Shown: positions 1-43,562 of the stretch, piece after piece
How the letters are laid out: each line of letters begins with the position of its first letter
Position numbering within the stretch: position 1 is the stretch's first letter
Source: Promethearchaeota archaeon
GTDB taxonomy: Archaea; Asgardarchaeota; Lokiarchaeia; Sigyniarchaeales; SOKP01
DNA: 43,562 nucleotides
Assembly: GCA_016840165.1 (NCBI GenBank)
Contig: JAEOSU010000003.1
Coordinates: forward strand, 1 to 43,562
Reading direction: 5' to 3'
Notes under the pieces: generated by a model
Told to the model about the DNA's origin: nothing
Databases searched by the model: none
What the model saw: the letters and a program-made list of their open reading frames with translations, nothing else
Made by a program: the position numbers and the translations under genes

Positions 1-977
1 ACAATTATTTCACTTGGTCCCATGATATTTGAACCAATTACGGGTTTTCCACAAGCCATCGCTTCACATAGTACTAAACCAAATATTTCTTGTTTTGAAG
101 GATAAATTACTAAATTTGCTAATGAATAATATTTTGCTAAGTTAAATTTTGAAATATATCCTGTGAAAATTACATGATCTGACAAATTATATTCCTGAAT
201 TAGTTTTTTAACAGATGACAAGAAACCTGAATCTCCACCCACAATGATTAATTTTACTTTTTTGTTTTTCTTTCTCACATGGTACAAGATTTTTACTAAT
301 TTATCTACACCTTTTCCTTTAGCAATTCGTCCCACATATAAAATAACATCGGAATCTTGTATCTCTAACTGCTCTTTTAAGTCATCACTTTTCATGGGTT
401 TGAAAATCTCAGTATTTACACCGTGAGGAATGAAATGTATATTCTCTTCTTTGATACCATAGCTTTTTAATATTGGAATTTCCGTTTTTGTTACTGCAAT
501 ATAATGTGGATCTTTTAACTTCTTAATTAAATAACCGATACTAACGTCATGAATCATTTTTGGAATTTTATCTCCATAATCCCAGTTAATACTTATTCCT
601 CCATGAGGAGATATGATTAGAGGCTTATGTTTTATTATAGAAATAAACGATGCGATGTCTTCTGGGTAACTTCTCATAGCATGGGAATGGAACAGATCAA
701 TATCCTTGGATTTTTTTAATAAATATGGAATCATACTCAAAGAAATACGATATTCTTTGAGGCGAATAAAGGAATCAAAACGAAATATATTAAATTTTTC
801 ACTTCTCTTCTCATAAAATTCTGTTCTTTTTCTTCCAAATTGAGCTATTGCTGAAGATGTGTAAATACTTGAATTGACACCTAATTTCTCTAGATAAGGA
901 ATTATTTCTAAGATTACATTATACGGTCCTCCTAAATTCCCAGTGAAAAATGGAGTTAACATCGCTACATTGATCAT
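1..977 (-). CDS. Glycosyltransferase family 4 (GT-B), 3' end runs off the window
   Basis: Not in the ORF track. Manual translation from ATG at 977 gives MINVAMLTPFFTGNLGGPYNV...IPHGVNTEIF...ILYVGRIAKGKGV...YPSKQEIFGLVYVEAMACGKPVIGSN, containing the GT4 E-x7-E motif; open to the window edge. Confidence 0.9.
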   Translation of the reverse strand, partial: MINVAMLTPFFTGNLGGPYNVILEIIPYLEKLGVNSSIYTSSAIAQFGRKRTEFYEKRSEKFNIFRFDSFIRLKEYRISLSMIPYLLKKSKDIDLFHSHAMRSYPEDIASFISIIKHKPLIISPHGGISINWDYGDKIPKMIHDVSIGYLIKKLKDPHYIAVTKTEIPILKSYGIKEENIHFIPHGVNTEIFKPMKSDDLKEQLEIQDSDVILYVGRIAKGKGVDKLVKILYHVRKKNKKVKLIIVGGDSGFLSSVKKLIQEYNLSDHVIFTGYISKFNLAKYYSLANLVIYPSKQEIFGLVLCEAMACGKPVIGSNIMGPSEII

Positions 978-1014
978 AATATTGTCCTATCTAATTTAGT
1001 AATCAAAATAATCT

Positions 1015-2232
1015 TCATGATTTTATTCTTTTTTCTTTAATGAGATTTAATATAATCTTTCTCAAATGATTTAGGATTCTTGGCCAGGTATATTCTGTTT
1101 TAATTAAGTCATATCCTTTTTTACCAAAAGCTTTCAATTTTTCTCGTTTATTGTATAACTCAGTTATTGTTTTTATCAAGGTTTTTTGATTTTTTGCAAA
1201 GATTACACCTTTTTCTTCTCCAATCTCAGAGATTACGCTCGGCAAACTGTTGGAAAGGACAGGTTTTTGCATAGCCATATATTCCATAACTTTTATGGGA
1301 GTAATATGACGGGTTATGTTATTTAATTTAAAGCTCATTAAGCATAGATCTGCCATCGCAATATACTCTGTAATATTAAAAAATGGGATTCTTCCTGTTA
1401 AGATTACCCATTCAGCACCTATACTCTTTACATAGTTAGATAGATTGTTGTATATTCCCCCATCTCCTACTATTAGAAATTTGAGATTTAAATCTCCACG
1501 TACCACATATTGATGATAATACTCTATTATTTCCTTTAATCCAGCAAAATCATATAAATAACCCATAAAAAAGAGGACAAAATCGTCATCTGAGATATTA
1601 AAATCAGACCTGAGTTTAGCTAGTTTATTCTCGTTTATAATAGTATTATCTAAAGAGATACCATTAAGTACTACCTTTACTTTTTCTTCCGGTACTCCTT
1701 GTTTTATAATATAATCTTTTAGATATTTTGTAACTGCTATAACTCTCTCCGATTTTTTAAATAGGTAACGTGAAATTATTTCAGCAAGATTTTGAACATA
1801 ACCTAAAGGCACTAAAGTATGTAATAAATCAATATAATAGAAAATATAAGGGATTCTAAACAATTTCGCAAAGAACATGCCTAATAATCCATTGGATAGT
1901 GAAAAGCTAACAATTAAATCTGGACGATTTTTTCGAATAAATTTTAATATGTCGAAGAAATTGAAGAACAAGGATGAGATTCTTCGCATATATGGTATCT
2001 GTAAATGGGATGATCGAATTACTAGAACGCTCGAATTTTGAATAGTTTTATTTTTACTTACATATTTTTTCTTTTTAATGAATAAAGACTCAGATTTCAT
2101 AATCTTGTCGATATCATAATCATAGACTATAATCTTAATCTTAGGATTCAAGGATAACCTTTCAAAAATATGGTGTTGGGTATGTGGTCCTCGTCTCAAC
2201 CAGTCCGTTTCCTGTAAACCAAGAATAATCAT
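1015..2232 (-). CDS. Glycosyltransferase family 4
   Basis: VVLNGI, FLIVGDG, PIKVMEYMAMQKPVL GT4 C-terminal motifs. Confidence 0.9.
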   Translation of the reverse strand: MIILGLQETDWLRRGPHTQHHIFERLSLNPKIKIIVYDYDIDKIMKSESLFIKKKKYVSKNKTIQNSSVLVIRSSHLQIPYMRRISSLFFNFFDILKFIRKNRPDLIVSFSLSNGLLGMFFAKLFRIPYIFYYIDLLHTLVPLGYVQNLAEIISRYLFKKSERVIAVTKYLKDYIIKQGVPEEKVKVVLNGISLDNTIINENKLAKLRSDFNISDDDFVLFFMGYLYDFAGLKEIIEYYHQYVVRGDLNLKFLIVGDGGIYNNLSNYVKSIGAEWVILTGRIPFFNITEYIAMADLCLMSFKLNNITRHITPIKVMEYMAMQKPVLSNSLPSVISEIGEEKGVIFAKNQKTLIKTITELYNKREKLKAFGKKGYDLIKTEYTWPRILNHLRKIILNLIKEKRIKS

Positions 2233-2328
2233 CCAGACGCCCCTCGTTTTTAGTTTAATGAAATTAATCCTTAGACTTTTTACTTCTTTTTTATTTTTCT
2301 GTTAGAAAATTTTCTTTCATTAAGAATA

Positions 2329-3177
2329 TTAAGGATAATGTCCATATTCCCAGTTTTTCATCCAGTCACGTAATTCAATTAGCATATCACGATAATTAGG
2401 AACATTATAATTAAAGTCTTGTCGAGTATTGATCAAACTCTTATCATGCTTTTGTTGACCATCTTTGAGTATTTCGATGGGTTTATTAAATACTTCCTTT
2501 ATTATTTGGAGTAAATCATATTTTGAGATTTTATTTTCAGGGACTAAATGATATAATAAAGTTAAATCTTGCTCAATCGCCTTATCCATTGCTTTCGCTA
2601 ATTCTAAAGTAGTAACTCCTGTCCAGAAAACATTGGTATATCCATTAATGGTTCCCTTTTGTCTCATAAACCAATTAAATAAACCAACCCCATTCTCATT
2701 TAATTCGGGACCGATAATTGAAGTTCTAAAGGTGAGGTCTCTGTCATTGATAAGTTCACCCAATGCTTTTGTCCGAGCGTAATGATCTTCCCCATCTCGG
2801 AAATCATTTTCAGAATATTCTCCTTTTTTACCCGAGAAAACACAGTCAGTGCTCATATGAATAGTTTTAAAGTCTAATTTTTGTCCTAGTTCAGCAAGAT
2901 AATGAGGGAAAAAACTATTTAAATAAATTGCTAAAGCAGGGTGTTTTTTTGAAGCTTGAATTAAAAGCCCTATACAATTTATGACAATATCAGGCTTTGC
3001 TTGATAGAGTAATTTTTTTACTAATTTCTTATTTTCTACATTCAGTATAATTGTTTGATCATTTAATTTATCAATCGATGAATTGAAAAGTAGATATTTT
3101 CCCAATGAATCGAGATATCTGGTAACCATATGCCCAGCCATACCCGTTGCGCCAAAAACAAACACTCGTTTAATCAA
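2329..3177 (-). CDS. RmlD-like NDP-4-keto-6-deoxysugar reductase (QnlA/WbvR-like)
   Basis: GATGMAG Rossmann motif, STDCVFSG, YARTKALGE (YxxxK), RTSIIGPE; TTG start preceded by AGGAGG. Confidence 0.85.
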   Translation of the reverse strand: MIKRVFVFGATGMAGHMVTRYLDSLGKYLLFNSSIDKLNDQTIILNVENKKLVKKLLYQAKPDIVINCIGLLIQASKKHPALAIYLNSFFPHYLAELGQKLDFKTIHMSTDCVFSGKKGEYSENDFRDGEDHYARTKALGELINDRDLTFRTSIIGPELNENGVGLFNWFMRQKGTINGYTNVFWTGVTTLELAKAMDKAIEQDLTLLYHLVPENKISKYDLLQIIKEVFNKPIEILKDGQQKHDKSLINTRQDFNYNVPNYRDMLIELRDWMKNWEYGHYP

Positions 3178-4162
3178 TAAAACCTCCTTCTCTTAATAAC
3201 CGTTTTAGAGTCGTTTTATCACTTAATTGAGTTTTCGAACTGTACTCATCAAATGTAACCATTTCAAGATGGTTCATTTTATAATATTCAGCCAATCCCT
3301 CTATATACAAGATTGGTAAGATCAAATAATATCTGTCATTATATTTATAGGTGTTCATAACTTCGTACTTAGATACTAATACTTCATCAATCTTTTCACC
3401 AGGACGGATTCCAATTTCTTTTATTTCGGTATCTTTATTACCGAATATTTCTATTAAAACATCAACTAGATCGATAAGTTTGAATGATTGCATTTTTTCC
3501 ACAAAAGTTTCTCCACCAATGCTTTTTTCCGCTGCAGTGAATAATAACTCTATTGCATCATGTAAAGTTATAAAAAACCTTGTCATGTTCATATCTGTTA
3601 TTGTAACCCTATTAAAACGTTTTATCTGATTAATAAAGAATTCTAAGACACTCCCATTCGATCCTAGTACATTACCTGCACGGATACACATGAATTTTGT
3701 ATCTTTAGTAAGTTTATTAGCATGAATAATTAATCGTTCTCCAACTGCTTTTGTCATACCATAGAGATTTAGTGGTACAACTGCTTTATCCGTTGAAACA
3801 TCAATGACTTTTTTAACCTTATTAGAAATTGCGGCACGAACTAAATTTTCAGTCCCAACTATATTAGTTTTAATCGCTTCTAAGGGTTGTTCTTCGCAGA
3901 TAGGAACATGTTTTAAAGCTGCAAGATGAAAGACATAATCAATATCTTCGCAAGCATATTTAACGGCATCATAATCCCTAATATTCCCTATTACAAAATT
4001 TAAACGATCATCGTTGAATTTTCTTTTCATTGTGACTTGAGCAAATTCCCCTCGGGAAAGGATACGAATTTCTTCTGGGTTCATTTCTAAGAGTTGGGTA
4101 GTTAGTTCATTTCCCCACGAACCCGTTCCGCCGGTAATTAAAATTTTTTTTCCATTAAACAA
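3170..4162 (-). CDS. UDP-GlcNAc 4,6-dehydratase (FnlA/CapE/PseB family)
   Basis: ITGGTGSWG, HLAALKHVP, STDKAV, YGMTKA, GNVLGSNGSV, MTRF, GIRPGEK. Confidence 0.9.
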   Translation of the reverse strand: MFNGKKILITGGTGSWGNELTTQLLEMNPEEIRILSRGEFAQVTMKRKFNDDRLNFVIGNIRDYDAVKYACEDIDYVFHLAALKHVPICEEQPLEAIKTNIVGTENLVRAAISNKVKKVIDVSTDKAVVPLNLYGMTKAVGERLIIHANKLTKDTKFMCIRAGNVLGSNGSVLEFFINQIKRFNRVTITDMNMTRFFITLHDAIELLFTAAEKSIGGETFVEKMQSFKLIDLVDVLIEIFGNKDTEIKEIGIRPGEKIDEVLVSKYEVMNTYKYNDRYYLILPILYIEGLAEYYKMNHLEMVTFDEYSSKTQLSDKTTLKRLLREGGFID

Positions 4163-5242
4163 TTAAAGGACCCCTTGTAAATATTTGATTATTTTATCGG
4201 AAACATTATCATCTAAGTAGCCAACAGGATAATCCCAATCATTACCAACCTTTAACATTAGGTTTGTACAATTTAAAATATTTTGACTAGATAGACCTGA
4301 GATAATATTACTCCCACATTCAACAGTTTCTGGACGTTCGGTTGTATCTCTCATTGTTACTGTAGGAATATTAAAGATACAACATTCTTCTTGGACTGTG
4401 CCACTGTCAGTAAGCACTAATTTCGCATTTTTTTCTAATTTTGTAAAATCAAAGAAGCCTAACGGTTCCATGAATCTAATTTTATCATTATTAACCTTTA
4501 TATTAAACTCCTCAATTTTTTTTCTCGTATGTGGGTGAATACTACAAATTATTGGTAAATTATAGCTTTTTGCAATAAGTTCTAATCCTTTTATGATATT
4601 CTCCAATCTTTCTTTAACATCCACATTTTCGGCCCTATGAGCGGTGACTAAAAAATATTCCCCCTCCTTTATGTTTAATTGCTGCAAAACTTTACTATTC
4701 TCAATTTTATTCATATTAAATTGTAAAACTTCATAAATTGGATTTCCTGATACAAATATTCGATTTTTTGGGATTCCTTCTTTAAGTAAGTTTTCTCTAC
4801 TATTAGGAGTATAAGGTATTGCGATTGTCGAAATCGAATCTATAATTTTTCTATTTTTCTCTTCAGGTACCTTTAGATCATAGCATCTGTTTCCCGCTTC
4901 CATATGATAAACAGGAATCATCATTCGCTCGGCAATTACTGCAGCTAAACCGCTATTAGTATCTCCTAGTATCAACACCTTATCTGGTTTTAATTTAATT
5001 AATAACTTCTCAACTTCCTTAAATATAATAGATACTTGCTCGCCAAAAGAGGTTGCTTCAGCACCTAAATAATAGTCAGGTGCTCTTACACCTAAATCCT
5101 TAAAGAAGATATCATTTAATTTGGGATCATAATTCTGTCCGGTATGAATTAAAATATGATCAAAAAGCTCGTCCAGTTTCTTTATGATTAATGATAATCT
5201 AATGATTTCTGGACGAGTTCCTAATACGGTAATAATTCTCAT
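4163..5242 (-). CDS. wecB: Non-hydrolysing UDP-N-acetylhexosamine 2-epimerase (WecB/FnlC/QnlB family)
   Basis: GTRPEIIR, HTGQNY, GDTNS, HMEAGNR, TDSGTVQEE, RDTTERPE. Confidence 0.9.
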   Translation of the reverse strand: MRIITVLGTRPEIIRLSLIIKKLDELFDHILIHTGQNYDPKLNDIFFKDLGVRAPDYYLGAEATSFGEQVSIIFKEVEKLLIKLKPDKVLILGDTNSGLAAVIAERMMIPVYHMEAGNRCYDLKVPEEKNRKIIDSISTIAIPYTPNSRENLLKEGIPKNRIFVSGNPIYEVLQFNMNKIENSKVLQQLNIKEGEYFLVTAHRAENVDVKERLENIIKGLELIAKSYNLPIICSIHPHTRKKIEEFNIKVNNDKIRFMEPLGFFDFTKLEKNAKLVLTDSGTVQEECCIFNIPTVTMRDTTERPETVECGSNIISGLSSQNILNCTNLMLKVGNDWDYPVGYLDDNVSDKIIKYLQGVL

Positions 5243-5388
5243 GTATAAACCTTGATTTTCTGATTTGAAACCTATTGATTGCTATGTATTATTCTTTTTT
5301 TTTAAACTTATTTATATCATGCTTATAGAGATTCTCTTAGCTGCGAAGTATAACGTGGAAACAAAAATCATAAAGAATTCACGTTTTT

Positions 5389-6249
5389 TTAAAAAAAAAT
5401 AGAATTCAAATTAGCATTTTTCTTAAATACGTTATAGCGAATTTTTCTATAATAATAAATTAAAAGACAGGAAAAGATATCAAGTGCTAATTTCCACAGC
5501 ACAACTTTCGATGACCCATATTCTCGGTTATATACTTTGATCGGATATTCTTTTATCCGATATCCATTTAATTTAGCTTTAATTATCTGTTCAGTACAAA
5601 AAGCGTATCCTAAAAATCGGATGTTGTCGAAAATATGTAACATCTTTCTGTTATAGGCTCGAAATCCATTCTGATTATTCACTATTTTTATACCAAATGA
5701 AGTTTGAACCAATTTCTCAATGAGAACCTCACCAAATCTTGTGGATAAAGGAAGTGTATAATAGCAAGAACCAAGATACCTTGAACCAATGGAATTATCT
5801 ACTTGATCTTCAAAAATTGGCCTAACTAAACGTAAAATATCATCAGGACTATGTTGACCGTCCGAATCCATTGTTACGATAACCTTACCCCGTGCATGCT
5901 TCAAACCAGTAATAATTGCTGCTCCATACCCTTTATTCTTCTTATGTTTAACGAGCTTGAACTTTTTTAATGTTCTGATTTTCTCTAATTCGGTAACACT
6001 ATTATCAGTTGAAGAATCATCAATAACGATGATTTCTATAGATTTATCTTGCGGTAATCCTAATAAGATATTTTTAATTGTTTTTTCCTCATTATATAAC
6101 GGTAATATAATTGATATGAGGATTTCATTATTATTTGAAATATATTTCTTCAAAAAATTGAATAATTCTTGATATTCATAATTATTCTTACGAAGGGGTT
6201 TAATATGTTTCTCCATCACGGGTTTATGTTTGTCAATCTGACTCATCAT
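5389..6249 (-). CDS. GT2 glycosyltransferase, dolichol-phosphate-sugar synthase-like
   Basis: SIILPLYNEE, DDSSTD, NKGYGAA, MDSDGQH, GSRY, GFRAY. Confidence 0.88.
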   Translation of the reverse strand: MMSQIDKHKPVMEKHIKPLRKNNYEYQELFNFLKKYISNNNEILISIILPLYNEEKTIKNILLGLPQDKSIEIIVIDDSSTDNSVTELEKIRTLKKFKLVKHKKNKGYGAAIITGLKHARGKVIVTMDSDGQHSPDDILRLVRPIFEDQVDNSIGSRYLGSCYYTLPLSTRFGEVLIEKLVQTSFGIKIVNNQNGFRAYNRKMLHIFDNIRFLGYAFCTEQIIKAKLNGYRIKEYPIKVYNREYGSSKVVLWKLALDIFSCLLIYYYRKIRYNVFKKNANLNSIFF

Positions 6250-6377
6250 CTTTAGCTAAAAACCCCATTCCGTAAAGAATTTTATTCTAATTTATTAATA
6301 AAATTAGCTTTTTTATTATTAGAAGAGCTGTATTTAATTTAAACTTAATAATAAGCAATGTAAAATAAATTTTATCA

Positions 6378-7337
6378 TTAAAAATAGGTTCTTTCAATGA
6401 AAAAGAAGGAATTATATTGATGGAGAGTTTCATAGGTAATTGACTTCGTTCTGGGTCGAAAGATTTTTGGAGATTTATAAATTTTTATTTTACCCTCTTT
6501 ATTACTTTTTAGTACTAGAAACTGGATCTTTCTAAGATAATATAGAAAAAGGCAAGAAAAAATATTTACAGCTAATCGTCTTAGGATTATATGGGAGGTT
6601 CCAAATTTTCTATCATAGAGCTTAATTGGACATTCCCTAATTCTATAACCTTCAATTGAAGCTTTCAAGATTTGCTCAGTGCAAAATGCATATCCATCAT
6701 ATTTAAAATCATGAAAAATAGAGATTACTTTACGATTAAATGCCCGAAATCCGTTTTGATTATTTTTAATCCTTTTATTGAATAAAATTTGAATAAATTT
6801 TTCTAAAACAACTTCTCCGAGCCTTGTGGAGACTGGAAGTTGATAGAAGTATGATCCTAAATAACGGGAACCAATGGTATAATCTGCTTCATTATTTAGA
6901 ATTGGTTGAATCAAGGTTATAATATCATCTGGAGTATGTTGACCATCAGAATCCATAGTTACGATAATTTCGCCTTTTGCATGTTTAATTCCTGTAAGTA
7001 TTGCTGCTCCGTATCCTCTATTTTTAGAATGATTGATCAATCGAATAGGTTTATATAGTTGTACTTTCTTTACTTCACTTATACTATTATCTGTAGAATT
7101 ATCATTTACTACTATTATTTCAATTGAATTATTTGAAGGAAGGTTATCCAAAACAGTTTTTATCGATTTTTCTTCATTAAACATTGGAAGGATGATAGAA
7201 AGAAAAATCCCCTTTTTTTCAGTCCTAACCTTGTTTAGAGAATCATATAAGTCATGAAATTTCAAGAAATTAACCCTTTCTTCTGACTCAATTGCTGTTG
7301 TTGCTTTATTTGGATGATCAACACTTACTGTTTTCAC
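6378..7337 (-). CDS. GT2 glycosyltransferase, dolichol-phosphate-sugar synthase-like (paralog of neighbour)
   Basis: SIILPMFNEE, NDNSTD, NRGYGAA, MDSDGQH, GSRY, GFRAF. Start codon uncertain. Confidence 0.88.
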   Translation of the reverse strand: MKTVSVDHPNKATTAIESEERVNFLKFHDLYDSLNKVRTEKKGIFLSIILPMFNEEKSIKTVLDNLPSNNSIEIIVVNDNSTDNSISEVKKVQLYKPIRLINHSKNRGYGAAILTGIKHAKGEIIVTMDSDGQHTPDDIITLIQPILNNEADYTIGSRYLGSYFYQLPVSTRLGEVVLEKFIQILFNKRIKNNQNGFRAFNRKVISIFHDFKYDGYAFCTEQILKASIEGYRIRECPIKLYDRKFGTSHIILRRLAVNIFSCLFLYYLRKIQFLVLKSNKEGKIKIYKSPKIFRPRTKSITYETLHQYNSFFFIERTYF

Positions 7338-7536
7338 TGAAATGACTCCTAATCGCTAAAAAAAGTTAAGTAAAGCGGTTTATACTGATTTTCTCATGAG
7401 TATAAATACTATTATTGAATATAAATATATGTCTCTCTGGTTAATTTTGGACAAAAAGTAGTAAAATTAAATACATTCTCCTAAATTGGACAAATAAAAA
7501 GATTATTGAGAAATATGGGGTTGAAATTTTAATGTA

Positions 7537-8508
7537 TTAAAGCTTGTTTATTCTTTCCTTTATCCATGCATAATATTTCTTAAGTCCTTCATGAATACTT
7601 ATTTTTGGATGATAGTTGAGAATTTTCTTGGCTTTTTCTATTTTTGAATGGGTAATTTCAACATCACCCATTTGGGGCTTCTCATAACGTATATTTCTTT
7701 GGACTCCAGTAAATTCATACATTATATCTACTAATTCATTAACACTGATAGGAGTTGAATATCCTAAATTAAAAGGTTCACCAACTGCTTTTTCATTCTC
7801 GCTGCTTAAGATCATGCCACTAATAATATCAGAGATATAAGTAAAATCTCTTAGTTGCTCTCCCGTTCCATATACTGTGAGTGGTTTATTTTGAAGCATC
7901 AGGTTGAAAAATTTTCCGATGGCCATATCGGGACGTCCATTAGGACCATAAACCGTATAAAACCTTAAATTAGTGATAGGTATCTGAAATTGGTTATAAT
8001 AGTAATTTGTGTATATTTCACCTGCCAATTTAGAGATGGCATAAGGAGAAATAGGGTTTTTTGGATGATCTTCATCACAAGGCGTATAAAGAGGATTTCC
8101 ATAGACTGATGAGGATGAGGCGAAAATAAATCGCCTGAGGTCTTTAATCTTTTTAGTAAATTCAAGGAGATTGATTGTACCGATGATATTAGTATTGGAA
8201 ACCTCCGAAGCATATTTAATTGAATGTCTTACATTCGCTTGTGCCGCGAGATGAAAAATATAATCTATCTCGGGATCCAATTTCTTATAAAGCTTAGGAT
8301 TCAAAATATCTTCCTTTAAGAGGATATAGTCCTTTTTGGATTCATAATTCTCCAAAATGGCATTGAGTCGGTCTTCTTTACCAGAGTAGTAGTCATTAAA
8401 ATTATCCACCAATATTAAGTAATTGTTTTGCTCCAGAAGAGCTTTGGTAAGATAAGATCCTATAAATCCTGCGGCCCCAGTGATAATGATCTTCTTATTT
8501 TTTAACAT
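7537..8508 (-). CDS. NAD-dependent NDP-sugar epimerase/dehydratase (UDP-glucuronate 4-epimerase-like)
   Basis: TGAAGFIG, HLAAQA, SSSSVYG, YAISK, RFYTVYGPNGRPDMA. Confidence 0.88.
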   Translation of the reverse strand: MLKNKKIIITGAAGFIGSYLTKALLEQNNYLILVDNFNDYYSGKEDRLNAILENYESKKDYILLKEDILNPKLYKKLDPEIDYIFHLAAQANVRHSIKYASEVSNTNIIGTINLLEFTKKIKDLRRFIFASSSSVYGNPLYTPCDEDHPKNPISPYAISKLAGEIYTNYYYNQFQIPITNLRFYTVYGPNGRPDMAIGKFFNLMLQNKPLTVYGTGEQLRDFTYISDIISGMILSSENEKAVGEPFNLGYSTPISVNELVDIMYEFTGVQRNIRYEKPQMGDVEITHSKIEKAKKILNYHPKISIHEGLKKYYAWIKERINKL

Positions 8509-8637
8509 GACTATTATTCACTATATAATCATATAGAATGCTTTAATATTATAATAAATTTGAATAACTTTGATAAGATTTTAATTTCATATAAATTAGA
8601 TTCTATTATTAAATTTACCAAACAAAAGGACTAAAGC

Positions 8638-9597
8638 ATGATGCTAAAAGATAAAAGAATATTGATTACGGGAGTAGCAGGATTTATAGGGAGTAATCTC
8701 GCGGATCGATGCCTTGAATTAGGGGCGAACGTGATAGGCATTGATAATATGTTCAATGGATCGATACATAATTTGAAGAATGCCCAGCAAGGCAAGGATT
8801 TTCAGTTAGTTAAGGGGGATATTCGCGATTATTCATTACTATTGGAAATATCAAAGGAAATCGAGATTATCTACCATGTTGGTGCATTTACTAGTGTCCC
8901 TCAGTCCATAATAATGCCTGAAACTTGTAATGCGGTTAATGTAAACGGTACGATTAACATATTAAATGTAGCAAGGAAAAATGATATCGAAAAAGTCATA
9001 TTTTCCTCCAGTTCATCCGTTTACGGAGATACTAATAAACTGCCTCTTACTGAAGATATGCCTCGTAATCCGATTTCACCTTATGGTACATCAAAACTTG
9101 CTGGTGAGTCTTATATGCAGTCTTTTCATCACATTTATGGTTTAAAAACAATAATTTTGAGATATTTTAACGTATTTGGTCCAAGACAGAAAGATTCACC
9201 ATATAGTGGGGTTACAGCTATCTGGATCGGAAGAATACAAAGAAATGAGCCATTGGTAATATTTGGAAACGGTGAAAATTCACGAGATTTTACATATGTA
9301 AAAGATGTAGTTCAAGGGAACCTACTTGCAGGAGAAAAAAATGTATCAGGAGAGATCTTCAATATCGGTGCAGGATCTCCTATTTCTCTAAATAATTTAG
9401 CAGCATTATTACTTAGATTAACCAATAGACAAGATTTATTGATTAAACATACAGATCCCCGTCCTGGGGATATAATTCACAGCTATGCCGATATTTCTAA
9501 GGCAAAAAACCAACTAGATTTTATTCCACAATATGACCAAAAAAGTGGATTAAAAGAATATTTAAGTTGGATCTCTAAAAATAATGACATGACGTAA
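8638..9597 (+). CDS. NAD-dependent NDP-sugar 4-epimerase (WbpP/GalE-like)
   Basis: TGVAGFIG, SVPQS, SSSSVYG, YGTSK, RYFNVFGPRQ, SRDFTYV. Confidence 0.88.
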   Translation: MMLKDKRILITGVAGFIGSNLADRCLELGANVIGIDNMFNGSIHNLKNAQQGKDFQLVKGDIRDYSLLLEISKEIEIIYHVGAFTSVPQSIIMPETCNAVNVNGTINILNVARKNDIEKVIFSSSSSVYGDTNKLPLTEDMPRNPISPYGTSKLAGESYMQSFHHIYGLKTIILRYFNVFGPRQKDSPYSGVTAIWIGRIQRNEPLVIFGNGENSRDFTYVKDVVQGNLLAGEKNVSGEIFNIGAGSPISLNNLAALLLRLTNRQDLLIKHTDPRPGDIIHSYADISKAKNQLDFIPQYDQKSGLKEYLSWISKNNDMT

Positions 9598-9775
9598 GAC
9601 AAAAATTAAAATTAGGAAATCTATTTACTTAAATAATTTTAAAGGAAAAAGAAATTGAAGAATTTTGCGTATTTAGGGGGTTATTGATATAAAACTTAAT
9701 AGTCTTTTAGTTTATTTATATCTAAGAAGACATCTAGTTGTTTTTGTAGCGACATCAATCGCGCTCAGTATTATC

Positions 9776-11932
9776 ATGATAAATATTCTTGGATTCTTTC
9801 CTTCAAACTCAAATTTTCTCATTGATCTAATATTACTCTGTGCTACCGCATTTATAGTTTTATTTCTCCCCACCTATCCAATATTCTTTCTACTAATTCC
9901 AAAAAAACAATTTAACTTTTTAGAAAAACTCGCTCTAACAATATGCGTAGATTTAGCATTTTATATTTTGATTGGTTATATTGCGAACTCTCTTGGGATC
10001 CCAATTACAGGTTTATTTTTTTATCTATCAATTTCAATCCTCTATATCTTTTTTATCCTATATTCTTTAATAAAAGATGTAAAAAATAAAGAAAAGTTCT
10101 TTATATCAAGTGAAAATGTTAACAATGAGAGGAAAAAGATTGAGTTAAAATTTTCTCTTGCTTCTTATGTGAAGAAGAAGGTCTCTTTACCTTCTCTTAT
10201 GCTTTTTATATTTCTAATATTATTATCTATTCTTCATAGTGTCCGATTTAGCTATTTCTATGGTACAGATGCGATGTATCACGTATTTTTAATAGATTGG
10301 ATATCCAAACTCAACTTTTTACCTGTAATACAATATTTTGGCTCTTTGGGGCTACATATTTTTGGTGCTGTTATTCATTTCTTTTCTAATATCGATGTGA
10401 TTCTAATAGGGAGGTACTTTCTTTTTTATACATATTTTGTATCCGCACTGATCTTTTATAATATCCTGATGAGAATTTTCAAAAATCGTAATATCGCCAT
10501 TTTGGGTATATTTTTATTAGAAAGCTCCTCCTTAGGATTTAGTGCAATTATGTATGAGTTTTGGCCAACAAATATTGCGACAATTCTTTCATTAGAAATA
10601 TTTTTTCTTCTATATGTTCGACTAAAAAATCTTATTAAGCCTATACGACCAGATAAGGCATCAATTTTTTCGAATATTATATTTATGTATATTATTATAG
10701 TCTTTCTTGGAGTAAGTGCGATTTTTACTCATTCATTAATTTCTATGATTTTTATAGTGTCATTTAGTTTCATATATTTAATATATTTCGTAAAGAATTA
10801 TCGTAGAGGGATAGATTTTTCAGTGTTGTGCATTATATTACTAATATTTTTAATTCTTTTTGGCGCGACAGATATTAGCCTTCATTGGCAGATAGCAGGT
10901 TTCTTTAGGCTTCCTTGGTATATCTTAGTTCTGGGAGCAGCAGCAGGAGTATTTATTGTTTTGTTTTATAGAAGAGGGATTAATTTTTCTTCTGGGCGCT
11001 TTGAATTGGTGATTACCGGTAAAAAATATAAGTATTATAAGATAATTGAGGATAAATACCTTTTTCCGATTCTCTATTCCTTAATTGTAGTTATAATTGC
11101 ATCATTTTGGTATTTGAACTTTTTTTTCTTAGATTTATATTTCTCAAAAATTTTCATATCAATTGAAAGTTTAATTTTTGTAGTTTTTTGTTATTGGGGC
11201 TTAGTTCTTTTTCAGAAGAAACCACGCGGTAAACCGCTCTATTTATGGTTTATAGGGTTATTAGTTATTTATTTAGCTGCACTTAGTCTCGACATATTTA
11301 TATTGCACGAATTTTGGTCAGGTCGCATTTTACTTCTTTTTTCTCCAGTAATAATAATTGGTTTTATGTCCTATCTCTATAAAATTATAAAGCTTAAATC
11401 AATTGGAAAATTTAAGATGAAGTTTTTTATTCTTTTCGTTGTATCTTTTTCATTTTTTGCTCAATATTCAGATTTATTAATTGATGTGGATGGAATTGAA
11501 TATAGCCTTTATCATAGGGAGGTTACGTCAATATATTGGTATGCAAAATACACTAATGATCGAAATTTAATCATTTGCGAGTTTGGTTTACCCTATGTCC
11601 TTTATTATTATGATTTCCCCTACGAAGAGAACAATAAAAGCCTGACTACCGCTGATATTATAATAATTAACCAAAATCCGTTAGGCTATTTTAAACCACA
11701 AGATCACTTCTATGAAAACGGAACTAATAAATTACAGCAAAAGAAAGCAGAATTAAACACAGACATCTTTCTGATTCTCGATGATAACTATTTAGTTTTT
11801 GGAACATGGGACGTATTTCAAAGATTAACCGAAGAAGAGATGCAAAGTTATTATTATATGAAGTATCTGAATCGAATAGCATCATGTAAGAGTGAAAATG
11901 GAATAGAGGTACCCTATTACTGGGTTATTTAA
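9776..11932 (+). CDS. Polytopic membrane protein, probable GT-C-fold glycosyltransferase
   Basis: Many hydrophobic segments, GTDAMYH in an early loop, soluble C-terminal domain (EVTSIYWYAKYT...IICE); lies in the glycosylation cluster. Confidence 0.55.
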   Translation: MINILGFFPSNSNFLIDLILLCATAFIVLFLPTYPIFFLLIPKKQFNFLEKLALTICVDLAFYILIGYIANSLGIPITGLFFYLSISILYIFFILYSLIKDVKNKEKFFISSENVNNERKKIELKFSLASYVKKKVSLPSLMLFIFLILLSILHSVRFSYFYGTDAMYHVFLIDWISKLNFLPVIQYFGSLGLHIFGAVIHFFSNIDVILIGRYFLFYTYFVSALIFYNILMRIFKNRNIAILGIFLLESSSLGFSAIMYEFWPTNIATILSLEIFFLLYVRLKNLIKPIRPDKASIFSNIIFMYIIIVFLGVSAIFTHSLISMIFIVSFSFIYLIYFVKNYRRGIDFSVLCIILLIFLILFGATDISLHWQIAGFFRLPWYILVLGAAAGVFIVLFYRRGINFSSGRFELVITGKKYKYYKIIEDKYLFPILYSLIVVIIASFWYLNFFFLDLYFSKIFISIESLIFVVFCYWGLVLFQKKPRGKPLYLWFIGLLVIYLAALSLDIFILHEFWSGRILLLFSPVIIIGFMSYLYKIIKLKSIGKFKMKFFILFVVSFSFFAQYSDLLIDVDGIEYSLYHREVTSIYWYAKYTNDRNLIICEFGLPYVLYYYDFPYEENNKSLTTADIIIINQNPLGYFKPQDHFYENGTNKLQQKKAELNTDIFLILDDNYLVFGTWDVFQRLTEEEMQSYYYMKYLNRIASCKSENGIEVPYYWVI

Positions 11933-12713
11933 TAATCTCAAACTCCTCGGAATCAGAATGAACAAATTTGTTTTTCAAGATCGCATCCTTTTCTCCAGTG
12001 ATGTGAAACATTTTAGGAATATAGCCTGAGTATCCTATTTTGTCATTTCTGCAAATAAAAGCACCTAATACACCTTCAATGTCATCAATTTTGTCTAACG
12101 CTTTTTGAATTGACTGTTCGACGTCATCTCCTTTCACAAGATTGCCAATTTTGGTAGCAGCTCCATCGGCGATGGTAGCATTATGAGCAAAAATAGTCAC
12201 CACGTCAGATTGCCCCAGACTTATCGCGTGACCGATTTTAGCAGAGCTAGATGCGATCCCCATAGGGCAATCCTTCTCCTCTACTAAAAAACCAATATTA
12301 AGTTGTAACTTATTTTCCCCAGCATAGAGCGCGATCTTCATTGATTTTTCAGAATCTATGGCAATTTCTCCACCATTTTCAACTAATGCTATTCTTGCTG
12401 GAGTAGGGTTTGCTTTTGAGCCTTTTTTCATCACTTCAAGCATAAGATCAGCAAAGGCACCTGCAACCGTAGCCATTGGTCCAACATCACATATTTGCGC
12501 GCCTTCTGTCATTAGATTAATGATTTTATGCTTGCTTTCCACTTCTATTGGACTAAAAGTGGTTTGGAATTCTTTATGCGTAGATATATATTTTTCTAAT
12601 ATTCTTCGGTGGATAGAGAATTCTTCTTTTGCGGTTGAAATCGCGTTTATCGACTCTGAAATTATTGTGATATCCGACTCTTTTTCAGTAAAATGCGATT
12701 TATATATTTTCAA
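11925..12713 (-). CDS. UPF0280 family (ApbE-like) protein
   Basis: GPMATVAGAFAD, VENGGEIA, GIASSSAKIGHAISLG, ADGAATKIGN. Confidence 0.9.
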   Translation of the reverse strand: MKIYKSHFTEKESDITIISESINAISTAKEEFSIHRRILEKYISTHKEFQTTFSPIEVESKHKIINLMTEGAQICDVGPMATVAGAFADLMLEVMKKGSKANPTPARIALVENGGEIAIDSEKSMKIALYAGENKLQLNIGFLVEEKDCPMGIASSSAKIGHAISLGQSDVVTIFAHNATIADGAATKIGNLVKGDDVEQSIQKALDKIDDIEGVLGAFICRNDKIGYSGYIPKMFHITGEKDAILKNKFVHSDSEEFEIIK

Positions 12714-12823
12714 CCTTAATACTCAATAAAAGTAATTCTATCTTAAACCTTGAGATTTATATTCAAATAAATATAAATACGGTAGATATTATTATTTATG
12801 CAAAAAGTCTATAAGAATCATAT

Positions 12824-13315
12824 ATGAAACAAATTAATTATGATAACATTATCTCTCAATTAAAGAAAGAGATAAATTCAGAGTGCGCAATAGCTAATTG
12901 CTATGGATTAATCCTGGGATCTAGAATTAAAGAATTTGCGAAAGGAAAGGTAATTCCTCAGAAAATTCTCTCTCTCATATCAAATTCTCATGATATAGCA
13001 AAAGAACTTAATTTAAATCGTATAAATTCATTTGCTATCGAAGCGCAAGAATATAATTATCTTTTTACATTTAACGAAGAATTAATACTCATCTCAAAAG
13101 TAGATTTAGATGTGAATCTCGCAAAATTTATGCCGAGCATCAGTGTGTTTCTAAAGAAATTGAGTGAAAGCATAAAGGATGTTGAGATAAATGAATTCTC
13201 GATTTTTGATTTTTCCAAGGAAATCAATAAAATTCAAGAGACTATAAAAGAAGAGAAAGGAAGAGATAAAAAGTATTCCATTATTAAAGATTTAGTTAAA
13301 TATATTTCGAATTAA
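12824..13315 (+). CDS. Roadblock/LC7 (MglB-like) domain protein
   Basis: Helix-AIANCYGLILGS-helix-beta-beta-beta-helix pattern; directly upstream of a small GTPase gene. Confidence 0.6.
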   Translation: MKQINYDNIISQLKKEINSECAIANCYGLILGSRIKEFAKGKVIPQKILSLISNSHDIAKELNLNRINSFAIEAQEYNYLFTFNEELILISKVDLDVNLAKFMPSISVFLKKLSESIKDVEINEFSIFDFSKEINKIQETIKEEKGRDKKYSIIKDLVKYISN

Positions 13316-13348
13316 GAAACATAGGGTTGAGACATTATTTTAAGGCAA

Positions 13349-15469
13349 GTGTATATCTATAGGGGAAATAAATTACTCTACTATCGGCATTTTGGAAAAG
13401 CATTAAAATCTGAAGTTTTTGATTCCTTACTTCAGGACCTCAAGCATGATGCATTCAGTAAAAGTGGAAATAAAGTAGAATATCATGATTATTACAAATA
13501 TCGAATTTCCTATATTTCCGTTAAGGATTCTGAATTATTATTTTTATTTGTAACTGGTCTAACGGATAATTTTGACAATATTAAAAAAGAATTAATAAAG
13601 TGTAAAAAAGAATTTCTGAATTTATTTGAAGATATAATTCAACATAAATATGATGCTAAAACTTTTGAAGTATTTGATCCTACCATCGATTCCATCCATA
13701 GAAATTTACGTCCTAAAATCTCATTAGTTGGTTTTTCAGGAGTTGGAAAAACAACAATAACTCGCTTAATCAAAGCAGAGGAAATTCCAATGCAACACAT
13801 TCCAACTATCACAGGAGATATTGCTACCATCAAGATTGGCAAATTACATTTCCATCTTTGGGATTTCGCGGGTCAAGAGCAATTTAGTTATCTTTGGAAC
13901 AATTTTATAAAAGGGAGTGATGCAGTACTCCTAATTTCGGACTCTTCATTAGAAAACGTGGAAAAAAGCAAGTTTTTCCTGGAACTCATTAAAGAACAAG
14001 CACCAAATGCCCATACTGCAATTATTGGCAATAAACAAGATCTAGAAGAATCAATGAAACCCGAGCAAATAGAAAAGATTTTAGGACTAAAAACCTATTC
14101 TATGATTGCGAAAAACTCTGATAATCGTGATAAAATGATACAGATTGTAGCTGACGTTTTGGAAATGAGTGCTGAGGTATCACCTCTTCTTAAACCTTTA
14201 TTAAAAAGAGATACTTTTATAGAAGAAGCTACTCAGGCACTACAGAATGCAGAATTTGAAAAATCAGCTACTCTCTTTGAAAAGATAAGTGACTTATGTA
14301 TAGAATTGGGGGATGATTCTTTAGGACGCGAATTCTATGAAAAATCACAAAAAATCCTTTCTATGTTAAAAAAAGTAAGTGCTCCTTCTGCTGAACCTAA
14401 AGTAAAAGAACAACCTAAAGAAGAGAAGGTAATACCTCAACCTGAAATTGAAAAGAAACCTGTTCCTTCTGAAAAGGAAGATGTCAAAGAGAAAAAAGAA
14501 GTTCCAAAGGTAAAAACAGTAAAATTACCAGATGTTCCTCCGCTTCCGCCGAAATCAACTCCAAAAGTTCAAGTTCAAGAAAGTAATAACAAAATTACCC
14601 CATCAAAAAAGGCTGAGCCCTCAACTTCGGATGTTCCTGAAAAGTCAATATCTTTGATAAAAGAAACCACGTTCAAGAAAATTGACAGTGCTATCGAAGA
14701 AACTAATAAAATTAAAAAGGAAGTCGAATTAAAGCAAGCCCCGGAGCCAGTCGGGTTAGAATTAGATCCTGAGGATTTTATGGTGAAACCACGACCAAAA
14801 ACTGTCACTGCTGTTCCTAAAGATGCGAAACAGAAATTGAAAACATCACCATATGCTCATGTTACTAATACAGAAAAACCTAAGAAACCTGTTCCAATAA
14901 ATCCAGTTGATTTAATAAAACCAAAATCATTTATTCCACCTAAAACTCAAGGGATTCCTTCAACTCAAGCTTCTCCTAAAACACCGAAGTTATCTGAAGG
15001 TGAATTAAAGACATCACCATTCAGCTCAAAAAGTTCATTTAAAGCACCAGTACCACCTCCAATAACTTCCTCACCGAAATCAACCCCACCTAAGGAAATT
15101 TTTAGTCCAAAACCAGAAATAAAAACTCCACAAGTATCTATACCTATTGATCCGAAGAGTAAACCCAGTATTATCAGTACTGAACCAAAAAAGGAACCAG
15201 AAACTCTTACAGAAGCTAAATTAGAAGCACCAGTCTCTGAAGGAGGAAAAGATTTGTTAGATTCAAAGCAAAGGGCAGAACTTGAGAAATCGTTGATGGA
15301 TTTAAAAGTTAAAAAATCGAATGTTACGAAAATGGCTTTAGATTTAGATATGAAAGAATTAACCGGTGAAATTACTCCTGGAGAACTTGAGGAAAAGAAA
15401 ACGAAGCTCGAAAAAATAGAAAAATCCATTAACAAACAAATACAAGATATAGAACAAATGTTAAATTAA
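13349..15469 (+). CDS. Longin-like domain + small GTPase (Arf/Rag-like) + helical hairpin + Pro/Lys-rich linker + C-terminal coiled coil
   Basis: G1 GFSGVGKTT, G2 PTI, G3 WDFAGQ, G4 NKQD; N-terminal ~120 aa with a longin pattern (YIYRGNKLLYYRHF...LLFLFVTGLTD..helix). The true start may be an in-frame ATT at 13334 or 13337. Confidence 0.85.
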   Translation: MYIYRGNKLLYYRHFGKALKSEVFDSLLQDLKHDAFSKSGNKVEYHDYYKYRISYISVKDSELLFLFVTGLTDNFDNIKKELIKCKKEFLNLFEDIIQHKYDAKTFEVFDPTIDSIHRNLRPKISLVGFSGVGKTTITRLIKAEEIPMQHIPTITGDIATIKIGKLHFHLWDFAGQEQFSYLWNNFIKGSDAVLLISDSSLENVEKSKFFLELIKEQAPNAHTAIIGNKQDLEESMKPEQIEKILGLKTYSMIAKNSDNRDKMIQIVADVLEMSAEVSPLLKPLLKRDTFIEEATQALQNAEFEKSATLFEKISDLCIELGDDSLGREFYEKSQKILSMLKKVSAPSAEPKVKEQPKEEKVIPQPEIEKKPVPSEKEDVKEKKEVPKVKTVKLPDVPPLPPKSTPKVQVQESNNKITPSKKAEPSTSDVPEKSISLIKETTFKKIDSAIEETNKIKKEVELKQAPEPVGLELDPEDFMVKPRPKTVTAVPKDAKQKLKTSPYAHVTNTEKPKKPVPINPVDLIKPKSFIPPKTQGIPSTQASPKTPKLSEGELKTSPFSSKSSFKAPVPPPITSSPKSTPPKEIFSPKPEIKTPQVSIPIDPKSKPSIISTEPKKEPETLTEAKLEAPVSEGGKDLLDSKQRAELEKSLMDLKVKKSNVTKMALDLDMKELTGEITPGELEEKKTKLEKIEKSINKQIQDIEQMLN

Positions 15470-15582
15470 CTCTTTTTAATACCCTTTTATCTTACTGAGA
15501 CCATATTAAGATAAAAAATATTTATACGATTAAACCTTTAAAAGATTTAAAGTTAAGCGTTTATAAATCATGAGAGGTATAA

Positions 15583-17022
15583 GTGATGAGCCTAGTAATT
15601 ATGAAGTTTGGAGGAAGTTGCTTAGTCAATAATCACGCATTTAACAAGATTCATGAGATTACCCAACTTTATCAAAATGATCAAAAAATCTACGTATCCT
15701 CTGCGTTTAATGGAATTACCGATCTTCTTTTAAAATTGGCAAAAAACGCCAAAAAATCAATAGATATTGATAAGGATATGGCGTTGTTAGAGAAACGACA
15801 TTTTGACATTATTGAACAAGTATTTAACGAAGAAAGCGATTTTTATATAGCAGCAAAGGACTGGGTGGATGAAAACTTAAGCAGATTAGAAGATATCCTA
15901 GCAGACATTCAAGAATTTGGCTTCGAACCTTATTATCAGGCCAAAGTTATAAGTTTCGGAGAGATTTTATCCACGTATATTCTAAACCAATTTTTACTGA
16001 GTAAAGGCTATGATTCCATATATATCCCCGCAAATGAAATTATCATTACCAATGATGAATATAATAATGCTTATCCATATTTTGATTTAACTACCTCTCG
16101 TATGGCCAAATTAATCGCACCTATTTTAGAAAAACCGAATAAAAACTTGATTATTTGTATAACCGGATTTATTGGAAGGAATAAAATTGGATACACTACA
16201 ACATTAGGAAGAGGTGGTTCTGATTACTCAGCAACAATTTTAGCGCGATCTTTATCGGAAATCGGGATCCATCGAGATATTCGAGTTATTTTATGGAAAG
16301 ATGTAGATGGGATTTTAGCCATCGATCCTGAATTTGTACCCGAATCCTCGCTTATCCGGTATTTGGATTATGATGAAGCTAAGCATATAGCCAATTTTGG
16401 GGCAAAAGTACTCCATCCAAAATGTTTGGAAGCAATAGAAAAGCTCAACATCCCTATAGAGATTCGTAATTTCAATAAGCCTACCGAAATATCTAATTTT
16501 ACAACTGTTTCTCCTAAATCAGACAAGAATCAAATCAAGGGGATTTCTACTATACAAGATGGCATTATCATAACAATTACATCCGGCAGTTTGGTTGACA
16601 TGCCTGGAATTTTAGCAAAGATCTTTAAAGTTATTAGTAAAAATAATATTAGCGTCTCTTTAGTTGCGCAAAGTGCTACCGAAATAAGTACATCATTTAT
16701 AGTAAAAAAAGAAGATGCCGATAAAGCAATTAACTCCTTGAAAAAATCAGAATACTTCTCTGAATTTTTCGAGATTAAATCTGAAGAAGTAGCAATTATC
16801 AATATAACAGGAGCGAAAGTGTTGGATAACCAAACCAAAGTTAAGATTTTTCAAGCATTTGCCAAAAAAGATATACAAGTAAAAGCCTTATCTCAAAGTA
16901 CTGATGAAATCAACTTTTCAATCGTGATTCAAAAAGAGAACCTCATGGACGCGGTAACCATCCTTCATGAGGATCTATTTGAGGATTTTGAGTCCTTAAA
17001 ATATAAGGAAAATAAGAATTAA
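15583..17022 (+). CDS. lysC: Aspartate kinase with C-terminal ACT domains
   Basis: MKFGGS, SFGEILS, TTLGRGGSDYSA, WKDVDG, FGAKVLHP; two ACT repeats. Confidence 0.92.
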   Translation: MMSLVIMKFGGSCLVNNHAFNKIHEITQLYQNDQKIYVSSAFNGITDLLLKLAKNAKKSIDIDKDMALLEKRHFDIIEQVFNEESDFYIAAKDWVDENLSRLEDILADIQEFGFEPYYQAKVISFGEILSTYILNQFLLSKGYDSIYIPANEIIITNDEYNNAYPYFDLTTSRMAKLIAPILEKPNKNLIICITGFIGRNKIGYTTTLGRGGSDYSATILARSLSEIGIHRDIRVILWKDVDGILAIDPEFVPESSLIRYLDYDEAKHIANFGAKVLHPKCLEAIEKLNIPIEIRNFNKPTEISNFTTVSPKSDKNQIKGISTIQDGIIITITSGSLVDMPGILAKIFKVISKNNISVSLVAQSATEISTSFIVKKEDADKAINSLKKSEYFSEFFEIKSEEVAIINITGAKVLDNQTKVKIFQAFAKKDIQVKALSQSTDEINFSIVIQKENLMDAVTILHEDLFEDFESLKYKENKN

Positions 17023-17057
17023 TTCCAAATAAGACGATATACCTATACTGGCACTAG

Positions 17058-17597
17058 CTAAGGAGTACGTGAATCAATAATTCGGCGTGTAAGTTCTGAG
17101 AATGCCTCATCCACATGGATACCTGTTTTTGCTGAGGTTTCAATGTAGATACTACCCTCTTTCTTCGCAAAAGCTTCTGCTTCCTTCCTATCTATCACCA
17201 TACCGACATCCTCAATTAAATCTACTTTATTTCCGATAAGCACGAAAGGGATATTTTCTCCAGCAAATTGTCTTATCTCGGTTAGCCATTTTCTTGTTTC
17301 AGTATATGTTTGTTCACGAGTTAAATCAAAAACTAATAAAGCTCCTGCTGCACCCTTGTAGAATGTAGATCGGATAAACTCGAATCTTTGTTGTCCGCCG
17401 ATATCCCAAATGGAAAGTGTTGCAATTTCACCCTGTCGAAATTCAACATCTTTGGTTAGTATGTCTACACCTACGGTGAGTTTATAATTTGCTGCAAATC
17501 GATTTTTGATAAATCGTTGGACTAAGCTTGTTTTTCCGACTGCAGCTGCACCAGTAAGCAATACTTTTAATTTAAAACTTGACATAGGGTACTTCAA
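17058..17597 (-). CDS. Rab-like small GTPase (likely start ATG at 17585)
   Basis: GAAAVGKTS, TVGVDI, IWDIGGQQRF, FYKGA, LVFDLT, GNKVD, ETSAK. Confidence 0.93.
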   Translation of the reverse strand: MKYPMSSFKLKVLLTGAAAVGKTSLVQRFIKNRFAANYKLTVGVDILTKDVEFRQGEIATLSIWDIGGQQRFEFIRSTFYKGAAGALLVFDLTREQTYTETRKWLTEIRQFAGENIPFVLIGNKVDLIEDVGMVIDRKEAEAFAKKEGSIYIETSAKTGIHVDEAFSELTRRIIDSRTP

Positions 17598-17846
17598 CCT
17601 TGATAAATAGTCTTATGATCAATAAAAATTTTAATTGTATATTATTTTATTGTATATAATTTATTTAATTCTTTTTAAAAATTTAATATATTTATTTCTT
17701 AAATACTTTTACATATATTTTACCCAAAAAGGTATATATTACAAACGCGTGAGCCCAAACGTTTCTATTTTTTTAAGTAGCCTATTAATAATTAAGAAGA
17801 GAAAGAGTTAATTTTCTTAATTACTGTATAATGAGCGTGTAATTTC

Positions 17847-19808
17847 TTAATATCGCTTTGGTATATGCTTATATTCTTCTAAACTTGGAAAAAGGTCTAA
17901 ATTCATATGGGGAAAATACATTGCGTTAGCAAACTCTTTTTGAAAATTCTCTTCAACCGCAATTTCTATATAGTGAGTCCTATTTAAAAGTTTATGAGCT
18001 TTTTCTCTTAGATCAGTATCCAGTAAAGCATTCTGTGCGCCTATCCCCGCTGCATTTCCAATTTGATATATAAATTCATTCGGAATATCAGGAATCATTC
18101 CAATGAATTTTGCATTTTCTTTATTAATATAATTTCCAAAAGCACCCGCTAGAAAGATCTGTGAGATTTCACCATCATAATTATGTTTTTCTCTTAAATA
18201 TTGCATAATAATTCTTGTACCAGAAAAAAAAGCACCTTTTGCCATCTGTATTTCTCGAATATCATTCTGTGATATTGTAATGGGATGAGTAGGGTCTGAG
18301 GATTCCGTTATCAAAAACTCAACACCCTTTTGAGTTTTGATAAGTCTATGGTTATCAAGTAAGGTTTTATTAAATGTTCCACTCCGAGAGATTAAATTTA
18401 CTTTTAACATCTCAGCGACGCAATCAATTAATCCTGAGCCACATATTCCTATAGGTGATTTATTCTTGATAGTAGTATAGGACACTTCAAATGTTTTAGG
18501 ATCGATGGTGATACTGTCTATAGCACCAGTAGCAGCTCTCATACCATTAGAAATATGTGCTCCTTCTAGAGCAGATCCAGCAGCACAAGATCCTGTTGCC
18601 AAAAGATCTTTATTTCCTATAATAATCTCGCCATTTGTCCCTACATCGAGTGCTAAAGTAAATGAATCCTCATTATCTATTTGTGATGATAGCATAACAC
18701 CTATCGTATCTGCTCCGACATAGCCCGCGATAACTGGCAACACAAACACATTTCCTTGTTTGGATATATCAAGATGCAACTTTTCAGCATTAATGTCCAT
18801 ACCATGTTGAAACGCAGGAACATAGGGGCTTAAACCTATATATTTAGGATTAATACTTAGAAAAATATGATGCATTACCGAATTTCCAACAACAGTAGCT
18901 TCATATACATTTGAAGCAGAAATATTGGCTTTATTACATACTTTTTTAATGAGATCATTAAGAGCTTTCATTAAAGTGGAATTAAGTTGGTTCAAGCCAT
19001 CTTGATTACCACTGCTATAAGTAATGCGGGAAACAACGTCCTCTCCAAATGCAGTTTGTGGATTTAAGCAAGAAGCTACACCGTAAGTTTTCCCATTATT
19101 AAGATTGATGAGGTATGCAACGATCGTTGTGGTACCAATATCAATTGCAACTCCAAAGTTCGCATTTAAAGTATTTCCGGGTTCACAGTCTATAATTCTT
19201 CTATTATTTAATAGAGTTAAAGTAATCTCGTGTTTTTTTTCCCTGAGAACGTCGGGTATTTTTTTTAGGGTGTTTAATTCTATTTCAAAATTTGAAATAT
19301 CTATAGTATTGGTACTATTTTTAAAGGCAGTTTGAATTCGTTCTAAATCGGAAAAGGGTTTATCTAAGCTGGGTTTTTCTACTCGAAGAAAAACTTTTTT
19401 AATATTTGGATGTATTTTTACCCCTTTATTCAATCCTGAAGTCAGAATTTTAAAATCTTCAAAGAGAAGTTCTTCAGGGAGAAAAACTCGGAATTGTGGG
19501 GGGTTCTGATCCTTAAGCGTTTCCAGGCTATCATAACTTACTCGAGTTTGACAAGCCAATCTCCATCCTTTTCTTAATTCTTCTTTTGAAAATGAATCCA
19601 ATTCTATTTTCGTTGGTTGATTAAGAAAATTTTGGCCTTTTTGGACGAGAATTTTGCATTTTCCACAAGTACCAAGTCCACCACATAGAGAACGAATAAA
19701 TATTCCGGAGTTAATCAATAATTCATACATATTTTTATCTGGTAAAATTAATGCCCTACGAGATAATGGTTCAAAATCTACAATGACATTTTTTTCTTTA
19801 GTTCCCAT
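17847..19808 (-). CDS. ASKHA-domain reductive activator of corrinoid proteins (DUF4445/RACo-type) with N-terminal 2Fe-2S domain
   Basis: CGGLGTCGKC...RLAC ferredoxin, DIGTTT, NPQTAFGEDVVSRI, DVGTNGE, GICGSG, LAGAFG. Confidence 0.92.
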   Translation of the reverse strand: MGTKEKNVIVDFEPLSRRALILPDKNMYELLINSGIFIRSLCGGLGTCGKCKILVQKGQNFLNQPTKIELDSFSKEELRKGWRLACQTRVSYDSLETLKDQNPPQFRVFLPEELLFEDFKILTSGLNKGVKIHPNIKKVFLRVEKPSLDKPFSDLERIQTAFKNSTNTIDISNFEIELNTLKKIPDVLREKKHEITLTLLNNRRIIDCEPGNTLNANFGVAIDIGTTTIVAYLINLNNGKTYGVASCLNPQTAFGEDVVSRITYSSGNQDGLNQLNSTLMKALNDLIKKVCNKANISASNVYEATVVGNSVMHHIFLSINPKYIGLSPYVPAFQHGMDINAEKLHLDISKQGNVFVLPVIAGYVGADTIGVMLSSQIDNEDSFTLALDVGTNGEIIIGNKDLLATGSCAAGSALEGAHISNGMRAATGAIDSITIDPKTFEVSYTTIKNKSPIGICGSGLIDCVAEMLKVNLISRSGTFNKTLLDNHRLIKTQKGVEFLITESSDPTHPITISQNDIREIQMAKGAFFSGTRIIMQYLREKHNYDGEISQIFLAGAFGNYINKENAKFIGMIPDIPNEFIYQIGNAAGIGAQNALLDTDLREKAHKLLNRTHYIEIAVEENFQKEFANAMYFPHMNLDLFPSLEEYKHIPKRY

Positions 19809-20035
19809 GTTTGATCCATATTGTACGCTAATGTAATTTTAAATCAAAGAGTACTCCTATAGAAATCGTTAAAAAAAAGAATTCTGCGTTCTTAACAATT
19901 TTCTATAAGATATAAGTAATAAAATATAAAAAGTTTAATTAAGAAATCGGTTTCATTAAATGTAAGAATAATCTAGTTTTATCCATATAAAAGGGTATAT
20001 ACTTAATTCTAAATTAGATATGAGGTTACGTGTAG

Positions 20036-23000
20036 ATGCTAAATAAGGAACAGTTCGCTCAACAAGCATTAAAATTATTAGGAAAGGCACAAAATTTTGA
20101 AGAAAATGGGGATCTCGAAAAAGCTATCGAGATGTACCAGGAATCTGCAGATTATCTTAAAAATAGCGGTATAATGATGGAGAGAATAAGTGATATTTAT
20201 GCTCGAATCGAAGAATTAAAGCAGTTTCGCAAAGAAAAACTGTTATACCAAAAAGCTCAGAAGGATGTAGAAATTGAAAAACTCCAAGAAGAAGCATTTT
20301 CATTATTAGATGGAGCAAGCAAATCTGAGGCGTCAGGATTTTTTGAGACTGCGATCCAACAGTATGAAAGTGCTATTAAATTGCTTTCAAAAGCTGGCTG
20401 GATAGAATCTCAAATACAAAACTTACGTATGAAAATTGCTGGCTTGAAAAACAATATTGAATTGCGTAAAAAAGAAAAAATCCAAAAATCTCAAGAATCC
20501 AGTATATCGGAGCAAGAAACACAAGTATTTCATAAAATCAAGACTCAACCTCAAGTAACTGACGCATTCGGGAGAAAAAAAGATCTTGAACAAGCAGACA
20601 AAGTGCAAAAGTATAAAGAACTTAAAAAACAAGAGGAGCAAATACAAAATGATGCCTTTTCATTTATTGATAATGCAAAATTCTATGAACGCGATGGAGA
20701 ATTTGAGAAAGCAATCGAAAGCTATGGTCAAGCAATAGAACTATTGAAATCGATAGGTTGGCAAGATCAGATGAAAAATATACAAATTATTATTGAGCGA
20801 TTAAAAAGACAGAAGATAGAATTCGAAAAAATGCAAAAAACGCCTCTATCTGAACCAATTATGCCCGAATCGGCAGTTAAATCCTATGTTCCGAGTGAAG
20901 TCAAACAGGATGAAGATTTGATCCAAACTCAAGCATTTAACTTAATTGATATGGCTAAAAAGTTAGAGCGAGAAAAAAAGTATGATAAAGCGATATCGAA
21001 GTTTCAATCAGCTATTGAACTCTTCAAAAAAATCGAATGGGACTCATATATTCAACCTTTACTAAATTTTATTAAGGATATTAGAGATAAGCAACAAAAA
21101 GATGTCGACCTACTACAATTAAAGGAGAAACGAGAAAAAAATATAGAAGACATTCAAAATACAGTTTTTATGAAAGAAATAGATCAATTTGTAGAAACGA
21201 GTAAAGACTTAGAATCGAAAAGATTGATATATGAAAAGAACAAACGAGAGCAAGAAAAAAAGGAAAAAGAGTTTTTTGCAGTATTAGAAAAAGCAGATAA
21301 AAAGTTACAAGAAGATAAAGATTTTAATGCTGCGATTAAGGAATATTATATCGCATTGGAGCTTTTAAATACTTTAGGATCGAGTTGGGAATCCTATACT
21401 GATACAATTAAAACTACAATTAATACAATTAAGAATCTTAAGGAGCAACTAATTGAAAAGGATTTTGAAATAAAACGTAAAGAAGAGGTAAAGAAGAAGG
21501 AGGAATTAAGTTTTCAGCAAAAAATTCTCTCACAATTACAAGTTGAACGTAAAAAGATTAAAGATAAAGAACTCAAAATTGAATTGAAAGAAGATGAATT
21601 GAAATATATAGAGCAACGTAAACAATCAGCATTTGATGCATTAGATGAGGCTCAAAAGTTCATTATGCAAGGTGATTTAGACAATGCGATTTTTGCCTAC
21701 CAAACTGCGGGTAACATTTTCGCAGTTATCCAATGGAATGATGAACTTCCTTTAATTGAAGATGCTATTCATGAATTGGAGGATAGAAAACGTCAACAGG
21801 AATTGAATAAACAAAAGAAATTAGAAAAATCGATTCAACAATTCAAGGAGGAACAAAAGTTTCAAGCTTTAATGGCGAAAAAACTCGCTTCAGAAAGAGA
21901 AGCTCTTAGAGAGAAACAGATTGTTATAAAAGAACAAAAAAAGGAATTAGAATACCGAGAACAAAGAAGAAAGGAAGCATTTAGAATTCTTGAGGAGTCA
22001 GAAATATATCTCGGGCAAGGAGATTATGAAAAAGTATTAGAACAATACAACACCGTTGCGAATATTTTTGCAGAAATACAATGGTATGATGAGGTTGAAC
22101 TAGTTGGCACAGCAATCATAGAAATCGAAAATAAAAAGCGACAGCAGGAGTTAGAAAAGCAAAGAGAGATGGAGAGGTTGCTTGAGAATGAACAGAAGGA
22201 GAGAGCGTTCCAAATGACAATTGCAAAGGCAATGGAAGAAGAAAAACGCAAATACAGACAGAGACAATTGATCTTAAAAGAAAAGGAAAAAGAAAGCCAA
22301 ATAATTGAGGAAAGGAAAGAAAAAGGCTTTTCTTTTCTCGATCAGGCTCAAAATTATTTATCCTTGGGCAAATTTGACCTGGCAATAGATGAATATCGTG
22401 AAGCAGCCAAGATTTTCGCACAAATAGGTTGGAGGAATGAAATTCCTCTAATTATGGACTCTATTCAAAAAATTGAAGCAAAAAAGAAGGAGAAAGAAAT
22501 TTGGAAACAACAAGCAATACAAAAATCGTTAAAGGAAGAACAAGAAGCAAGAGAATTTATGGCAAAAATCGTAGAAAGTAGGGAAATGGAGAGAAAAACA
22601 TTAGAAGCAAAACAGATCGAATTAGAAGAAGAAAAAAAAATTTCCACCGAAACTAAAGCGCAAGAAGATACCGCATTTCAATTGATAGAACAAGCAGATA
22701 TGTATCTAACAAATGAAAAGTTCGATCAAGCACTTGAATTGTATGAAGAAGCTAGTTCTATATTAAATACCATAGGTTGGACCAAATCTTATTTAACGCT
22801 ATTACAGGATTCTATCCAAAAAGTCAAATCGCGTAAAATTGAAACTGAAGAAAGGAAGAGAAAAGAGCGTCAAAATAGAATTAAAAAGATGGAAGAAGAC
22901 AGGAAGTTTGAACTCAAGATTTATGAGCAACTCGAAAATGAAAAAGAACGATTAAAAGCGAAAAAGATTGAAATTCAAAAGCGGGAAGTTTTATTGCGGG

Positions 23001-24967
23001 AAGTAGAGAATCTAAAAGAAGAAGCATTTAGTTTGATGGATAAAGCTGAACTATTGCTAAATCAGGGATTATATGATCAATCGATTGAGTTGTACCATCA
23101 AGCAGAAATGGTATTAAGTGAAATACAATTTCCGACCGATCCTATTCGGGGAATGATAGACAAAATAAAATCGAAAAAACGGGAAGATCAACTATCCAAG
23201 CAATATGAAATGGAAATGAAGCAGAAAAAGTTAGTAGAGGAACAAAAGTTTCAAGAAGAAGTGACCGCGAATATGAAGCTTGAAGCGGAGAAGATGCAAG
23301 AGAAGGAAATTAAATTAAGAGAACGGGAAGAACTTCGAAGCTATATGGAAACAAGAAAGCAGGATGCATTCGACTTGTTAGAGCAAGCTGAATCCTTTCT
23401 AAGACTGGGTCAATATGAAAAATCATTGGAATATTATCGCAGTGCTGAACTTATCCTAAATGAAATTCGGTTTCCAACAGATTCTTTGAAAGAAACTATA
23501 CTAAAAGTCTTAGAAAAACAAAAACAGAAAAAATTAGACCAACAACTAGAATTAGAACGGCGCCTTCAAAGAGAAAAAGAAGAAAGGAAATTTAAACACT
23601 TAATCAGTGAAAATTTATCTCGAGAAAAGGAGAGAATTAAAACCAAAAAGGTAGAAATGGAGAAATTACAACAATTAAAATTTAAAGTTGAAGAGAACAA
23701 AGAGAGGGCTTTTGAATTCTTAGACAAAGCAGAAATTAATTTGAAAAACCAAGAATATGATAATTCTATTGAAAATTATCGAAAAGCGATGACGATATTA
23801 AACGAAATTCAGTTTCCCACTAATATCATCAATGATATGATATTTAAAGTTATGAAATTAAAGAAAGATCAAGCTATCGAGAAAGAGGGGACACTGCGTA
23901 AGCAACTTGAAAAAATGGAAGAAGAGAGGAAGTTAAACGCAATTTTAGAAGAGAGAAAACAACAGGAGATCACGAAAAAAGTTGCTCAACAATTAGCGAT
24001 TCAAGAGAGAGAAAATGTAGTAGAAAAACAATTAAATTATAGAGAAGCGGCTTATTCGTTACTCGATGAGGCGGGAAAATTTTTAAAAATACCTATACCG
24101 GATTATGATAAAGCAATATCACTTTATATTCAATCTCGAGATTTATTACAGGAAAAAATAGGATGGGAGCCAGAAATTAATAACCTAAATGTGTTAATAA
24201 AAGATTTGATACAAGAAAGAGAAAAACTCGCAGAAAAGAAGAGACTTGAAGAGGAAATACGATTAAAACGCCAGAGAGAGTATGAATTATTCCAAGAGGA
24301 AATAAAAAAGAGAAAAGATGAATATCTTAGACAGAAAAGAGAGCAACAAGAGAAAACAAGACAATTATTAGTGAAAAGGCAACTAGAAAAACAAACCAGT
24401 GAAGAAGGATTAAGTCTACTTGATCAAGCAAGAAATTTATTATCTCAAAATGATTTCGACGGAGCCATTCAGAGTTTTCAAAATGCAATTAAGAAATTTA
24501 ATGAGATCGGATGGAATGACCAAATTCTTTATATTAAAGAGGAGATCGAAAATATCAAGAAGCTACACCAAAAATTCTTAAAAGAAGAATTGGAAATACA
24601 AAAATTACATGAAGAGCTCAAACTTAAAAAGGAGTTCGAGGAAGAGAGGTTACTCTTAAAAGAAAAACAAATACAAAAATCAGTCGGAGAGGTTGGAGAC
24701 CTAACGGGAGATATTTCGAATATGATATCCGATTACAAAAAGCAAGCCAAATTGAGAGAAAAAACAAGAAAAGAAAGTATCAAATCCGAAGCAAAGGAAT
24801 TTAGTAAAAGTATGGGGAAAATGATACAATTAAAACAGGATCTAAAGAATGAATTGACTGAATCAAAAAGATCTAAGGAGAGAAAGAAAGAAGAGGAAGA
24901 ACTGGCAAAGGATAAAGAGAAGGCAGATGAAATTAAGAAGATGTTAAAAGATATGAAAAAAAAATAA
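20036..24967 (+). CDS. Giant helical repeat protein: 14 MIT/TPR-like units joined by E/K/R-rich helices
   Basis: Recurring AFxxxDxAx6(G)x(Y/F)DxAIxxYxxAx6I(GW/QW/QFP) motif counted 14 times; no TM segment or catalytic motif seen. Confidence 0.8.
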   Translation: MLNKEQFAQQALKLLGKAQNFEENGDLEKAIEMYQESADYLKNSGIMMERISDIYARIEELKQFRKEKLLYQKAQKDVEIEKLQEEAFSLLDGASKSEASGFFETAIQQYESAIKLLSKAGWIESQIQNLRMKIAGLKNNIELRKKEKIQKSQESSISEQETQVFHKIKTQPQVTDAFGRKKDLEQADKVQKYKELKKQEEQIQNDAFSFIDNAKFYERDGEFEKAIESYGQAIELLKSIGWQDQMKNIQIIIERLKRQKIEFEKMQKTPLSEPIMPESAVKSYVPSEVKQDEDLIQTQAFNLIDMAKKLEREKKYDKAISKFQSAIELFKKIEWDSYIQPLLNFIKDIRDKQQKDVDLLQLKEKREKNIEDIQNTVFMKEIDQFVETSKDLESKRLIYEKNKREQEKKEKEFFAVLEKADKKLQEDKDFNAAIKEYYIALELLNTLGSSWESYTDTIKTTINTIKNLKEQLIEKDFEIKRKEEVKKKEELSFQQKILSQLQVERKKIKDKELKIELKEDELKYIEQRKQSAFDALDEAQKFIMQGDLDNAIFAYQTAGNIFAVIQWNDELPLIEDAIHELEDRKRQQELNKQKKLEKSIQQFKEEQKFQALMAKKLASEREALREKQIVIKEQKKELEYREQRRKEAFRILEESEIYLGQGDYEKVLEQYNTVANIFAEIQWYDEVELVGTAIIEIENKKRQQELEKQREMERLLENEQKERAFQMTIAKAMEEEKRKYRQRQLILKEKEKESQIIEERKEKGFSFLDQAQNYLSLGKFDLAIDEYREAAKIFAQIGWRNEIPLIMDSIQKIEAKKKEKEIWKQQAIQKSLKEEQEAREFMAKIVESREMERKTLEAKQIELEEEKKISTETKAQEDTAFQLIEQADMYLTNEKFDQALELYEEASSILNTIGWTKSYLTLLQDSIQKVKSRKIETEERKRKERQNRIKKMEEDRKFELKIYEQLENEKERLKAKKIEIQKREVLLREVENLKEEAFSLMDKAELLLNQGLYDQSIELYHQAEMVLSEIQFPTDPIRGMIDKIKSKKREDQLSKQYEMEMKQKKLVEEQKFQEEVTANMKLEAEKMQEKEIKLREREELRSYMETRKQDAFDLLEQAESFLRLGQYEKSLEYYRSAELILNEIRFPTDSLKETILKVLEKQKQKKLDQQLELERRLQREKEERKFKHLISENLSREKERIKTKKVEMEKLQQLKFKVEENKERAFEFLDKAEINLKNQEYDNSIENYRKAMTILNEIQFPTNIINDMIFKVMKLKKDQAIEKEGTLRKQLEKMEEERKLNAILEERKQQEITKKVAQQLAIQERENVVEKQLNYREAAYSLLDEAGKFLKIPIPDYDKAISLYIQSRDLLQEKIGWEPEINNLNVLIKDLIQEREKLAEKKRLEEEIRLKRQREYELFQEEIKKRKDEYLRQKREQQEKTRQLLVKRQLEKQTSEEGLSLLDQARNLLSQNDFDGAIQSFQNAIKKFNEIGWNDQILYIKEEIENIKKLHQKFLKEELEIQKLHEELKLKKEFEEERLLLKEKQIQKSVGEVGDLTGDISNMISDYKKQAKLREKTRKESIKSEAKEFSKSMGKMIQLKQDLKNELTESKRSKERKKEEEELAKDKEKADEIKKMLKDMKKK

Positions 24968-25078
24968 AAACCAATTAGATTTAGCTCTATACTTCTTTTA
25001 TGAGCACTACAAGAATTTAAATTATGCTAAATTGATAATATATATAATATTACTATATAAAAATTTTAGAGTGGTAAA

Positions 25079-26662
25079 ATGTCTGAAAAGAATGACCAGA
25101 TCTTTAAGGCGAGAATGTTTGCTCGCCAACAACTGATTGACGGATGGAACCAAGACATCATGGATAATGGATGTATCATGATTGTGGGAGTTGGTGCCCT
25201 TGGATGTGAAATTGCAAAAGATTTTGCCTTAATGGGTATAGGTAAATTAGTGTTGGTAGATTTAGATACTGTAGAAACTTCAAATCTGTCTCGACAGATG
25301 CTTTTCAAACCAGGAGATGAGGGTCGTCCAAAAGCAGAGGTTGCTGCAGAGCGTTTAAGAGAAATGAACCCTTATTTAAAGGTCGATTTCTATTTTGAAA
25401 AGCTTCAAAAATTACCAATGTCAGTATTTGAGGAATGTGATGTGATTATTGCGGCGTTGGATAACTTTAATGCTAGATTAGATTTAAATAAAATCTGCTT
25501 GAGACTGAAAAAGCCAATGGTGGAAGGAGGCACAGTTGGGTTTGAAGGTCATGTTCAAATTGTAATTCCTGAGGGATCGGGTTTAGAATATAAAGTCAGA
25601 GAGACTGAAGTTGAAAAAGTGGTCGATCAGAAGCTCTGGGAACTTTCAGAAAACGATTATCCAACATATTTCGAAGCATTACAGGAAATCGAAAGGTTAG
25701 AGGATCAAATTGACCGAATTAGAAGCAATCATATTGATCCTGTTAAAGATCAAATAAGAAAACAGGTTGAAGCGGAATTTGATAAAGTATATGCAAAAAA
25801 AGTTTTAGATTTAACTCCTTGTTATCGATGTTTGGTACCTATACCACCTGCTGATGATAAGCTTGTTGCTGCATGTACCTTGAAAGGACTTCCACGAAAT
25901 AGAAATCATTGTGTTATCAAGGCAGAAGTTAATTTTGAGAAAGAATATGGATTTAAACCTGATATGGCCGTTGATGAAGATGTATTTAAGTTAAAAGCTC
26001 TTGCTCAGCAAGAACTTGAAGAATTGCGTCAACGGGTATTTAATGAAAATGTACCTCCCGAAAAATTAGAAACGTTAACCCAGACTGAAATTCAAGAATG
26101 GAAAGATAATATCAAAGCCACTTTTGGTACAGATTTCAAATTTGAGGAGATGGAAAATATTCTCGGGAATAAGATCGCAGCCATCCAATCGGTAAGTTCT
26201 ATTATTTCAAGCATTCAATCTCAAGAGGCATTAAAGCTTTTATTTCGATTACATGGAAGAAACATTGGTCCTCCCATGAACCCTCCCTATGTCAACTATA
26301 ATGGAGTTTATGGACAATTTGACCATTTAGATATCATTAAACGAGATGACTGTCTTGCATGTGGTGATATTGAAGGTGAGGAGAATATCCAACTAGTTGT
26401 ACCGTTTGATGCAGATATCGGTTACATCTTTAAAGCAATGCGAATAATTGGACATGAAATTGAGCCTATATTGTGGATGATGACGAACCCTATAACTAAA
26501 GAATTGTATTGGAATCCATATATGCCTTCAATGAAGGATCCGAGTGTGAAATTAAATGCATTAAAAATTAAAAATAACGATATCATTATTCTCACTCCTT
26601 TAGGGAAAGCAAAATTAGAATCTGAAATCAAGAAATATAATATCGTTATTACCTATATGTAG
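25079..26662 (+). CDS. Ubiquitin-like-protein activating enzyme E1 (ThiF family, UBA2/UBA3-like)
   Basis: GVGALG, DTVETSNLSRQ, ALDN, CYRC and CLAC Zn motifs, candidate catalytic Cys266 in ACTLKGLPRNRNHC, C-terminal ubiquitin-fold-like extension. Confidence 0.9.
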   Translation: MSEKNDQIFKARMFARQQLIDGWNQDIMDNGCIMIVGVGALGCEIAKDFALMGIGKLVLVDLDTVETSNLSRQMLFKPGDEGRPKAEVAAERLREMNPYLKVDFYFEKLQKLPMSVFEECDVIIAALDNFNARLDLNKICLRLKKPMVEGGTVGFEGHVQIVIPEGSGLEYKVRETEVEKVVDQKLWELSENDYPTYFEALQEIERLEDQIDRIRSNHIDPVKDQIRKQVEAEFDKVYAKKVLDLTPCYRCLVPIPPADDKLVAACTLKGLPRNRNHCVIKAEVNFEKEYGFKPDMAVDEDVFKLKALAQQELEELRQRVFNENVPPEKLETLTQTEIQEWKDNIKATFGTDFKFEEMENILGNKIAAIQSVSSIISSIQSQEALKLLFRLHGRNIGPPMNPPYVNYNGVYGQFDHLDIIKRDDCLACGDIEGEENIQLVVPFDADIGYIFKAMRIIGHEIEPILWMMTNPITKELYWNPYMPSMKDPSVKLNALKIKNNDIIILTPLGKAKLESEIKKYNIVITYM

Positions 26663-26673
26663 AAAAAAATAAT

Positions 26674-27282
26674 CTAATTTATTTTTCTCTTTACAAGATC
26701 TATTAGCACATCAATAAAGTATACATCAATTTCAGCATTTTTACCCGTTTCAATATCATTTTCTAAATCTCCAAAAAAGACCATTTCCTGCTTTTGTAGA
26801 TTAAAATGATTCTTTATCATGATTAATCCTTCGGGATTTGGTTTCCAACTCCTTACATCCTCTCTTCCGATAACTAAATCAAAGAAATCTTCAATCCCCA
26901 CTAATTCAAGTGATTTTTTAATAGTTCGTCTAGTATTGAGAGAAAGAATTGCTAATTTAGTTTCTCCTTTTACTCCAAACTGTTCTTTGTGCTTTATAAA
27001 ATAGATAATCTCTTCGATTGGAGTCGTATCTTGGATATGTTTCATCTCATAGGTTCGGATGATATCAAAAAAGTTTAGTAATTCCTGTTCGTCATTTTTA
27101 TTCACTATTTCACTTAAACATCCCGAGATGCTCCAAAACTCACAAGAATCACCATATAACTCTATATATCGTTTTTTTAGGATATTTTTTAAGGTTGGCC
27201 AATCAGCAGTTAAGTTGACAATAGTGCCATCTAAATCAAAAACAATGACTTTTTTATTTTTTAAGAAGTTAATATCATCCAT
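26674..27282 (-). CDS. HAD-superfamily hydrolase (phosphoglycolate phosphatase-like)
   Basis: FDLDGT, LSLN, KPNPEG, GDLEND motifs I-IV. Confidence 0.9.
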   Translation of the reverse strand: MDDINFLKNKKVIVFDLDGTIVNLTADWPTLKNILKKRYIELYGDSCEFWSISGCLSEIVNKNDEQELLNFFDIIRTYEMKHIQDTTPIEEIIYFIKHKEQFGVKGETKLAILSLNTRRTIKKSLELVGIEDFFDLVIGREDVRSWKPNPEGLIMIKNHFNLQKQEMVFFGDLENDIETGKNAEIDVYFIDVLIDLVKRKIN

Positions 27283-27340
27283 TTCTTATTTCAATAAGTT
27301 CTTATTCTTAAATTTTTTTTCCTATTTTTAATTAAAAAGA

Positions 27341-27784
27341 TCATCTTTCTAAGGTATAAATCGTATCACAATATTTATCTCCTGCAGCTACTGTCTTTTT
27401 GATAGCAAGCTTGATATCTTCACTTACGGCAGTTCGAAAATATTCAGCATCAATTTCCATCACAGCTTCACAAAGTTCTCTTGAAGTATTTTCTAGTCCA
27501 AAAGGACATTTAGTTCCTTGGATTTGGAAGACTGAATCAGATAATTCTACAACATTGATTTCGTCGGGATTATAACTTTTATAAAATGCGGTAGCAACTG
27601 TTGATAGGCAATTATCGGGTAATTTCTTTTTGATTTTTAATCCTAGAGAGCGCCCTTGTTTCTTGCAGATTCCTTTTATTATTGGTAATGCTTCTTTTCC
27701 AAATTTTTTATAAAATGCCTTTATTAGCATACCCTGAGCTTCTATCGCGTTTCTTGGAAAATTCTCATTATTTTTTTCTTTCAT
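27341..27784 (-). CDS. ATC-hydrolase/V4R-like small ligand- or metal-binding protein
   Basis: KCPF, LCEAVMEID, KTVAAGDKYC Cys pattern; GRSLG helix. Confidence 0.65.
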   Translation of the reverse strand: MKEKNNENFPRNAIEAQGMLIKAFYKKFGKEALPIIKGICKKQGRSLGLKIKKKLPDNCLSTVATAFYKSYNPDEINVVELSDSVFQIQGTKCPFGLENTSRELCEAVMEIDAEYFRTAVSEDIKLAIKKTVAAGDKYCDTIYTLER

Positions 27785-27852
27785 GTTTCCACCTAATTAA
27801 ATTTAATTTAAGTAAAATAAAAAGAAGTAAATTAAGAAATCTTTAATTTGCT

Positions 27853-28362
27853 TTAGTCCATGGCATATTTCTTAGCCCAGGACTCTGCTTTACTCTCGAA
27901 CTTTTTCAGAGCTCTGAAGTATTGTTCTCCAGCTTCATGATTAAGTGGATCACCAGGATTAAAGAAGGGAGGTTCTACATGCATCATTCCTTTTAACGCT
28001 TCGATGATATTTGTAAGCGTTTTTGATGGTGTCCAACCAGAAGCACCAGTGGAGGCATCTACTTTACCCACAAGGTCGGGATTAATTAGATCTAAACAAA
28101 TATTTAATTTACCAGGTGGAATGGAAGAATCAATATTCGGATGCCACATGAGTGTCACCGCGTACGCATAAGGCGGTTGGAAGGGATAATTTTCAGGAAA
28201 CTTAATTTCGAATATAAATCGTCCCTTTGCATAGGGAGTACCTTCTTTACCAATAATAGTCAGCCGTAAATGGTCGATACTTCTACCCCATGGTTCAACA
28301 ATTACGTATTCATCATCCTTATACGCTTCAATTGCCTCAGTATAATCGGTCTCTTCTCTCAT
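27853..28362 (-). CDS. Ubiquitin-conjugating enzyme E2
   Basis: GTPYAKGRF, FPENYPFQPP, HPNID, active-site ICLDL (Cys89), WTP, NPGDPLN. Confidence 0.95.
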   Translation of the reverse strand: MREETDYTEAIEAYKDDEYVIVEPWGRSIDHLRLTIIGKEGTPYAKGRFIFEIKFPENYPFQPPYAYAVTLMWHPNIDSSIPPGKLNICLDLINPDLVGKVDASTGASGWTPSKTLTNIIEALKGMMHVEPPFFNPGDPLNHEAGEQYFRALKKFESKAESWAKKYAMD

Positions 28363-28594
28363 AGTAAACTCTCCTCATATATATTCATATTGAGATTGTA
28401 TTCTAAATTAAGATAATGTCTATTATAATTTTTTATTACATAACTAGTTTGAGTTTTCTTTAAAAAATATTGCGTAAATTGTAACTTTTCTTTTAAAAAG
28501 TATAATTAAGAAAAAAAGATAAGATACAAAAATTCTTAATTTACGATTTTAAAAGTTATGTTTAACCTTAGTTAAAAATATAAAGACCCATTAC

Positions 28595-29740
28595 TCAGCG
28601 AAATTTTTTAGATTTTCTATTAATTATTATTATTACGATCGAAGCGATTATCAAGCACAGCACCCAAATGTTAAAGCTCGGTATGAATTTGTAGGTGATT
28701 TCACAGGTATTATTTTCTAAAGTGTTAAACTCAGTATCAGTTTCAAGAATGCATATCTCATAATAAGTAATATAATTATACATCACGGTACTATAATTAC
28801 TTTTATATAAGCGAATGCCGTAAAGGTTTCGGATCAAGGAATTATTTAATACATTATTACCCAAACTCTCGCGAAGGTCTATCCCGTATCTGCTATTATC
28901 GGATATTGCGTTCTTTACAATTGAATTGTTAGAACTATCGTGCCATAGTGCGATTCCGTCTTGATACTCATTGTAATAACTATTCGTTAATACATTTTCG
29001 ATAATAGCATTATAATAACAGTTTTCGATAAATGCAACACCAATACTAAATGATCGGGAAAGAGTATTGTTAAAAATTACACAATTCTTTATTGAATAAC
29101 TCACTATTCCCCAACTATTTTCTTCTAGGATATTATTATCGATTTCTGTATAGTTACAATTCTCTAATTGAATACCATAGTACGAATTTATTATATAGTT
29201 CTCTCGAACGGAGGAATTAGAGCATATTTCTAAACGAATAGAGCGAGGGACTGAATGCATTTCGGAACAATTAATATAGTTTGAGATCACTGAATTATTG
29301 AACGAATTTTTTATGAATATTGAATACCGAATGAAGGAAAAAGAGTTATTAATTAATAATCCATTAGAGGCATTTACTAACTTGATTCCAGTATCTTGGC
29401 TCTGAGAAGCATTAGATGTAAAGGTACAATTCTCGATGATGAATGGTTCTGTGGTGTTTGCAACAGTCAGTCCAGTCTCATTATTTATGATGAAAGAGAG
29501 ATTTTTCACTTTATATGAGCCGCTCTCAAAAGAACACCAGTCGTATAATAAGGCTGTCTCAGACCAATTGGTAATTATAATAGGTGAATCTGATAAGCTT
29601 AAGCCCTCAAAATGATTAACCTTTCTTAGCGATGATCTATCTAATCTGGTATCATGAGTGATTAATGGAATTAAAATAAGGATTATGAGTAATACATAAA
29701 TTAAATACTGTATACTGAATTTCCTATTGAATTTGCTCAT
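28595..29740 (-). CDS. Secreted/surface right-handed beta-helix (NosD-like) protein with C-terminal sorting/anchor segment
   Basis: N-terminal hydrophobic signal, GIxL..S.NN.I..N repeats, many N-x-S/T sequons, C-terminal IPSF + TM helix + basic tail. Confidence 0.85.
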   Translation of the reverse strand: MSKFNRKFSIQYLIYVLLIILILIPLITHDTRLDRSSLRKVNHFEGLSLSDSPIIITNWSETALLYDWCSFESGSYKVKNLSFIINNETGLTVANTTEPFIIENCTFTSNASQSQDTGIKLVNASNGLLINNSFSFIRYSIFIKNSFNNSVISNYINCSEMHSVPRSIRLEICSNSSVRENYIINSYYGIQLENCNYTEIDNNILEENSWGIVSYSIKNCVIFNNTLSRSFSIGVAFIENCYYNAIIENVLTNSYYNEYQDGIALWHDSSNNSIVKNAISDNSRYGIDLRESLGNNVLNNSLIRNLYGIRLYKSNYSTVMYNYITYYEICILETDTEFNTLENNTCEITYKFIPSFNIWVLCLIIASIVIIIINRKSKKFR

Positions 29741-29883
29741 TTTTAATTTATAAATAACAAGCTTCGTATTAATAATTTAACTATAATTGCAAATAGAACA
29801 TTTAATCCAATTGTGAAAATCTTGCTATAAGTTAAAAATCAATTCTGGGATTGAAAATCGTAAAAAATATATTAATTCCTATA

Positions 29884-29891
29884 TTTAAAAA
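29884..29891 (+). promoter_or_regulatory. Probable TATA box of the tRNA-Tyr gene
   Basis: TTTAAAAA 22-29 nt upstream of the mature tRNA 5' end; weak evidence in AT-rich DNA. Confidence 0.4.
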
Positions 29892-29912
29892 AATAATAGC
29901 AATACATAACAT

Positions 29913-30035
29913 CCCCTCCTAGCTCAGCCTGGAAGAGCACTCGGCTGTAGATTAAATCGCGTAATGAGGCTTGATGCCGATGAGTATACGTCAGCCGAAA
30001 CCGAGATGTCGCTGGATCAAAGCCGGCGGAGGGGA
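29913..30035 (+). tRNA. tRNA-Tyr(GUA) with 49-nt intron at canonical 37/38 (29951-29999)
   Basis: Acceptor CCCCTCC/GGAGGGG + discriminator A, D-stem GCTC/GAGC, anticodon stem CTCGG/CCGAG, anticodon GTA at 29947-29949, T-stem GCTGG/CCGGC; C1-G72; CCA not encoded. Confidence 0.93.
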
Positions 30036-30038
30036 CTA

Positions 30039-30045
30039 TTTTTTT
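30039..30045 (+). terminator. Oligo-T terminator after tRNA
   Basis: T7 run starting 4 nt after the discriminator base. Confidence 0.5.
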
Positions 30046-30161
30046 CCTTATTTATATTATTAATCAACCATCCTTTTAGCTACATAAAGTTGAAAGTATC
30101 CTTTTTTTGGTAATAAAATTCTTATTGTACGCGCTATTTATAATTAATAATATAAGTTAGT

Positions 30162-31088
30162 ATGAGATTTATGAAAAAGAAAAGAACAGCCGTTATTGGA
30201 ACTGGTTGGTTTGGCAGAGCACATATACGAAACTTTCATAATCTATCAAAACTTATGGCTATATGCGATAAAAATGAAGAGCAATTAATTCGGGCAGCAG
30301 AAGAATACGAAGATCTAAACACCTACTCGGATATTGAAGATTTAATTAAAAATGAAGATTTAGATGCTGTAAGTGTTGTTACCCCCCCAAAACACATCCC
30401 TAAAATCGCTAAAAAATTTGTTGAAGAGGGAATTGATACACTAATAGAAAAACCTATGGCGTTAAAACTTGAGGAATTGATTGAACTCAAAACATATGAG
30501 GATGTCAGAATAATGCCTGGATTTATCGAACTGTTTAATCCTGTTTTTGAAAAGTTATTAACCTATCTTCCTGAAATTGGAGAAATCATCTCAATTGCTT
30601 CAAAGAGAATCGGACTATATCCTAAGCGGAATTGGGATATGGGAGTCATTCTTGATTTATCAATCCACGACATATATCTTCAAGAGCGAGTTATGGGAAA
30701 AAATACAATAGTGAATGCTTTTGGACTTAAAAAATGTTATAAAGATAATGTGCATGCTGATGCAGCGTTTATAATTTTAGACTTTGGGAGTGCAATCGGT
30801 CAGATTGAATCCAATTGGTTAACTCCTTCAAAATTTAGGAGTATGAATATTAACGGCGAGCATGGGGGTATTTCAATTGATTTTATCAGCCAAACTATTA
30901 ATATCCGTAAGGGAATTGATCTTCAAGGTGAGTGGCCAATAACAAAAGATATAATTTATAGTCCCCTTCGTGAAGATGAACCATTAAAAAGAGAAATCTT
31001 AAATTTCCTCTATGATAAAGAGATAAACGTCACCTTAGATGATGGTATACGGGCATTAGAAATAGCCCTAAAAATAGTTAATAGCTAA
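30162..31088 (+). CDS. Gfo/Idh/MocA family oxidoreductase
   Basis: GTGWFG, IEKPMA, GFIELFNP, DLSIHD; resembles sugar-nucleotide 3-dehydrogenases. Confidence 0.9.
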   Translation: MRFMKKKRTAVIGTGWFGRAHIRNFHNLSKLMAICDKNEEQLIRAAEEYEDLNTYSDIEDLIKNEDLDAVSVVTPPKHIPKIAKKFVEEGIDTLIEKPMALKLEELIELKTYEDVRIMPGFIELFNPVFEKLLTYLPEIGEIISIASKRIGLYPKRNWDMGVILDLSIHDIYLQERVMGKNTIVNAFGLKKCYKDNVHADAAFIILDFGSAIGQIESNWLTPSKFRSMNINGEHGGISIDFISQTINIRKGIDLQGEWPITKDIIYSPLREDEPLKREILNFLYDKEINVTLDDGIRALEIALKIVNS

Positions 31089-31122
31089 CAATATTATAGA
31101 ATAAAAATATAGAGGTAATCGT

Positions 31123-31551
31123 ATGAGCGAAAAAGAACAACAAAACGATGAACATGAATTAGAAAAAATTAAAATGCGAAAAATGCAAGCAATTATGGAT
31201 GCTCAGAAAATGCGAGAATCGTCTCAAAAAAGACAAATCAGTATAGTTGAGAAAATTAATTATGTTCTTCAGATAGTTTTAGCTCCCGACGCATATAAAT
31301 ATTTAAATAAATTAAGAACCGAAGAACCGAGAGTATTTCAAGGAATATATAGTGAATTAATAAGCCCTGATGTAGTTCAAAATATCGATTTATTGATTTC
31401 TATTATTCAACGACAAGGAGGAGTTACCCGTAGGATCCCATTAGATGCAATAATTTATCTAGAACGACAAATAAAAGGTATAAAGGGCAAGATAAAGATT
31501 AAGAAGGGAGACGGCGAGATGATGGACTTAAGCTCATATTTAAAGAAATAG
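31123..31551 (+). CDS. PDCD5/Tfar19-like protein
   Basis: ELEKIKMRKMQ N-terminal helix, LQIVLAPDAYKYLNKLRTEEP core, C-terminal KIKIK. Confidence 0.75.
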   Translation: MSEKEQQNDEHELEKIKMRKMQAIMDAQKMRESSQKRQISIVEKINYVLQIVLAPDAYKYLNKLRTEEPRVFQGIYSELISPDVVQNIDLLISIIQRQGGVTRRIPLDAIIYLERQIKGIKGKIKIKKGDGEMMDLSSYLKK

Positions 31552-31567
31552 GTTAATATTCTAAATT

Positions 31568-32122
31568 TTATTGCTCTCGAGCAGAAATAATGGCTATTAC
31601 TTCCCACTCTCCATTTTCAAACTGATGAGCATCAATACTTGAAAATTGAAATGCAAATGGTCGTTTAAAAATCTCTTCGATCATGGGGCTAAAGGAACTT
31701 ACTGCAAATATTAATAACCTTTTTAAAATACCTTCAATCGTTCCTTCAATCTCTAAATTTTCCATAAGCGTCTTGATTGCTTGAATCTCATTTAAATTAT
31801 AATGATACTGATATTCTAACTTAAAATCTACAGGTGTGGGCGCCTCAGGATTTAATAAAGAGAGACCTCTCTTTCGAAATGGGAAGATAGTGTTAAGATA
31901 GAAATAAAAGATCTCTTCATAGTGATCTTTTAAGAGATAAGATATTCTCGATCCTTCTTTGTATTTCGGCCAATAGTTCTTCATCATTTCTATGAGGCGA
32001 GGATAATTTTTGTATTTATTTTGGCTTTCTTTTTTCAGATAATTGAGGAGTTGATTTTTAAGAGGCTTAAACTCGTTATCTTTAGCAACTCGTCTAACAA
32101 AATTTTTAAATCGTTGACTCAT
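31568..32122 (-). CDS. Hypothetical protein
   Basis: 184-aa ORF with ATG preceded by GGAAGGAG; no recognised motif. Confidence 0.7.
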   Translation of the reverse strand: MSQRFKNFVRRVAKDNEFKPLKNQLLNYLKKESQNKYKNYPRLIEMMKNYWPKYKEGSRISYLLKDHYEEIFYFYLNTIFPFRKRGLSLLNPEAPTPVDFKLEYQYHYNLNEIQAIKTLMENLEIEGTIEGILKRLLIFAVSSFSPMIEEIFKRPFAFQFSSIDAHQFENGEWEVIAIISAREQ

Positions 32123-32327
32123 TATCTCCTTCCGAAAAGCAGTATACGATAATCTATTAATATATATCCTTATTTTTTATTATGATGTTTAAATAATATA
32201 ATTGTTTGTATTTCCACAATAGCCTAAATTTCTATTCATGATGTAAGAAAAAATAGGTTTTTCATATAAAGCGCTTATGAGAATAACTTAAAAAGAATTA
32301 AAAGGAAATTACATTTTAAATATTATC

Positions 32328-33533
32328 ATGGTGGATAAAGTAGGATTAATATATACGGACAAATATCAAGATTACAATTTTGGCCAGAATCATCCCCTGC
32401 GACCTCTTCGATTGAAATTAACATATAGTTTAATGGAAAAAATAGGCTTACTTAATAATGAACTACTCCAAATTGAAACTCCCCAACCAGCAACTAAAGA
32501 AGAGATCCTACGAGTCCATTCTATTGAGTATGTAAATGCAGTAGAAAGATTGAGTAAAAATCCCGACGATTCAAGTGTATCTCCCTATGCTTTTGGATTA
32601 GGTCCAGGTGACAATCCTATTTTTAAAGGAATGTACGAAGCATCTGCCCTCGTATGTGGTGCAAGTAAATTGGCAGCAGATATGGTCTGGAATGATAATG
32701 ATATTGCAATAGCATTCAATCCTGCTGGAGGACTTCACCATGCCATGAAAAGTAAAGCCTCGGGATTCTGCATATTTAATGATATTGCGGTTGCTATTAA
32801 ACATTTACAACATCTAAAGAGAGATATAAGAATAGCATATTTAGATATTGATTGCCATCATGGAGATGGTGTTCAATGGATTTTTTACGACGATCCGCGT
32901 GTTCTCACAATTTCGTTTCATCAAAGTGGTAAATTTTTATTTCCCGGTACAGGAAATACAAATGAAACAGGAGAAGGTATAGCATCAGGCGGATCCATCA
33001 ACTTTCCACTACTTCCAGGAACGAGTAACAAAATGTTTTTAAAATTATTTCGCTATTGCGTTCCCAGAATTCTAGAAGCATTCTCCCCAGATATTCTATT
33101 TACCCAGCTTGGAGTAGATATGCACTATGATGACCCATTAACTCAGATGGGACTTTCATTATCCGTATATAAAGATGTTGCTCAAACCATTAGAACCAGT
33201 GTTCGTGATTACTGCCAAGGCAAATGGATTGCGGTGGGCGGGGGAGGGTATTTAATGACTGTCGTTCCAAGAGCATGGACGATATTTTTAGCAAAGATGC
33301 TTAACGTAGAACTAAAAAATGAGTTGCCAGATAGCTGGATTAATGAAGTTAAAAAGTCAGTGTCATATGAGGAGACTCCCTATCTATTATGGGATCGTAA
33401 TGATAAAGCAGAGATTCAATTGCTTTCCCATCCAGAAATTGCGAAAAAAATGATTGATTATAATAGAGAGTTAAGAACTCTATGTGATGAGAAATACATT
33501 CCAAATATCCAAAACCTCTTAAGTCATTCCTAA
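32328..33533 (+). CDS. Zn-dependent lysine deacetylase, class I HDAC/AcuC family
   Basis: HPLRPLR, GDNP, GGLHHA, SGFCIFND, DIDCHHGDG, QLGVD, GGGGY. Confidence 0.93.
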   Translation: MVDKVGLIYTDKYQDYNFGQNHPLRPLRLKLTYSLMEKIGLLNNELLQIETPQPATKEEILRVHSIEYVNAVERLSKNPDDSSVSPYAFGLGPGDNPIFKGMYEASALVCGASKLAADMVWNDNDIAIAFNPAGGLHHAMKSKASGFCIFNDIAVAIKHLQHLKRDIRIAYLDIDCHHGDGVQWIFYDDPRVLTISFHQSGKFLFPGTGNTNETGEGIASGGSINFPLLPGTSNKMFLKLFRYCVPRILEAFSPDILFTQLGVDMHYDDPLTQMGLSLSVYKDVAQTIRTSVRDYCQGKWIAVGGGGYLMTVVPRAWTIFLAKMLNVELKNELPDSWINEVKKSVSYEETPYLLWDRNDKAEIQLLSHPEIAKKMIDYNRELRTLCDEKYIPNIQNLLSHS

Positions 33534-33565
33534 GTATTTTTCATTCTGTTCTTTGAAAATATTTT

Positions 33566-34282
33566 TTATACGATTATATTGTTTTTTTTTAAGATCCAAG
33601 TATCAATTAGGAAAGATTGATTTCCTTCTTTTTCTAATGAGTAATTGGAACGTATAACAGACTTTGGAAACCAAATTTCTTTTCCATCATCAAGATTGAG
33701 TAGTATGGCTTTGTTAGATTCTCCTTTTATAGTTCCATTTATCTTTGATATTTTATCATCATTAAATTCTACCTTTTCTTCTACGATAACCGGTAATTCA
33801 TTAACCTCTTCAACATTAGCATTAATTAATTCCTCCTCAGTATCTTTATTGGACAAGTATTTGCTATTTGGAACCGTAGCATAGATTATCTTTTCTTTAA
33901 GCAGATGTTCTAAGAGCATTCTCATTATTACAATTTGAGAATAAGAAAGCATTTTAGAGTAGTTCCCAATATTAATATAGACTTTATCATCAGATTTTTC
34001 ATCCCATTTAAACGAGATCGAAGTTTTGCTGTCATTAAAATTATGATAACTGCTCCATGCCTTTCTCTTTCCTTTCAGGACCTCTAAGATCATTACTATT
34101 TCGTCTAAATTGCACTTAACCGTCTTTCCTTCCCCTAAAGACGGTTTTTCCCAATTTCCATCATTTTTTTTCTTGATGCACTTAATGAAAATGAAAGGAT
34201 CCGATTTAGAAGCGCTAATCAAGGTCATGCCTGATGATTGTCCAAAAAAACTTTGATTGTGTCTATCGACCATAATTCTCAC
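33566..34282 (-). CDS. Hypothetical protein, possible Whirly/PC4-like ssDNA-binding domain + small C-terminal beta-barrel
   Basis: Duplicated beta-strands-then-helix pattern in the N-terminal ~135 aa; C-terminal ESNKAILL..EIWFPKSVI motif. Confidence 0.5.
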   Translation of the reverse strand: MRIMVDRHNQSFFGQSSGMTLISASKSDPFIFIKCIKKKNDGNWEKPSLGEGKTVKCNLDEIVMILEVLKGKRKAWSSYHNFNDSKTSISFKWDEKSDDKVYINIGNYSKMLSYSQIVIMRMLLEHLLKEKIIYATVPNSKYLSNKDTEEELINANVEEVNELPVIVEEKVEFNDDKISKINGTIKGESNKAILLNLDDGKEIWFPKSVIRSNYSLEKEGNQSFLIDTWILKKNNIIV

Positions 34283-34459
34283 TTTTATTAAGAGACGTGT
34301 ATTTTTAATTGATTACAGATAAGCGAATTATTGATATTTGCCATTCTATTTAAATAAAAAAAATAAATAAAATTCATTAAATTTGAAAAGTCCTATGAAA
34401 TAATAATGAAAACAGTCATGATCTCAAATAAGAATAAGAATCCGTATTGAGATGGTGAT

Positions 34460-35281
34460 TTGAAGGACTTAATTTTATCAAGTACCTCTTCTGAATCTTT
34501 TCATCATAAAGCAATTAAGCATTTAATCTATAACTATGTTTTCGATAAAACTAATATAATAGCTCAAAGAGAGCTAGAAAAATATTTTGGAACTAGATTT
34601 GCTGATATATACTTTCAACTAAAATCGGGTGAGAAAGTAGTAGTTGAAGTCCAAAATTCAAAAATCACTGTTCAGGAACTAATACAAAGAACCAAAGATT
34701 ATAACGCGCTTGGAATCCATGTTTTATGGCTAATTCATGGTGAAGGCGGTTGTGTCGCTTCTAAAAAGTATCCTTATAATGTAAAAAAACTAAAGATAAG
34801 CCCAGCAGAGAAATTTCTGCATCAAATGTATGGCGGAAGGGTATATTATGTAAATTTGGATAATAGCAAAGAAGATATAGAACTGAAGATACCCTTTGCG
34901 CTTCATTTTTCTAAAGTTCTCAAGAAAAGTAAGAGAGGAATCTTTAAATCGGGTTATACCCAATTTTTTTATCGGGATGTTAATTTCACTTTAATTCCAA
35001 GCTGGAATTTATTTTGTACTCAATTTAATGGATATAAAATTGCTCGTTTTTACGATAGAAATATCAAATCTGCATTAAAAGAACAAGTAGAACATATTAT
35101 TTTCACAAAAAAGTTAAGTTCCATATCCAAAAAAAAACAACTTAAATCTATTCTAAGAACTTTCGATAATGAATATGGAGAATATTTGATTTTATCCGTT
35201 CTCGTTGAATTAGCCAAGGATAAAAAATTGGCTTTAGAATATAAACTATTTAAAAATATCACAAAGAAAATAATGTTATAA
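34460..35281 (+). CDS. CoiA-like PD-(D/E)XK nuclease
   Basis: ESFHHKAIK, E..FGTRFADI, VVEVQNS, RTKDYNALGIHVLW. Confidence 0.8.
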   Translation: MKDLILSSTSSESFHHKAIKHLIYNYVFDKTNIIAQRELEKYFGTRFADIYFQLKSGEKVVVEVQNSKITVQELIQRTKDYNALGIHVLWLIHGEGGCVASKKYPYNVKKLKISPAEKFLHQMYGGRVYYVNLDNSKEDIELKIPFALHFSKVLKKSKRGIFKSGYTQFFYRDVNFTLIPSWNLFCTQFNGYKIARFYDRNIKSALKEQVEHIIFTKKLSSISKKKQLKSILRTFDNEYGEYLILSVLVELAKDKKLALEYKLFKNITKKIML

Positions 35282-35486
35282 ATATTTCTTCGGAAAAACT
35301 CCAAAGGGACCAAAAGTATATTAATCTGACTTAATTTATTAAATCATCCACCATATATTTTTAAATATTATTTTAAGTGCTTTCCTAAAACTTTCCCTTC
35401 TTTCAATTGAGAAGATAGATTTTCCCTTTTATCCTATGAAAAGATAGATATTTAAATAAGTTCAATTAATATATACTTATAACCAT

Positions 35487-35661
35487 AAAATCGGAACCAT
35501 GACAGCAAAATATATTCTTATACCTAAAGCCGATGGAAGATCGGTTAAATACCTCAACCCTTATCGTTCTTCGAATCTCTCGAAATGGGGGAAACCCTGT
35601 TATTAGATAAATACGTCTCCTCTTTTTAATAGAAAATTTGTGCCTCGTGGTTTCCGGTTTT
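35487..35661 (+). ncRNA. Candidate structured RNA (long 5'/3' closing stem plus internal hairpins), overlapping a 35-codon ORF at 35499-35606
   Basis: 35487-35502 pairs with 35645-35661 (16 bp, 2 G-U, 1 bulge); three internal hairpins; upstream TTTAAATA and downstream T-tract. Confidence 0.4.
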
Positions 35662-35860
35662 TCTATTTCCTTATCTTTTTTTATTCCAAATCATCTTTGG
35701 GATTAATAATTTTAACCATAGTGTATTGTATTTAATTTTAATATTTTCTATAAAAAAATAAAGAATTTTTTTGATAATTTAAATGGATTGAGATTCGAAG
35801 TGCAAAAAGTTAAAAAAAAAATAGTCTATTATTTAATAAGAAAATAATTTTATTTTTGAG

Positions 35861-36319
35861 TTGAGGTTAAATTTGGTTAAAAATATTGAATTAAGTACCA
35901 AGTTAGATATGGAATTTGACGATCAAGCACCAGAAGCGCTTTTTGAGGCAATTATCAGCGATCTCCTAATCCCACGATATAAGGAAAATAAAGATTGGAA
36001 TTTAAGTCTAAATATTATTATCGAGGAGATGAATCGGTTAATTTCGAAATATGAATTAGATCCAAAGTTAAAATTAGGATTATTAAATCAAGTAGAAAAA
36101 CATTTAGATAAAGAAATTGAGGAGCTCACGGGTACTGCCAAAATAGAGATTCTATTCCTCAATATGGATGATTATGTCGAGGATATCAAGAAATTAATCA
36201 CTGCTGGTAAAGATAAACAACAATTACGACATGACATGGCACAATTGATTTTTCCACTAACAATCTTTGAATTAGGAGAACTATTTATCTTCTTAGGAAA
36301 ACGAGCTTTCTTAAAATAA
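35861..36319 (+). CDS. Hypothetical helical protein (likely start ATG at 35909)
   Basis: ORF with protein-like composition; no recognised motif. Confidence 0.65.
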   Translation: MRLNLVKNIELSTKLDMEFDDQAPEALFEAIISDLLIPRYKENKDWNLSLNIIIEEMNRLISKYELDPKLKLGLLNQVEKHLDKEIEELTGTAKIEILFLNMDDYVEDIKKLITAGKDKQQLRHDMAQLIFPLTIFELGELFIFLGKRAFLK

Positions 36320-36371
36320 ACTCATTTTTAAATCCTTATAATTTTAACTCTTTTATTATCTTCACTTCTTA

Positions 36372-37343
36372 CTATTTAAGGGTTGTAATAGGACGAGATT
36401 GAAGGGCATAAACTTTATCATTATCAATAGCCCATTCAATATCTTGGGGCAAAATTAGGTATTTCTCAAGTTGTAGGCCTAGAAGGTAGAGTTTTTTTAT
36501 ATAAGCATCATTTAATGAGCATTGACATCTGAGATCCTCATCCATGGTAATTAATTGAGTGGACGGGCTGTTGGGATTAGCTTTTGATAACTGTTCCTTT
36601 TCTCCTATAATCTTGCTTATAATAGTTCCATTAGATTTATCGAGAATTATTAGATCCGGATTAATTTTATTATTGGTAATGGCATCCCCTAAACCCCATG
36701 TAGAGTTTATTAACATCTGATCGCGATTGTTATTAATGACATTAGCAGTAAATAAGACACCTGAGCATTCGGAGAATACCATTTTCTGAATTACGATTGC
36801 GATTTCAATGTCTAATAGGGAGAGTTCTTTTCCCTTATTTCTAATATAAAGTATATATAACAATGCCTGAGGGGAGAATAAAGATGCCCAGCATTTTTTC
36901 AGTGAGTTGATGATATCTTGAAGATTTTTATTATTAAGAATGGTTTCCGCTTGTCCTGCAAAAGAAAATAGCTCTGAATCCTCGATATTAGCTGAGGATC
37001 TCACTGCGAGGGATAATTCATTGCCAAATTCTATCTTTAAATTTTGGTAGGCTTTTTTAAGTTCGAGGAAAACAGCTTGCGGTATTTCTGAATTTAGGAT
37101 ACAATCGGTAATAGTTTTTGAAAAAGTGAATACCTCATTTTTAGTATAATTCTGGGATAAAGAAGAAAGAATTTTATCATGGTACTTTGACTCCTTAATA
37201 AAAGTTTTGTAGGATTTTGTGTTTAAAATAAATCCCGGAGGAACATTTATTCCAAGATTTGCCATTGTTATGAGTTTGGAGCCCTTTCCACCATATAACT
37301 CATTATTACTGATGTTATTATGTATATTTGCTAGATATTTCAT
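36372..37343 (-). CDS. Stand-alone PEP/pyruvate-binding ATP-grasp domain (PPDK_N; phenylphosphate synthase beta-like)
   Basis: GGKG, VPPGF, AVRSSANIED..SFAGQ, IQKMV, SGVLFT, WGLGD, QDIEWA, LQSRPIT; stop follows at the domain boundary. Confidence 0.9.
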   Translation of the reverse strand: MKYLANIHNNISNNELYGGKGSKLITMANLGINVPPGFILNTKSYKTFIKESKYHDKILSSLSQNYTKNEVFTFSKTITDCILNSEIPQAVFLELKKAYQNLKIEFGNELSLAVRSSANIEDSELFSFAGQAETILNNKNLQDIINSLKKCWASLFSPQALLYILYIRNKGKELSLLDIEIAIVIQKMVFSECSGVLFTANVINNNRDQMLINSTWGLGDAITNNKINPDLIILDKSNGTIISKIIGEKEQLSKANPNSPSTQLITMDEDLRCQCSLNDAYIKKLYLLGLQLEKYLILPQDIEWAIDNDKVYALQSRPITTLK

Positions 37344-37368
37344 ATTTTTAGAATGAGAATTTTAATTT

Positions 37369-37725
37369 TTATGGATGTAAGTATAGAAAACCACGACTAT
37401 CTCCATCATGCTTAAGCGAAACTTTCTTTCCATTTAAATTTGAAGGATCTTTGAGTTTTAATTTAATCGCCATAATACAAGGAATTCCAAACTCTCGGGA
37501 AACAATAGCTAAATGAGATCCAGGTCCACCAGTAGTGCATATTGTACCAGCCAATTCTGATAAAATTGGACTTAGAGTGGTAATTCCCGCATCATCGACA
37601 ATACAAATTTTTCCAGAGGCGTTATCAAATAGAGCAATAACATCATCAATAGTTTTAATATAAACTGCTTCCCCAGATACCTCAGTTTTCGATGAACAAG
37701 AAAGTCCTTCACCAATCTTTTCCAT
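37369..37725 (-). CDS. Stand-alone phosphohistidine swivel (PEP-utilising mobile) domain
   Basis: TTGGPGSHLAIVSREFGIPC with His71. Confidence 0.9.
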   Translation of the reverse strand: MEKIGEGLSCSSKTEVSGEAVYIKTIDDVIALFDNASGKICIVDDAGITTLSPILSELAGTICTTGGPGSHLAIVSREFGIPCIMAIKLKLKDPSNLNGKKVSLKHDGDSRGFLYLHP

Positions 37726-37892
37726 GACTATGTTCTCTCGATTGTATTGATATGTGATAGATGAATTAGTTTTTAATTTTTTATATAATACTTAAATTTT
37801 TTCATTTGCTTCGATAGATGATTAAAACTTTATATTAAATTATATGCTTTATTGATATAACTTCATTAATTTAATTTTAGAGCTCGATAATA

Positions 37893-39050
37893 GTGAATAT
37901 TAAAGAAGCCAATGAATTAATCACTAAAGCATCAGAATTGGTTGATTATCAAGTATCTAAACGTGGTCTTCTAGAAAGCCAATTATTCCCAGTTACGGCT
38001 TATATCTGCGTGTCATTTTATAATGCCTATGATATGCTTTATGACGTGTTGAGTAGGGTTGCGAAAAAAACTACACCTGAGAAAATGGGTAAGGAAAGTA
38101 GAAAAATTCTTTCAGAAATTCATGCTTTAAGTATCTTTTATCTTCCCTTATATTACATGGTGGGACGGATGGGAGAGATTTCGAGAAAAAATGGTGATTC
38201 ACATTCAGAATCCGAGGATAAGAGAGAGCAAACTATGTTTATTCTTGACTTCTGGAATCGATTAGCTCGTTCCTATTTCCAAAATAACCAATTATCAGTT
38301 TATGATTCTAATAAGAAAAATGTAGCTCTCGACCAGCCAGATATCGACTGGGTTAAGGATAGAATTACCAATATTTCTGGTGATGAGGCAAAATCAATAA
38401 AAAGAACTATGGCTAATTTAGAAACCATCTCTTTTTTAGATGAATGTGAAGCACGAGCAAAAATATGTGATCATGGCCCCTATGACGTAAAAAATAATGA
38501 GATATTGGTATTTCGAGAAATTTCACATTTATATGCAGGAGGAAAGCCTCATTTTTCTTGGTCTGAAACGAAAGCAAAAGCGCCGTATCCCAATATTGCA
38601 TTTGTATATCGTTTAAAAGATGTGGAGACGACTTTTGATGATTTTGCTACACTTGAAACTAATCCTGGTGACTTTTCAGACCATATTACTGGAGTAGGTC
38701 TATTCACGAGAGATGGAAATACTGTTGAATCTATTGGTTTGGATGAACTTCCTGCTTTTAACGATTATGCAGTTCAAGCTAATAAGGAATTGTTTCTTAA
38801 ATTTTCAAAATGGGACAGAAAGCAACGCCTCATCGCAGGAGCGTACGCCTATTGTTACGGTTATGCAAGATATACCAATTTTGTGGGGATCACAGATGAG
38901 ATTAATTGGGATCTGACAGAAAGAACAATGCAAAAGTATATCCCAGAATTTATGGAATCTGATTTTGATCCTGGAATCCCACGCTTAATGAGAAGTAAGG
39001 CAAAAAAGAGAAGAGAGGGCCCATCACTTTATCTGTTGCCAGAGGATTAA
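37893..39050 (+). CDS. Uncharacterised protein, candidate substrate-binding subunit of the split dikinase
   Basis: 385-aa soluble ORF divergent from the His/ATP-grasp genes; motifs LESQLFPVTAY, DFW, R..ICDHGPY, FSWS, DFATL. Confidence 0.6.
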   Translation: MNIKEANELITKASELVDYQVSKRGLLESQLFPVTAYICVSFYNAYDMLYDVLSRVAKKTTPEKMGKESRKILSEIHALSIFYLPLYYMVGRMGEISRKNGDSHSESEDKREQTMFILDFWNRLARSYFQNNQLSVYDSNKKNVALDQPDIDWVKDRITNISGDEAKSIKRTMANLETISFLDECEARAKICDHGPYDVKNNEILVFREISHLYAGGKPHFSWSETKAKAPYPNIAFVYRLKDVETTFDDFATLETNPGDFSDHITGVGLFTRDGNTVESIGLDELPAFNDYAVQANKELFLKFSKWDRKQRLIAGAYAYCYGYARYTNFVGITDEINWDLTERTMQKYIPEFMESDFDPGIPRLMRSKAKKRREGPSLYLLPED

Positions 39051-39055
39051 ATAGG

Positions 39056-39976
39056 ATGGATAAAAAAGGTTTTTCTAGAAGATTAAATGGGTCTGATGAA
39101 TATCTTCATAACCCTACTAAGGAATTAAAATGGCGTGAGTCTTATTATTTTAACTGGGTGGATTTAGAAAACAAAATATCCGGTTTTTCTACAATAGGGA
39201 TTTTACCAAATGAAAAGCGTCGTGAATTTGTATTCTTCTTATTTTTAAAGGATAGAAATGAGACCTACTATAAAGAACCATTTTTAGATAAATTTGATGA
39301 AGATATCAATACGATGCTACGAGAGAAGAAACTTAGTTATGTCTTGATTGATCCTTTTAAAGAATGGCAAATCAATTATGTCTCAAGGAAATTGAGTTTT
39401 AATATCACCTTTGAGACCAGATTTCCCACCTATAATTTTGGAGTTGACTCTTCAGCTTCTTGGCACCAACATTTTGAGGCATCAGGGAAGATTTCTGGGG
39501 TTATAAATTTTAAGAATGGAAAAAGTATAAAAATTAGCGGTTATGGTCAAAGAGATAAAAGTTGGGGATATCGAGATTGGCATCAATTTGACAAATGGTA
39601 TGCGGGTCATTATCAATTTAAAAAGTGGGCATGTGCTTTTCGAAAAGATAAAATTAAACAGAAAATTGACCTCTCGGGACACATTTCTAATAAATCGGGC
39701 AATATACCTTTAAAAGAAGTCTCAATTGAAACTGAACTAGATAGAGATCAATTTAAGAGCCCTCTCTCAAGTATTTATAAAATAACGGATATAGATGATA
39801 ACCATTATAGGATTAAAGCTCAGAGAATTAAGAATAATTCTTTTATTCGCTTTGTGAGAGAGTTTGACGGAGGTTCCACTGAATTATTTGAACAAATGGT
39901 AATTATGGAAGATTTGGATACAGGGGAGATTGGGTCTGGTATGATGGAACATTTAAGAACAATACCAATTAAATAA
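39056..39976 (+). CDS. Lipocalin-like/tocopherol-cyclase/CrtC-like double beta-barrel protein
   Basis: WRESYYFNW, HFEASG, GYGQRDKSWGYRDW, terminal GSGMMEH. Confidence 0.65.
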   Translation: MDKKGFSRRLNGSDEYLHNPTKELKWRESYYFNWVDLENKISGFSTIGILPNEKRREFVFFLFLKDRNETYYKEPFLDKFDEDINTMLREKKLSYVLIDPFKEWQINYVSRKLSFNITFETRFPTYNFGVDSSASWHQHFEASGKISGVINFKNGKSIKISGYGQRDKSWGYRDWHQFDKWYAGHYQFKKWACAFRKDKIKQKIDLSGHISNKSGNIPLKEVSIETELDRDQFKSPLSSIYKITDIDDNHYRIKAQRIKNNSFIRFVREFDGGSTELFEQMVIMEDLDTGEIGSGMMEHLRTIPIK

Positions 39977-39989
39977 TTAATATAATAAG

Positions 39990-41654
39990 GTGATAAAAAT
40001 GGTAAAATTTAAACGAGGCCACCTCTATTATCCTGAAATTCCAATTCATGCTTTACTTGAAGATACTGCAAAAAGATTTCCTAATAGAAATGCTTTTGTT
40101 TATCCAAAGAAAATGACTTTTAAGGAGCTTAAAAGTAAAGTGGATATTTTTGCGTCTATATTGAATAATTTAGGGTTAAAAAAAGGAGATAGAGTCGCGT
40201 TATTCGGTCCAAATTCAATAGAATGGGAGATCTCTTTTTTTGGTTTAGAGAAAGTTGGAGCAATCTTAGTTCCAATGAATCCACAGTTTAAAGAAACGGA
40301 AGTAAAATATGAGTTGAATGATTCAGGTGTCGAAACGATTATTGTTTCCCACCATCTTTATTCCGTTGTAGCAACGGTTAGATCGCAAACTAACTTAAAA
40401 CATGTCATAATTATAGAGTCAGATAAAGAAAGTGTTATTAAATTACCAGAAGAGACATTAGGATGGAATCAGTTAATGAAAAATACCGCTTCAAATCCTC
40501 CAGAAGTAAGTTTTAATACTAAAGACGACCTTGCAGCTCTTGTATATACAAGTGGAACAACGGGGCTCCCTAAAGGTACAATGTTAACCCACTACAACAT
40601 TGTCTCCAATATTATTCAGATTTCTCAGATTTTTGAACTAAGTGAACTAGATGTTGCGATAATAGTACTCCCGCTTTATCACATCTATGGATTAAATGTA
40701 GGGATGAATCAAGCAGTTTGGTTAGGAGCCTCTCAAGTGGTAATTCCCCGATTTGAAGTAAAAGAATTCTGTGAATTAATTGAGAAATATCAAGTATCAT
40801 ATAGTTTATGCGTTCCACCTATTTTTTTAGCAGTTGTCAGACACCTTGAAGAACCTAACAATAAAGGATACGATTGGACAAATCTCAAAATTTTCAATAA
40901 TGGAGCGGCCCCAATACCTCTTGAACTTCTTGAAAGATTTGATAAACTTGCTAAGGAAAAATGTAATGCTCATGAAGTAACAGTTCAACATGGGTGGGGT
41001 TTAACTGAAGCCTCACCTGTAGTTGCAGTAAACCCAATGTATCGCCCCAAGATGGAATCACAAGGGACACTCATTCCCGATACCTTTCATAAAATTATTG
41101 ATTTAGAGTCAGGTAAAGAAGTAGCTAAACGAGGAGAACTGGGCGAATTAGTGATTAAAGGTCCGCAAGTTATGCTGGGCTATTGGAATAAACCAGAAGA
41201 TACTGAAAATGCTTTTTGGATTGATCCAACTACCAATGAAAAATGGTTAAGAACAGGGGATATGGCTTATATAGACGAGGAGGAATATGAACACCTCGCA
41301 GATCGCATCAAAGAGATGATTAAGTATAAGGGATGGAGTATTGCACCCGCTGAACTTGAAGATTTACTATATAAAAATCCCCACGTGTTTGATGCGGCGG
41401 TTATTGGCAAACCGTCCAAAGAATTAGATGTTGGACAAATACCAAAGGCATTTATTATGTTAAAGGAACAATCGAAAGGGAAGATTACTGAAAAAGAGAT
41501 CATGAATTGGGTAGCAGAACGGATTTCCGCATATAAAAAGATCCGAGAAGTTGAATTCGTCGATTCTATCCCAAAATCTGGTTCCGGCAAAATTTTGCGT
41601 AGAGAATTAGTGGAACTTGAGAAAAATAGATTTGATAGATCATTTAATGATTAG
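39990..41654 (+). CDS. Long-chain fatty acid/aryl-CoA ligase (ANL superfamily)
   Basis: YTSGTTGLPKG, LPLYH, GWGLTEASP, GPQVMLGYW, RTGD, DRIKEMIK, PKSGSGKILRR. Confidence 0.93.
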   Translation: MIKMVKFKRGHLYYPEIPIHALLEDTAKRFPNRNAFVYPKKMTFKELKSKVDIFASILNNLGLKKGDRVALFGPNSIEWEISFFGLEKVGAILVPMNPQFKETEVKYELNDSGVETIIVSHHLYSVVATVRSQTNLKHVIIIESDKESVIKLPEETLGWNQLMKNTASNPPEVSFNTKDDLAALVYTSGTTGLPKGTMLTHYNIVSNIIQISQIFELSELDVAIIVLPLYHIYGLNVGMNQAVWLGASQVVIPRFEVKEFCELIEKYQVSYSLCVPPIFLAVVRHLEEPNNKGYDWTNLKIFNNGAAPIPLELLERFDKLAKEKCNAHEVTVQHGWGLTEASPVVAVNPMYRPKMESQGTLIPDTFHKIIDLESGKEVAKRGELGELVIKGPQVMLGYWNKPEDTENAFWIDPTTNEKWLRTGDMAYIDEEEYEHLADRIKEMIKYKGWSIAPAELEDLLYKNPHVFDAAVIGKPSKELDVGQIPKAFIMLKEQSKGKITEKEIMNWVAERISAYKKIREVEFVDSIPKSGSGKILRRELVELEKNRFDRSFND

Positions 41655-41655
41655 T

Positions 41656-43281
41656 TCATTGATTTAGGATATACTGATCATCAATGATATCAATTTGAAA
41701 AATTTTAGCATCTAACCAAGATTCGCAAGTTTTTTGACTTGTCCAAAGCCTAGTTCCATCCCACGTGATTCCAATTGTACCTTCTGCAGCAGGGTATATT
41801 TGACCTGCAATTGTGCCATTCATGTTCCACTTAGTAAGCATTAGTTCTTCACCACACCAGAAATGAGTACCTGTCCAGGTTATTCCTCCAACCGCGGAGC
41901 CCCCGACTAAATTAATCGTTTCGATGAGATTCATGGTTTTATTGAGTTTATATATGTGTTGAGCATCTGAAAAATAAATGAATGTCCCATCTGAAGCTAC
42001 TCCGATCACAGAATCTACTCCCATTGGAATATCATACACTGCGATAATGTCAATTAAATTGCTAGCATTAGGCTGAAATTTGTAAATCTTGTTCAAAACG
42101 ATATCATGAGTCCAAAAATGTTCACCATCGTAAGCCAGACCATTAGGATTTGGGATGATATCATTTCCAAACTGTTCTTTTGTCTCAGTAGTAAGATTGA
42201 TCTTTACAAAATCTTGGGAAGAACCCTTGATAAATGAACGGTGTTCGAACTTCCAAAGGCATCCATTTACATACTCAAGACTCCAATCAAATGTTGTCTC
42301 ATTCTCCAATTTCCTAATAATTTGACGTGTCTCATCTATATCCGGATAAACATACAAATAACGATCTTCAGGATCCCCGGGAACGTATCCTAATTTCCGT
42401 GGTTCTGGATTATCATAATCCAAGTAAGGGATTGGAACAGTTCCATTACCCAGTAAATCATTTCCAGAAGTAATATTTGTTGTTGTTGGATCCAAGATGA
42501 TTTGGGCGCCTACGTCTTTGAACTTATTTTCAATGATTGTTAGATTTGAATATAAATTTCCACTCACAGCAGTCCCCGTGTAATTAACAAAATAATTACT
42601 AAATATATCCACATTAGTAGCTTCCGAATAAATCGCAAAATTTCCCCCATTAAAGATATTAAAGCGAACCGTGATATTGGGATTAAAGTCTTCTAAAGAG
42701 AGATCATGATATCCATTATCATAAATTAAGCAGGATTCAATCAATAAAGTAGATCTAGAAGAATAGACTCCCTCTGCGTGAATCCATCTAATAATAGTGT
42801 GGGATATATTAAGTCTAGATCCTCCAGATTCGATTCCAATAAACGCAAATTCGATAATAGCATACATGAATACTGATGCGTTAGTATCCATGCAGTATAT
42901 TCCCCCCCAATCTCCATTGATGGGATCTTCCGCATCTGATGTGAACCAAATCTGCTTTTCGGGAGTCCCAATCGCAATTATATTCCCACCTGTCGAGGAA
43001 ATGCTCTTTCTACTCCCTCCCTTATAACCCCTATAATGTTCGAATTCTAAAAAAGTCCCGGGTAATATGGTCAGAGTCACGTTTTTTGGAATGACTACGC
43101 TATCTTTCACATGTATGAATCCTTGCCATGTGGTATCCTCACTTAGCATGCCGCCAACTATGGTCACCTCAGGACCAGATTTGGGGCCTTGAGATAATAT
43201 TAAAATGAGTGATATTGGAGTGATTAAAACAAGGACTAGTGTAAGTAATATTAAAATTTTCTTACGGGATGTTTCGTTCAA
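41656..43281 (-). CDS. Membrane-anchored surface protein: beta-helix domain + beta-propeller-like domain
   Basis: N-terminal TM segment; AIGTPEKQIWFTS..GDWGGI beta-helix motif; repeated GLAYDG/GVASDG/GITWTG/GITWDG blades. Confidence 0.75.
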   Translation of the reverse strand: MNETSRKKILILLTLVLVLITPISLILILSQGPKSGPEVTIVGGMLSEDTTWQGFIHVKDSVVIPKNVTLTILPGTFLEFEHYRGYKGGSRKSISSTGGNIIAIGTPEKQIWFTSDAEDPINGDWGGIYCMDTNASVFMYAIIEFAFIGIESGGSRLNISHTIIRWIHAEGVYSSRSTLLIESCLIYDNGYHDLSLEDFNPNITVRFNIFNGGNFAIYSEATNVDIFSNYFVNYTGTAVSGNLYSNLTIIENKFKDVGAQIILDPTTTNITSGNDLLGNGTVPIPYLDYDNPEPRKLGYVPGDPEDRYLYVYPDIDETRQIIRKLENETTFDWSLEYVNGCLWKFEHRSFIKGSSQDFVKINLTTETKEQFGNDIIPNPNGLAYDGEHFWTHDIVLNKIYKFQPNASNLIDIIAVYDIPMGVDSVIGVASDGTFIYFSDAQHIYKLNKTMNLIETINLVGGSAVGGITWTGTHFWCGEELMLTKWNMNGTIAGQIYPAAEGTIGITWDGTRLWTSQKTCESWLDAKIFQIDIIDDQYILNQ

Positions 43282-43482
43282 CTTAAATTAAACCTCATTA
43301 GCCAATAAGCTAACAGAAGATACATTGAATTATAAGAATTATGAAATTTTTAGATTGTTCCCAATCGTACATTAATTATTTATATTGAAAAGTTTAAAAG
43401 CTAAATATAGTAAATCTATCTAATTGAATTATTATAAAATTAAATATTAACTTAAAAATTAGGAAAAGGGTGTTATGTAAGT

Positions 43483-43562
43483 TTGTGCCAATGGTGTACT
43501 AAACATGGTGCCGGAAAGAAATGGTATATGAATTCCAAGAATTATCATGCGGATCAAATCTC
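43483..43562 (+). CDS. 5' end of a probable Fe-S (4Fe-4S ferredoxin-type) protein, truncated by the window edge
   Basis: TTG start giving MCQWCTKHGAGKKWYMNSKNY, which matches a CxxCxxHGxGKKWY N-terminus I recall from Fe-S proteins; not in the ORF track. Confidence 0.6.
   Translation, partial: MCQWCTKHGAGKKWYMNSKNYHADQI

Follow-up and report, generated by a model that had tools for sequence, protein, structure and literature searches.

The question raised by this locus is whether the intron of a tRNA gene can direct the modification of the very anticodon that it interrupts. A preliminary description of the window (the whole analysed stretch of 43,562 nucleotides, contig JAEOSU010000003.1 of a Promethearchaeota archaeon) had marked the intron of a tRNA-Tyr gene as a putative built-in H/ACA-type guide for the pseudouridylation of U35 (Psi35). 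ARAGORN found the gene solely with the intron search switched on and called no gene at the locus without it; the gene is the sole tRNA-Tyr match in the 3.6-Mb metagenome-derived assembly. Rfam, used at gathering thresholds, returned no match at the locus. The sequencing runs listed for the locus were DNA metagenomes, with no RNA run among them. The splice junctions, G37/N and N/A38, were fixed by relatives carrying a canonical splice motif. The gene is laid out as follows:

29913..30035, + strand: tRNA-Tyr(GUA) gene, from ARAGORN -i (reported span 29913-30036) and a cloverleaf drawn by hand; the discriminator A is 30035
29913-29950 and 30000-30035, + strand: 5' exon and 3' exon, from the 37/38 junctions
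29951..29999, + strand: intron of 49 nt at the canonical 37/38 position
29940..29944, + strand: 5' strand of the anticodon stem, paired with 30001-30005 in the mature and splicing folds

Within and around the intron, the following elements were distinguished; they are together referred to as the module:

29959..29991, + strand: K-turn hairpin, from the sequence, the minimum free energy (MFE) folds and an alignment of 81 sequences
29959-65/29984-91, + strand: NC stem of the K-turn hairpin, with bulged A29986
29992..29998, + strand: 3' guide-like arm CAGCCGA, directly adjoining the hairpin base
29941..29947, + strand: target strand U28-G34 (UCGGCUG; anticodon stem 5' strand plus C32-U33-G34), from the MFE folds
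29948..29949, + strand: U35-A36, the sole unpaired nucleotides at the three-way junction, the same in relatives; U35 is the proposed target
29950..29958, + strand: mini-hairpin G37-A-U/A-U-C with a UAA loop, the equivalent of a 5' guide; the 5' splice site lies inside it

The hairpin was evaluated first against the definition of a K-turn and then against its relatives. The NC stem contains seven base pairs (G29959.U29991, C29960-G29990, G29961-C29989, U29962-A29988, A29963-U29987, A29964-U29985 and U29965.G29984), which lead into the tandem sheared pairs G29966.A29983 and A29967.G29982, the 3-nt bulge G29979-A29980-U29981 and a GGC/GCC C-stem (29968-70 with 29976-78) capped by a 5-nt loop (29971-75). 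All the hallmarks of the motif, namely a 3-nt bulge, tandem sheared G.A/A.G pairs and a Watson-Crick C-stem, are therefore found in the intron hairpin, and each element of the hand-drawn structure was recovered at its place as a consensus K-turn. In the alignment, the bulged strand AUGA was almost invariant, with UGA in 80 of the 81 sequences (GGA in L162), and RA on the non-bulged strand was invariant. The U at L3 and the GA were near-invariant, and the -1b.-1n pair was C-G in 60 of 78 sequences. The 2b.2n position is occupied by A.A in most relatives; A.A at this position is a rare natural K-turn variant. All three pairs of the C-stem covaried, and a K-loop takes the place of the C-stem in some lineages. 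The sequence of the long (NC) stem was wholly different between lineages and showed compensatory pairs, with many double changes in this stem and likewise in the C-stem.

The distance between the hairpin base and the distal G.A pair was conserved as well. The two strands measure 9/10 in the window and 9/10, 10/10 or 10/11 in relatives from several phyla, and these lengths are kept although the single bulged nucleotide sits at a different height in each clade. This clade-specific height shifts the register and accounts for the unpaired cells in the long-stem alignment. The NC stem never had more than one bulge in relatives, except for the degenerate f19 variant L153, in which two bulges were parsed by hand. 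In the upper (P2) stem of archaeal H/ACA RNAs, the K-turn lies 9-10 nt from the base (PMC7075261; PMC7991803). The spacing of nine pairs claimed in the preliminary description, seen here as 9/10 in the window and conserved as 9-10 layers in relatives, fits this H/ACA rule (PMC7075261).

The complementarities proposed for the two flanks of the hairpin were likewise borne out. UCGGCUG (29941-47), which ends at G34, is matched over its full length by its complement CAGCCGA (29992-98), and AAUC (29955-58) is complementary to GAUU (29950-53). The earlier caution that merely two or three pairs of the latter can form in cis was also justified, three pairs being possible (G37-C29958, A29951-U29957 and U29952-A29956). 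U35 and A36 stay unpaired at the stem base in the window fold, as had been claimed, and the same arrangement was seen across relatives. The pairing of 29992-98 with 29941-47 and that of AUC 29956-58 with GAU 29950-52 together form a bipartite guide, in which the target U and the nucleotide 3' of it are free.

Among the 81 aligned sequences, the arm pairs at positions 30-34 form in 86-100%. The pairing spans at least G31-G34 in relatives, but a C32xA mismatch is present in 11 of the 81, and all substitutions at arm positions 1, 2 and 4 preserve wobble pairing. A spacer between the hairpin base and the arm is absent in 80 of the 81 sequences (L098 has a 3-nt UGG), and the stem base itself is degenerate in two f19 sequences. 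Beyond G30, 35, 31 and 18 of 54 were paired at positions 29, 28 and 27, respectively, compared with 31.7, 26.3 and 18.0 after shuffling, an excess with a summed p of ~0.035 without phylogenetic correction and with weak covariation. Single lineages nevertheless show compensatory arm pairs, such as U29:A in f17 and the 8-bp arms of several DPANN-labelled records. The second pair of the 5' mini-helix showed real covariation in the same alignment (AU 57, GC 12, UA 7, CG 1, other 3). The mini-helix is energetically marginal (+1.3 kcal/mol) and cannot form in the three lineages L027, L029 and L095; its loops are of the GNRA type in some lineages.

Another possibility is that the excised intron, linear or circular, guides in trans the modification of another pre-tRNA-Tyr molecule or of some other RNA. 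Both arms could then form fully, with 7 bp on one side and the 4-bp GAUU/AAUC helix on the other, and the 5' flank of L027 (GAUAUC) is too short for a cis fold-back. The C/D guide in the tRNA-Trp intron is reported to act in trans. However, a search of the window's genome revealed no other site matching both arms, and the GNRA-type loops fit cis folding. We consider action in trans very improbable.

The secondary structure of the precursor was predicted using ViennaRNA. Both for the entire pre-tRNA and for the anticodon arm, the MFE fold contained the arm helix together with the hairpin. The guide fold reached -18.1 kcal/mol, compared with -12.2 kcal/mol when the anticodon stem was enforced and -10.5 kcal/mol for the anticodon stem combined with the hairpin. 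In the favoured fold of the pre-tRNA, four of the five nucleotides of the anticodon stem 5' strand (29941-29944) are taken by the arm. According to these models, the guide fold and the splicing-competent fold are mutually exclusive, and the fold that cannot be spliced is favoured by ~6 kcal/mol.

In a canonical archaeal intron, the 3' end pairs with C32-U35 between two 3-nt bulges, forming a 4-bp central helix of the bulge-helix-bulge (BHB) motif. The corresponding strand of the window was read from the sequence:

29994..29997, + strand: strand of the relaxed BHB central helix, overlapping the arm

Three of the four central pairs can form in the window (G29994.U35, C29995-G34, C29996xU33, G29997-C32), and the bulges 29949-51 and 29998-30000 hold the splice sites. 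Relatives with a separate splice strand have all four central pairs. In these relatives (L013, L028, L092, L097, L099-101, L103, L104 and others), the arm CAGC(C) follows right after the hairpin, and further 3' there is a distinct canonical strand (GCAG, ACAG or AUAG, with a 3-nt bulge after it), which competes with the arm for the same anticodon-loop bases. The separation of the two strands in several lineages indicates that the arm is not there merely for splicing. In the overlapped designs, the base opposite U33, whose partner in the arm register is G30, is C or U and never the A that would perfect the splice helix. We also considered the arm itself as the central BHB helix in another splice register, and rejected this because the anticodon loop would then have 8 nt or a bulge 6 nt, and because relatives with a separate canonical strand place the junctions at 37/38. 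Two EndA paralogs of ~207 aa each are encoded in the window's genome, which suggests a splicing endonuclease of broad specificity.

Two exclusive folds, a preference of ~6 kcal/mol for the non-spliceable one and a relaxed splice motif with three of four central pairs are also what might be expected if the hairpin bound L7Ae for a structural or regulatory purpose unrelated to pseudouridylation, be it as a folding chaperone site, as a timer that keeps the pre-tRNA from being spliced until a protein refolds it, or as a means of turning the excised intron into a stable K-turn RNA. L7Ae binds many classes of RNA (PMC7991803). Families without the module splice their tRNA-Tyr introns with canonical motifs, so that the module is an add-on, and this too is in line with such an element. 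On the other hand, a purely structural role gives no account of why U35-A36 alone are left unpaired, why the arm adjoins the hairpin base and why the H/ACA ruler holds across phyla, nor does it account for the presence of the module on tRNA-Tyr only in this genome. We regard this explanation as rather doubtful.

The distribution of the module was determined by BLAST followed by two covariance models built from relatives. The covariance models detected it in 28 of 36 genomes of the genus and in 123 of 151 genomes of the class, including 35 of the 40 high-quality ones. In a draw from the phylum, the models matched 55 of 151 genomes; four of these matches (family f8) were not the module and corresponded to tRNA-Tyr genes with a different intron. 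Elsewhere in the phylum, the module was found in families f9, f10, f17, f19 and f23, and the models did not find it in f12 (0 of 26 genomes) or in several other families. There was one module match per genome, always in tRNA-Tyr, as in the window's own genome, and the module was also present in G044, a genome of the same order that consists of a single 4.4-Mb contig. No K-turn hairpins were seen in the other anticodon-loop introns of the window's genome. In addition, 185,579 species genomes were scanned with a loose exact pattern. Among the matches listed were tRNA-Tyr introns labelled Woesearchaeota, Nanoarchaeota, Thermoproteales/Thermoproteati, Methanosarcinales, Thorarchaeota and Heimdallarchaeota. 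The bacterial matches were parsed in the same way and served as a control for what the pattern alone forces: a valid K-turn hairpin was present in 22 of 29 archaeal tRNA-Tyr introns and in 3 of 51 bacterial chance matches, among the matches listed.

In the 81 aligned sequences, 85.7% of the cells paired in the proposed fold, compared with 72.2% in shuffles. The covariation score was 0.348, compared with 0.132 in shuffles, and was reached by none of 500 shuffles; slid controls scored far lower. The alignment of Asgard tRNA-Tyr introns, which the preliminary description had put forward as a check, thus returned a conserved K-turn and covarying stems, with weak covariation of the arm beyond G30. 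Conservation and covariation exclude a chance resemblance. A box C/D-type methylation guide resembling that of the tRNA-Trp intron was also considered, since the bulged strand AUGA and the UGA/UAA of the other strand recall C' and D' boxes. Such a guide has a C box (RUGAUGA), a D box (CUGA) and a free guide sequence that ends at the fifth nucleotide upstream of D. However, no D box follows the arm, which rules out a box C/D guide, the stretch preceding the D'-like box is paired rather than free, and Rfam finds no C/D family. Taken as one alternative, a C/D guide or a coincidence is hardly credible.

The comparison with known guides divides the earlier claim of an H/ACA pocket geometry into two parts. 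The K-turn, the arm, the unpaired U35-A36 and the short 5' helix are conserved and support it, but the module is not a classic H/ACA RNA. As in an H/ACA guide-target complex, two guide-target helices and an upper stem meet in a three-way junction, the target U and its 3' neighbour are unpaired at the base of the upper stem, and the K-turn is placed 9-10 nt away. Functional archaeal guides combine a strong 3' guide with weak 5' guide pairing and have no more than one bulge in the upper stem (PMC2377435), and the window likewise has a strong 3' arm and a weak 5' helix. The separate lower stem of classic H/ACA RNAs is absent, as had been cautioned: on the 5' side, the flank leaves the target directly as a loop; on the other side, the arm extends into the 3' splice site, and complementary flanks do not exist. 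Classic H/ACA RNAs also have an ANA box (usually ACA), located 14-16 nt 3' of the nucleotide across from the target U; this box is absent too. The earlier caution that a canonical ACA is missing was correct, but the AGA at 30004-06 mentioned in its place, which starts 13 nt from the arm start, was not conserved in relatives; it is limited to genomes with a CCGAG stem and absent from those with a CCGUG stem, so that a conserved ANA box was ruled out. With neither a lower stem nor an ACA, the module falls outside the classic H/ACA family.

A closer match was provided by the atypical H/ACA RNAs of Sulfolobus islandicus (sR109, sR136, sR148 and sR563) and Pyrobaculum, which have neither a lower stem nor an ACA (PMC11077068). 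L7Ae and Cbf5-Nop10 both bind to these RNAs, and their activity, seen in vivo as well as in vitro, depends on L7Ae and Gar1; Pyrococcus proteins accept them, and one member has a 3' guide only (PMC11077068). The absence of a lower stem and ACA is therefore no longer disqualifying, as these RNAs lack both yet function. The tRNA-Tyr module shares with them a single K-turn hairpin, the lack of a lower stem and ACA, and a single-stranded 3' guide at the hairpin base and, as far as can be judged from its sequence, fits their structural definition, except that it is not free-standing. A 5' guide is optional under this definition. The atypical RNAs are also self-pseudouridylated in their 5' region through a 2-4-bp fold-back on their own 3' guide (PMC11077068), a cis reaction with the same topology as the one proposed here for the tRNA-Tyr intron. 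They differ in being stand-alone RNAs that mostly act on rRNA targets in trans, and their self-modification has been described as a side activity, whereas the tRNA-Tyr module is part of an intron in the RNA that it presumably targets and must unfold for splicing.

In Sulfolobales, Psi35 of pre-tRNA-Tyr is itself a proven target of H/ACA guides, which pair across the intron (PMC2651775; PMC11077068). The classic guides involved, Sso1, Sto1, Sac1, Mse2 and Ape7 (Sulfolobales and Aeropyrum) as well as sR115, resemble the module in targeting U35 and in carrying a K-turn in the upper stem. The pairing partner of their 3' guide is the anticodon stem-loop on the 5' side of U35, and that of their 5' guide is the intron sequence on the 3' side of A36. 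They occur where Pus7 has lost the basic residue of motif IIIa, a residue that the Pus7 of the window's genome keeps. Guides built into tRNA introns are known from another class: the euryarchaeal pre-tRNA-Trp intron is an L7Ae-binding K-turn C/D guide aimed at its own anticodon region. It differs from the tRNA-Tyr module in directing 2'-O-methylation by fibrillarin, in its boxes, and in its ruler, which counts to the fifth nucleotide upstream of D. The tRNA-Met intron of Nanoarchaeum also carries a C/D RNA (PMC3491384). In the searchable full-text literature, we met with no account of a tRNA-Tyr intron that carries a K-turn or an H/ACA-like element.

The protein genes required by a guide of this type were identified in the window's genome, which encodes Cbf5, Nop10, Gar1 and L7Ae, in addition to L30e. 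The preliminary description had also called for a check for Pus7/TruD, and a full-length Pus7 that retains the catalytic Asp as well as the Lys of motif IIIa was found in this genome, in which the basic pair that follows the Asp in motif II is changed to K-L. Across Asgard genomes, Pus7 was present in 145 of 151. The motif II pair was KL, HT, AS or SN in some families with the module and KR, RR or KH in others, and KL, KE, KD or AA in some families without it. We therefore rejected the loss or decay of Pus7 as the reason for the module, as the enzyme is near-universal and the divergence of motif II does not track the module; the logic of Sulfolobales, in which a guide rescues a crippled Pus7, is not supported for the same reasons.

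An intact Pus7 that is nearly universal in the phylum leaves room for a different role of the same fold, in which the arm and the L7Ae-bound K-turn would stiffen the junction and present U35-A36 to Pus7, as an archaeal version of the intron dependence known from eukaryotes. In yeast and plants, the formation of Psi35 requires the intron, and the Pus7 of Pyrococcus is able to form Psi35 in vitro (PMC2651775). The eukaryotic reaction concerns the same tRNA, the same position and the same need for an intron (PMC2651775), but it is protein-only, with short introns that have no K-turn. Families f8 and f13 point in a similar direction: their tRNA-Tyr intron combines a canonical splice strand with a complement of the anticodon arm and has no K-turn, so that the arm may have a role independent of L7Ae and Cbf5. 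Against a scaffold for Pus7, U33 and G34 belong to the sequence context of this enzyme but are buried in the fold, and the spacing of 9-10 layers is explained by the L7Ae-Nop10-Cbf5 architecture and not by Pus7. Moreover, we know of no partnership between L7Ae and Pus7. In S. islandicus, Psi35 is unaffected by the deletion of Pus7 (PMC11077068). A role in presenting U35 to Pus7 is, in our view, unlikely.

We tentatively favour the reading of the tRNA-Tyr intron as a cis-acting, atypical H/ACA-type guide for Psi35 in its own target, a reading that we consider quite possible while falling slightly short of calling it probable. In the order of events that we infer, the pre-tRNA would adopt its most stable fold, in which the pairing of CAGCCGA with U28-G34 drives out the anticodon stem 3' strand and G37-A-U pairs with A-U-C. 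The K-turn hairpin would stack on the junction and leave U35-A36 alone unpaired at its base. L7Ae would then bind the K-turn and, through Nop10, set Cbf5 (together with Gar1) 9-10 helical layers away, over U35, which would be converted to Psi35. Once the proteins leave, the arm region could re-pair with C32-U35 in the overlapping register, restoring the anticodon stem, and the relaxed BHB would be cut at 37/38 by the two-paralog splicing endonuclease.

If the intron does act as a cis guide, it would provide the first case of a pseudouridylation guide housed in an intron of the RNA that it targets, and the H/ACA counterpart of the C/D guide in the tRNA-Trp intron. It would put the cis self-modification recently seen in atypical H/ACA RNAs to physiological use, show what a tRNA intron can be for and account for a programmed change of fold between modification and splicing. 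It would also offer a testable origin for both the eukaryote-wide retention of the tRNA-Tyr intron and the need of Psi35 for it. In a broader and rather unlikely scenario, the module would be an ancient cis guide shared across archaeal phyla (Asgard, DPANN and Thermoproteales-type), the guidance of Psi35 would be the original reason for retaining the intron, and the intron dependence of Psi35 in eukaryotes, together with their universal tRNA-Tyr intron, would descend from it.

As a within-genome reference for the spacing, the window's genome was also scanned with a descriptor of classic H/ACA sRNAs, which gave no enrichment over a reversed-sequence control (252 raw matches versus 137 in the reversed sequence, and 6 versus 11 at the strict setting) and yielded one well-formed intergenic candidate. 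The target search for this candidate was swamped by low-complexity matches. As for the surroundings of the tRNA-Tyr locus, it is flanked by genes for an E2-type ubiquitin-conjugating protein and a histone deacetylase, and a ThiF/E1-like gene is also located nearby.

The tRNA-Tyr introns of two other Asgard families, f8 (loci L154 and L155) and f13 (locus L329), lacked a K-turn, yet contained an internal stretch complementary to the anticodon arm. This complement was CAACCGAG in f8, opposite positions 27–34, and CAGCCGG in f13. The canonical splice strand, i.e., the bulge-helix-bulge partner of C32–U35, was also present in all three introns, besides the internal complement.

Many relatives within the genus (L009, L010, L014–L016 and L018–L027) carried a second tRNA-Tyr intron, located in the T-loop after approximately position 58, and the BLAST matches therefore ended at query position 109. 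Two relatives' genomes (G007 and G026) showed additional interruptions of the tRNA-Tyr on the 5' side of C32, along with another, incomplete copy. The T-loop of the window's tRNA-Tyr (30016–30022) read AUCAAAG, while CUCAAAU was found in most genus relatives (L005–L027); the usual U54 is thus absent, being replaced by A54 and C54, respectively. The T-loop of the relative's locus L002 had the ordinary form, UUCGAAU.

The ARAGORN analysis with intron search identified only 23 tRNA genes in the window's own genome (G000, 99.7% complete), approximately half of which were interrupted. This set agrees with a 2026 preprint (10.64898/2026.10.13.758758), which described Asgard tRNA genes as heavily interrupted, often in non-canonical ways. 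One of the ARAGORN calls carried an insert in the D-region:
G000:C63:165021-165137, 'tRNA-Ala' call with D-region insert
The insert contained a stem and a C-box-like GAUGAUG, and may represent a further tRNA intron with a K-turn.

The genome-wide scan, which showed no enrichment in comparison to its control, yielded one well-formed candidate for a classic H/ACA sRNA outside the window:
G000:C58:26558-26616, minus strand, candidate classic H/ACA sRNA
The candidate combined a lower stem of 7 bp, a pocket of 7+7 nt and an upper stem of eight layers that carried a K-loop, its distal G.A being reached after 10/10 nt; 14 nt preceded the ACA box. It was located within an ORF-free gap of 550 bp, 2.4 kb away from the Gar1 gene, and a C-box-like AUGAUGA was positioned directly upstream.

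The stand-alone synthase Pus7 was also encoded in this genome:
L031:1435-2814 (G000:C2), Pus7
Pus7 proteins of the window's class had K-L after the catalytic Asp, where a KR/RH pair is conserved. The corresponding residues were H-T in family f2, and AS, SN, KE, KD or AA in other Asgard families. Asgard archaea vary far more at this pair than published work on other archaea suggests.

Two genes were located a few kb upstream of the tRNA-Tyr gene:
window 25079-26662, ThiF/E1-like gene
window 27853-28362, UQ_con (E2) gene
They represent the ubiquitin system of eukaryote-like type that is characteristic of Asgard archaea.

What the first reader, a model, noticed from the sequence alone, without database searches (positions are those of the whole stretch)
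36372..41654. Split dikinase-like system coupled to a lipocalin-like barrel and an acyl-CoA ligase
Seen: separate genes for a phospho-His swivel domain (118 aa) and an ATP-grasp domain (323 aa), 25 nt apart, in different frames and in reverse order relative to PEP synthase, with no pyruvate-binding TIM barrel in the window. They share a 167-bp divergent intergenic region with a tight three-gene run (gaps 5 and 13 nt): unknown 385-aa protein, beta-barrel protein, CoA ligase. Established: rifampin phosphotransferase, PigC and phenylphosphate synthase reuse ATP-grasp + His domains with a different acceptor domain to phosphorylate non-pyruvate substrates. Inference: a three-subunit phosphotransferase activating a hydrophobic hydroxyl or carbonyl compound (lipid, sterol, isoprenoid or phenolic), followed by barrel-catalysed elimination or hydration and CoA ligation, i.e. 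a possibly uncharacterised catabolic entry pathway.
Basis: partly seen in the sequence, partly recalled or inferred. Interest (0 to 1): 0.8.

Follow-up and report, generated by a model that had tools for sequence, protein, structure and literature searches.

The report
Split dikinase kinase with phosphate lyase
This Asgard archaeon carries a conserved, unstudied gene module that most likely uses ATP and a three-protein phospho-histidine relay to phosphorylate a stubborn hydroxyl group on a greasy molecule, then expels the phosphate with a relative of the newly solved 25-phosphosteroid lyase. The neighbouring CoA ligase is only an occasional add-on.

Summary
The window is a whole contig of a Lokiarchaeia-type Asgard genome. 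It encodes intact, separate ATP-grasp (PPDK_N, 323 aa) and phospho-His swivel (118 aa, His71) genes. These sit head-to-head with a 385-aa protein without a Pfam family, a DUF7065 double-barrel protein and a FadD-like ligase.

New here:
- The 385-aa protein gives a very confident model (pLDDT 96) with no match among solved structures. It occurs naturally fused to a swivel domain in Actinobacteria.
- The barrel protein is a homologue of 25-phosphosteroid lyase (profile E 4e-26; best Foldseek match, TM 0.72).
- The four genes stay together through rearrangements in several Asgard families and in a paralogous locus. Five near-complete congeners lack all of them, and one keeps a deletion scar.
- Actinobacterial clusters hold all five families.
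- A second kinase-lyase pair, with a fused Rph-like dikinase, lies elsewhere in this genome.

The ligase is not a conserved partner in Asgard genomes; an Fe-S protein pair is, and its first codons close the window.

Best reading: ATP-driven dehydration by a new kind of kinase plus a phosphate lyase; the substrate is unknown. The scan reached the same reading on another Asgard genome (e1-5460867).

The parts
36372..37343 (-). Stand-alone ATP-grasp (PPDK_N) subunit, 323 aa: the presumed ATP-dependent phosphoryl donor
   Evidence: PF01326, 261 bits, profile positions 2-312 of 328. Best NCBIfam matches are PEP synthase, Rph and PigC N-terminal domains. Canonical motifs are intact. Orthologues of 42-61% identity are kept as separate genes in other genomes.
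37369..37725 (-). Stand-alone phospho-histidine swivel domain, 118 aa (His71 codon at 37513-37515): the presumed mobile phospho-carrier
   Evidence: PF00391, 40.5 bits. The TTGGPGSHLAIVSRE motif holds His71. Orthologues are 65-83% identical. The same domain is fused to the 385-aa family in Actinobacteria.
37726..37892 (.). 167-bp AT-rich divergent intergenic region between the kinase genes and the acceptor/lyase operon
   Evidence: Read directly. TATA-like TTTATATAAT and CTTTATATTAAA stretches are present. Promoters were not tested.
37893..39050 (+). 385-aa protein of an unannotated family with no detected structural relative: the presumed substrate-binding / phospho-acceptor subunit
   Evidence: No Pfam or NCBIfam family. 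206 representative clusters in the library. AlphaFold pLDDT 96.4, pTM 0.94. No PDB match (Foldseek best E 0.095; VIA best Z 4.7). Conserved R24, R92, R188 and G195-P196-Y197. Natural fusions to a swivel domain.
39056..39976 (+). DUF7065 double beta-barrel protein, 306 aa: homologue of 25-phosphosteroid lyase and presumed phosphate-eliminating C-O lyase
   Evidence: PF23213, 61 bits. A family profile hits PDB 9fzn/9g2i/9g4c at E 4e-26, with shared GxRDxSWGxR and GExGxGM motifs. AlphaFold pLDDT 91.3. The best Foldseek matches are the 25-PSL entries, E 2e-12, TM 0.72.
39990..41654 (+). FadD-like acyl-CoA ligase, 554 aa: a lineage-specific, facultative neighbour of the module
   Evidence: AMP-binding plus AMP-binding_C. 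Closest solved structure is A. fulgidus FadD-1, 3g7s, E 8e-121. Adjacent in G000, G007, G016 and G024 only. Orthologues are unlinked from the module or present without it elsewhere.
43483..43562 (+). First 26 codons of the conserved 289-aa multi-cluster Fe-S protein gene, cut by the contig end
   Evidence: 73% identity to residues 1-22 of the Fe-S protein that follows DUF7065 in related loci. The sequence was read. The Fe-S289 plus Fd92 pair is linked to the module in Asgard families f1, f11 and f17.

Best explanation
The core is a four-gene module for ATP-driven removal of a hydroxyl group.

Proposed steps:
1. The free ATP-grasp protein uses ATP to load phosphate onto His71 of the free swivel protein. 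By analogy with PEP synthase this is dikinase chemistry, giving AMP and Pi.
2. The swivel protein docks on the 385-aa subunit. This subunit replaces the pyruvate-binding barrel of PEP synthase or the rifampin-binding domain of Rph, and it holds the substrate. The phosphate moves to a poorly reactive hydroxyl, probably tertiary, on a hydrophobic and probably isoprenoid-like compound.
3. The DUF7065 double-barrel protein, a homologue of 25-phosphosteroid lyase, expels the phosphate and leaves a C=C bond.

A conserved Fe-S protein pair probably handles a following redox step. In this lineage a FadD-like ligase has been placed behind the lyase and may activate a carboxylate on the product, but it is not an obligate part.

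Shown here: domain identities, intact motifs, conserved linkage, natural fusions, co-loss, and homology to 25-PSL.
Inferred: the phosphoryl path, the AMP + Pi stoichiometry, the substrate class and the alkene product.
For: - Domains and motifs are intact.
- Linkage in the genus: swivel, the 385-aa gene and DUF7065 are adjacent in 9 of 9 congeneric loci. The same set recurs in a paralogous locus with 455-aa relatives of about 33% identity.
- Linkage in the phylum: the set persists in other Asgard families at about 40% identity, although the Fe-S pair has moved to the other side of the kinase genes.
- Natural swivel-385 fusions exist in Gordonia and other bacteria.
- Actinobacterial clusters of six genera hold three swivel-385 fusions, an Rv3169-family DUF7065 protein, an AMP ligase and a PPDK_N-swivel protein.
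- Co-loss: five 98-100% complete congeners lack the 385-aa, swivel and DUF7065 genes together. In G018 the syntenic site keeps abutting remnants of the PPDK_N and DUF7065 3' ends.
- DUF7065 is related to 25-PSL by profile (E 4e-26) and by fold.
- Both PF23213 genes of this genome lie next to dikinase-type kinases. The second pair, a fused 908-aa Rph-like protein followed by DUF7065/7064, is adjacent in 21 of 22 Asgard loci.
- Precedent: 25-HSK plus 25-PSL carry out ATP-dependent dehydration (PMC8449060, PMC11061730). A dikinase without an acceptor domain autophosphorylates its His (VadK, PMC13400623).
Against: - No biochemical data exist for any member.
- The 385-aa protein has no recognisable active site or structural relative, so its role as acceptor rests on context and fusions only.
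- The window's own DUF7065 protein is too diverged to hit 25-PSL by single-sequence search. Structural-alignment identity is only 14-15%.
- The same fold also houses hydratases and pericyclases.
- In two loci (G017, G021) no PPDK_N lies next to the swivel gene.
- The role of the Fe-S pair is unexplained.
- The known partner of 25-PSL is an APH-like kinase, not a dikinase (PMC8449060).
Confidence: 0.6

Rival explanations
1. The phospho-His relay makes an enol phosphate or aryl phosphate, as phenylphosphate synthase or PEP synthase do. The barrel protein then acts as a hydratase, cyclase or carboxylase rather than a phosphate lyase. The resulting acid is then CoA-activated.
For: - A split ATP-binding subunit and a non-pyruvate acceptor recall phenylphosphate synthase (established knowledge).
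- The barrel fold also matches kievitone hydratase, AttH and fungal pericyclases.
- An AMP ligase is adjacent here and in the actinobacterial clusters.
- Acetoacetate-decarboxylase-family and GlcD/GlcF-like genes flank the paralogous locus.
Against: - The best sequence and fold matches of the barrel protein are 25-PSL, with a shared GxRDxSWGxR motif.
- No UbiD-type or other carboxylase is in the module.
- The ligase is not conserved with the module in Asgard genomes.
- The swivel protein scores only 29 bits against the PRK08296 models (cut-off 578).
Confidence: 0.17
2. The ATP-grasp and swivel proteins form a regulatory histidine kinase of the VadK kind. It phosphorylates or controls a protein partner (the 385-aa protein) rather than a small molecule.
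For: - VadK, a truncated PPDK, autophosphorylates His422 and is proposed to regulate methylcitrate-cycle enzymes (PMC13400623).
- The actinobacterial clusters contain a protein of the same NCBIfam family (NF004531, 680 bits against a cut-off of 456).
Against: - The module is tightly and repeatedly paired with a lyase homologue that needs a phosphorylated small molecule.
- Swivel domains are fused directly to the 385-aa family, as in enzymes of this superfamily.
- The window's ATP-grasp protein is of the PEP-synthase/Rph type, not the VadK/PPDK type.
Confidence: 0.1
3. The genes are chance neighbours, or the two small genes are decayed fragments of a normal PEP synthase gene.
For: - The two small genes together cover only the first two domains of PEP synthase.
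- The ligase adjacency is indeed lineage-specific.
Against: - Both small genes are intact, with conserved motifs, and are kept as separate genes in dozens of genomes from several Asgard families.
- The genome has a complete PEP synthase and a PPDK elsewhere.
- Gene order is swivel-first, so one frameshift cannot explain it.
- Fusions and co-loss argue against chance.
Confidence: 0.02

Closest known systems
25-hydroxysteroid kinase (25-HSK) plus 25-phosphosteroid lyase (25-PSL) of Sterolibacterium denitrificans (PMC8449060, PMC11061730; PDB 9fzn, 9g2i, 9g4c)
   Same: The logic is two steps: phosphorylate an unreactive (tertiary) hydroxyl with ATP, then eliminate phosphate to give an alkene. The window's DUF7065 protein is a homologue of 25-PSL (profile E 4e-26; Foldseek TM 0.72).
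   Different: - The kinase is unrelated. 25-HSK is described as a single-chain enzyme whose relatives are annotated as phosphotransferase-family proteins (PMC8449060). Here the kinase is a three-protein phospho-His relay of the dikinase type with a new acceptor subunit.
- Here kinase and lyase genes are adjacent. In S. denitrificans no lyase candidate lies near the kinase gene (PMC8449060).
- The host is an archaeon and the substrate is unknown.
Rifampin phosphotransferase, PigC and RedH (three-domain PRK06241-type enzymes)
   Same: An ATP-grasp domain plus a swivelling His domain pass phosphate to a non-pyruvate substrate held by a dedicated third domain. The window's ATP-grasp scores 210 bits on the Rph and PigC models.
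   Different: - Those enzymes are single chains ordered ATP-grasp, substrate domain, swivel.
- Here there are three separate genes, with the swivel gene first.
- The 385-aa subunit shows no profile or fold similarity to their middle domain.
Phenylphosphate synthase of Thauera aromatica (from established knowledge)
   Same: A multi-subunit dikinase-type enzyme with a separate ATP-binding subunit. It activates a hydroxyl group for a following C-O/C-C step, and a CoA ligase acts later in the pathway.
   Different: - Its His domain is part of the large alpha subunit.
- Its follow-up enzyme is a UbiD-type carboxylase, not a 25-PSL-like barrel.
- The window proteins are far below the PRK08296 cut-offs.
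VadK (Rv1127c), truncated PPDK of Mycobacterium tuberculosis (PMC13400623)
   Same: A dikinase ATP-grasp plus His domain without any PEP/pyruvate barrel, shown to autophosphorylate its His. A protein of the same NCBIfam family sits in the actinobacterial clusters that hold the 385-aa family and the Rv3169-family barrel.
   Different: - VadK is one chain of PPDK descent and is proposed to be a regulator.
- The window's proteins are two chains of the PEP-synthase/Rph type.
- No link between VadK and the 385-aa family or Rv3169 was found in the papers searched.
PEP synthase and pyruvate phosphate dikinase
   Same: The same ATP-grasp and swivel domains and the same catalytic motifs.
   Different: There is no PEP-utilizers_C barrel, the genes are split, and the domain order is reversed. 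The genome has true copies of both enzymes elsewhere.
AttH / CrtC / kievitone hydratase double-barrel fold
   Same: The DUF7065 model matches AttH (2ich) and kievitone hydratase (7a0t) at E 1e-8 to 1e-9. These enzymes act on prenyl-type C=C / tertiary alcohol ends.
   Different: They add water without ATP. The window's protein is closer to 25-PSL and is always paired with a kinase.

Membership tests
PEP synthase / PPDK | ATP-grasp nucleotide-binding domain (PPDK_N) | tested here: met
   PF01326, 261 bits. Motifs are intact.
PEP synthase / PPDK | Swivelling phospho-His domain with a catalytic His | tested here: met
   PF00391, 40.5 bits. His71 lies in GGxxSH.
PEP synthase / PPDK | PEP/pyruvate-binding TIM barrel (PEP-utilizers_C) in the same protein | tested here: not met
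   PF02896 is found only on contigs C92 and C101, not on this contig.
Rph / PigC type (PRK06241) | Single chain ordered ATP-grasp, middle substrate domain, C-terminal swivel | tested here: not met
   Here there are three genes with the swivel gene first. Scores are 210 bits against cut-offs of 999-1300.
Rph / PigC type (PRK06241) | Middle substrate-binding domain homologous to that of Rph | tested here: inconclusive
   hhalign of the 385-aa family against the genome's own 908-aa Rph-like protein gives probability 0.1. No Rph chain appears in the Foldseek or VIA lists.
Phenylphosphate synthase | Alpha subunit of the PRK08296 type carrying the His domain | tested here: not met
   Best PRK08296 score is 29 bits against a cut-off of 578, on the swivel region only.
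Phenylphosphate synthase | Linked UbiD-type phenylphosphate carboxylase | tested here: not met
   No such family appears among the ten ORFs of 32.3-43.3 kb or in the related loci scanned.
25-phosphosteroid lyase family (DUF7065/DUF7064, Rv3169-like) | Sequence homology to 25-PSL | tested here: met
   Profile A2 against 9fzn gives E 4.1e-26 and shares RDxSWGxR. The single-sequence search found nothing.
25-phosphosteroid lyase family (DUF7065/DUF7064, Rv3169-like) | Same double beta-barrel fold | tested here: met
   Foldseek ranks 1-5 are 25-PSL chains, E 2e-12, probability 1.00, TMq 0.72.
25-phosphosteroid lyase family (DUF7065/DUF7064, Rv3169-like) | Phosphate-binding and catalytic residues of 25-PSL are conserved; phosphate elimination activity | not testable with these tools
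   No coordinates and no paper on 9g2i/9g4c were available. Activity needs an assay.
25-HSK / 25-PSL pathway | Kinase of the 25-HSK type | not tested
   No 25-HSK sequence was compared here. The kinase genes next to this lyase homologue are PPDK_N and PEP-utilizers. 25-HSK is described as a single ~40-kDa protein whose relatives are annotated as phosphotransferase-family proteins (PMC8449060).
VadK-type truncated dikinase (NF004531) | Score above the family cut-off | tested here: not met
   The window's ATP-grasp scores 29.6 bits against a cut-off of 456. The Gordonia cluster protein scores 680.
Acyl-CoA ligase (ANL superfamily) | AMP-binding and AMP-binding_C domains | tested here: met
   301 and 64 bits. 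3g7s FadD-1 matches at E 8e-121.

The most novel reading that the evidence does not exclude
The 385-aa family is a previously unrecognised phospho-acceptor or catalytic domain with no detected structural relative. Together with a free or fused swivel His domain, an ATP-grasp donor of either the PEP-synthase or the PPDK/VadK type, and a 25-PSL-like lyase, it would define a widespread but undescribed enzyme class: dikinase-driven dehydratases. The family is found in Asgard archaea, Nitrososphaerota, Actinobacteria and some Proteobacteria. If true, this would also give a biochemical context to the Rv3169 family and to VadK-like truncated dikinases.
Probability: 0.45. Interest if true: 0.8.

Novelty: new variant of a known kind. 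Interest (0 to 1): 0.7.

Why it matters
ATP-dependent dehydration through a phosphoester is known from very few systems; the 25-HSK paper names only one other, NAD(P)HX repair. It is the way anaerobes attack unactivated tertiary alcohols.

This module would show that the lyase half of that chemistry is widespread. It would also show that the lyase has been coupled to a quite different, energetically stronger kinase (ATP to AMP + Pi). That fits the reported very high group-transfer potential of such phosphoesters (PMC8449060).

It would assign a role to an unannotated protein family with no detected structural relative, and to DUF7065/Rv3169 proteins.

The module also occurs in cultivable Gordonia, Nocardia and Rhodococcus. 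The question can therefore be tested at the bench without growing an Asgard archaeon.

Tried and rejected
Tools that gave nothing:
- The search for related loci with alignment A1 found no stretch conserved enough to search with.

Searches for relatives of the 385-aa protein that found nothing useful:
- PDB by sequence profile.
- Foldseek against PDB (best E 0.095).
- VIA-align wide (best Z 4.7).
- ESM Atlas.
- hhalign against the genome's own Rph-like 908-aa protein (probability 0.1).

Other negatives:
- The C-terminal extension of the 726-aa Burkholderia/Croceicoccus form is neither a second copy of the 385-aa family nor DUF7065.
- Literature: no paper holds 'DUF7065'. Rv3169 appears only in gene lists. 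No paper links a dikinase to ATP-dependent dehydration. One hit on 'dikinase' turned out to be SelD.

Ideas considered and set aside:
- I first thought 25-HSK itself might be of the dikinase type. The paper describes it as a single ~40-kDa kinase related to phosphotransferase-family proteins.
- Ketone carboxylation through an enol phosphate, prompted by ADC-family genes in the paralogous locus. It is kept only as a rival, because no carboxylase is linked.
- The ligase as a core member: rejected for Asgard genomes.
- The flanks of the high-GC actinobacterial loci were not annotated further, because ORF calling there was ambiguous.

Full report
**Observation**

The window is the whole of contig C53 of a 3.6-Mb, 99.7% complete Asgard genome. 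Close relatives of its proteins are labelled Promethearchaeota, Lokiarchaeia or Hodarchaeota.

Pfam gives these assignments:
- PPDK_N for the 323-aa protein.
- PEP-utilizers for the 118-aa protein.
- No family for the 385-aa protein.
- DUF7065 for the 306-aa protein.
- AMP-binding plus AMP-binding_C for the 554-aa protein.

His71 lies in a canonical GGxxSH motif, and the ATP-grasp protein keeps all its usual motifs. No PEP/pyruvate barrel is on this contig. The genome's two copies belong to a complete PEP synthase on C92 and a PPDK on C101. The small genes are therefore not the remains of the organism's ppsA.

**The 385-aa protein**

- It is strongly conserved: 72-88% identity and almost always exactly 385 residues in Lokiarchaeia-type metagenome bins.
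- An exhaustive HMMER search finds 206 representative clusters, 15 of them at E 1e-30 or better. Members carry names from Hermodarchaeota, Nitrososphaerota, Gordonia and Burkholderia.
- With a 64-sequence alignment, AlphaFold gives pLDDT 96.4 and pTM 0.94. The model has a helical bundle around a seven-stranded sheet.
- No match came from a PDB sequence profile, Foldseek (best E 0.095) or an all-against-representatives structural search (best Z 4.7). The ESM Atlas gave nothing. A missing match does not prove that the fold is new.
- Across Asgard orthologues, paralogues and bacterial fused forms, the conserved positions are R24, R92, R188 and G195-P196-Y197. Three conserved arginines would suit a phosphate site. 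This is inference.

**Fusions**

Two long members of the family carry an N-terminal PEP-utilizers swivel domain. They are P0165 (575 aa; its 90%-identity cluster holds Gordonia otitidis WP_007239118.1) and P0180 (516 aa). This is direct evidence that the family works with a phospho-His swivel domain.

**The barrel protein**

- A 23-sequence profile of the DUF7065 protein hits one thing in the PDB: 25-phosphosteroid lyase (9fzn, 9g2i, 9g4c), at E 4e-26. The two share a GxRDxSWGxR motif and a C-terminal GExGxGM motif. The single sequence alone finds nothing.
- The AlphaFold model (pLDDT 91.3) is all-beta.
- Its five best Foldseek matches are the 25-PSL chains (E 2e-12, TM 0.72). Next come fungal pericyclases, AttH and kievitone hydratase.
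- 25-PSL is the enzyme proposed to eliminate phosphate from 25-phospho-steroids and give the delta-24 alkene in anaerobic cholesterol degradation. Its kinase, 25-HSK, is a separate single-chain enzyme whose relatives are annotated as phosphotransferase-family proteins (PMC8449060, PMC11061730).

**Linkage within the genus**

- In nine orthologous loci, the swivel, 385-aa and DUF7065 genes are always adjacent. The ATP-grasp gene is adjacent in seven.
- Some genomes have a second, paralogous locus. It holds an ATP-grasp gene, a swivel gene, one or two 455-aa relatives (about 33% identity) and a DUF7065/7064 protein. Its neighbours are different: an MFS transporter, ADC-family proteins and GlcD/GlcF-like proteins.

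**Linkage across the phylum**

- The 385-aa family is found in 80 of 301 sampled Asgard genomes, in 7 of 30 families.
- In 16 distant loci a DUF7065 homologue follows it in most cases, and the split kinase genes are usually adjacent.
- A 289-aa multi-cluster Fe-S protein and a 92-aa ferredoxin-like protein accompany the module, but on either side of it. The association therefore survives rearrangement.
- In this window the Fe-S gene starts at 43483 and is cut by the contig end.

**Co-loss**

Five congeners that are 98-100% complete lack the 385-aa gene. In them I also found neither the stand-alone swivel gene nor the DUF7065 orthologue.

In G018 the syntenic site keeps a 44-residue remnant of the DUF7065 C-terminus next to a 43-residue remnant of the ATP-grasp C-terminus. 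The Fe-S pair there is intact. This looks like one deletion that removed the four genes. The module is thus a unit, and it is dispensable.

**Bacteria**

In 14 of 15 actinobacterial loci (Gordonia, Nocardia, Rhodococcus, Pseudonocardia, Geodermatophilus, a Streptosporangiaceae bin and others), two or three swivel-385 fusions lie with the following:
- An Rv3169-family DUF7065 protein (318 bits, cut-off 150).
- A LuxR regulator.
- An AMP ligase.
- A PPDK_N-swivel protein.

That last protein belongs to NF004531, the family of M. tuberculosis Rv1127c (VadK). VadK is a truncated PPDK shown to autophosphorylate His422 (PMC13400623).

The window's ATP-grasp protein is of the PEP-synthase/Rph type instead. 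Different ATP-grasp donors therefore seem to have been recruited to the same acceptor family.

In Croceicoccus a swivel gene precedes a long form of the family, beside a TonB receptor, an SDR and an acyl-CoA dehydrogenase.

**A second kinase-lyase pair**

On contig C96 of this genome, a 908-aa protein with Rph/PigC architecture (ATP-grasp, middle domain, C-terminal swivel) is followed after one base by a DUF7065/7064 protein. That pair is adjacent in 21 of 22 loci from three Asgard families. Both DUF7065 genes of this genome thus sit beside dikinase-type kinases.

**The ligase**

- It resembles Archaeoglobus FadD-1.
- It is adjacent to the module in only four congeners.
- Orthologues of 74-77% identity are present in three module-less genomes (G018, G012, G015) and are unlinked in G002 and G008.
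- G017, G013 and G021 have the module but only 39-40% paralogues or no match.
- It is therefore a lineage-specific addition in Asgard genomes. The separate AMP ligase in the actinobacterial clusters keeps a link to a carboxylate substrate possible.

**Mechanism and standing**

I read the core as an ATP-driven dehydration system. Phosphate passes from the ATP-grasp protein to His71 of the swivel protein, then to a hydroxyl of a substrate held on the 385-aa subunit. The 25-PSL-like barrel then eliminates it. The Fe-S pair would act afterwards.

The identities, linkage, fusions and homologies are shown. The phosphoryl path, stoichiometry, substrate and product are inferred.

The rivals are an enol- or aryl-phosphate route with a non-lyase barrel, a VadK-like regulatory kinase, and chance or decay. 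They are weighed in their own section.

No paper in the library describes this system. The scan had already reached the same reading on another Asgard genome (e1-5460867). I reached it independently.

Noticed in passing
G000 contig C96, locus L040:1654-5359 (-): A second kinase-lyase operon in the same genome. A 908-aa Rph/PigC-like fused dikinase (ATP-grasp, middle domain, C-terminal swivel) is followed after one base by a DUF7065+DUF7064 protein. The pair is adjacent in 21 of 22 Asgard loci from three families.
   Followed up: partly
window 43483-43562 (+): The start of a conserved 289-aa multi-cluster Fe-S protein gene is cut by the contig end. In related genomes this gene and a 92-aa ferredoxin-like gene always accompany the module, often with a CocE/S15-type hydrolase.
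   Followed up: partly
window 41656-43281 (-): A 541-aa right-handed beta-helix protein lies on the opposite strand between the ligase and the Fe-S gene. It was not found at that place in any of the other loci compared, so it looks like a local insertion.
   Followed up: no
L088 (G018:C36) 9824-10105: A deletion scar in a congener. A 44-residue remnant of the DUF7065 C-terminus abuts a 43-residue remnant of the ATP-grasp C-terminus, while the flanking 152-aa gene and the Fe-S pair are intact.
   Followed up: yes
L022 (G005:C43) 5383-17590; L024; L021; L087: A paralogous module with 455-aa relatives of the 385-aa protein, sometimes in tandem. It is flanked by an MFS transporter, two acetoacetate-decarboxylase-family proteins and a GlcD/GlcF-like FAD/CCG oxidoreductase pair. 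This hints at a hydroxy- or keto-acid substrate for that copy.
   Followed up: partly
L025-L039 (Gordonia, Nocardia, Rhodococcus, Pseudonocardia, Geodermatophilus): Actinobacterial clusters hold three swivel-385 fusions, an Rv3169-family barrel, a LuxR regulator, an AMP ligase and a VadK-family (NF004531) truncated dikinase. I found no described function for this cluster in the papers searched.
   Followed up: partly
L111 (Croceicoccus ponticola) 4350-11138: A swivel gene and a long (about 710-aa) form of the 385-aa family lie beside a TonB-dependent receptor, an SDR and an acyl-CoA dehydrogenase. The C-terminal half of the long form matches nothing tested.
   Followed up: partly
window 35861-36319 (+): A 152-aa protein without a family lies convergent with the ATP-grasp gene and is 74-92% identical in all congeneric loci. 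It was not found beside the module in other Asgard families, so it is probably only syntenic.
   Followed up: partly
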